DNA of 37,287 nt from sequence record SRR22947725_534. One strand, given 5' to 3'. Below are positions 1-37,287 of the stretch, piece by piece; position 1 is the stretch's first letter, and each line of letters begins with the position of its first letter. The translations under genes and the position numbers were made by a program. A model generated the notes under the pieces. That model was not told the DNA's origin. It saw only the letters and a list, made by a program, of their open reading frames with translations, and did no database searches.

Positions 1-754
1 TGTTAGATAAAATATGAATTAAATTTTTGTTTTTATTGTCAAGATTTTTCCCTATAAAAATAATTTTCAAATTATTGATTTTTTTATCAAAAATATGAAC
101 ACTTTTAATAAATAATTCTAAACCTTTAATCTTCGCTGTTTTACCTATATAGCCTATTATAAAATCCGTTTCTTCTAGATTATATTTTAAGCAAAAATCT
201 TTCTTTTTTTTTCTATTAGGTTTGAATATATTTAAATCAAAACCATTAGGAAGTATTTTGTGATTTTTAGGTTTATAACCTTTTTTGATATGAGAATTAA
301 ATCCAGTTTTAGAGTTTGCTACTACATAATCTGGAACGTTAGAAACTATACTTAAAAATTTTATTAACATTAAATTTTTAATACTAAAAATACCTACTTC
401 AGGTGCTGAGCATCTAATGTTCCACATTAATTTAATTTTTGGAAATAAAAGTTTAATAAAAAAACCTATCAAATCAGAAGCATACAGCCATGTTACTAAT
501 AAGTCCGGGTTAAACCCTTTTACTAATTTAATCAATCGTTTAAAATTAGTAATAAAGCCTATAAAGCTGTATATATTGATATAGTGAACTTTAATATTTT
601 TATCCTCAAGTTCTTTACCGAGAATTCCTGGGCCTTGAAGGCAAATTACTAAGTTATTAAATCTGCTATTATTAATATGCAATATCAACTTGTACAACAT
701 AGTTTCTGCACCACCAGTTTCTAAACTAGTAATAATGTGAAGAATTCTTTTCAA
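1..754 (-). CDS. Glycosyltransferase family 4 (GT-B), 3' end truncated by the window edge
   Basis: Not in the ORF track; translated by hand from TTG at 754-752: MKRILHIITSLETGGAETMLYKL..., later LVTWLYASD, WNIRCS and FPNGFDLNIFKP. This is a typical GT4 N-terminus, and the frame stays open to position 1. Confidence 0.88.
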   Translation of the reverse strand, partial: MKRILHIITSLETGGAETMLYKLILHINNSRFNNLVICLQGPGILGKELEDKNIKVHYINIYSFIGFITNFKRLIKLVKGFNPDLLVTWLYASDLIGFFIKLLFPKIKLMWNIRCSAPEVGIFSIKNLMLIKFLSIVSNVPDYVVANSKTGFNSHIKKGYKPKNHKILPNGFDLNIFKPNRKKKKDFCLKYNLEETDFIIGYIGKTAKIKGLELFIKSVHIFDKKINNLKIIFIGKNLDNKNKNLIHILSN

Positions 755-755
755 T

Positions 756-1604
756 TTATTTTAGCCATTTTAAAAGTTTTCTATATAAAAACCCTGGAAA
801 TTGAAACAGCTGTTTTTGAAAAACTAATGAAGTTGCATAAAAAGCAATTGTGAATCCATTAATTTTGTAACATAAATAGAATACAGTCTGTAGCAATTGT
901 AATACAGCGACTATTAAATTAAATTTTTTACTATTGTCTTGTAATTTTGCTCTTTCAGCACTAGTTTTTACAACTTCATAATGATTGAACCTTGGTCCAT
1001 TAACATAACCATAAATTCCCAGCAATGATCCTCCTATCATAATAGGTAAATCACTTCCCCAATTACAAAATTTCTTAGGTATAGATTTTAACATACTTGT
1101 CCTCCAAAGACCGTATATATGAAAACATTGTATTTGTGACGTTTTCTTAATTCTCTTTTTTAGCGATAAATTACTCGTGCTAAAATCAAAATTCATTAAT
1201 GTTCCAATTTGATTTGACTCTGTTATTTTGTAAACATCTGAAAAGACAAGTATCATTTCAGGGTTTGGTTCTAAAGCATTATAGAGCTTCTCAATGTAAT
1301 CATAGCTTCTTGTATCATCATGGGCTGCCCAGAGAAAAAATTTGCTTTCAGCTTTGGATAATACAAACATGAAATTATCAAAGGCAGTTAAAAAATTTTT
1401 TTGATAATAATATTCAATACGACTATCTTTTTTTGCTATATTTTTAAGGTATTTTGAAGAACCATCTGTTGATCCATTATCTGAGATGATTATTTGTAAG
1501 TTTTTTTCAGTCTGATTCAATATTGTTTCTATTGCATTTTTAAGCTGTAAGCCACCATTCCTAAGAGGCATTCCTACTGTAACTTTTGTAGAATTATATT
1601 TCAA
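756..1604 (-). CDS. Glycosyltransferase family 2
   Basis: GT-A motifs VTVGMPLRNG, IISDNGSTDGS and WAAHDD (DxD-like). Confidence 0.9.
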   Translation of the reverse strand: MKYNSTKVTVGMPLRNGGLQLKNAIETILNQTEKNLQIIISDNGSTDGSSKYLKNIAKKDSRIEYYYQKNFLTAFDNFMFVLSKAESKFFLWAAHDDTRSYDYIEKLYNALEPNPEMILVFSDVYKITESNQIGTLMNFDFSTSNLSLKKRIKKTSQIQCFHIYGLWRTSMLKSIPKKFCNWGSDLPIMIGGSLLGIYGYVNGPRFNHYEVVKTSAERAKLQDNSKKFNLIVAVLQLLQTVFYLCYKINGFTIAFYATSLVFQKQLFQFPGFLYRKLLKWLK

Positions 1605-1605
1605 A

Positions 1606-2385
1606 TCAACTTATCCTTTTAAGATATCCATTAGGTGCGACACTAATTAAGATCTTGTTATCTATGGTTTTATCTATTTTAAATTTAGCGTTATTACTAA
1701 TAAATTCATCTACAGCAGATTTGGGACTGTTATTTGGTCCCCAATTTCTATTTTTACTTGCAGGTAACTCATCTATAATTGTATCAAAAACTATACAATA
1801 ACTACCTTTTGAGACCAAACTTGAATAAGAACTTAATTCTTTAAGCACATGTTCATGTGAATGATTTGAATCTAAGCAAACTAAAATTTTTTTAAATTTT
1901 TTAGAATAAGTTTTTATTTTTTTTACAGTATCCTCCGCAGTTGAACTTCCTTCAATCATAGATATTTTTTTTGAAAGTGGATGACTATTAATTAATATTT
2001 TATTATGTTCTTTAATGTCAATATCAACACCTAAGACCATTCTCTTTGTTGGGATCAATGGTGAATTTTGATCTGAAGATAAATGTTCACAATAATCAAT
2101 TAATGCTAATACTGAAGCGTTAAAAATTAAAGATCCACCATGAGCAATGCCAATATCAATTATTAAGTCTGGCTTAACCTCCCATATGATTTCTTGAAGT
2201 ACAATTAAATCTTGAGGATATTGTATTACCGGTCTTGATAACCAATCAAAATGATAAGAGTAATTATAATCTAAACTTTTTTTAAACCATTTTTCAGATA
2301 TTTTTTTAAATTCTTTGTCATTTGCTTGCAGTTCTATCTCTTGCATTCTTTGGATTTTAAAATCTTTTATAGCGTCTGATCCCAT
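1606..2385 (-). CDS. CmcI (cephalosporin hydroxylase) family SAM-dependent methyltransferase, probable sugar O-methyltransferase
   Basis: Family motifs YSYHFDWLSRPVIQYPQD, KPDLIIDIGIAHGGSL, LDSNHSHEHVLKEL, WGPNNSPKSAV and VAPNGYLKR. Confidence 0.88.
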   Translation of the reverse strand: MGSDAIKDFKIQRMQEIELQANDKEFKKISEKWFKKSLDYNYSYHFDWLSRPVIQYPQDLIVLQEIIWEVKPDLIIDIGIAHGGSLIFNASVLALIDYCEHLSSDQNSPLIPTKRMVLGVDIDIKEHNKILINSHPLSKKISMIEGSSTAEDTVKKIKTYSKKFKKILVCLDSNHSHEHVLKELSSYSSLVSKGSYCIVFDTIIDELPASKNRNWGPNNSPKSAVDEFISNNAKFKIDKTIDNKILISVAPNGYLKRIS

Positions 2386-2388
2386 CTT

Positions 2389-3393
2389 TTACTCCTTGTA
2401 AAGCGTTCGTGACCCTTTATTATCGTAAGTTATTTTTGTTACAGGAAAATTAATAAGAGATGCACGCACTTGCTTCTGTAATTCAGGTGGAACAACTAGC
2501 ATTAAAAAACCTCCTCCTCCTGCACCACTTATTTTACCTCCTAAAGCACCACTTTCTAATGCCTTTTTATAAACAATATCAATGTTTTTATTACTGATAT
2601 CGAATGCTAGTTTTTTTTTATTTTCCCATGTTTCATTTAAAATTAAACCAAGCGCATTTGGAGTAAAATTGTTCACAAATAATTTATATACTTTAGAAGC
2701 ATGACTTTTTATTTGATTTAAATTTTTTATATTAATAGCTTTTGTATTATTAGCATTTTGTTCTTTTAAGACATCATTTGCTGACCTAAAAAGCTTGGTA
2801 GAAAAAAACATCAAGTTATCAAAAATAAAGTTAATTTTATTTCTTTCCATGTTTATAGGATTAATTTCAATCAAATTACTCCTTTTAAATATAATTTGAT
2901 TCAATCCTCCTATTGCAGTTGCAAATTGATCTTGTTTACCAATGGGGCTGCCTAGAATATTAATTTCTATATGACAAGCTTCCTCAGCCAACCTAAAATT
3001 AGAAACTTCCTCTCCTTTGAGTTCGTAAATAGCTCTTAATAAACCAACTGTAAATGCACTTGAAGAACCCAACCCACTATAAGCAGGAACGTCTGCTATA
3101 GTACTAATAAACAAAGGATCATCAAAATTCATGAATTTTAAAACTGATCTAATTATATTATTTTTTATATCATTTAAATGGTTTACATGCTCAGATGAAT
3201 AATAATTTAATCTGTATTTTTCAGGATTTACGCCGTAATCATGTCTTTTTACAGTAACGTAAACATATTTATCGATTGCACTACTTACTACCTGACCACC
3301 AAATCTACAAAAATAATTCTGAAAATCAGTGCCTCCACCTGCAAAACTTATCCTTAAGGGTGTTTTGGTTATTACAAAATTTTTGTTTTTCAT
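2389..3393 (-). CDS. hddA: GHMP kinase, D-glycero-alpha-D-manno-heptose-7-phosphate kinase-like
   Basis: TPLRISFAGGGTD, PAYSGLGSSS ATP loop, IGKQDQ and GGKISGAGGGGF; clustered with gmhA-like and gmhB-like genes. Confidence 0.85.
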   Translation of the reverse strand: MKNKNFVITKTPLRISFAGGGTDFQNYFCRFGGQVVSSAIDKYVYVTVKRHDYGVNPEKYRLNYYSSEHVNHLNDIKNNIIRSVLKFMNFDDPLFISTIADVPAYSGLGSSSAFTVGLLRAIYELKGEEVSNFRLAEEACHIEINILGSPIGKQDQFATAIGGLNQIIFKRSNLIEINPINMERNKINFIFDNLMFFSTKLFRSANDVLKEQNANNTKAINIKNLNQIKSHASKVYKLFVNNFTPNALGLILNETWENKKKLAFDISNKNIDIVYKKALESGALGGKISGAGGGGFLMLVVPPELQKQVRASLINFPVTKITYDNKGSRTLYKE

Positions 3394-4625
3394 TATTTAT
3401 AAAATTTCTCTATTAATGGTAAAGCCATTTTTAAATTCAAGAAATAATTTCTTTTGAACTTAGTTTTTTTAACCAGATCTATTTCGCCAATATACAAACA
3501 TTCTGTTCCTGCATTATCTGCTGCATAGCAATCCCTTATATCATCACCCACATATAGAACTTTATTTAAAGGTATACAAAAATCTTTTGACACTTGAAAA
3601 AAAAGTTGGGGATTAGGTTTTCTACATTTACAATTATCATTCCAGTGATGAGGACATATATAAAATCTTTCAATAGTTATGTCTAACTTCATTAATTCTT
3701 TTTTTATGTAGTTATTGATGTTATTAACCTGCTGTTCTGAAACTAGTTTTCTACCTATCCCGGCTTGATTTGAAATAACCACAAATGTGAACCCTTTTTT
3801 TGATAACACTTTTAGACTTTGAATTGTTTCTTGAACAAACTTTACAGAATCAATATCTTTTATATATTCGCCTTTTGGAGCCTTATGATTTATAGTTCCA
3901 TCTCTATCTAATAATAAGATTTTTTTAGGTAAAAGAAATTTTCTAGTTATATTTAATCTTTTTGCATCTGATATACTATAATATTCTGTATCTAGAATTT
4001 TAAAAGATACTTTTTTTTTATATATAAAAAGTTCTAACAAAGAGGAAAAATCATATTCTGAAGAAACATTAACTTTGTCAAAAAAATTTAATAAAATTTT
4101 CCTGTTAATTATCATGTACCCTAATTCAACATAATTTAAATTATTTTTTGTCCTAGTACGATCATAAGTTAAAATTTTATCATTATATATTTCAATATTG
4201 CCCTTTTTTTTTCTTTTCAATAATAATGTAATTAAGCTTTGATTTTGCATATGAATTTTTGTCATACTTTTTAATGAAACTTCTGCATAATTATCAGAAT
4301 AAAGTAACATAAAGTTTGAAGAAATTTTATCTTTTGCTTCCCATATTCTTTTACCCGTTCCCCAATCTACAGGACCTTCAGAATATGTTATGTTCCAACC
4401 CCAAAAACTTCCATCTTTGAAATAATCTTTAATCTTTCTAGAAAGATAACCAGTTAATAATAAAAAGTCCTTAATTCCTTGTGATGCTAACTGATCTAAA
4501 AGATAAAATAAAAAAGGTTTGTCTTCATTAATTATCACCATTGGCTTTGGAATGTTTTTTGTTATTGGTAACAATCTAGTTCCCAAACCACCACATAAAA
4601 TAACTGCTTGTGAAAGATTATTCAT
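3393..4625 (-). CDS. Fusion of a sugar-1-phosphate nucleotidyltransferase (HddC-like) and a HAD-IIIA heptose-bisphosphate phosphatase (GmhB-like)
   Basis: N-terminal ILCGGLGTRLLPIT..PKPM; C-terminal LLDRDGTIN, SNQAGI, CPH..CKCRKP (zinc site) and VGD. Confidence 0.88.
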   Translation of the reverse strand: MNNLSQAVILCGGLGTRLLPITKNIPKPMVIINEDKPFLFYLLDQLASQGIKDFLLLTGYLSRKIKDYFKDGSFWGWNITYSEGPVDWGTGKRIWEAKDKISSNFMLLYSDNYAEVSLKSMTKIHMQNQSLITLLLKRKKKGNIEIYNDKILTYDRTRTKNNLNYVELGYMIINRKILLNFFDKVNVSSEYDFSSLLELFIYKKKVSFKILDTEYYSISDAKRLNITRKFLLPKKILLLDRDGTINHKAPKGEYIKDIDSVKFVQETIQSLKVLSKKGFTFVVISNQAGIGRKLVSEQQVNNINNYIKKELMKLDITIERFYICPHHWNDNCKCRKPNPQLFFQVSKDFCIPLNKVLYVGDDIRDCYAADNAGTECLYIGEIDLVKKTKFKRNYFLNLKMALPLIEKFYK

Positions 4626-5509
4626 TTCTGTCTACACAATTCTATTAATCCATCCTTTATGTTTTTTTTAGGTTTCCAGTCAAGATAATATTTTGCTTTT
4701 GTAATATCTGCATAAAACCCATTTGTATTTTTTATATATCTTCCATTTTTTTTAATCTCATTTGTAAAACTATTTGTATTTAAAACAATCTTTTCAAGAT
4801 TTGATAAAATTTTTACAACCTCAGTCAAATAACCACTTCCAAAATTATAAATTCCAGATGGCGCATCGTGTGTTATAAATCTTTTCAATCCTTCAGAAAC
4901 ATCCAGAACATTTACAAAATCGTTACAAGCATTAATAGACTTTATGATGGGGTCTTTATTTTTTTGAAAATTATTAATTATATTAGGTATCAGAGAATCT
5001 TTTCTTTGATAAAAACCATAAACATAAAATAGACGTGCCCAATAAAGCTTTATATTTTTTTCTTTTAAAATTTTATTAGAAAATATGTTTATTAAATTTT
5101 TAGTCCATTCAAACCATTGCTCTGGGTTAACAAGTTCATCCTCATTACAATTTCCATTAACTTTATTATATTCTAAACAAGTTCCGGTAATAACCACCTT
5201 TTCGATTGAACGAATATTAGATAAATGATGCATCAAATTAATCGATGAATTTAAATTTTTTAAACAATTATCAAATGAGAAATCAGGGATACCTTCCCAA
5301 GATAAATGATAAACTACAGTGGGTTTAAAATCATTTATAATATGCATATGATTTTTTATATCACTTAAATCAGTTTTTATCCAAGAAACATTGTCTTTAT
5401 TAGTATTTTTTTTCCTAGAAGTGGCAAGCACTTCTATATTATTCTCTTGTAAAATATTAATTAAATTTTTTCCTATAAAACCCGATGCTCCTGTAATTAA
5501 TATATTCAT
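4622..5509 (-). CDS. Extended SDR, probable NDP-4-keto-sugar reductase
   Basis: ILITGASGFIG, GTCLEY, RLFYVYG and DFVNVLDV; the YxxxK position reads FEWTK. Confidence 0.8.
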   Translation of the reverse strand: MNILITGASGFIGKNLINILQENNIEVLATSRKKNTNKDNVSWIKTDLSDIKNHMHIINDFKPTVVYHLSWEGIPDFSFDNCLKNLNSSINLMHHLSNIRSIEKVVITGTCLEYNKVNGNCNEDELVNPEQWFEWTKNLINIFSNKILKEKNIKLYWARLFYVYGFYQRKDSLIPNIINNFQKNKDPIIKSINACNDFVNVLDVSEGLKRFITHDAPSGIYNFGSGYLTEVVKILSNLEKIVLNTNSFTNEIKKNGRYIKNTNGFYADITKAKYYLDWKPKKNIKDGLIELCRQK

Positions 5510-5513
5510 ATGA

Positions 5514-6044
5514 TTAAGCTTTATAATACGGTAAACCTAGGTCTTTTTCTGATATTATTTTGGGTTCTATTGGCCAAGATATATTAAATGAAGGATCATC
5601 AAATCTAAACCCTTTATCTTTTTTTGATTCAAAATAATCACCCATATAATAATGAAGTACAGTATTATCTTTTAGGGTTAAGAAAGCATTAGCACATCCA
5701 GCGGGAATATAAATACTATATTTATTTTCGGAAGAAAGCTCTAAAGCTATTTTTTTTAAATATGTTGGTGATTTTTTTCTTATATCAATTGTTATATTCC
5801 ATGCACTTCCAGTTATACAGGATAACAATTTGTCTTCTTTTGAAGGGATTTCATTATAATGAAATCCTCTCAATGTACCAACTTTGAAGTTTTCCGAGAT
5901 ATTTCCTTGCATGACATTGAAATTAACACCTATATCAAAAAAAAATTTTTTACAAAAATGCCGCCTAAAAATACCTCTGTTATCCGACAAGACTTCAGGA
6001 CGTATTATATAATAATTCTGTATATTTGTTTTTTCAAACTTCAT
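5514..6044 (-). CDS. RmlC-like NDP-4-keto-sugar 3/5-epimerase (cupin)
   Basis: DNRGIF, GTLRGFHY, DIRKKSPTY, YIPAGCANAFLTL and WPIEPKIISEKD. I prefer the ATG at 6044 (MKFEKTNI), which overlaps the upstream stop, to the track start at 6074. Confidence 0.9.
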   Translation of the reverse strand: MKFEKTNIQNYYIIRPEVLSDNRGIFRRHFCKKFFFDIGVNFNVMQGNISENFKVGTLRGFHYNEIPSKEDKLLSCITGSAWNITIDIRKKSPTYLKKIALELSSENKYSIYIPAGCANAFLTLKDNTVLHYYMGDYFESKKDKGFRFDDPSFNISWPIEPKIISEKDLGLPYYKA

Positions 6045-7278
6045 AAATTTTTGGCTCATAAGGAAGTGGAACAATGACAGAACCTCTATAACCTATGTCT
6101 AAAAGTTCTTCATGAATTTCTTTTTCAAAATTCCATGCTAAAATTATAATACATGAAATTTTATCAAGATGCGTAATACTGTCCTTCAATGATAATATTT
6201 TAATATCAGAACCAGGTGTAATCATATCTTTTTTTAAATCATTCTTATCAATTATAAAATCAATTTGATTATTATTGATACCACAAAAATTTAAAATCGT
6301 TGAACTTCTTGCTGATGCACCAAAACCAATAACTAGTCCTTGTTTTTTCTTATTTAAAATCATTTCTTTTAACTTTTGGGCATGAGTAATAGAGTTTTTT
6401 GCAAAGAGTTTCCATCTCTCAAGAGAATTGACGCCTTTATCCATTTCATAATTTTCTGCTTCAATTAACTTTTGAGATTTAGTTTTCTTAACTTTTGAGA
6501 AGAAAATTACTAGTGATCCACCACTAATAGGGCTTTTCTCGTAGTCATAAATATATAAATTACAATTATTTAGAAAATTATTTAATGTAAAAATAGAAAA
6601 GTAAAAAATATGCTCGTGATAAATAGAATCATAGTGCAACTCTTCAAGAATTGTTTTAGAATAGTGAAACTCAATAACACCAAGATTTTTTTCATTTAAT
6701 AATATTGATATACCATCGAGTATTGATTTGATTTCTTTTACATGCGGAATTACATTTCTTGCAATCACAACAGAAGGATGACCGTCGTTTTTTAATATAT
6801 TTTCAGCAAGCTTTTTATTAAAAAACTTTGGGATAGTTCTAATTCCATCTTTATTTGCAATTTTAGCTATATTTTGTGCTGGATCGACACCTAATACATT
6901 ATAACCTTTCTTTGAAAACTCTTTTAAAAATGTACCGTCATTACTAGCTAACTCCAATATATAATTCTTATTTAAGCTTATATTACACAATTTTCTAATA
7001 ATTAGGTCACAAAAGATTTTGCTATATGTTTTTGCACCATTTGATGTGCCAGATACCCACAAATAATTATCAAAGAGATATTTTGGATCAACTATCTCAC
7101 TTAATTGCAATAGTTTACATTTTATACAAAAAATAAGTTTTAAATCAATTAATGGAAGTTTTTTCTGGTCTTCAAGCCTTAAACTGTTTGCAGGTGGTTG
7201 AGCGCCAAGATCCAACACTAAGTCTAATTGATTATTATTGCAGTTTTGACAATGATTTACCTTTTCACTTATTTTCAT
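6034..7278 (-). CDS. NDP-sugar C-methyltransferase (TylC3/EryBIII/NovU-type)
   Basis: N-terminal CxxC...LDLGAQPPAN...CxxCKLLQL zinc domain, ELASNDGTFL SAM loop, DSIYHEH motif and C-terminal GFGASARS...LAWNF...VPLP. Confidence 0.88.
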   Translation of the reverse strand: MKISEKVNHCQNCNNNQLDLVLDLGAQPPANSLRLEDQKKLPLIDLKLIFCIKCKLLQLSEIVDPKYLFDNYLWVSGTSNGAKTYSKIFCDLIIRKLCNISLNKNYILELASNDGTFLKEFSKKGYNVLGVDPAQNIAKIANKDGIRTIPKFFNKKLAENILKNDGHPSVVIARNVIPHVKEIKSILDGISILLNEKNLGVIEFHYSKTILEELHYDSIYHEHIFYFSIFTLNNFLNNCNLYIYDYEKSPISGGSLVIFFSKVKKTKSQKLIEAENYEMDKGVNSLERWKLFAKNSITHAQKLKEMILNKKKQGLVIGFGASARSSTILNFCGINNNQIDFIIDKNDLKKDMITPGSDIKILSLKDSITHLDKISCIIILAWNFEKEIHEELLDIGYRGSVIVPLPYEPKIYEV

Positions 7279-8302
7279 AAAAATAAAGTTCCTTATTTAA
7301 TTGTTTTTCATTTAGCATCTGATTTATTTTTAACAACCTAGTGCAATTAGATCCTCTAAAATACTCTTCGTTAAAATTAATTTTTTTGAAAAAATTAAAT
7401 AACTCCTTTCCTCCATTATTAAGGTTCCATTTTGGTTTATAATAATCTTTAAGTTCAGTTAGTATTCTATTAAAACTTATCTTATAACTCCTAGAATCAA
7501 TATGTTCATTAGTAAAAATTAATTGACTTCCTGGAACAGCTTTTTGAGCTGCTTCTGCTATTTGTTTAACTGTGTAATTTCCATTCGGAACGCCAACATT
7601 AAAAGATCTTCCATTTACCAATTCCTCTGGGGCCTCTAGGCCAGCAATTAATGCCGAACAAAGATCTTTAACATGAACTACCGGCCTCCACGGTTTGCCG
7701 TCACTTTTAATCTCTATCTTCCCTGTAGTAAAAGCACAGCCAACTAAGTTGTTAAATACAACATCACACCTTAACCTAGGGCTCACTCCAAAAACAGTTG
7801 ATGGTCTCATAAATGTAATACAGAATTTTTTTGAAGCTATTTTTTTTAGTTCACATTCAGCCATCCACTTGGTTTTAGCATAAGCAGTGACAGGGTTTTT
7901 ATCAGAATTATCCTCATCCAATTCATCATCTGTATTTGCTACACCATACATACTTAATGATGAAACATAAACAAATCTTTTTACGCCAGCCTTCTTAGAT
8001 AAGAACGCAATTTTAAGAGCAGCTTCATAATTAATTTTTTCTGTAATACCTTTAGCCAATTCTCCTAATGGATCGTTAGATAAAGCTGCTAAATGTATAA
8101 CCGCGTCAATATTTTTTAAATCACTGATTTCTATATTTCTAATATCTTTTAGAATTTGCATGTCTGTTTGAAATGGATCAGTCAAAATACAGTCTTTGAA
8201 ATAACCAGTATCAAAACCAATAACATTGTAATTTTTCTTTATTAGCTCCGGTACAAGAACAGTTCCAATATAACCTAAATTTCCAGTTACTAAAATTTTC
8301 AT
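7265..8302 (-). CDS. NAD-dependent NDP-sugar epimerase/dehydratase/oxidase (extended SDR)
   Basis: LVTGNLGYIG, HLAALSNDPLG, catalytic YAKTK, SPRLRCDVVFN and SDGKPWRP. Confidence 0.88.
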   Translation of the reverse strand: MKILVTGNLGYIGTVLVPELIKKNYNVIGFDTGYFKDCILTDPFQTDMQILKDIRNIEISDLKNIDAVIHLAALSNDPLGELAKGITEKINYEAALKIAFLSKKAGVKRFVYVSSLSMYGVANTDDELDEDNSDKNPVTAYAKTKWMAECELKKIASKKFCITFMRPSTVFGVSPRLRCDVVFNNLVGCAFTTGKIEIKSDGKPWRPVVHVKDLCSALIAGLEAPEELVNGRSFNVGVPNGNYTVKQIAEAAQKAVPGSQLIFTNEHIDSRSYKISFNRILTELKDYYKPKWNLNNGGKELFNFFKKINFNEEYFRGSNCTRLLKINQMLNEKQLNKELYFYENK

Positions 8303-8371
8303 AATAAAAATAGTGAATTATAAAGGTATTTAATTAGCTTTATCATTAGAGTATTTCCTATGTCATTATCA

Positions 8372-8992
8372 CTAAAATAGTCGTTTATTAATTAAGTCTT
8401 CTTTCATATTCTTCATTCTAATAAACTGAGCAATTATTTGCATTAATGATTGAAAAACATCTTCGATTATTCCATAATTGTCCGACTTTACATTAATATT
8501 TATATCAGAAATTTTTAAACTTTCACCACCACAAAAACCAGTAAATGAAATAACATTTAGACCTAATTCTTTTGCTGATTTCATAGCATTTATTATATTT
8601 GGTGAATTTCCTGATGCGCTTATTGTGAGTAAAGTATCATCGTTTTCTCCTAAGTTTTTAATTTGATAAGAGTAAATTTCATCATAAGATATATCATTAG
8701 ACAGTGCAGTAATCATCTCAATAGAGTTAGACAGTGAATAAATTTTAACTCTAATGTTTGTATCTGTTCCAATTAGTTTTCCATGATCACATACCATGTG
8801 ATTTGCAATTGCCGCGGACCCTCCATTTCCACAAACATACAAAGTTCTATTATCTAAATATGTTCTTTCAATCAATTTTGTCATATCTTCTAAAGCAATA
8901 AGATCTAAATTTTTAACAGCTATGCTTTGCTTCCTAATATACTCTTTTGTAAATTCTGAAATTTTGTTATATTTTTTATTAGGAAAAGTCAT
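8372..8992 (-). CDS. gmhA: SIS-domain phosphosugar isomerase, GmhA-like (atypical C-terminal motif)
   Basis: CGNGGSAAIANH, TALSND, ISASGNSPNI and TGFCGG. ATG at 8992; the track's TTG start is one codon upstream. Confidence 0.8.
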   Translation of the reverse strand: MTFPNKKYNKISEFTKEYIRKQSIAVKNLDLIALEDMTKLIERTYLDNRTLYVCGNGGSAAIANHMVCDHGKLIGTDTNIRVKIYSLSNSIEMITALSNDISYDEIYSYQIKNLGENDDTLLTISASGNSPNIINAMKSAKELGLNVISFTGFCGGESLKISDININVKSDNYGIIEDVFQSLMQIIAQFIRMKNMKEDLINKRLF

Positions 8993-9002
8993 CAACTAAG
9001 CC

Positions 9003-9965
9003 TTATTTATTAAAAGGAAATTTTTCGTTTGAAGTGATTTCTTTAAATATATTATTAAAATTTATTTTGTATATATCATCATTTGGAATATTATCATTAT
9101 TATTTCTTGAACGTAAGTTGAGACTTACTTTACATTCTGGGATATTTTTAATTACATTGTAAGACAAATTATATAATTCCTTATGATTACTTTTAGAATC
9201 ATCAATTATAACTAATTTTTTTGATTGATTAGTTAACTTTAGAACTTGGTCCCAATTAGTTGGCATTACACATGATGCATTTACCAAAGATGGTTTTAAA
9301 CCTCTTTTCTTAAAATAATCACATAAATTTAGTCCATTTTGAAAAGCAAAGTTAGTGCAGAGGACAGTTACATCTTCCCCATCAAAATATTTATACAAAC
9401 AATTTTTTTTATCAAGTAACATCGGCTTTTTATTTGAATATATTATCTCATTCTTAAATAATTTTTGACTAACACATATAAATCTAACACCTGGATTTAT
9501 AAGATAATTATTTATAACAAGTTTAGCATCGTCTATATTTGATATAGTATAACCCGAAATATTTGATAATGAACTAATGTCACGTAACATATTAATACAT
9601 GATTGAGGCCCTTCAAAACCGTTATCAACAACTATTGAAAAAATAGTATAACTGGATTTAAATTTATTAATTGATAAAGAATTCCAAGTATGAACAAAAT
9701 GATCCATGCCTAATAACGTAAAGTCTTGCTGTTTATGAAAATAAATAGCATTAACACCTTCAACCATTAATCCAAAACCAACACCGGACATAGAATATTC
9801 GTTATTTGTTGTGTTTAAAATTAAGTTTTTGTTCTGCTCATTTATACCTCTTGTTAAGCCTCCTAAACAAGACCCAGTTGTAATGTTCTGTCCAAAACAA
9901 ACAGTATTTTCTTTTTTCTGAATTATGTTCTTTATTAATGAGTTTAAATATGAAATATACTGCAT
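9003..9965 (-). CDS. ThDP-dependent E1-beta / transketolase C-terminal-like subunit (divergent)
   Basis: CFGQNI...GGLTRG...NTTNNEYSMSGVGFGL...QQDF resembles the E1-beta pyrimidine-binding domain; GEDVTV and KKLVIID in the C-terminal domain; adjacent to an E1-alpha gene. Confidence 0.75.
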   Translation of the reverse strand: MQYISYLNSLIKNIIQKKENTVCFGQNITTGSCLGGLTRGINEQNKNLILNTTNNEYSMSGVGFGLMVEGVNAIYFHKQQDFTLLGMDHFVHTWNSLSINKFKSSYTIFSIVVDNGFEGPQSCINMLRDISSLSNISGYTISNIDDAKLVINNYLINPGVRFICVSQKLFKNEIIYSNKKPMLLDKKNCLYKYFDGEDVTVLCTNFAFQNGLNLCDYFKKRGLKPSLVNASCVMPTNWDQVLKLTNQSKKLVIIDDSKSNHKELYNLSYNVIKNIPECKVSLNLRSRNNNDNIPNDDIYKINFNNIFKEITSNEKFPFNK

Positions 9966-9966
9966 A

Positions 9967-10890
9967 CTATAACTTTCTTAACTCTAATTCGACTTCTGAA
10001 GAAACTTCTTTTAAATCAATAGATTCAATGATTTCTTTTAATGCATATATAGGGTCTTTTTTATTTTTTTTGATATATGGCCAATTAAATATATCAATTG
10101 TAGGTGCAGGACCTGCATGATAATTAATAAATTTTCCTTTTGGGTTTTCATCTGACTTTAATTTCCAGTCACCTAAACTTGTCAGCATTACTTCTATTAC
10201 TACAGGACCTTTTGTGTTTAAAGCAACTTTACGTAATTTTTTAATTTTGTCTATGTAATCAAATACATCGTTATTTTGTAATTTAGTGTAAGTTCCACCT
10301 ACACTCTTAGCTAAAAACTCAACATTAATCTCACATCTTCTTTCTTGTATTGTCGAACCAAGTGACCAACCATTATTTTCTATAATAATTATTGATGGCA
10401 GTTTATGAGAAGCTAAAACCAATAATGTTTCATAAAAACTGCCTTCCTCCATAGCTCCATCACCAGTAACAATAAAAACTATGTTTTTTTTTCCTTTTGA
10501 CTTCAATCCTAATGCAACTCCAGCACCTACGCCAAGGTTGTTACCCAATATACTTGATGTATATAAAATATTTTTGTTTTTATTTGAAAGGTTCATTGAA
10601 CCTTGTTTTCCAGACGATAATCCATTTTTATTTAGAGAGTATTCATTTACTAAATCAACAAGAGATGCACCTCGAGCAATATTATAATGAATATTCCTGT
10701 GAGAAAGTATCATTCTATCTTCAGCAAACAACGCATTACCAGCTGCGACTGCAATTGCTTCATGCCCAAGTGCTAAATGAATGGGTATTTTAAAAGATTT
10801 ATTTTTATATTTTTCATTTATTAGCAATTGTATAAAGCGCATCTGCAAAAGCTGAGTAGCAATTATAATTTTATAGTTATTTTTTTTCAT
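9967..10890 (-). CDS. ThDP-dependent dehydrogenase E1-alpha-like subunit
   Basis: IHLALGHEAIAVA, SHRNIH, GKQGSMN and the ThDP/Mg motif GDGAMEEG...IENN. Confidence 0.88.
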   Translation of the reverse strand: MKKNNYKIIIATQLLQMRFIQLLINEKYKNKSFKIPIHLALGHEAIAVAAGNALFAEDRMILSHRNIHYNIARGASLVDLVNEYSLNKNGLSSGKQGSMNLSNKNKNILYTSSILGNNLGVGAGVALGLKSKGKKNIVFIVTGDGAMEEGSFYETLLVLASHKLPSIIIIENNGWSLGSTIQERRCEINVEFLAKSVGGTYTKLQNNDVFDYIDKIKKLRKVALNTKGPVVIEVMLTSLGDWKLKSDENPKGKFINYHAGPAPTIDIFNWPYIKKNKKDPIYALKEIIESIDLKEVSSEVELELRKL

Positions 10891-10898
10891 TTGTTTCT

Positions 10899-11783
10899 TT
10901 AAATATAATTTAAAAAATTTCCAAGTTCTTTTAGCCCTTTATCTAATGTAATAGTAGGTTGCCAATTTAGAACTTTTTGAGCTTTTATAGGGTCAACTTT
11001 TCTAATATTAGGTGTATCTGAACTAGTTTCAAAAACTTTTATTTCTTTATTTAATATTGCTTTACTATTATTAATTATATCACCTAAAGAAACGAACGAA
11101 CTACCTTGAATATTTAATATATTAAATCCAGAAAGTCCTATTGATGCAAAAATTCCATTACATAAATCTCTTACGAAGATAAAATTTCGTCCTGTTTTCA
11201 AAGAACCTACACTAACTTCGTCCTTTAAAGCAACATTACTAAAAATTGATTCAACTGCAGACCAGTTTTTAAGCCTTGCTCCATATGTAATTCCAAATCT
11301 TAGGATACTAGTATCACAAAAGTTTTGATTAAATTTTTGTTTTAAATTTAATTCACTTACGTACTTTGATAAAGCATACTCAGAAGATAAATTTACGGGG
11401 TTAATTTGTGAATATTCATTTTTTATTTCATTGTTTGTAAAACTATCATAAACCCATTCTGAAGATGCAAATATAAATTGTTTTACATTTTTTTTCTCGG
11501 ACGCTTCTATTAGGTTCAAAGTGCCCATCACATTTGAATTAAAGCAATTTAATGCATTATTTTTACAATCATTATCACGCGTTAGCCCCGCTAAATGAAT
11601 TACAGCATCTGCTTCTTCAGGAATTAAGTCTGTTATTTTATTTTCATTAAGATCACACACAAAACAATCTTTTCTGTCGCTTTCTAATAAATCAACTCCA
11701 ATAATTTCAACATTTTTTTTATCACAAAGCTTTATTAACTCTTTACCTATAAAGCTACTAGATCCAGTTATAAAGATTTTCAT
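10899..11783 (-). CDS. NAD-dependent epimerase/dehydratase (extended SDR)
   Basis: FITGSSSFIG, IHLAG, FASSEWVY, catalytic YALSK and LRFGITYG. Confidence 0.88.
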   Translation of the reverse strand: MKIFITGSSSFIGKELIKLCDKKNVEIIGVDLLESDRKDCFVCDLNENKITDLIPEEADAVIHLAGLTRDNDCKNNALNCFNSNVMGTLNLIEASEKKNVKQFIFASSEWVYDSFTNNEIKNEYSQINPVNLSSEYALSKYVSELNLKQKFNQNFCDTSILRFGITYGARLKNWSAVESIFSNVALKDEVSVGSLKTGRNFIFVRDLCNGIFASIGLSGFNILNIQGSSFVSLGDIINNSKAILNKEIKVFETSSDTPNIRKVDPIKAQKVLNWQPTITLDKGLKELGNFLNYI

Positions 11784-12940
11784 GAATTATTTCCTTTAAA
11801 ATTTAACTTAAAATCCGCAAGCTTGTCTGCAATTAATTTTCCAGAATTACCTGAACCAAACCTTTTATCAGATTTATATCTTCCATTTTTTAATTGTTCC
11901 ATTATTTTTTTTAAAATACTCTTTCTATCATAGCTAGAATACATAATGTTATTTCCAGTCTCCCTTCCTTTTTGTCTATCTCCAACAATAACGGCAGGAA
12001 CACCAAGATACGCTCCTTCTCTAATGAAAGATGAAGAGTTGCCAATGTTACAAATTGAATTGTTTAAAACTCTTGCATAATCTTCGGGAGAAAAGTTTTT
12101 GTGATAATAAATATTATCGTCCATGTTAAATTCTCTAAAATGACGAATACCTTTAGAAACATCGTCACTTCCAGCATCAATATTGGGCCACATTACAATT
12201 TTTTGAATTTCTGGAATTTTCTTTAATGAAAGTAATGTTTCAGTTATTTGAGAAAATCCGTTTCCATAGCTAGTAGTTACAGGATGTTGTAATACTAGTA
12301 AATAAGGTTTTGTCCAGTCTATTTGTTTTCCTACTCCAGTGTAAGATTTCATAATTTCATTAGATATAGTTAAATCACTATTAAAAAGGATATCCATTGA
12401 AGGACATCCAAAATTAAAAATATTTTTTTCATTCGTACCCATTGACACTAATTTCTTAGCGGAGGCATCGCTTGCAGGAAAATGAATGTCAGCTAAATTA
12501 GATATTGCATTTCTTACTTTATTATCAATGTTTCCACTAACATCCCCACCTTGAAGGTGCACAAGTGGAATATTTAAATATGAAGAAGAAATTGCCGTTG
12601 CCATAGTTTCGTATCTATCAGCTACGGTTACAACCATATCTGGATTAAGATCTTCAAAAGCTGTAGCTAATTCTACAATACCAAGACCCGTTGATTTTGC
12701 TTGTGTAATTAAATTCTCGCCTTCTACTACAAAATAAATAGATCTAGAAGAAGTGAAACCATCTTTTTTAACTATATCTATTCCTTTCCCAAATCTTTCA
12801 AGTAATATTGATGCACCTAATATTAATTGAAGGTTTAAATTAGGGTGCTCTTTTATAGCTTTCATTAAATATTTAACACGTCCATAATTAGCTCTACTAG
12901 CAACTACGATGCAGATATTTCTTTTTTTCTTTTTTATCAA
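11780..12940 (-). CDS. neuC: Hydrolysing NDP-N-acetylglucosamine 2-epimerase (NeuC/LegG family)
   Basis: ASRANYG, ADRYE, HLQGGDVSGNID, LQHPVT, WPNIDAG, GNSSS and GDRQKGRE; next to neuB. Confidence 0.9.
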   Translation of the reverse strand: MIKKKKRNICIVVASRANYGRVKYLMKAIKEHPNLNLQLILGASILLERFGKGIDIVKKDGFTSSRSIYFVVEGENLITQAKSTGLGIVELATAFEDLNPDMVVTVADRYETMATAISSSYLNIPLVHLQGGDVSGNIDNKVRNAISNLADIHFPASDASAKKLVSMGTNEKNIFNFGCPSMDILFNSDLTISNEIMKSYTGVGKQIDWTKPYLLVLQHPVTTSYGNGFSQITETLLSLKKIPEIQKIVMWPNIDAGSDDVSKGIRHFREFNMDDNIYYHKNFSPEDYARVLNNSICNIGNSSSFIREGAYLGVPAVIVGDRQKGRETGNNIMYSSYDRKSILKKIMEQLKNGRYKSDKRFGSGNSGKLIADKLADFKLNFKGNNS

Positions 12941-12949
12941 TTTTAACTC

Positions 12950-13987
12950 TTATTCAAAATCACTGTAATATAAATAGTCCCATTTCTTTTTATTCTGTTT
13001 AAGCCTTTTACCTATAATATTTTTATAATCTGAAACAGGAATGCCTGCATCAGCTGGCTTTTTACCTTCTAAGTTTTCAAAAGAAATCAAATCACCTAGA
13101 ATATGGTCTTTATTGACAGACAAAGATCTTCCAAACATATTTTTTAATAGATAAAAATTTTCATCAGTCTCTTTACTATTATTATTTTTTCTTGCTTCTT
13201 CTAGATAGCGAATACCTTGTACAAGTTGATTAAATTCATCAACGGTTAAAGATGAAGTCGAATCTGGACCAAACATCCTCTTATCAAAAGTCATATGCGC
13301 TTCTACGATTACTGCTCCAAGAGCAACCGCTCCCAATCCAGCATAAATTTTTCCAGAATGATCCGATAGACCAACTGGACAATTATAGCGCTTCTTAAAA
13401 TCCTTTATTGCACTTAAATTAACATCGCTTGGGGAAGTGGGGTAACTTGTAGTGCATTGAAGTATAGAGAATAAAGCTTTATTTTTTTCTAAAAACTTTA
13501 CAGTTTTATCTAAATCAGATTTTAAACCAAGGCCAGTTGATAAAATAATTTCTTTTTTAGTTTTCAAGATTTTTTCTAATATTAAATAATTACTTATATC
13601 TCCGGAACCAAGCTTGTACCTATTAACTTTTAATTTTTCTAAAACATCAACTGCTGCGTTTGAAAAAGGCGTAGCCAAAAATTCTACATTTAAACTTTCA
13701 CAATATTTTTTAATTTTATACCACTGATCAAATGTAAGTTGCATCCTTTTCCAATACTCATACCTATTATTATCAACATAGGAAAAGTTAACTCTGAAAG
13801 GTTCATTTAAACTACTTTCTGCATCGGCAATATGTATCTGAAACTTGACTGCATCAACACCAACATCTGCTATTGCTCTAATCATAGAGTATAACATACC
13901 TAAACTTCCATCATGAGCTTGCCCAATTTCAGCTATCACGAATGTTTTACCGGAATGTTCATAATCTTTTATTTTCAATTTAATCAC
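12950..13987 (-). CDS. neuB: Nonulosonic acid synthase (NeuB family) with C-terminal SAF/antifreeze-like domain
   Basis: VIAEIGQAHDGS, DAVKFQ, KLGSGD, ILSTG, LQCTTSYPT, GLSDHSG and EAHMTFD...GPD. Confidence 0.92.
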   Translation of the reverse strand: MIKLKIKDYEHSGKTFVIAEIGQAHDGSLGMLYSMIRAIADVGVDAVKFQIHIADAESSLNEPFRVNFSYVDNNRYEYWKRMQLTFDQWYKIKKYCESLNVEFLATPFSNAAVDVLEKLKVNRYKLGSGDISNYLILEKILKTKKEIILSTGLGLKSDLDKTVKFLEKNKALFSILQCTTSYPTSPSDVNLSAIKDFKKRYNCPVGLSDHSGKIYAGLGAVALGAVIVEAHMTFDKRMFGPDSTSSLTVDEFNQLVQGIRYLEEARKNNNSKETDENFYLLKNMFGRSLSVNKDHILGDLISFENLEGKKPADAGIPVSDYKNIIGKRLKQNKKKWDYLYYSDFE

Positions 13988-14931
13988 CTATTAAAGTTAT
14001 TATTTGCTTTCGTAATATTTTTTATAAATTTATCAACAATAAATATATCTGTTCTTCTTCTTGATTCATATGTCATTCCCCCAATATGAGGTGTAAGAAT
14101 TAAATTCTTTGATTTCTTTAATTTTAAAAACATCTCTAATTTGTTTTTTTTTAACTCTCCGCAAATTACATCCAGAGCAACCCCTAAAAAAAAATCCTTT
14201 TCTATTGCATTTATTAAATCATTCTCATTAACCAATTCACCTCGAGCAGTATTTATAAAAAACTTATTCTTCATTAGGTTTATCTCAAATTTACCAATAA
14301 TTTCTCCAATTTTTTTTTCATGATTTGCACATAAAATTATAATTTTTCCCCATTTCAATAAATCGTGAATATTGTCATATTTCACCCAATTTTTTTTAGG
14401 CCTAATTTTTTTAACATCGTACCAACCTATTTTGGCACCAAAAGCCTCACAATATTTTGCAACTCTTGAGCCAACTCTCCCTAAACCAATTATTGCAACA
14501 TTACTATTATTTAATTCATATCCACAATATTGGTCTCTATCCCAATCTTTTTTTTTGTTAATATTAAAAACAGAGTTGTAGTTTCTTAATAAAGATATAA
14601 TGAGCCCAAAGGTGTGTTCCGGGGTTGCTCTAATATTTTGAAGAAAAACTTTTTCATTTTTTAAGCTAATTATTTGGATTTTATTTTTTTTTAACTCGTA
14701 TTCGTCAAGATGAGTGTGTCCCGTTGTTGGTGTACAAATCCATTTTAATCTTGGGCACATTTTAATAAATTCTTTATTAATATCGAAGCCTAATTTAACA
14801 AACAAAACATCAAGACCATTAAGAAAAAGATTAAGATCTGTACCGTCATAAAAAGTTAAAACACCAATTTCTTTTAGCTTTTCATTTGATTTTTCATAAA
14901 TACTTTTATATTCCATAAATCCTATTTGCAT
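13984..14931 (-). CDS. D-isomer-specific 2-hydroxyacid dehydrogenase family
   Basis: TPTTGHTHLD, ATPEHT, IIGLGRVG, INTARG, ALDV..E and LTPHIGG. Confidence 0.88.
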   Translation of the reverse strand: MQIGFMEYKSIYEKSNEKLKEIGVLTFYDGTDLNLFLNGLDVLFVKLGFDINKEFIKMCPRLKWICTPTTGHTHLDEYELKKNKIQIISLKNEKVFLQNIRATPEHTFGLIISLLRNYNSVFNINKKKDWDRDQYCGYELNNSNVAIIGLGRVGSRVAKYCEAFGAKIGWYDVKKIRPKKNWVKYDNIHDLLKWGKIIILCANHEKKIGEIIGKFEINLMKNKFFINTARGELVNENDLINAIEKDFFLGVALDVICGELKKNKLEMFLKLKKSKNLILTPHIGGMTYESRRRTDIFIVDKFIKNITKANNNFNR

Positions 14932-15617
14932 AGCATAGCTCTTAGAATTTCAAGATCTTCTTCAGTATCAATAGTAATTGAACTTTTTTTATCCATTTTG
15001 AAACACATAGGATTTTCAGAAATAATTCTCTTGTGCTTTTTAAAGTAACTAATTTTAGTCAAGTATATTGCTCCATTACGAACTAAAATCGGCCCATGTT
15101 CCTGACGTAAACTACCTTTGTTATGATACTTATTTAATGGTTCTAAATAACCCATTTCATTTTCATTATACATTACTAAATCACAGATATAATCTTCTTG
15201 ATAACAAGAAATTAGAGAATCTGCATTGCTATTTTTAAATTTATTTATAATTGTCACTAAATCATCAAAATGTCTTTGAGGACTTGTTGGCTGAAGAATT
15301 AAGACAGCGTCGTAAAATTCATTTTTATTCTCAAAAAAATTTATAGCATGCATTATATATTCTTGTGCTTTTGACTTATCACCTGAAAAATTACTAGGAC
15401 GAACAAAAGGAATGTCAGCTCTATTTTTTTTTGCTTCTTCTATTATTTCCTTATCATCCGACGAAACTATGCATCTATCTATTACACTTTCTTTAACAAG
15501 CATGTTACCTATTTCAATAGACCAAGCTATTAGAGGTTTACCACATAACTCAGCTAAGTTTTTTTTATATATACCCTTAGAGCCACCTCTGGCGGGAATA
15601 ATTGCAAGAATTTTCAT
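14922..15617 (-). CDS. neuA: Acylneuraminate (nonulosonate) cytidylyltransferase
   Basis: IIPARGGSKGIYKKNL, LQPTSPQR, NGAIY and IDTEED. Confidence 0.92.
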   Translation of the reverse strand: MKILAIIPARGGSKGIYKKNLAELCGKPLIAWSIEIGNMLVKESVIDRCIVSSDDKEIIEEAKKNRADIPFVRPSNFSGDKSKAQEYIMHAINFFENKNEFYDAVLILQPTSPQRHFDDLVTIINKFKNSNADSLISCYQEDYICDLVMYNENEMGYLEPLNKYHNKGSLRQEHGPILVRNGAIYLTKISYFKKHKRIISENPMCFKMDKKSSITIDTEEDLEILRAMLCK

Positions 15618-15654
15618 TTACAGTGTCTCACTTTTTAAAAATTTGGAATAAATT

Positions 15655-16611
15655 TCAATAATTGCCAATTTTTTCACCCACTTTTAGTAAATCGTTTAAA
15701 TAACTAATTTTTACTAACCTTTTATCAGATTGCTTATTTAAAAAAGATTTGTTTTGTTGATATACTCCCGCTTTAAATTTTAAATCTAAATTATCATCAA
15801 TGGCTAATTCTTCAACCTGAAAACTATTTCTTTTCATAACTTTAAGCTTCTCTAGAGGAGAAAAAATAAATCTGTGTGACCTTGTCATCCATTCAAAACT
15901 CCAACGTCCTGGGCAGTTCCAATTAGCATGATAGACAAATGGAATACCTTTTTCAGTCAAACCTGAACCAAAAAATATTGATGTTGATTTATGCCATTCT
16001 AAATTTTCATTCTTATGTTGAAAATTAGATTTTTTTAAATCTGGTAATCCAACAGGAAAAAAAGCTGTATCTATAACATGTAAGCTGTTAGCTAGTACCC
16101 ATCTTTGTTTTACATCCTCTAATTGATTAACAGGACCTTTTTGGGGTCTTATAATTTCATTAAATTCAAAATTCACACTTTCAATTTTTTCTTTTTTGTC
16201 TCTTATTAAATTTAAAGCAAAATTTATAGAAGAATAAAACCTTCTATTAAATGCTATGAAAATATTGATATTCAGATTTTGTATTTTTTTCAAAAATAAT
16301 TTTGAATCTTCTGAATTCAAAAAGAATGGTTTTTCAATTAATAAATTTTTAACATTATGCTTTATTAATTTTGTAACTAAGTCATGTAAAGTTTGAATAG
16401 GTGTTGCTAAAATAACATGGGTAGGAGAATGTTTTTTAAAAAGCTCTTGAAAATCACCTTCAAAAAAAATTCCACCATTTTCAATAATTTCATTTTTTCT
16501 ACTATTTGAAGGGGACCAACCAACTAATTCATCAACATTAAGAAAAGATAAAGCCTTCAAATGGGCTTGACCCATCTTTCCAGCACCAATAACTAAACAT
16601 TTTTTTTTCAT
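15655..16611 (-). CDS. Gfo/Idh/MocA family oxidoreductase
   Basis: VIGAGKMGQAH, LIEKP, AFNRRFY and NSLHVID. Likely ATG at 16611 with AGG upstream; the track start at 16653 overlaps the previous gene. Confidence 0.85.
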   Translation of the reverse strand: MKKKCLVIGAGKMGQAHLKALSFLNVDELVGWSPSNSRKNEIIENGGIFFEGDFQELFKKHSPTHVILATPIQTLHDLVTKLIKHNVKNLLIEKPFFLNSEDSKLFLKKIQNLNINIFIAFNRRFYSSINFALNLIRDKKEKIESVNFEFNEIIRPQKGPVNQLEDVKQRWVLANSLHVIDTAFFPVGLPDLKKSNFQHKNENLEWHKSTSIFFGSGLTEKGIPFVYHANWNCPGRWSFEWMTRSHRFIFSPLEKLKVMKRNSFQVEELAIDDNLDLKFKAGVYQQNKSFLNKQSDKRLVKISYLNDLLKVGEKIGNY

Positions 16612-16618
16612 AATCAAC

Positions 16619-17593
16619 CTAAGTAAATTTATATGGCGGCTTTTCCCCACCAACTTTTAATAATTCAAACAAGGTCAAATGAGAATTCATACTTAATTTT
16701 AAATCAGGTAAACTTATAACGCCATTTGCCCAATCGGCAGTTATTTGACTTGTATTAGGTATTTTTAAATCTTCATCAACAAAAATACTGTAATCAGCTC
16801 CATATCGGTGTAAGGGTAATTTTGAATCATTATTTTTTTTGTAAATTTTCCATTTTTTTTGTTGATAGTCTATAATTATTAAAGAGTTTTTACCTTTGAT
16901 TGACATTGAAATATTTGAACTGCTATATGACGATAAAGATCCCAACAGCACACCCCTAGAAGTTTCTAGAACAAAATCTCCTCCATAATCTTCAAACTCT
17001 TCTCCTCTTCCACTTTTAACTTTTGTAGCGTTCAATTTAACCCATTTAATCTGAGGAGTTTCTTCTTGAGAAAAAAGTATAAAATTGTCTAAAAAATGTA
17101 TACCATTACAACCTAAGCCAACGGCTCCTCCATTCACAGTTATTACAAAATATTCTTCGTTTTTACAAAAATCATTAATTTGCCTTATGTGAGGCCAAGC
17201 CCTTCTAATCATATTAACTTGTATTTTATTATCTATTCCCTTTTCTCTTGCTAATTGATAAAATATTTTTGCTTCTTCAGGATTTGCTGAAATCGGTTTT
17301 TCTAAAAAATACTTATTAGCATTCGAAATATTAATAAATTTATTAAAGTTTTTCAAACGTGAAGGTGCTGTTTCTGCAAAAATAGCAACATCATATTTGT
17401 CCTTAATTTGCTCAGTAATTCTTAACTTTCTGACTTCTAGTTGATTTTTTCTAAGTTCCTGAAATGCTTGTTTTTGGGCCTCTATATTTGGATCGAAAGC
17501 ATCTACATCAAACCCCGCTTTTACCAGTCCAATTAAATGTCTTCTTCCCATTGAACCTAAGGCTGACAGATATGCTGTTTTATTTTGTTCCAT
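16619..17593 (-). CDS. Gfo/Idh/MocA family oxidoreductase (divergent)
   Basis: SALGSMGRRH, FLEKPI, VNMIRR and CNGIHFLD. Confidence 0.78.
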   Translation of the reverse strand: MEQNKTAYLSALGSMGRRHLIGLVKAGFDVDAFDPNIEAQKQAFQELRKNQLEVRKLRITEQIKDKYDVAIFAETAPSRLKNFNKFINISNANKYFLEKPISANPEEAKIFYQLAREKGIDNKIQVNMIRRAWPHIRQINDFCKNEEYFVITVNGGAVGLGCNGIHFLDNFILFSQEETPQIKWVKLNATKVKSGRGEEFEDYGGDFVLETSRGVLLGSLSSYSSSNISMSIKGKNSLIIIDYQQKKWKIYKKNNDSKLPLHRYGADYSIFVDEDLKIPNTSQITADWANGVISLPDLKLSMNSHLTLFELLKVGGEKPPYKFT

Positions 17594-17609
17594 GTTTTAA
17601 AAGAGCTTT

Positions 17610-18518
17610 CTAGATCCAATGATCAATATCATTAACGTCTATGCGATTTAACATCATTGGATTGATTGGTTTTGTCATATCATTAACGCCCCTTTTCATG
17701 GTTAAACCATACTTATAACCATTTTTAAGTCCTATTTTTGCAATATTAAAATTTATGGCTGTTTTTCCTCCATATGGATAAGATAGGCCATTAATACTCA
17801 CACCACTAACTTGTTCTAATATTGTTTTTGAATTAAATAATTCATAATTAATTTCTTTGTTTTGAAGAGAGGTTAACGGAATATGCTTGTTAGAATGAGA
17901 ACCTAATTGATTATTAATGCCTAACATCTTTATTTCTTTTTTATTCATATACATTTTTTTCGACATCTTATTTTCTTTACCAATTATTTTTTCAAAATAG
18001 ACTTGAATCCAATCACTAAGTAGTTTTTTATTTAACATGAAATTTAGAAAATATTTAATTTTTTTAGCTAAAAGATCATCATATTTGTATTGATTAGTAA
18101 TTAATTCATTATCAAAATTTTTAGTAAAAAAAGAAAATTCTTTATCTAATTCGTTTGCTAATTCTGTGTCATCTAGAATAGATCTAATCATATGAAGCTT
18201 ATGAACTTCTAAAATTTTATTATTATTTATAGGAAATGTTGGTACATAACAAATAGCAGAGTAACCAAAACTATTTAATAAATTAATTGCATCTAACTGT
18301 TCTTTTAATCCGTCGTCGAATGTTAATACTGCTTTTTTTTCATTTTTTTCAAATTTTTTGTCAATAAATCTTATTATATCTTTCTCTGACCCTATTTCCC
18401 ACCCATTATTCTCAAGCTTGTCCACTTCTAACAATAGATCATCTCTACTAACTGGATAAATTCCTTTTCCAGAAGATTTTTGTCTAAAATAATGATGATT
18501 AATAATTAATAAGAACAT
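17610..18518 (-). CDS. Polysaccharide deacetylase (CE4/NodB-like)
   Basis: VLTFDDG, LGSHSNKH metal motif, SYPYG and LNRID. Confidence 0.88.
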   Translation of the reverse strand: MFLLIINHHYFRQKSSGKGIYPVSRDDLLLEVDKLENNGWEIGSEKDIIRFIDKKFEKNEKKAVLTFDDGLKEQLDAINLLNSFGYSAICYVPTFPINNNKILEVHKLHMIRSILDDTELANELDKEFSFFTKNFDNELITNQYKYDDLLAKKIKYFLNFMLNKKLLSDWIQVYFEKIIGKENKMSKKMYMNKKEIKMLGINNQLGSHSNKHIPLTSLQNKEINYELFNSKTILEQVSGVSINGLSYPYGGKTAINFNIAKIGLKNGYKYGLTMKRGVNDMTKPINPMMLNRIDVNDIDHWI

Positions 18519-19272
18519 TTATTTTATCATTTATACTTTTAATTTTCTTTTCACTCAAACCACTACCTATGACTTTAAGAGCATTGCTTAATTCTTCTTC
18601 TGTAAAATCACTTCTTTTATATACTTTTCTGTTAAGACTCTCTTGATTTACCAAATATAATTCTCCATTAATAAACTGACTTATTATTATAGGGAAGTGA
18701 TCAATTGTTTTCTTAATCAACCTAAAAGTGATGTCATAGTAATTATCTCCTTTTAAAAAATCAGCTCTTTTCCTGTATAGAATTTTTCCAGCATCAACTT
18801 TTTCTATAGCTAAATGTATAGTCGTGCCCAAAAACTCCAACTCGTCATTAGCAAATGGCCAAAATAATGTTGCAGATCCTTTATAATAGGGAGAAAGACC
18901 TAGATGAAGATTCACAATCTTATTGGGAAAAGTAATCAACCATTGTTTTTTTAAAATAACTGTTCCAAAAAGACATACAACATCAAATTTCTCTTTAGAA
19001 GCCCATAAAATATTTTTCTGCTCATTAATATCGTCAACATGTGTAAAATCAAAATTATTTTTTGATAAATCTGGAAACCATTTTTCTTCATGACTTTTTA
19101 AGTTTTTGAAATGACTCTCAATTTTATCTGAATTGTTTCTGTCAGTATCATAATAATTTTTTTTACTTTCACAAATTACTTTATAATCATAAAAGTGACA
19201 GCTTATTTTTTTTATGAAATATAAATGCCTTGGTTGGTCACTTGTAAGGATTAAAACTTTAAGTCTCATCAA
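18499..19272 (-). CDS. Formyltransferase family protein (N10-formyl-THF-dependent, N-terminal domain only)
   Basis: VNLHLGLSPYYKGS (N-x-H) and GTTIH...KVDAGKI (catalytic Asp). Confidence 0.82.
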   Translation of the reverse strand: MMRLKVLILTSDQPRHLYFIKKISCHFYDYKVICESKKNYYDTDRNNSDKIESHFKNLKSHEEKWFPDLSKNNFDFTHVDDINEQKNILWASKEKFDVVCLFGTVILKKQWLITFPNKIVNLHLGLSPYYKGSATLFWPFANDELEFLGTTIHLAIEKVDAGKILYRKRADFLKGDNYYDITFRLIKKTIDHFPIIISQFINGELYLVNQESLNRKVYKRSDFTEEELSNALKVIGSGLSEKKIKSINDKINVLINY

Positions 19273-20754
19273 TTAAACTTTTAACTTCAATAAATGTAAC
19301 TCTTTCACTAAATATTCACCATATTTATTAGAATATTCACTTAAAGGAAAATAGGGTATTATTGCGTCTAAATAAGAGTTAAAAAATTTATGAATTTTTT
19401 CGTTTCTATTTTTTATTTTTTGATAGTCTTTATTTACAATAATATCTGTCAACACTTTATTAAGATCTTTAATATTATTTATTTTATAAAACAAATCAAA
19501 AAAATCAAAAAAACTGTGACCTAGAACTATACAAGGTTTATCAAATGCTAAACATTCTAAAGCCACTGTACCTGAAACAGTAATTACAGCTTCAACTAAA
19601 GGTATTATTTTTTTTGAATTTGCATCACAAAACTTAATGTTATAAAAATTATTTAAGTGTTTATAATGCCAGCTTGGTCTATTGCCCCTTCCCCATGGAT
19701 GTTCTTTTATGATTAATGTATATCCTAAGGGCATCGATTTTGATAAATTTTCAGCAAGAGCAATTTGATTAGAAAACCAAACTCCTTGAGTTAAAGTTGA
19801 CTCCTCCGGTTGAAATTGTAATGGAAAAAAAATTGATTTTTTTGGTATTAATTTGAGGTTTGTAAACCCATAATTATTTGCACAAAAATATTTCCTATAT
19901 AACCTTAATAAGTTTGCTACAACTTTTCTTCTAATCTCAATTTTGATATATTCTACGTATTTGTTTTTATTTGAATTAAGTTTAATATATTTAAATATTT
20001 TATTTATATTAGGACTAATAGACTTTTTACCTTTGTATTTCCCTTTTGAAGTTTTTGCATGATATGAAGCAAACTCTTTAAAATTTTTTATAGAATCTAA
20101 AATATCTAGCGATCTACAAATTTGACTTTTTGTTAACTTTCTTTTTTTAAGTAACTCATAAGATTTAATCATTCGAGTACATTTTAAATATTCATCATTT
20201 ACAAAAAAACCTCCACCATTTCCGAGTTTCATAAAAACAGCAGGTCTAGATGCATATACTTTTAGTCCTAGCTCTTTAGCTAAAACAATTGAAATCATTG
20301 TAAAAAGGGTGTCGGCAGTTTGACAAATTAATACATCATATTTTTTTATTTCTTTTTCTAAAAATTTTACTATCGACGAAACTAAAGTGGTAACATAATT
20401 TAAATCTTCTATTCTCTCACCACTTGCTCCTAAAAGCATAGAATAATCTGTAAAAGCTCTCTCTACAGCTATTTTTTGTGACCAATTAATCCTTGGATAT
20501 TTTTTTAAAATTGAATTTGTGTCTTGCATCTTTTTTTGAGAAATTTTGTTATTAAATTTTTCAAAACTTTCACATTTTAATTGTGGTATTTTTTGTTTGA
20601 AACAATATTTTTTTTCTGCTTCCAACCAAACTAGCAATTTTTGCTCTACATTGGATTTTGAAATCTCTTTGGCAATTCCAGTATAAAAGTCTATTACATC
20701 AACACCGCCTTGATTACCTAAATAAACTATTTTCTTCTTATTTATATTGTTCAT
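19273..20754 (-). CDS. Capsule-synthesis (KpsS/LipB-like) domain protein, candidate ulosonic-acid transferase
   Basis: C-terminal FFPLQFQPEEST, IIKEHP and ITVSGTVALECLAFDKPCIVLG pattern of the capsule polysaccharide biosynthesis family. Confidence 0.72.
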   Translation of the reverse strand: MNNINKKKIVYLGNQGGVDVIDFYTGIAKEISKSNVEQKLLVWLEAEKKYCFKQKIPQLKCESFEKFNNKISQKKMQDTNSILKKYPRINWSQKIAVERAFTDYSMLLGASGERIEDLNYVTTLVSSIVKFLEKEIKKYDVLICQTADTLFTMISIVLAKELGLKVYASRPAVFMKLGNGGGFFVNDEYLKCTRMIKSYELLKKRKLTKSQICRSLDILDSIKNFKEFASYHAKTSKGKYKGKKSISPNINKIFKYIKLNSNKNKYVEYIKIEIRRKVVANLLRLYRKYFCANNYGFTNLKLIPKKSIFFPLQFQPEESTLTQGVWFSNQIALAENLSKSMPLGYTLIIKEHPWGRGNRPSWHYKHLNNFYNIKFCDANSKKIIPLVEAVITVSGTVALECLAFDKPCIVLGHSFFDFFDLFYKINNIKDLNKVLTDIIVNKDYQKIKNRNEKIHKFFNSYLDAIIPYFPLSEYSNKYGEYLVKELHLLKLKV

Positions 20755-20760
20755 ATTTTA

Positions 20761-21954
20761 TTAATTTAAAATCTTAAAATTACCATTCTTCCAGAATGAG
20801 CCATTATAAGTTTTTTCTTTTATATGTTTTAATGCAAGATTTAGTTGCGATGATCTTGCTGTAATAGAATGTTTTTCCCATACTAAATTACGACCATTAT
20901 GCGCAATAAATTCTATTAATTTACTATTATCTAATAAATCTATAATTTGTCCAATAGGGTCATCATCTTCAATAATTATAGCTGACTCATTATTTACAAA
21001 ACCCAACGCTTCAAAGCTAGCACATGGATAAGCTAGCAACAAAGACCCTGAAGCGGGTATTTCAAAAAATTTCCTTATGGTCATTTCGTATGCACCTCCA
21101 TCAGTGATGGATATTTTGCTATTATTAAGTAAGTTTTTAAATAAAACCCTAAAAACAGTTTGTAACAAAACATTAGCATATGGTGAAAAACCTATTTTAT
21201 CTAGAATAGAGTATATAAAGAGATAATTAGTTTTACCTATTTTTAAATTTTTTTGTTTTTTCAAGAGATCTAAAATCATATTTCTTCTATAGTATAAAAT
21301 TCCAGGTACAGAAACATCATACTTTCTCATAAAAACGTTATTAAAATTAAATTCTGAAAGATCTATAAAATGACCCAAATTAATAATTTTCTTTTTATTT
21401 TTATTGCTGTAATCGTGCCATAAGCCAATTGGATTTGTTTTCATTTTTCTTTGATAATCAGGCTCAATATCTAGATATTCTAACTCATTATTTGGTTTTG
21501 AAAATCCAATCCCCCAAGCTACTATATAGTCAGAAAAAGTATCAAGATTATTTAATGTATCATGTGAGATACCATAGTGATCTAAATCCATTCCAAAAAC
21601 TATTTTTGTTATTGAAGTATCAGTCATGTTTTTATAAACATCATTTATAAAGTGTTTTACAGATATAGGACCCCAAGAATTAGTGCAGTATTTTCTATTA
21701 AATCTTTCTGTTTCGTATCTGTATGACTTGATTAATTGTGAATGTAATAAAATAAAATCAAATTTTTCATGTTTATTGAGAAAATATTTAAGTCCATTTT
21801 TTAACGTTTCGTCTGAGGAAAATCCAGGGCCATAAAAAGTGACATCTGACAAAAGTTTTATCATTTTAGAAATCAAATAATTTGTTGGGTTTATATAATC
21901 TGCATTTAAGCCTATAAAAAGGACACGATGATTATTCATTATATTAGTAGTCAT
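20761..21954 (-). CDS. Glycosyltransferase (CgeB / GT-B C-terminal type)
   Basis: RKYDVSVPG..YYRR, IRKFFEIPASGSLLL and IAHNGRNLVWEKHS...R. Confidence 0.75.
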   Translation of the reverse strand: MTTNIMNNHRVLFIGLNADYINPTNYLISKMIKLLSDVTFYGPGFSSDETLKNGLKYFLNKHEKFDFILLHSQLIKSYRYETERFNRKYCTNSWGPISVKHFINDVYKNMTDTSITKIVFGMDLDHYGISHDTLNNLDTFSDYIVAWGIGFSKPNNELEYLDIEPDYQRKMKTNPIGLWHDYSNKNKKKIINLGHFIDLSEFNFNNVFMRKYDVSVPGILYYRRNMILDLLKKQKNLKIGKTNYLFIYSILDKIGFSPYANVLLQTVFRVLFKNLLNNSKISITDGGAYEMTIRKFFEIPASGSLLLAYPCASFEALGFVNNESAIIIEDDDPIGQIIDLLDNSKLIEFIAHNGRNLVWEKHSITARSSQLNLALKHIKEKTYNGSFWKNGNFKILN

Positions 21955-22660
21955 CGGAGTTCCTATCTAAAATATCTATAATGCCTCTAACTCCAATATT
22001 CATTAAACCATCTATTATTGACATACCAGGTATAAAAATCGATGTCATTTGTTGCTTATAAATTTTCGCTTGAAACTCTTGCCAAGTAACTGCAATCGAA
22101 TTTTTTGTAAATATTTTGGTATCTAAATATCCTAATGATCCATTCCCACATAAATATGTATCTCCATCACATTGCTTAACAAGAGAAATCAATAATTCAT
22201 TAGAAGAACCATTATGACTCAAAGATGATGAAGTTATTATTTTTTTTGAATTGATTCCTAAATGACCACATAAATTAGTTATTGCATTTAAATTGTACAA
22301 ACTTATTGATTGCTCTTCAAAAAGAATTAAGGGCTCAATTATTTTTAAGCCATCATTATAGAAATCAGCTTTTCTATAGTTAAATTTTATCTTTCTCAAG
22401 AGATCAAGTTTATTCTCATTATCTTTAAAAAACATTTCATTTATATTTTTATAGCCGTTATAATTTCTACTAATTGGAAGGGTTAACCAGCTTTCTTTTC
22501 CTGAAACTAAAATTTTAACTCTATTGGACCAGGTACCGGAACTTTTTTTTTGAAACTGAACATCATCTAATATTATAAAACAGTCACTTTGTTTAATCTT
22601 ATGAAAATAAGCTAACCAAGGAAAAAAATTAGGTTGATGAATGGCTACAATTTTTTTCAT
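21944..22660 (-). CDS. WbqC family protein
   Basis: AIHQPNFFPWLAYFHKI..SD.FIILDDVQF, WSNRVKI, WLTLP, YLCGNGS.GYLD and PGMSIIDGLMN. Confidence 0.9.
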   Translation of the reverse strand: MKKIVAIHQPNFFPWLAYFHKIKQSDCFIILDDVQFQKKSSGTWSNRVKILVSGKESWLTLPISRNYNGYKNINEMFFKDNENKLDLLRKIKFNYRKADFYNDGLKIIEPLILFEEQSISLYNLNAITNLCGHLGINSKKIITSSSLSHNGSSNELLISLVKQCDGDTYLCGNGSLGYLDTKIFTKNSIAVTWQEFQAKIYKQQMTSIFIPGMSIIDGLMNIGVRGIIDILDRNSDDY

Positions 22661-23383
22661 TTATATTATATTGAGCCTATTATTAGTTTTTAGTAAGTCG
22701 TCATAATGACTTAACACATATTTACATCTATCAGCTACACACTTTTGTATTTTTAATCTTGGGGATAAAACCTCATTCTGCCACCAGAGTGGGTGTGATA
22801 AAAAATAAACTTTATTATTTTCAGTATCTTTAAAAACTTGATCGATGGAGTTAGATTTCCAAACACCATTACTATCTGAACAAAATTTAAAATCTTCTAA
22901 TGCTTTATCATAAGAAGCATTATGCATGCCGGCATAATCACTTTCAAATAAATGCTTGTTTTTAATTGTTGAAGGGTTATGCAATGTAAATAATTTTACT
23001 TTCTTTTCTATTGCATTTTCTAATATCTTTTTTTCTAGTTCCAGCTTTTCTTCAATTTTATTAGCAGTTACGTCAAATAATACACTTGAATCAAAATGCA
23101 CTCCAATATCGTGATTAAATTTAGATATTTTCTTAAAAATACGTAAGATCTGAGGTTCATTAAAATTATAAAATCTTGAACTGATTTGAATAAAATAAGT
23201 TGACTCAACTCCAATTTCATTCTCAATTTCTGCCATTCTTAATGCGCTTTCAGGCGAAAAATCTACATCATGCCTTAACAAAGCAACATGATGGTCAAAT
23301 TTACTATCTCCAAATTTAATAAATCTAAATTTAATTTTTGCAAATTCGATTACTTTTTTATAATTTTGTAATGTAAGTTCCAT
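22661..23383 (-). CDS. Deacetylase-fold protein (WbmS/NodB-like)
   Basis: LLRHDVDFS, STYF, HDIGVHFD, LHNP, SDSNGVW and LSHPLWW. Confidence 0.7.
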   Translation of the reverse strand: MELTLQNYKKVIEFAKIKFRFIKFGDSKFDHHVALLRHDVDFSPESALRMAEIENEIGVESTYFIQISSRFYNFNEPQILRIFKKISKFNHDIGVHFDSSVLFDVTANKIEEKLELEKKILENAIEKKVKLFTLHNPSTIKNKHLFESDYAGMHNASYDKALEDFKFCSDSNGVWKSNSIDQVFKDTENNKVYFLSHPLWWQNEVLSPRLKIQKCVADRCKYVLSHYDDLLKTNNRLNII

Positions 23384-23394
23384 ATAATAATATC

Positions 23395-25215
23395 CTACAT
23401 TCTTTTATATAAATTTTGGAAATAACTTTTATTACTTGTCAATTGCTTCCAAGTCCCTTTTTCTACAACCGAACCATTTTTTAAAACTATAATTTGATTT
23501 GCATCTTTTATGTTAATTAATCTATGAGTTATTAAAATAACACACATTTTCTCTTTAATCTTCTCAATTGTTTGAAAAAATAAATCTTCAGATTTATTAT
23601 CTAATCCACTAGTTGGTTCATCTAAAATAAGAACCTTTGGCTTTGATAATAATGCCCGTGCAATAGAAATTCTTTGTTGTTGTCCTCCAGATAACAGAGC
23701 TCCTTTTTCACCAACTATACTATTATAACCTTCTTTTTGCTGCATTATAAATTGGTGAGCATTTGCCATCTTAGCTGCATAAATAATCTCCTTTTTACTA
23801 GCATTTTCATTTCCCCAAGTAATATTTTCTTCAATTGTTGCATTAAATAATATTGTTTCTTGAGGGACAAAACCTATTTGTTTTCTCCAAACACTTAACG
23901 GAAGATCTTTTATGTTTTTTTCTCCTAAAAAAATATTTCCTTCTATATCGTTAAGAAACCCTAACATACAATTTATTAATGAAGTTTTTCCTGAACCAGA
24001 CTCTCCTATTACTACATAGAGACCTTTATTCAAAAACTTGAGAAATATGTTTTGCAAAATACTTTTTTTTCCATAACTTGCTTTATTAATAGATAAAGTT
24101 AAAAAATCTTTTTGAGTTTCATTTTGTAAATCGCCGTAAAGAGTATTTTTGTCTAATTCTGAATTAATTTGTAATTCATGATGTTTAGTGATTACATTGC
24201 CAAACGCAGGTATATAAGTACTTAAAACTTGCATGTTTTGTACAAGTGAATTGAATTTTGGAAGCAACCTTACAAAGATTGCCATTACAACCAGAATATT
24301 GGCGGTTGAAAATTGAAGATGTTTATAGCCTATAACTATTATGCCACAAAGCATTAAAAATGATCCATATTCTAAAATTGCTCTTGCTAAGGACGGTAGG
24401 AAAGTTATAAGCGTATATTTATCACGAAGTAGATCAATATTTTTTTCAACATTTTGAATAACTTTTTTTTCTGTTGATGACGCTTTAATTATTTTTATTA
24501 AACTTAAATATTCATTTATAAAAGTAGTCAAAATTGAGGTAAGAGGGCCTATTTCACCACCTATTTTAAACGCTTTCTTACCTATACCTTTTATTAATAT
24601 ACTTAATATTAAAACTAGGATCACAATAGTAATTGTAACCTTCCAGCTAACTGCAAATGCAATTATTAAATACATTATCATAGTAAGTATTATTGTAAAA
24701 ATTTGTAATAGCATCATCAAAGAGCCTGATACTCTTATAGTTTCATTAATGCATAAATTAGTCAGATCTCCAATTTTTTGTTTATTTATATATTCCATCT
24801 TAGAATAAAATATAGCTTTGACCAATTTCTTTTGCCAGTAAGCGCCATATTGTCTTTGTATCAATGCTAAAAACCAAGTTTGTATAATAACAAATATAAT
24901 TTGCACGCTTAGTATTACAATTAATGTCAGACTTATATTTAATAACGTATTTTCTAAATTTAAATTAATAAATAACAACTCAAAATACTCGGTAATTATA
25001 GAACTCTCATTTGATGATGGTATTCCTAAAGAAGATAGAAGAGGCAATAACAAGGCCATACTAATGCCTTCAGTAATTGCAACAAAAGTCATTATACTTA
25101 CCAATATAATTATCTTATAATTATATTGATAATATATTTCTGACATCAACTTTATTAATAAATGTATAAAGTTGGTGTTTTGGATATTGTTTTTTGATTT
25201 TGAAATTTTAATCAA
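23395..25215 (-). CDS. ABC exporter with fused permease and ATPase (MsbA/PglK/Wzk-like glycan flippase)
   Basis: Multi-span hydrophobic N-terminal half; Walker A GESGSGKT, Q-loop VPQE, signature LSGGQQQR, Walker B ILDEPTSGLD and H-loop ITHR. Confidence 0.9.
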   Translation of the reverse strand: MIKISKSKNNIQNTNFIHLLIKLMSEIYYQYNYKIIILVSIMTFVAITEGISMALLLPLLSSLGIPSSNESSIITEYFELLFINLNLENTLLNISLTLIVILSVQIIFVIIQTWFLALIQRQYGAYWQKKLVKAIFYSKMEYINKQKIGDLTNLCINETIRVSGSLMMLLQIFTIILTMIMYLIIAFAVSWKVTITIVILVLILSILIKGIGKKAFKIGGEIGPLTSILTTFINEYLSLIKIIKASSTEKKVIQNVEKNIDLLRDKYTLITFLPSLARAILEYGSFLMLCGIIVIGYKHLQFSTANILVVMAIFVRLLPKFNSLVQNMQVLSTYIPAFGNVITKHHELQINSELDKNTLYGDLQNETQKDFLTLSINKASYGKKSILQNIFLKFLNKGLYVVIGESGSGKTSLINCMLGFLNDIEGNIFLGEKNIKDLPLSVWRKQIGFVPQETILFNATIEENITWGNENASKKEIIYAAKMANAHQFIMQQKEGYNSIVGEKGALLSGGQQQRISIARALLSKPKVLILDEPTSGLDNKSEDLFFQTIEKIKEKMCVILITHRLINIKDANQIIVLKNGSVVEKGTWKQLTSNKSYFQNLYKRM

Positions 25216-25777
25216 ATTTTAACCTAATTTTTTCGCCATAGCCGACAACACTTCCAATTTTTTTTGCCGGACTTCCCCCTACAATAGTTCTAGTAGGCAC
25301 ATGCTTGTTTACTAAACTATTTGCTCCAATTACAGATTCTGAACCTATTTCAACACCCGCTAAAACGACACTTGAACTTCCTATGTATACATTGTTTCCA
25401 ACTGTAACATTTTTTGTAACTTTATCTATTTTACCTCCTGACAAGGCCCATAAAACTGTATCGTGAGTATAAATTTGAACTCCACTAGAGATAGAACAAT
25501 TATTTCCAATTTTTAGTAAAAACCCACTTCCATCCAAAATTGTATTTGGACCTATCCATGTATTTTTCCCAACATCAACATTTCCAAAAACATAAGAACT
25601 ATTATAAATACTAGTTCCCTTCCCAAAACCTAAAGCTTTAGCCCTGTCCCATCTATCAAAAACAACATCTTGAAATGGTAAATTTCTATTGTATTTTTTC
25701 TTTAGTTTTGAATTAAGCTCATTATAAAGACTTTTTAAACTTTCAAAAAATTTATCAGGGTTCAATTTACGCTCCAT
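25208..25777 (-). CDS. Hexapeptide-repeat (left-handed beta-helix) acyltransferase
   Basis: Repeats VGKNTWIG, IGNNCSIS, VGNNVYIG and IGSESVIG; IYTHD; VGGSPAKKI. Confidence 0.9.
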   Translation of the reverse strand: MERKLNPDKFFESLKSLYNELNSKLKKKYNRNLPFQDVVFDRWDRAKALGFGKGTSIYNSSYVFGNVDVGKNTWIGPNTILDGSGFLLKIGNNCSISSGVQIYTHDTVLWALSGGKIDKVTKNVTVGNNVYIGSSSVVLAGVEIGSESVIGANSLVNKHVPTRTIVGGSPAKKIGSVVGYGEKIRLKFD

Positions 25778-27657
25778 TTGTTATTATCCAACATATCCAG
25801 CCAAATTTCTAAGTTAATTAATGACCAAATTAGTAGTCTTCTATTGTTTCTGCCTGTAAAATGTTCGTTCAATAAATCTTGTATAGATTTTCTATCTAAA
25901 TAATTATAAATTTTAGCATTTTTTAACATTAATTTTGAATTAACGTAATCAATACTTTCTCCCTTAAACCAACTTGAATCTGGTCCAGAGAAACCTTTTT
26001 TAATACCATTTGATATGTCATGAGGAACATAACTTTCCATAACTTTTCGTAAAATTAATTTACCGTCTTTTGTTTTTTGAAAATATTTTTCATTTTTTAT
26101 TCCTGGAGTGTTTTCATCAAGTTTTATCACTTTTTGTAAGTTTCCCAATTTCAAATTCACCGGAATTTTACTTGCAAAATCTACTAAGTCATTATCTAAA
26201 AAAGGCACCCTTGTCTCTAAGCTATTTGCCATGCTTAGCTTGTCTTCAACTACAAGCAACCCATGTAAAAAAGTTTTTGCTTCAAAATAAAGAGAATAAT
26301 TTATATAATCTTCAGGCGTGGGTTTTTTTGTTAAGATAGGAGTAAAAATATTTTTGAAAATATCCTCAGTAGAATAATTTGACATTTCATGTTTTAACGG
26401 CTTGAGAACTTCTTTATATGTATCGTTTGGAATCATCCTTTGCCAAAATTGAAAATATTTTTTTACATAATCTTCATGATTTTCATTATTTACTGCTCTA
26501 TAATATCTCCAAGGATATCCTCCAAATAATTCATCGCCGCCTGTGCCAGATAAAACAACTTTGCAAAACTTACTAGCTAATTGTGCAACATAAAAATTAG
26601 GATAGCTTTGCCCAACTCGAGGTTCCTCAATATGCCTCACAAGTTGGGGAAGAATTCTCTCCATATCTCCAGATTTTAACACTACCTGATAATGTTCAGT
26701 TTTATATAAATATGACATATACTCAGCAACATCTCGCTCGTCCATACCTAACTCTATACCAGAGGCAGATCGTGTATCAAAACCACACGTAAAGGTTTTA
26801 AGATCTGCAATCTCTTTAGAAGCAATAGATGCAATTGTTCCAGAATCCATCCCACCGCTTAGATATGAACCCACCTCAACATCTGAAACTAATTGTCTTT
26901 TTACTGCCTGATTTAACAGAAAATCTAGCTCTTCTTTATATACTGATATATTTTTAGCATTATGAACTTGTGGTTCTAAAAAATTAAAATCCCAATAAAA
27001 TTTTTTTTCTACTTTTCCATTTGATGAAATAGTCATCCATGATCCTGGCATTATAATTTCAATATTTTTGAAAAGAGTATTATCTGTTAAAAAATTTTGA
27101 AAGGTCATATACTCAATTAAGCCTTTTTTATTAATATCCAATTTTACATCTGGATGAGTTAATATAGCCTTAATTTCTGAACCAAAAATAAATTTATTAT
27201 TAAATCTTGTGAAATATAAAGGTTTAATGCCATATCGATCTCGAGCAATTATAAGTTTTTTTGTTATTTTATCCCAGAATGCAAGTGCAAACTGACCATT
27301 GAACTTATTTAAAGCCATAGTTCCCCATTTTGCTAAGGACTTTAAAACAACTTCAGTATCCGTATTAGAAGAAAATTTCCAACCTGATGATTTTAATTCT
27401 TGTTTTAATTCATTAAAATTAAATAATTCACCATTATAAACCAAAACATATCTTTTATCCTCTGTAAACATGGGCTGGTCTCCAGCTGAAGAGGTATCAA
27501 TAATTGATAGTCTTGTATGAGCTAAACCACAAGAATTATCTATAAAAACACCATCACTATCAGGTCCTCGATGTTTCAGAGAAACTACCATTTTTTTTAA
27601 TATTTTTGACGATATGCTCTCTTTGTCAAAATTTAGATATCCAGCAATTCCACACAT
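25762..27657 (-). CDS. asnB: Asparagine synthase-type glutamine amidotransferase (probable uronamide formation, WbpS-like)
   Basis: MCGIAG N-terminal nucleophile, HRGPD, NGELFN, RDRYGIKPLY, LSGGMDS, SGTGGDELFGGY and ETRVPFLD. Confidence 0.93.
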   Translation of the reverse strand: MCGIAGYLNFDKESISSKILKKMVVSLKHRGPDSDGVFIDNSCGLAHTRLSIIDTSSAGDQPMFTEDKRYVLVYNGELFNFNELKQELKSSGWKFSSNTDTEVVLKSLAKWGTMALNKFNGQFALAFWDKITKKLIIARDRYGIKPLYFTRFNNKFIFGSEIKAILTHPDVKLDINKKGLIEYMTFQNFLTDNTLFKNIEIIMPGSWMTISSNGKVEKKFYWDFNFLEPQVHNAKNISVYKEELDFLLNQAVKRQLVSDVEVGSYLSGGMDSGTIASIASKEIADLKTFTCGFDTRSASGIELGMDERDVAEYMSYLYKTEHYQVVLKSGDMERILPQLVRHIEEPRVGQSYPNFYVAQLASKFCKVVLSGTGGDELFGGYPWRYYRAVNNENHEDYVKKYFQFWQRMIPNDTYKEVLKPLKHEMSNYSTEDIFKNIFTPILTKKPTPEDYINYSLYFEAKTFLHGLLVVEDKLSMANSLETRVPFLDNDLVDFASKIPVNLKLGNLQKVIKLDENTPGIKNEKYFQKTKDGKLILRKVMESYVPHDISNGIKKGFSGPDSSWFKGESIDYVNSKLMLKNAKIYNYLDRKSIQDLLNEHFTGRNNRRLLIWSLINLEIWLDMLDNNKWSVN

Positions 27658-27744
27658 ATTTATATAACTTTCTCTGCCGCAGCTAATACTTTACAGTTAG
27701 ATTTTTTTGCTATTAATTTATTTTCATTTATATTAAAACTAATT

Positions 27745-28527
27745 ATGAATTCAAACTTAAAAAAAATTATTAATTATTTTGCAGAAGATGAAGCAGATTT
27801 TCTATACTCTGCTCTTCAAATCGATAATCATAACACATACAGTCACAGTTCTCTAAGATTTTGGTATTCGCACGCTAGAGAAAACATTAATAAGATTCAG
27901 GGAAATATTTTTGAATTCGGTGTTTTTAAAGGAAAATCATTAATTTCAATGGCATTGCTTTTAAAAAAACTAAATTCTAAAAAAATAATATACGGTTTTG
28001 ATAGCTTTGAAGGCTTTCCATCTTATTCTGAATTTGACGATCTTAAAAATTTTGACAATCCAATATTTGATAATAAAGTTAGAAATAATTTCGAAAAATT
28101 AAGGTATTTAAGGTCTTTGATAGAGAATAAAAACATTGATGTATCAAACATTTCTTCATCTCAAGATTTTTCAAAGAACTCTTTTAAAAAACTTGAAAAT
28201 AAAATTAAGATTTTAGGTTTAGATAATATTAAACTCATTTCTGGAGATTTTAAAACAACAGTCCCAAATTTTTTTAAATCTTATAATGATAAAATTTTTT
28301 CAGTTAATTTAGATTGTGATTTATACGAAGGTTACAAAATTACCCTTCCATATATATGGAAATATTTATCAAAAAACGGTTATGTTCATTTGGACGAATA
28401 TTATAGTTTAAAATTTGCTGGTGCGAGAATAGCTTGTGATGAATTTTGCAAAAAAAATAATATTTATCCAAAAAAACAACCAAATCTTCCAGATTCTGAG
28501 TTTGAAAGATGGTATTTACAAAAGTAG
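27745..28527 (+). CDS. TylF/MycF/NovP family O-methyltransferase
   Basis: GNIFEFGVFKGKS, YGFDSFEGFP, NLDCDLYEG and LDEY; the only plus-strand gene in the window. Confidence 0.88.
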   Translation: MNSNLKKIINYFAEDEADFLYSALQIDNHNTYSHSSLRFWYSHARENINKIQGNIFEFGVFKGKSLISMALLLKKLNSKKIIYGFDSFEGFPSYSEFDDLKNFDNPIFDNKVRNNFEKLRYLRSLIENKNIDVSNISSSQDFSKNSFKKLENKIKILGLDNIKLISGDFKTTVPNFFKSYNDKIFSVNLDCDLYEGYKITLPYIWKYLSKNGYVHLDEYYSLKFAGARIACDEFCKKNNIYPKKQPNLPDSEFERWYLQK

Positions 28528-28536
28528 ATATTATTT

Positions 28537-29454
28537 TCACGTCAATCTATTCCTTAATGATTTAGAAATTATTGCAAGGGTTTCATTTTGGTTTTCGTTT
28601 TGAAAATGGAACTCTGTGATTTTTAAAGGTTTATTATTTACTGCAATATCAATACTTTGTTTATCAAATGATAGTATTTGCCCATTCACTGCATAAAAAT
28701 CATAATCATATGTAACCAATTCAGCTTTAAAAATGAAAATTTTATACTCTAAATTATTATTAAGAAAACAAAAAGCACCGTCGAATGGATATGACGATGC
28801 TCTAATTAAATTGTGTATCTCTGTTCTTGTAAGTGACCAATTAATTTTTGCGTCCTCAGGTTTACGTGGGTACGTTCTCATTGATTTTATTTTTTTTTGT
28901 AAATAAGGCTCATTTCCATTTTCTATTTTCTTAACAGTCTCTAAAAATAATTTGGGGGTTATTTTTTCAGCCCAATTATAAATATCTTGAATATAAGTTT
29001 GATTATTTAAATAATAATTTTTTTTTATATATATAGGACCAGAATCTAATTCTTCTGTCATTTTATGTATTGACAAAGCTATGAGTTTTTCGTTGTTTAG
29101 AATGGCCCAATTTGGACAAGCGTTACCCTTATACCTTGGCAAATCTCCTAGATGAGCATTTAGTATGCCATATTTAAAGTTATTCAAAAAAACCTTAGGT
29201 ATTATATTAATAAAATTAATAGATATAATTAAGTCTGGTTTTTTTTTAATTAATTTTTTACCTTCTTTTAAATTCGACGTATAAATAAAATCTACATTTA
29301 ACTTTTCTGACAAATTTTTAAAATCTTTTTTTGTATAGTTATAATGTTTTTCAGATTTGCATGTCCAAATAAAAGATATCTCGAAACCACTATCAAACAT
29401 TAACTTAACAGTGTCTGCAAGCATTTTAGTTCTGCCAATAAAACCAATATTCAT
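28537..29454 (-). CDS. Fmt-like sugar N-formyltransferase (two-domain)
   Basis: LNAHLGDLPRYKGNACPNWAILN, IHKM.EELDSG, RKPEDAKINW and IRASSYPFDGAF. Confidence 0.88.
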   Translation of the reverse strand: MNIGFIGRTKMLADTVKLMFDSGFEISFIWTCKSEKHYNYTKKDFKNLSEKLNVDFIYTSNLKEGKKLIKKKPDLIISINFINIIPKVFLNNFKYGILNAHLGDLPRYKGNACPNWAILNNEKLIALSIHKMTEELDSGPIYIKKNYYLNNQTYIQDIYNWAEKITPKLFLETVKKIENGNEPYLQKKIKSMRTYPRKPEDAKINWSLTRTEIHNLIRASSYPFDGAFCFLNNNLEYKIFIFKAELVTYDYDFYAVNGQILSFDKQSIDIAVNNKPLKITEFHFQNENQNETLAIISKSLRNRLT

Positions 29455-30158
29455 TTTAAGTAATCAAGAGTAAAAAAATCAAAATTATTATCAAGAATTG
29501 ATTTGAAAAAATTTCTAGTCCCTTTTTCATTATTTTGATATTTAGCAATTTCCCTTTTGTTCAAACTTGATAAGTTTTTATGTTTTAAGTTTTGTTTTAA
29601 ATGTTCATAATTATGTTTTTCTGAAGAGTTTAAAGAAATATGTATTGGGTGAAAGTTAAAGATATTTAATTCTCCAAAAGTTTGAGGTTTTGCCCAATCA
29701 AAGCTTTTATTCCAAAATTCTGTGTCATCTTCCCAATTATAGTTAAATCTATGAAATCTTACTCCATCATAATTCCATAACCATTTTTCAATAAATTTAG
29801 ATTTATAAGTAAGAATAGATAGATCAAATTTAAGTTGAGAGAAGTTACTAAATATTTCGTAAAATAAAGGTGTTGATTGGTAGAGTGAATGAGTTCTCAA
29901 ATATTTGGCTTCTGGAGCAAATTTTAAACATTCTTCTATAACTTTTCCTGTAGTTTTTCCATGTGAACTACCTATCAGAAAATTTGGGTGAATACCTAAT
30001 TCGTGTCCTTGTCGAATAATTTCTTTATTCAAATCAGTTAAATGAGTAGAAAAAAAAGTGGCTTTAATATTTTTTTTTTTTAATAAGTTCAAGCAATCTT
30101 CAATTGAATGGTCAGGAGCCCAATCTATATCAAATGTTATGTGTAATTTAATCATCAA
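29451..30158 (-). CDS. WbmS-like polysaccharide deacetylase
   Basis: ITFDIDWAPD, KATFFSTH, HELGIHPNF, RTHSL, WEDD and FNFHPIH. Confidence 0.8.
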   Translation of the reverse strand: MMIKLHITFDIDWAPDHSIEDCLNLLKKKNIKATFFSTHLTDLNKEIIRQGHELGIHPNFLIGSSHGKTTGKVIEECLKFAPEAKYLRTHSLYQSTPLFYEIFSNFSQLKFDLSILTYKSKFIEKWLWNYDGVRFHRFNYNWEDDTEFWNKSFDWAKPQTFGELNIFNFHPIHISLNSSEKHNYEHLKQNLKHKNLSSLNKREIAKYQNNEKGTRNFFKSILDNNFDFFTLDYLK

Positions 30159-30259
30159 TTTATTTTAAGTATTTATGTTTTTAACTTAACCTTCAATTTA
30201 AGTTTCATATGCAATCTAACTATATATAAATCAATATTATATTAATCTGTGAACATAAC

Positions 30260-31276
30260 TCAATTTAATTTTTTAGCAATAATAGAAATGCCAGCTTCAT
30301 CAACATATTCATGTTCAATGTCAAGTCGAATTTCATTACACCATTCTCTAACTTCTTCTGGTGTTTGTCGAAATGCGTTTTTGGGAGCATACCAATCAAA
30401 GTTAATATGGTTCATTTCTTCAAGATTCATTTCAGGTCGGTAAAAAATTTTGAAAATATGCCAATAAAAAAGTCTTTGAATATCAATTTTCCCACTTGGT
30501 ATTCCTAACAAATCAATTTTGTTTCTTATATCTATTTCTAGATTAAGTTCACCTAATAATTTACCTAGTTCAGTTAATGGCATTAATTTTTCCCATGCTT
30601 TTTCAGGGCTTATATCTTGAATTTTTTCTCTTATATAATCATCTGTGTATTCTCTAATAGGTGATTTTTTTTTATATATATAAAAATATATTTTACCATT
30701 TATCTTTAAATATTCACAAAGAGACTTTAAAGCATTAAATGTATTATCTGTGTGATGTAAAACACCTTCTGAAAAAATGATGTCAAAGCTATTTTTTTTA
30801 AAAGGCATCTTTGTTAAATTACATTGAAGGAAACCAGCTTTAATGTTTTTTTCTAAAAATCTTTGAGCTGCTATATCTACTGCATTTGAAATATCAACAC
30901 CTACATAATTAATTTTATCTAGATATTTTTCAAAATATAACATTGCTGACATGGCACCTCCACATCCTGCATCTAACAAATTTGGCTTTTCACTAAAATT
31001 GGCTAAAAAATCATCCCCTAATTCACCATATTTTGTTTTTAACCAAACTCCCATATGTTTGGTAATATTATTCTCAAATGTATCTCTTTTATGCCACTTA
31101 AAACCAAAAATATCACTGGTTTGTTCTTGATTTTCCGTGTCCTTGTTAACTAATCTAGGAATCTGATTTTTAATTTTAAAAACCATACCTTCTGTTGTAA
31201 AAATATCGTCATTTTTTAAATGATTCTGATTTATCATTTTCCAAAACCAAGATGGTTGATTAAACGTATTAGCCAT
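30260..31276 (-). CDS. Class I SAM-dependent methyltransferase
   Basis: LLDAGCGG, GVDISNAV, FDIIFSEGVLHHT and YIYKKKSPIREYTDDYIR. Confidence 0.88.
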   Translation of the reverse strand: MANTFNQPSWFWKMINQNHLKNDDIFTTEGMVFKIKNQIPRLVNKDTENQEQTSDIFGFKWHKRDTFENNITKHMGVWLKTKYGELGDDFLANFSEKPNLLDAGCGGAMSAMLYFEKYLDKINYVGVDISNAVDIAAQRFLEKNIKAGFLQCNLTKMPFKKNSFDIIFSEGVLHHTDNTFNALKSLCEYLKINGKIYFYIYKKKSPIREYTDDYIREKIQDISPEKAWEKLMPLTELGKLLGELNLEIDIRNKIDLLGIPSGKIDIQRLFYWHIFKIFYRPEMNLEEMNHINFDWYAPKNAFRQTPEEVREWCNEIRLDIEHEYVDEAGISIIAKKLN

Positions 31277-31354
31277 AGTAATTCCTAATTTTATATTATT
31301 TTTTTTTAATTAATTTATTAATGCTATTAAAGACTTTAAATTACATTAAGCATT

Positions 31355-32521
31355 TTAATTAAAATATTGCTTAATTGCATCAACAACATAATTTATCTCT
31401 TTGTCAGTCATTCCATTATACAGTGGCAAAGAAAAACTAGCATTAGCCGCCAGAGCGGTATTAGGAAAATCTTTTTCTTCGATATTATAATTTTTTTTAT
31501 AATAGGTTAAAGAAACTACCGAATGAGTAGCTGGCCTTGTTGAAATTCCTTTTTTAAATAAATAATCCATAAATTCATTTCTGTTTTTTTTAATATTTTT
31601 TATATTTTCAAATTCTATTCCAGAATTAACAAACATACATGGAAAACTTTGATATCCATGAGTATAATTTTCCATTAACATAGGCGTCTTTATTGATCTA
31701 CAATCTTTAAGGCCACGATGATATTTATCAGCTATCTCTTTCCTTTCCTTGTATATTTTATAACCCCTATCCATTTGAGCACTTCCAATAGCTGCCTGTA
31801 TATCAGTCATTCTATGATTATATCCTGCCTCAGTATGGTCCGCTAAAATATGAGGCTTTGAACCTAAATGCCTTTGCAAATCTGTTGTTACAGCTCCATG
31901 ATCACGTAATATTCTGACTTTATCTGCATATTCGCGATCATTAGTAACTATCATGCCTCCTTCACCTGTAGTAATAGCTTTTCTAGGATGAAAACTAAAG
32001 CAACCAAAATCACCAAAAGTACCTACGTGGCAATTAGAAATTTTTGATCCGAAACCACATGCAGCATCTTCAATTATTTTCAAATCATATTTCTGAGATA
32101 AAAAATTTATTTTTTCCATTTCAGCCGGCATTCCAAATAAATGAACCGGCAATATAAATTTAGTTTTGTTTGTTATTTTTTGTTCAATTTGATGAATATC
32201 TATATTGAAAGTATCAATATTAATATCACAAAAAATCACTTTACCTCCAAGTTGTTCAACAACATTTGCTGTCGAAATCCATGTAAATGCAGGGACTATG
32301 GCTTCATCTTCTGGTTTAAAACCAGCCGCAATTAAAGATAACGACATTGCAGATGTACATGATGTTACAGCAATTGAATGCTTAACACCTATAAAGTCAG
32401 ACCATTTATCTTCAAATTCTTTAACTTTAGGACCTTGAACTAACCAGCCGCTTTTAAGAGTTTCTAAAACTGCGTTAATTTCTCTTTCATCTAAGATTGT
32501 TTTTGATATTGGAATTTTCAT
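31355..32521 (-). CDS. DegT/DnrJ/EryC1/StrS PLP-dependent sugar aminotransferase
   Basis: SGWLVQGPKV, PVHLFG, IEDAAC, FSFHPRKAITTGEGG (PLP lysine) and GYNHRMTDIQAA. Confidence 0.93.
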   Translation of the reverse strand: MKIPISKTILDEREINAVLETLKSGWLVQGPKVKEFEDKWSDFIGVKHSIAVTSCTSAMSLSLIAAGFKPEDEAIVPAFTWISTANVVEQLGGKVIFCDINIDTFNIDIHQIEQKITNKTKFILPVHLFGMPAEMEKINFLSQKYDLKIIEDAACGFGSKISNCHVGTFGDFGCFSFHPRKAITTGEGGMIVTNDREYADKVRILRDHGAVTTDLQRHLGSKPHILADHTEAGYNHRMTDIQAAIGSAQMDRGYKIYKERKEIADKYHRGLKDCRSIKTPMLMENYTHGYQSFPCMFVNSGIEFENIKNIKKNRNEFMDYLFKKGISTRPATHSVVSLTYYKKNYNIEEKDFPNTALAANASFSLPLYNGMTDKEINYVVDAIKQYFN

Positions 32522-32573
32522 TCTTCAAAGGCCTTTAAACAAGTATCAATAATTCAAGATCTATAATCATCAA

Positions 32574-33569
32574 CTAGCTTTTAATTTTGTTTTGTCTGTT
32601 TAATAGTTCTACCTTATGGATTTTTCTCCATTCAATCAATCTTTTTAACCCATCTCTTAAGTCAATAGAAGACTTAAAGCCAATTTCATTAATTGCTTTT
32701 TTAGGACAACCTATTCTGTTTTTCACAAATGTATTTTCAATTCTTGGCTTATAATTTATTTTTTTATTGCATTGAGTGATATCTACAATAAGTTCTGCTA
32801 ATTCTTTTAAAGATGTTCTGATACCAGTGCCTACATTGTAAAAGCTGTCAACACTATCAGATTCCATCGCACATATGTTGGCTTTTGCGCAATCTTCAAC
32901 TGCAACAAAGTCAAAAGCTTCAGAACCATCTCCAATAATTGTTGGGCTTTGACCTTGATCAATTGCATCTAACATTTTCATAATAACAGCTATATATGCT
33001 CCCTGATAATCTTGCCTCGGTCCATACACATTCATATATCTTAATCCTACATAATTTAAACCATACCTGTGATGAAACGCTCTTATCATGGCTTCACCGG
33101 CAATTTTAGTAGCACCGTAAAAGTTTTTATTATTAAAGGGGTGATCTTCATCCATTGGCTCATAATTAGCATCTCCATAAACAGACGCTGAAGAGGAGTA
33201 AACTAATCTTTTTACACCTTGCTCTACACATGCTTCCATAACATTGAATGTGCCTCTAATATTAACATCAAATGCACTACGTGGATATTCATGACATTGC
33301 AACAACCACAAAGCTGCAAAGTGGTAAACAGCGTCAGCACCTTTAAAAGCTGAATTTAAAATATCAGTTTGTAAAATATCACCACCTATAGCATTAAATT
33401 TAACTCGTGGATCCTTAAAAGCTTCTGAGAGATTTTCGTGACTTCCTCTTGTCATATTATCATAGACAAGTATTTCTTTAATTTCTGTATTTAATAATTT
33501 ATCAATCGTATGGGAGCCAATCAATCCAGCACCACCTACGACTACAATCTTTTTATTTTTTATTTCCAT
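32574..33569 (-). CDS. NAD-dependent epimerase/dehydratase (extended SDR)
   Basis: VVGGAGLIGSH, HFAALWLLQC, SSSASVYG, catalytic YGATK and LRYMNVYGPRQ. Confidence 0.92.
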   Translation of the reverse strand: MEIKNKKIVVVGGAGLIGSHTIDKLLNTEIKEILVYDNMTRGSHENLSEAFKDPRVKFNAIGGDILQTDILNSAFKGADAVYHFAALWLLQCHEYPRSAFDVNIRGTFNVMEACVEQGVKRLVYSSSASVYGDANYEPMDEDHPFNNKNFYGATKIAGEAMIRAFHHRYGLNYVGLRYMNVYGPRQDYQGAYIAVIMKMLDAIDQGQSPTIIGDGSEAFDFVAVEDCAKANICAMESDSVDSFYNVGTGIRTSLKELAELIVDITQCNKKINYKPRIENTFVKNRIGCPKKAINEIGFKSSIDLRDGLKRLIEWRKIHKVELLNRQNKIKS

Positions 33570-34151
33570 TTAATCACCTTCACAATAACAAGTTTCATCT
33601 TTTATAAAATAATATTCTTCACTACCTTTACAAAATGTTTTTTCATTTCCTTTAAGTGGCAAATTTAATTTAAAACCTTCTTTGCTTATCCAACCGATTT
33701 GTCTGGCAGGCACTCCTGCATATAATCCATATGCTTTTGTATTTTTAGTGACAACAGCTCCAGCAGCTACAAATGAGTAATTTCCAATAACAGTACCACA
33801 TAAAATAGTTGCGTTTGCACCTAAACTAGACCCAAGTCTTACAATTGTTTTTTTAAATTCAGACTTTCTATCAACTCCACTTCTGGGGTTTATTACATTT
33901 GTAAAAACAACGCTAGGTCCACAAAAGACATAATCTTCAAAAATCACACCTTCATATAAACTTACATTATTCTGTATTTTACAGTTATTGCCAATGGTAA
34001 CATTATTTGCCACATAAACATTTTGACCTAAACTGCTATTGTCACCTATCACTGACTTACTACAAACATGTGTCCAGTGCCAGATCAATGTTTGTGCACC
34101 TATTTTTGCTCCATTATCTATAATAGCAGTATGATGAATATTATTTACCAT
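33570..34151 (-). CDS. wbpD: UDP-2-acetamido-3-amino-2,3-dideoxy-glucuronate N-acetyltransferase (WbpD/WlbB)
   Basis: IHHTAIIDNGAKIG..T.IWHW.H, CKIQNNVSLY, FCGPSVVFTNVINPRS and GVPARQIGW. Confidence 0.88.
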   Translation of the reverse strand: MVNNIHHTAIIDNGAKIGAQTLIWHWTHVCSKSVIGDNSSLGQNVYVANNVTIGNNCKIQNNVSLYEGVIFEDYVFCGPSVVFTNVINPRSGVDRKSEFKKTIVRLGSSLGANATILCGTVIGNYSFVAAGAVVTKNTKAYGLYAGVPARQIGWISKEGFKLNLPLKGNEKTFCKGSEEYYFIKDETCYCEGD

Positions 34152-34155
34152 TAAA

Positions 34156-35121
34156 TCACTTTTCCATTTTTTTTATGAAAAAAGAGTCAGATATTTCTTG
34201 CATTTTAATAGTGTTCTGACGCCTTATGTTCGATACCGTAGTTATTGCTTCTCTTGTTTCTTCAACTCCAAACCCATTACCACTTAAAATTTGTTGGTAA
34301 CTTTGAAAATGCAAATCTTCAAATCCTGCAGAAAACTCTACTTCTCTCTCATTTATTTTCATAGACCTAAAAGTTTGAAGTCCTTTTGCAGAAGACTCTA
34401 TTTTTAAATCATTTTTATCAATTGACAAAAACCATTTTACATTGGCATGTTCTAGATTAAGAAAACCTGCAGCCTTTATATCGTTATTTAAATAAGTTTC
34501 AGAAGATATGGTTTTGCCAAACAAATAGTGAAGAACATCAAAAAAATGTATTCCAATATTGGTAGCTATTCCTCCAGATTTTTTTTCGTCTCCCTTCCAA
34601 CTTTGTAAATACCAATTACCTCTTGAGGTAATATAAGTCAGTTCAATTTCATACTTTTTAGAGGTAAAATCCTTTTTAATTTCGTCTTTTAATTTTCTAA
34701 TGGCTGGATGAAGTCTTAATTGAAGTATTGTATTAACTTTACATCCTGTTTGTTTTTCTAAATCGATAATCCCATCAATATTCCATGGGTTTAAAACAAG
34801 AGGTTTTTCACAAATTACATTTGCTTCTGATCTCAGAGCAAATCTGATATGACTATCATGAAGATAATTAGGAGAACATATACTAAAATAATTAATTTTT
34901 TCTTTAGGGCCATTATTAAATAATTTATATATATGTCTATCAAAACGCTCAAATTCTGTAAAGAAGCTGGCTTCAGGGAAATATTTATCAAGTATACCAA
35001 CTGAGTCGTTCATATCAAAGGAAGCTTTTAATTCGTTTCCAGTCTCCTTTATAGAAGATAAGTGTCTTGGAGCTACATAACCTCCAACACCTATTAAAGC
35101 AAATTTCTGTTTTTCTTTCAT
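34156..35121 (-). CDS. wbpB: UDP-GlcNAcA 3-dehydrogenase (WbpB/WlbA), Gfo/Idh/MocA family
   Basis: FALIGVGGYVAPRH, SICSPNYLHDSH, CEKPLVLNPWN, YITSRGNWY and GGIATNIGIHFFD. I prefer the ATG at 35121 to the track start at 35154. Confidence 0.9.
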   Translation of the reverse strand: MKEKQKFALIGVGGYVAPRHLSSIKETGNELKASFDMNDSVGILDKYFPEASFFTEFERFDRHIYKLFNNGPKEKINYFSICSPNYLHDSHIRFALRSEANVICEKPLVLNPWNIDGIIDLEKQTGCKVNTILQLRLHPAIRKLKDEIKKDFTSKKYEIELTYITSRGNWYLQSWKGDEKKSGGIATNIGIHFFDVLHYLFGKTISSETYLNNDIKAAGFLNLEHANVKWFLSIDKNDLKIESSAKGLQTFRSMKINEREVEFSAGFEDLHFQSYQQILSGNGFGVEETREAITTVSNIRRQNTIKMQEISDSFFIKKMEK

Positions 35122-35128
35122 ATCAAAA

Positions 35129-36406
35129 TTACAGTCTCCACAGATTAAAACCAAGATTAACTATATCATTTTTGCTATAACTAGATTTAACATCTACAAA
35201 CGTTCCTTTTGCTTTAAGTTTTTCTAAAATAACCTTTATTCCCATTTTTAGATATTCTTGATGAGAAACTGCAGCAATAATTGCATCAGCTAAAGGCAGC
35301 TTTCCCCAGGGTACCAATTTAATATCGTATTCAACTTTTGATATATTTTCATCAACAACCGGGTCGTTGATATAAACTGAAACTCCTCTCATTTTCAAAA
35401 TGTTAATTAAATCTATTACTTTAGAATTTCGAAGGTCGGAACAGTTTTCTTTAAAAGAAACACCTAATACAATAATTTTAGAATTTTCAAGTTTGACACC
35501 TAATTTTAAAATATTTTCAATTGTTTTTTCTGCTATGTACAAAGCCATATTATCATTCACTTGTCGTCCAGCTAAGATTACTTGTGGAGTGTACCCGAGA
35601 GTTTCTGCCTTGTAAGTTAAATAATAAGGATCTACTCCTATACAATGCCCTCCAACTAAACCAGGTCTAAAGGGCATAAAATTCCACTTTGAACTTGCCA
35701 CCTCTATTACTTCTGAAGTATCAATATCTGCCTTGTTAAAAATAATTGCTAATTCATTCATTAGGGCAATATTTAAATCTCTTTGAGTATTTTCAATAAC
35801 TTTTGCTGCTTCAGCTACTTTAATTGAACTTGCACGGAAAATACCTGCTTTAATTATAGAACTATAAAGAGCGCTTATTTTATCAAGAGTAATTTCATTA
35901 TCTGCAGATACTACTTTTACAATCTGTGTAAGATACCTGTCCTTATCTCCAGGGTTAATTCTTTCAGGAGAGTAACCTACATTAAAGTCCTTTTTCCACT
36001 GCATTTTTGAAAATTTCTCAAGAATAGGTATGCAAATGTCTTCAGTAACACCTGGATATACTGTAGGTTCAAAAATAACTATAGAGTGTCTCTTCATTTT
36101 TTGGCCTACGATTTTACTAGCCTCAATTACAGCTGTTAAATCTGGTTTTTTATTTATATCTACAGGTGTTGGAACTGCGACTATAATGACATCTGCTTCT
36201 GACAATTTATCAGGCTTGTCAGTAAATGAAAGAAATATAGATTTAATAAAATCTTTTAATTTAACTTCTCCATTTGGATCTTTTTTGGATTTATAATTTA
36301 AAATTTTATTTTTAGAAATATCAAAACCTAAAGTTTCATATATTTTACCAAATTCTATTGCCAGAGGTAAACCAACATAACCTAGGCCAACTACTGCAAT
36401 CTTCAT
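35129..36406 (-). CDS. UDP-N-acetylhexosamine 6-dehydrogenase (WbpO/TviB family)
   Basis: VVGLGYVGLPLA, YSPERINPGD, AEAAKVIENTQRDLNIA, GLVGGHCIGVDPYYL (catalytic Cys) and FKENCSDLRNSKV. Confidence 0.92.
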   Translation of the reverse strand: MKIAVVGLGYVGLPLAIEFGKIYETLGFDISKNKILNYKSKKDPNGEVKLKDFIKSIFLSFTDKPDKLSEADVIIVAVPTPVDINKKPDLTAVIEASKIVGQKMKRHSIVIFEPTVYPGVTEDICIPILEKFSKMQWKKDFNVGYSPERINPGDKDRYLTQIVKVVSADNEITLDKISALYSSIIKAGIFRASSIKVAEAAKVIENTQRDLNIALMNELAIIFNKADIDTSEVIEVASSKWNFMPFRPGLVGGHCIGVDPYYLTYKAETLGYTPQVILAGRQVNDNMALYIAEKTIENILKLGVKLENSKIIVLGVSFKENCSDLRNSKVIDLINILKMRGVSVYINDPVVDENISKVEYDIKLVPWGKLPLADAIIAAVSHQEYLKMGIKVILEKLKAKGTFVDVKSSYSKNDIVNLGFNLWRL

Positions 36407-36416
36407 GTTCTTAAAT

Positions 36417-37287
36417 TTATTTATAATAACCTCTATACCAATCTACAAATTCTTTTATACCCTCTTGATATGATATTTTAGGAGAAAATCCAGTTAAATT
36501 TTTTAAAAGATTTATATCGCTTGAAGTTTCTGGGACATCACCAGGCTGTAAAGCTAAAAAAATTTTTTTAGCTTTTATGCCAAGAGCATTTTCTAATTCA
36601 GATATAAAGCTTAATAGATCTATTGCATTAGAGTTACCAATATTCACAACTCTAAATGGAGCAACATCAGAAATACTGTCATTTAAAAATTTCTTTTTTC
36701 TAGAATTAGGTAATTTTGGAGATACAGGTATTAATAATTTAATTGCTTCAACTAAATCTAGAACATTAGTAAAATCTCGCTTCATTTTTCCATCATTATA
36801 CACTTCAATTGGCAAACCTTCTAAAATATTTTTTGTAAATTTAAACAATGCCATATCTGGCCTTCCCCAAGTTCCGTATACAGTAAAAAATCTAAATACA
36901 GTAATAGGAATATCAAAGATATGTGAGTATGAATGTGCCATAACTTCATTAGATTTTTTTGTTGCTGCGTAAAATGACATTTGAGTGTCACATTTTTGAT
37001 TTTCATCAAATGGCATAACCTGATTTGCGCCATAAACTGAGGATGTTGAAGCCAATAAAAGATGCTTGGGTTTATAGTTTCTTGCTAATTCTAAAATTTC
37101 AAATGTGCCTATTAAATTGGACTCAACATAAGATTTTGGATTTTCAATAGAATACCTTACACCTGCCTGTGCTGCAAGATGAACAATTACATAAGGTTTA
37201 TATTTATCTACAATATCATTTAATAAATTTCTATCTTGAATAAACCCAACAAACCCAATGAAATTTTTATTTTTTTTTAACTCATTA
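36417..37287 (-). CDS. UDP-glucuronate 4-epimerase-like SDR, 5' end outside the window
   Basis: The frame continues upstream of the track start to the window edge: ...VHLAAQAGVRYSIENPKSYVESNL...ASTSSVYG...YAATKK...RFFTVYGTWGRPDMALFKF. Confidence 0.92.
   Translation of the reverse strand, partial: NELKKNKNFIGFVGFIQDRNLLNDIVDKYKPYVIVHLAAQAGVRYSIENPKSYVESNLIGTFEILELARNYKPKHLLLASTSSVYGANQVMPFDENQKCDTQMSFYAATKKSNEVMAHSYSHIFDIPITVFRFFTVYGTWGRPDMALFKFTKNILEGLPIEVYNDGKMKRDFTNVLDLVEAIKLLIPVSPKLPNSRKKKFLNDSISDVAPFRVVNIGNSNAIDLLSFISELENALGIKAKKIFLALQPGDVPETSSDINLLKNLTGFSPKISYQEGIKEFVDWYRGYYK

Follow-up and report, generated by a model that had tools for sequence, protein, structure and literature searches.

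In lincomycin biosynthesis the octose is activated by LmbN/P/K/O, and the octulose phosphate itself is built with a transaldolase. In Campylobacter jejuni, the modification of capsular GDP-heptose involves GmhA, HddA, GmhB and HddC, the C4 dehydrogenase Cj1427, C3/C5 epimerases and C4 reductases. This list of enzymes contains no C-methyltransferase and no ThDP enzyme, and in the available part of the source neither ‘methyltransferase’ nor ‘C-methyl’ appears even once (PMC10680097).

Carbon branches are introduced into nucleotide sugars by other enzymes. Acetylation of keto sugars has been proposed for, or demonstrated with, E1-like pairs. For these ‘alpha-KADH2’ sugar C-acylating enzymes (AviB1/AviB2, Pau11/Pau12, the aldgamycin pair, EvdU5/EvdS3 and KbDH-alpha/beta), the expected reaction is the addition of a C2 unit from pyruvate to a ketone, producing a tertiary alcohol. 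In the sections of the literature available, the known examples belong to actinomycete antibiotic clusters and use deoxyhexose- or pentose-derived keto sugars, and a review places the class mainly in specialised natural products, with YerE-like enzymes serving cell-surface glycans (PMC4753412, PMC10338323, PMC12247030). The YerE-like enzymes are described there as single-chain members of the decarboxylase superfamily with CDP-3,6-dideoxy-4-keto-glucose as substrate (PMC9306805, PMC12247030); ‘heptose’ occurs 0 times in the text of PMC9306805. GDP-beta-D-virenose (6-deoxy-3-C-methyl-gulose) has a hypothesised route from GDP-mannose that, in the part of the source available, is only partly characterised (PMC3204966).

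Layout of the locus

The window, by which we mean the whole 37,287-nucleotide stretch from record SRR22947725_534, contains eleven contiguous genes at positions 1606–11783, followed by a GT2 glycosyltransferase gene; families and coordinates are as originally predicted (Table 1). All eleven lie on the minus strand, and their ORFs either overlap or are separated by gaps of 69 bases or fewer. Neither RmlA nor RmlB has an equivalog in the window.

Table 1. Features of the window, from SDR1 to GT2 in order of transcription, with the number of E1 beta-anchored loci (out of 59) that contain a relative
Feature	Position	Strand	Match	Loci
SDR1, extended SDR	10899–11783	−	Pfam Epimerase, E 1.2e-32	39
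E1 alpha-like ThDP-binding subunit	9967–10890	−	PF00676, E 8e-32	49
E1 beta-like subunit, small very divergent subfamily	9003–9965	−	Single-sequence Pfam/NCBIfam matches marginal	
GmhA-like SIS-domain sugar-phosphate isomerase	8372–8995	−	SIS_2, E 1.1e-21	21
SDR2, probable NDP-heptose C4 dehydrogenase	7265–8302	−	Nearest solved SDR 6vo6	25
C-methyltransferase for NDP-keto-sugars, TylC3/TcaB9/MtmC type	6034–7278	−	PF08421 + PF13489 (SAM methyltransferase domain) + PF08484	31
RmlC-like cupin epimerase	5514–6074	−	PF00908, E 1.3e-49	31
SDR3, atypical extended SDR, Rmd-like fold	4622–5509	−	2pk3, E 9.6e-18 by sequence	27
HddC-like nucleotidyltransferase (N-terminal)/GmhB-like HAD-IIIA phosphatase (C-terminal) fusion	3393–4625	−	NTP_transferase residues 7–140, HAD 235–377	32
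HddA-like GHMP kinase	2389–3393	−	Best solved relatives are heptose kinases	39
CmcI-family SAM methyltransferase	1606–2385	−	PF04989, E 4.9e-84	31
GT2 glycosyltransferase	756–1604	−	PF00535, E 6.5e-20	10
Nucleotide-sugar 6-dehydrogenase	35129–36406		TviB/WbpA (UDP-GlcNAc) type	

Recurrence of the gene set in distant genomes

Using the highly divergent E1 beta subunit as the search anchor, we obtained 59 loci, which span many phyla of bacteria and archaea. Absences weigh little in the 17 loci shorter than 14 kb; the other 42 are at least 14 kb long. The most frequent neighbour families in the 59 loci are those of the window's own cassette (Table 1). The neighbours of the cassette in the window, used for internal comparison, rarely recur: the upstream genes NeuB and NeuC have relatives in 4 and 2 loci, respectively, and GT4 in 0. 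The cassette boundary can thus be placed at about position 11783.

The arrangement of the genes is also conserved. The order GmhA, SDR2, C-methyltransferase, RmlC, SDR3, HddC/GmhB, HddA is retained in loci of six different phyla; six loci (L038, L049, L024, L015, L021 and L018), the first of them in a Methylophilaceae strain, have the same gene order on the same strand, and the complete set of eleven families is found in L024 and L047. The C-methyltransferase occurs together with the HddA-like kinase and the E1 pair, a co-occurrence proposed as a check in the original prediction, in 21 of the 59 loci (19 of the 42 that are at least 14 kb); with the GmhA-like gene added, the number is 11 of 59. 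The gene set is not a chance juxtaposition, and the eleven genes probably form a single conserved, horizontally shared cassette.

Putative activation, C-methylation and finishing genes

The activation enzymes resemble those for heptose only distantly. Against NCBIfam models, the GmhA-like protein scored 102.9 bits (TIGR00441 gmhA, cut-off 209.45), the kinase 161.7 bits (HddA, cut-off 600), and the fusion protein 138 bits for GmhB (NF006506, cut-off 178) and 91.5 bits for HddC (NF049965, cut-off 300). Every match is below the curated cut-off, so these proteins are distant relatives and not equivalogs, and the substrate may be other than sedoheptulose 7-phosphate, which counts against the reading we favour, namely that the cassette makes and remodels a nucleotide-activated heptose. 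The kinase is nevertheless most similar to solved heptose kinases (3k85, E 4.5e-44; 4usk/4usm, ∼1e-40; 4n3o, 1.1e-39), with fucokinase at just 7.7e-14, suggesting that it acts on the anomeric position of a heptose phosphate.

SDR2 carries the motifs TGNLGYIG and YAKTK, and relatives with 55–65% identity are present in 15 loci. Its similarity to the nearest solved SDR, 6vo6 (E 6.9e-34), which we take to be C. jejuni Cj1427, is followed by a runner-up at 3.1e-16. The C-methyltransferase can be aligned from end to end (residues 6–405) with MtmC (4rv9, E 1.3e-58), and shares with TylC3, TcaB9 and MtmC the three-domain architecture, the Zn-site cysteines (both CxxC pairs are kept) and the Y-H-E-H motif, the last being present in 14 of 14 family rows covering that region. 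The solved enzymes of this type use dTDP-2,6-dideoxy or 3-amino hexoses, whereas the cassette neighbours point to an NDP-heptose. The RmlC-like protein resembles solved dTDP-sugar RmlC (E 7.6e-34) more closely than it does the GDP-heptose epimerases of C. jejuni (∼1e-17), again counting against the favoured reading. As annotated, its gene shares 41 bases with that of the C-methyltransferase, and the real start may therefore be further downstream.

The preference of both proteins for dTDP-hexose relatives would be expected if the C-methyltransferase, the RmlC-like protein and SDR3 took a 6-deoxy-4-keto-hexose carried by dTDP, CDP or GDP from a pathway encoded elsewhere in the genome, and stood next to the heptose genes by coincidence. 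This case was named in the original prediction as one that would refute it. The C-methyltransferase family is, in addition, far larger than that of E1 beta (3127 clusters at E ≤ 1e-30 among 8000 scored candidates, compared with 152 at E ≤ 1e-3), and close relatives must therefore often occur without an E1 pair. However, the order from GmhA to HddA has been held across six phyla, the C-methyltransferase gene overlaps that of SDR2 by 14 bases, and equivalogs of RmlA and RmlB are missing from the window. We regard a hexose supplied from elsewhere as very unlikely.

For SDR3, the predicted model (pLDDT 94.9) has the same top match as the sequence, 2pk3 (E 6.5e-21, TM 0.81). Its YxxxK site reads F133xxxK137, with phenylalanine in place of the catalytic tyrosine, and phenylalanine is found in 18 of 20 family rows. 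The pathway is thus without an obvious 4-ketoreductase. The original prediction of 4-oxidation, C-methylation, epimerisation and reduction, in that order, is supported in its first step by the closeness of SDR2 to 6vo6, but weakened in its last, where the presumed reductase lacks the catalytic residue.

The CmcI-family protein is probably a sugar O-methyltransferase; it scored 88.2 bits with the rhamnosyl O-methyltransferase model NF045824, below the cut-off of 400, and in 8 of the 42 longer loci its gene comes straight after E1 beta. The GT2, whose relatives immediately follow CmcI in L013 and L047, is a candidate transferase for the cassette product.

SDR1 and the E1 pair

The nearest solved relative of SDR1 is human UXS1, the UDP-glucuronate decarboxylase (E 3.5e-19). 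It has Ser-Ser-Glu and YALSK motifs; of 35 family rows, 34 have S-(S/T)-E and all 35 have the Y..xK site. Ser-Ser-Glu is a motif of dehydratase/decarboxylase type, which corrects the original prediction. SDR1 is probably a C4-oxidising enzyme (of 4,6-dehydratase, decarboxylase or oxidase type) that feeds the E1 pair. It is the commonest gene immediately 5′ of the pair: E1 alpha follows it directly in 14 of the 42 longer loci, and in 25 it is at most three ORFs upstream.

E1 alpha matches solved PDH E1 alpha (E 1.1e-22) and has the ThDP motif GDG...NN at residues 143–173. E1 beta as a single sequence found no solved relative, but a 25-sequence family profile matches the solved E1 beta 1um9_B (E 8e-17), and Glu56 is invariant among the 25. 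Relatives are annotated at source as ‘pyruvate/2-oxoglutarate/acetoin dehydrogenase E1 component’, as they would be if the pair belonged to a conventional pyruvate or acetoin dehydrogenase and its presence in a glycan locus were incidental. Yet no E2 or E3 family is present in the window or among 12 further annotated neighbour families, the beta subunit is highly divergent and its family rare (129 representatives at E ≤ 1e-30 among 1.84 billion), and the neighbours are consistently sugar-modifying genes. An ordinary dehydrogenase is thus extremely improbable.

By description, the pair can be likened to the alpha-KADH2 enzymes: each is a two-subunit ThDP enzyme without E2/E3 partners beside an SDR that would make a 4-keto nucleotide sugar. 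What sets the cassette pair apart from the examples in the available sources is that it lies among heptose activation genes at a surface-glycan locus, and that its hosts are archaea and bacteria other than actinomycetes.

The pair could instead act before activation, adding two carbons to a sugar phosphate in the manner of transketolase or DXS to give an octulose or nonulose phosphate for the GmhA/HddA/GmhB/HddC-like enzymes. This corresponds to the ‘octose’ option of the original prediction and follows the logic of the lincomycin octose, with which the cassette shares the isomerase/kinase/phosphatase/nucleotidyltransferase scheme and the distance of all four enzymes from their canonical heptose counterparts. 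In the window, the GmhA-like gene also starts only 7 bases after E1 beta. However, GmhA adjoins the pair in just 2 of the 42 longer loci and is the least conserved cassette member, whereas the usual upstream neighbours are NDP-sugar enzymes (after SDR1, the RmlC-like protein, in 8 of 42); these neighbours argue for action at the NDP-sugar level, and the window has no transaldolase. Moreover, an aldose-ketose isomerase cannot yield an aldose from a 1-deoxy-ketose, which is what a pyruvate-derived product would be here. We therefore consider action before activation to be highly doubtful.

A somewhat better, although still unlikely, alternative is that the cassette makes two unrelated sugars. 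The heptose genes, SDR2, the C-methyltransferase, RmlC and SDR3 would make a C-methyl heptose; separately, SDR1, as a UXS/ArnA/EvdS6-type decarboxylase, would draw on UDP-glucuronic acid supplied by general metabolism, and acetylation of the resulting 4-keto-pentose by the E1 pair would give a eurekanate-like sugar. The UXS1 similarity and Ser-Ser-Glu of SDR1 fit such a role, the genes for SDR1 and the two E1 subunits stand side by side, and EvdS6 paired with EvdU5/EvdS3 is the eurekanate hypothesis put forward in the available part of PMC10338323. Against this, 39 of the 59 loci have the heptose kinase along with the E1 pair, among them loci without SDR2 such as L004, L014, L027, L035 and L039. 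No nucleotide-sugar 6-dehydrogenase family is among the 22 most frequent neighbour families, and the only such enzyme in the window is of the UDP-GlcNAc type.

Proposed pathway

Our favoured reading, to which we give roughly even chances, is that the cassette makes a nucleotide-activated heptose and remodels it via 4-keto intermediates. From family assignments, key motifs, co-conservation and synteny we infer the chemical steps, nucleotide and regiochemistry as follows. Starting from a ketose phosphate, for which sedoheptulose 7-phosphate is the likeliest candidate, the GmhA-like, HddA-like, GmhB-like and HddC-like activities would yield an NDP-heptose. SDR2 would oxidise this at C4, the MtmC/TcaB9-type enzyme would place a C-methyl group beside the ketone, most likely at C3 rather than C5, and the RmlC-like cupin would epimerise the product. 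SDR1 would provide a 4-keto sugar, possibly a 6-deoxy form, to the E1 pair, which by analogy with AviB1/B2, Pau11/12, EvdU5/S3 and KbDH may decarboxylate pyruvate and leave a two-carbon acyl branch and a tertiary alcohol. The last steps would be a reduction or isomerisation by SDR3 and an O-methylation by CmcI. The C-methyl group and the ThDP-derived branch may be on one sugar, or on two drawn from a shared NDP-heptose pool. SDR1 and SDR2, both able to generate a 4-keto sugar, would be redundant in a single linear pathway, a point against this reading.

Ketose-phosphate-based heptose activation, a dedicated C4 dehydrogenase, a cupin epimerase and a further SDR are common to the cassette and the C. 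jejuni pathway. The cassette differs in having a C-methyltransferase and a ThDP enzyme, in the missing tyrosine of SDR3 and in the sub-cut-off scores of its activation enzymes. The virenose route, as far as the available text describes it, is likewise a proposed path to a C-methyl branched surface-polysaccharide sugar, possibly on a guanosine nucleotide, but to a hexose and without a ThDP enzyme (PMC3204966). YerE/YerF (yersiniose) and ErwE-type enzymes similarly put an acyl branch on a 4-keto nucleotide sugar for a cell-surface glycan, according to the parts of the sources available, although with a single chain where the cassette has a split E1-type pair (PMC9306805, PMC12247030).

As originally predicted, no characterised pathway to a C-methylated nucleotide-heptose was found in the literature searched. 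The sugar product of the cassette would be one not yet described, and the GT2 would move it onto a surface glycan.

Organization of the cassette

The window carries one large glycan locus with a G+C content of ∼27%, in which nearly all genes lie on the minus strand. Within 1606–11783, eleven ORFs follow one another with gaps of no more than 69 bases, or with overlaps. The original prediction had listed these eleven genes and the GT2 gene after them, and ORF calls and family searches showed that inventory to be correct. Their coordinates are given below, together with the number of other loci in which each family was found.

Genes of the cassette and occurrence of their families at E1 beta loci from other genomes; counts are lower bounds, as the ORF filter picked up E1 beta itself in only 53/59 loci
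Product	Coordinates	Strand	Order of transcription	All loci	Loci of at least 14 kb
SDR1	10899-11783	-	1st	39/59	30/42
E1 alpha	9967-10890	-	2nd	49/59	36/42
E1 beta	9003-9965	-	3rd		
GmhA-like SIS protein	8372-8995	-	4th	21/59	19/42
SDR2	7265-8302	-	5th	25/59	20/42
C-methyltransferase, three-domain	6034-7278	-	6th	31/59	28/42
RmlC-like cupin	5514-6074	-	7th	31/59	27/42
SDR3	4622-5509	-	8th	27/59	24/42
Nucleotidyltransferase-HAD phosphatase fusion (HddC/GmhB)	3393-4625	-	9th	32/59	29/42
GHMP kinase (HddA-like)	2389-3393	-	10th	39/59	34/42
CmcI-family methyltransferase	1606-2385	-	11th	31/59	28/42
GT2	756-1604	-	after CmcI gene; then partial GT4		

Conservation of the cassette across genomes

E1 beta, the rarest component of the cassette, was used as the anchor for a genome scan with one genome per species. 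Among 2429 candidates, 152 clusters were related to it at E ≤ 1e-3, and a family profile searched against 1.84 billion entries found 129 representatives at E ≤ 1e-30, 370 at 1e-10 and 1239 at 1e-3. The scan yielded 59 loci with E1 beta identities of 27–44%. The bacterial loci came from Alphaproteobacteria (including magnetotactic lineages), Methylophilaceae, Nitrospirota, Planctomycetota, Omnitrophota, Chloroflexota, Bacteroidota, Acidobacteriota, Saccharimonadota and other Patescibacteria, and the archaeal loci from Methanosarcinales and Nitrososphaerota.

We called 979 ORFs in the 59 loci and clustered them, labelling families by their best match to the window proteins. The families present in most loci were those of the window cassette itself, and two loci (L024 and L047) had the full set of eleven. 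Gene order was kept in distant lineages, among them Methylophilaceae, Planctomycetota, Omnitrophota, Chloroflexota, Saccharimonadota, Nitrospirota and Nitrososphaerota. In six loci (L038, L049, L024, L015, L021 and L018) the genes lie on one strand in the order GmhA, SDR2, C-methyltransferase, RmlC, SDR3, HddC/GmhB, HddA, (SDR1), E1 alpha, E1 beta, CmcI. Genes that flank the cassette in the window were rare near E1 beta (an internal comparison within the 59 loci: NeuB 4, NeuC 2, GT2 10, GT4 0). Given this rarity and the gene order kept elsewhere, the boundaries of the cassette can therefore be placed at 1606 and 11783, in agreement with the original prediction. The same synteny bears on the possibility that the C-methyltransferase, the epimerase and SDR3 are dTDP- or CDP-hexose enzymes sited here by accident, which is unlikely because the arrangement is conserved across loci.

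A second type of cassette was found mainly in Alphaproteobacteria (L004, L014, L027, L035 and L039). It retains the E1 pair, SDR1, the kinase, HddC/GmhB and CmcI, has no SDR2, and gains a classical SDR, another methyltransferase and a PhyH-type dioxygenase. Isolates with this variant include Magnetospirillum sp. SS-4 and Jiella sp. LLJ827, whereas the window-type cassette of L038 is from a Methylophilaceae isolate. Other genes seen alongside the E1 cassette encode radical SAM/SPASM proteins (10 loci), PhyH-type dioxygenases (6 loci), glyoxalase-fold proteins (7 loci) and DegT aminotransferases (8 loci); these observations come from L006, L001, L005, L009, L023, L025, L032, L036, L044 and L002. 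The extra genes suggest further tailoring variants of one sugar scaffold.

The cassette has a wide but patchy distribution across phyla. A quick tree of E1 beta, in which the window sequence has a biased composition and sits on a long branch (1.86), gives a hint of horizontal transfer: sequences from different phyla are interspersed, and 12 changes are needed to explain the cassette-type label. A tblastn search with E1 beta gave no match in a plasmid collection or in 50,697 phage records. One of the nearest E1 beta clusters in the Atlas is listed as 50% viral (Uroviricota), a figure drawn from just 4 members of known phylum.

Putative heptose activation enzymes

Against solved structures, the window kinase matched heptose kinases best (3k85, E 4.5e-44; 4usk/4usm, ∼1e-40; 4n3o, 1.1e-39), and the next kinase type, fucokinase, reached only 7.7e-14. 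By these comparisons it is a member of the heptose-7-phosphate kinase clade and not an equivalog, its NF049969 score of 161.7 being under the NCBIfam cut-off of 600. The isomerase, phosphatase and nucleotidyltransferase likewise all fall short of the curated NCBIfam equivalog scores, with 102.9 versus 209.45 for gmhA (TIGR00441), 138 versus 178 for GmhB (NF006506) and 91.5 versus 300 for HddC (NF049965).

Methyltransferases and epimerase

The C-methyltransferase has the architecture of TylC3, TcaB9 and MtmC: a Zn-binding domain (PF08421, E 2.3e-14), a SAM methyltransferase domain (PF13489, 1e-13) and a C-terminal PF08484 domain (9.6e-31). Residues 6–405 align to the mycarose 3-C-methyltransferase MtmC (4rv9, E 1.3e-58; TcaB9, 1e-43), and in the MtmC alignment the four Zn-site cysteines and Y-H-E-H, the active-site motif recognized in studies of TcaB9, are kept. 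Among the locus homologues covering each region, the first CxxC is present in 13/13, the second CxxC in 14/14 and YHEH in 14/14. This family is far larger than that of E1 beta: of 8000 candidates scored, 3127 clusters reached E ≤ 1e-30. The nearest named relatives of the window C-methyltransferase, at ∼50% identity, are from marine metagenome-assembled genomes.

The RmlC-like cupin matched PF00908 (E 1.3e-49) and scored 139.2 for TIGR01221, under the cut-off of 155.75. Residues 41–258 of the CmcI-family protein matched PF04989 (E 4.9e-84); its score for the equivalog NF045824, of the CmcI/rhamnosyl O-methyltransferase family, was 88.2 against a cut-off of 400.

The E1 alpha/beta pair

The E1 alpha and beta genes are separated by 1 base. 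E1 alpha contains the ThDP motif GDG...NN (residues 143–173), and Glu56 of E1 beta is invariant and would be the cofactor-activating glutamate. As a single sequence E1 beta found no solved relative, and its Pfam and NCBIfam matches were sub-threshold; its 25-sequence family profile matched solved E1 beta subunits (1um9_B, E 8e-17). This profile and the feature-based Atlas neighbours point to an E1 beta subunit. E2 and E3 families were absent from the window and from 12 further annotated neighbour families. With its adjacent genes, ThDP motif and glutamate, and with no E2 or E3, the pair is predicted to be a sugar C-acylase of the ‘alpha-KADH2’ class. This class includes KbDH, which has been assayed in vitro (PMC12247030). 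Two further papers propose E1-like pairs acting on sugars: AviB1/AviB2 and Pau11/Pau12 as sugar-acylating pairs (PMC4753412), and EvdS6 with the E1-like pair EvdU5/EvdS3 (PMC10338323).

The genomic neighbourhood favours a pair that acts on NDP-sugars. In the 42 loci with adjacent alpha and beta ORFs, the gene immediately upstream of the pair encodes SDR1 in 14 and an RmlC-like protein in 8; in 25 loci SDR1 is among the three ORFs that precede the pair, and GmhA adjoins the pair in only 2. It is therefore unlikely that the E1 pair builds an octulose phosphate before activation.

The SDR proteins

Among solved SDRs, SDR2 was closest to 6vo6 (E 6.9e-34 over residues 2–311; the runner-up reached 3.1e-16), which we take to be Cj1427 of C. 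jejuni, the dehydrogenase that acts at C4 of GDP-heptose. It has the NAD-binding glycine motif TGNLGYIG, the YxxxK motif as YAKTK and a plain SSxS pattern. These sequence features predict an NDP-heptose C4 dehydrogenase of the Cj1427 type. Cj1427 releases its 4-keto product and recycles its tightly bound NADH via alpha-ketoglutarate (PMC10680097).

The SDR1 family has S-(S/T)-E in 34/35 rows, with S-S-D in the other one, and YA(L/F)(S/T)K in all 35; among solved structures, SDR1 itself is closest to human UXS1 (3.5e-19). An acidic residue beside the catalytic Ser/Thr (TSE/TDE type) marks the UXS/ArnA decarboxylases and the GMD/RmlB dehydratases. SDR1 is thus a putative decarboxylase of the former type or 4,6-dehydratase of the latter, two reactions that its sequence does not separate.

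SDR3 had 2pk3 as its top match both in sequence (9.6e-18) and in fold (E 6.5e-21, TM 0.81, from a model with pLDDT 94.9). It appears from these matches to be an extended SDR resembling the GDP-6-deoxy-4-keto-mannose reductase Rmd. Its motif is F133xxxK137, and across the aligned family rows the position of the catalytic tyrosine in the Ser/Thr-Tyr-Lys triad is Phe in 18/20, Leu in 1 and Tyr in 1. Because this tyrosine is replaced, SDR3 is not classed as a canonical reductase. The family may form a subfamily of extended SDRs that lack the catalytic tyrosine. Besides the phenylalanine, SDR3 and its relatives in 19 locus ORFs have an invariant Glu113 within G(S/T)C-x-E-Y.

Other genes of the window

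A nonulosonic-acid set (11780–16653, minus strand) lies immediately upstream of the cassette and shares 4 bases with SDR1. It encodes a NeuC-like protein (TIGR03568, 338.8 bits, above the cut-off), a NeuB-like protein (287 bits, short of the cut-off), a D-2-hydroxyacid dehydrogenase, a PseF/NeuA-like cytidylyltransferase and a GFO/IDH/MocA oxidoreductase. The D-2-hydroxyacid dehydrogenase is unusual within a NeuBCA set. In other genomes the set is not conserved along with the cassette (NeuB in 4/59 loci, NeuC in 2/59).

A further minus-strand set (28537–36406) comprises a TviB/WbpA-like UDP-GlcNAc 6-dehydrogenase, a GFO oxidoreductase, a hexapeptide acetyltransferase, a DegT aminotransferase, an SDR, a formyltransferase and a WbmS-like deacetylase, and looks like a 2,3-diamino-uronic acid pathway. 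Downstream of it are an asparagine-synthase-type amidotransferase (25762–27657) and a WbqC-like protein (21944–22660). A TylF-like methyltransferase (27745–28527, plus strand) is the only sizeable plus-strand gene of this otherwise unidirectional locus. Four ORFs of 240–493 aa (16619–17593, 19273–20754, 20761–21954 and 22661–23383) had no Pfam match at E ≤ 1e-5 and no NCBIfam match at E ≤ 1e-25. They adjoin an MsbA/PglK-like ABC transporter (23395–25215) and are candidates for a polymerase, a flippase or transferases.

Comparison with known systems

Full-text literature searches yielded no pathway joining heptose activation with a C-methyltransferase, with a ThDP/E1 enzyme or with a branched sugar, and none to a 3-C-methyl heptose; Krug et al. 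2024, which reportedly catalogues ∼120 clusters with E1-type enzymes, may list such cassettes. All the enzyme types are known. As far as the literature was searched, what is new is their combination (heptose activation, a dedicated C4 dehydrogenase, a C-methyltransferase and an E1-type ThDP carboligase), the substrate class and the biological context.

The heptose toolbox described for C. jejuni consists of a dehydrogenase, a dehydratase, epimerases, a C3-dehydratase, reductases and mutases with no methyltransferase (PMC10680097), whereas the window cassette has a C-methyltransferase. The acyl-branched sugars of lipopolysaccharide are attributed to single-chain YerE-like enzymes acting on CDP-dideoxyhexoses, in a text that does not contain the word ‘heptose’ (PMC9306805); in contrast, the window has an E1 alpha/beta pair beside heptose genes. 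A 2025 review places the E1-type class mainly in specialized antimicrobial natural products (PMC12247030). An N-glycoproteomic study of Nitrososphaerota (PMC12153357) is uninformative here: it gives neither heptoses nor methylated sugars, and the Nitrosopumilus species that it covered yielded no glycoprotein.

Proposed pathway

The gene set behind the original prediction is confirmed, and its interpretation as a pathway to a C-branched, methylated NDP-heptose or octose is supported in part. We propose the following scheme from the sequences and by analogy. The activation genes would yield an NDP-heptose, possibly from sedoheptulose 7-phosphate with GTP as the donor, and SDR2 would oxidize the NDP-heptose at C4. 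The C-methyltransferase would then alkylate the carbon next to the ketone, and the cupin would epimerize the product. The E1 pair would receive a 4-keto sugar from SDR1, perhaps in a 6-deoxy form produced by 4,6-dehydration, and, as modelled on the published E1-like pairs, would move a pyruvate-derived C2 unit onto the ketone.

The genes fall into two modules, GmhA-SDR2-C-methyltransferase-RmlC-SDR3 and SDR1-E1 alpha-E1 beta-CmcI. The modules may act on one molecule or may make two sugars from one NDP-heptose pool. Modularity is favoured by the two enzymes (SDR1 and SDR2) that could each give a 4-keto sugar, by the existence of a cassette type without SDR2 and by a C-methyltransferase family much larger than that of E1 beta. 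That a single NDP-heptose bears the C-methyl group, a ThDP-added acyl or hydroxyethyl C2 branch and an O-methyl group, for use in cell-surface glycans and with horizontal spread among free-living bacteria, Patescibacteria and ammonia-oxidizing archaea, is a tentative proposal that we consider rather unlikely to hold in full. If true, this sugar, with a skeleton of ten carbons and two C-branches, would be the first C-branched heptose, and an E1-type sugar C-acylase would for the first time have a role at the cell surface.

If the proposed pathway is right, the NDP-heptose C-methyltransferase, the ketone-accepting ThDP enzyme and the tyrosine-less SDR would form an enzyme set for work in vitro. 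E1-type sugar C-acylases would extend from antibiotic clusters to the biosynthesis of the cell envelope, and branched higher sugars of a new family would occur on the surfaces of abundant environmental microbes.
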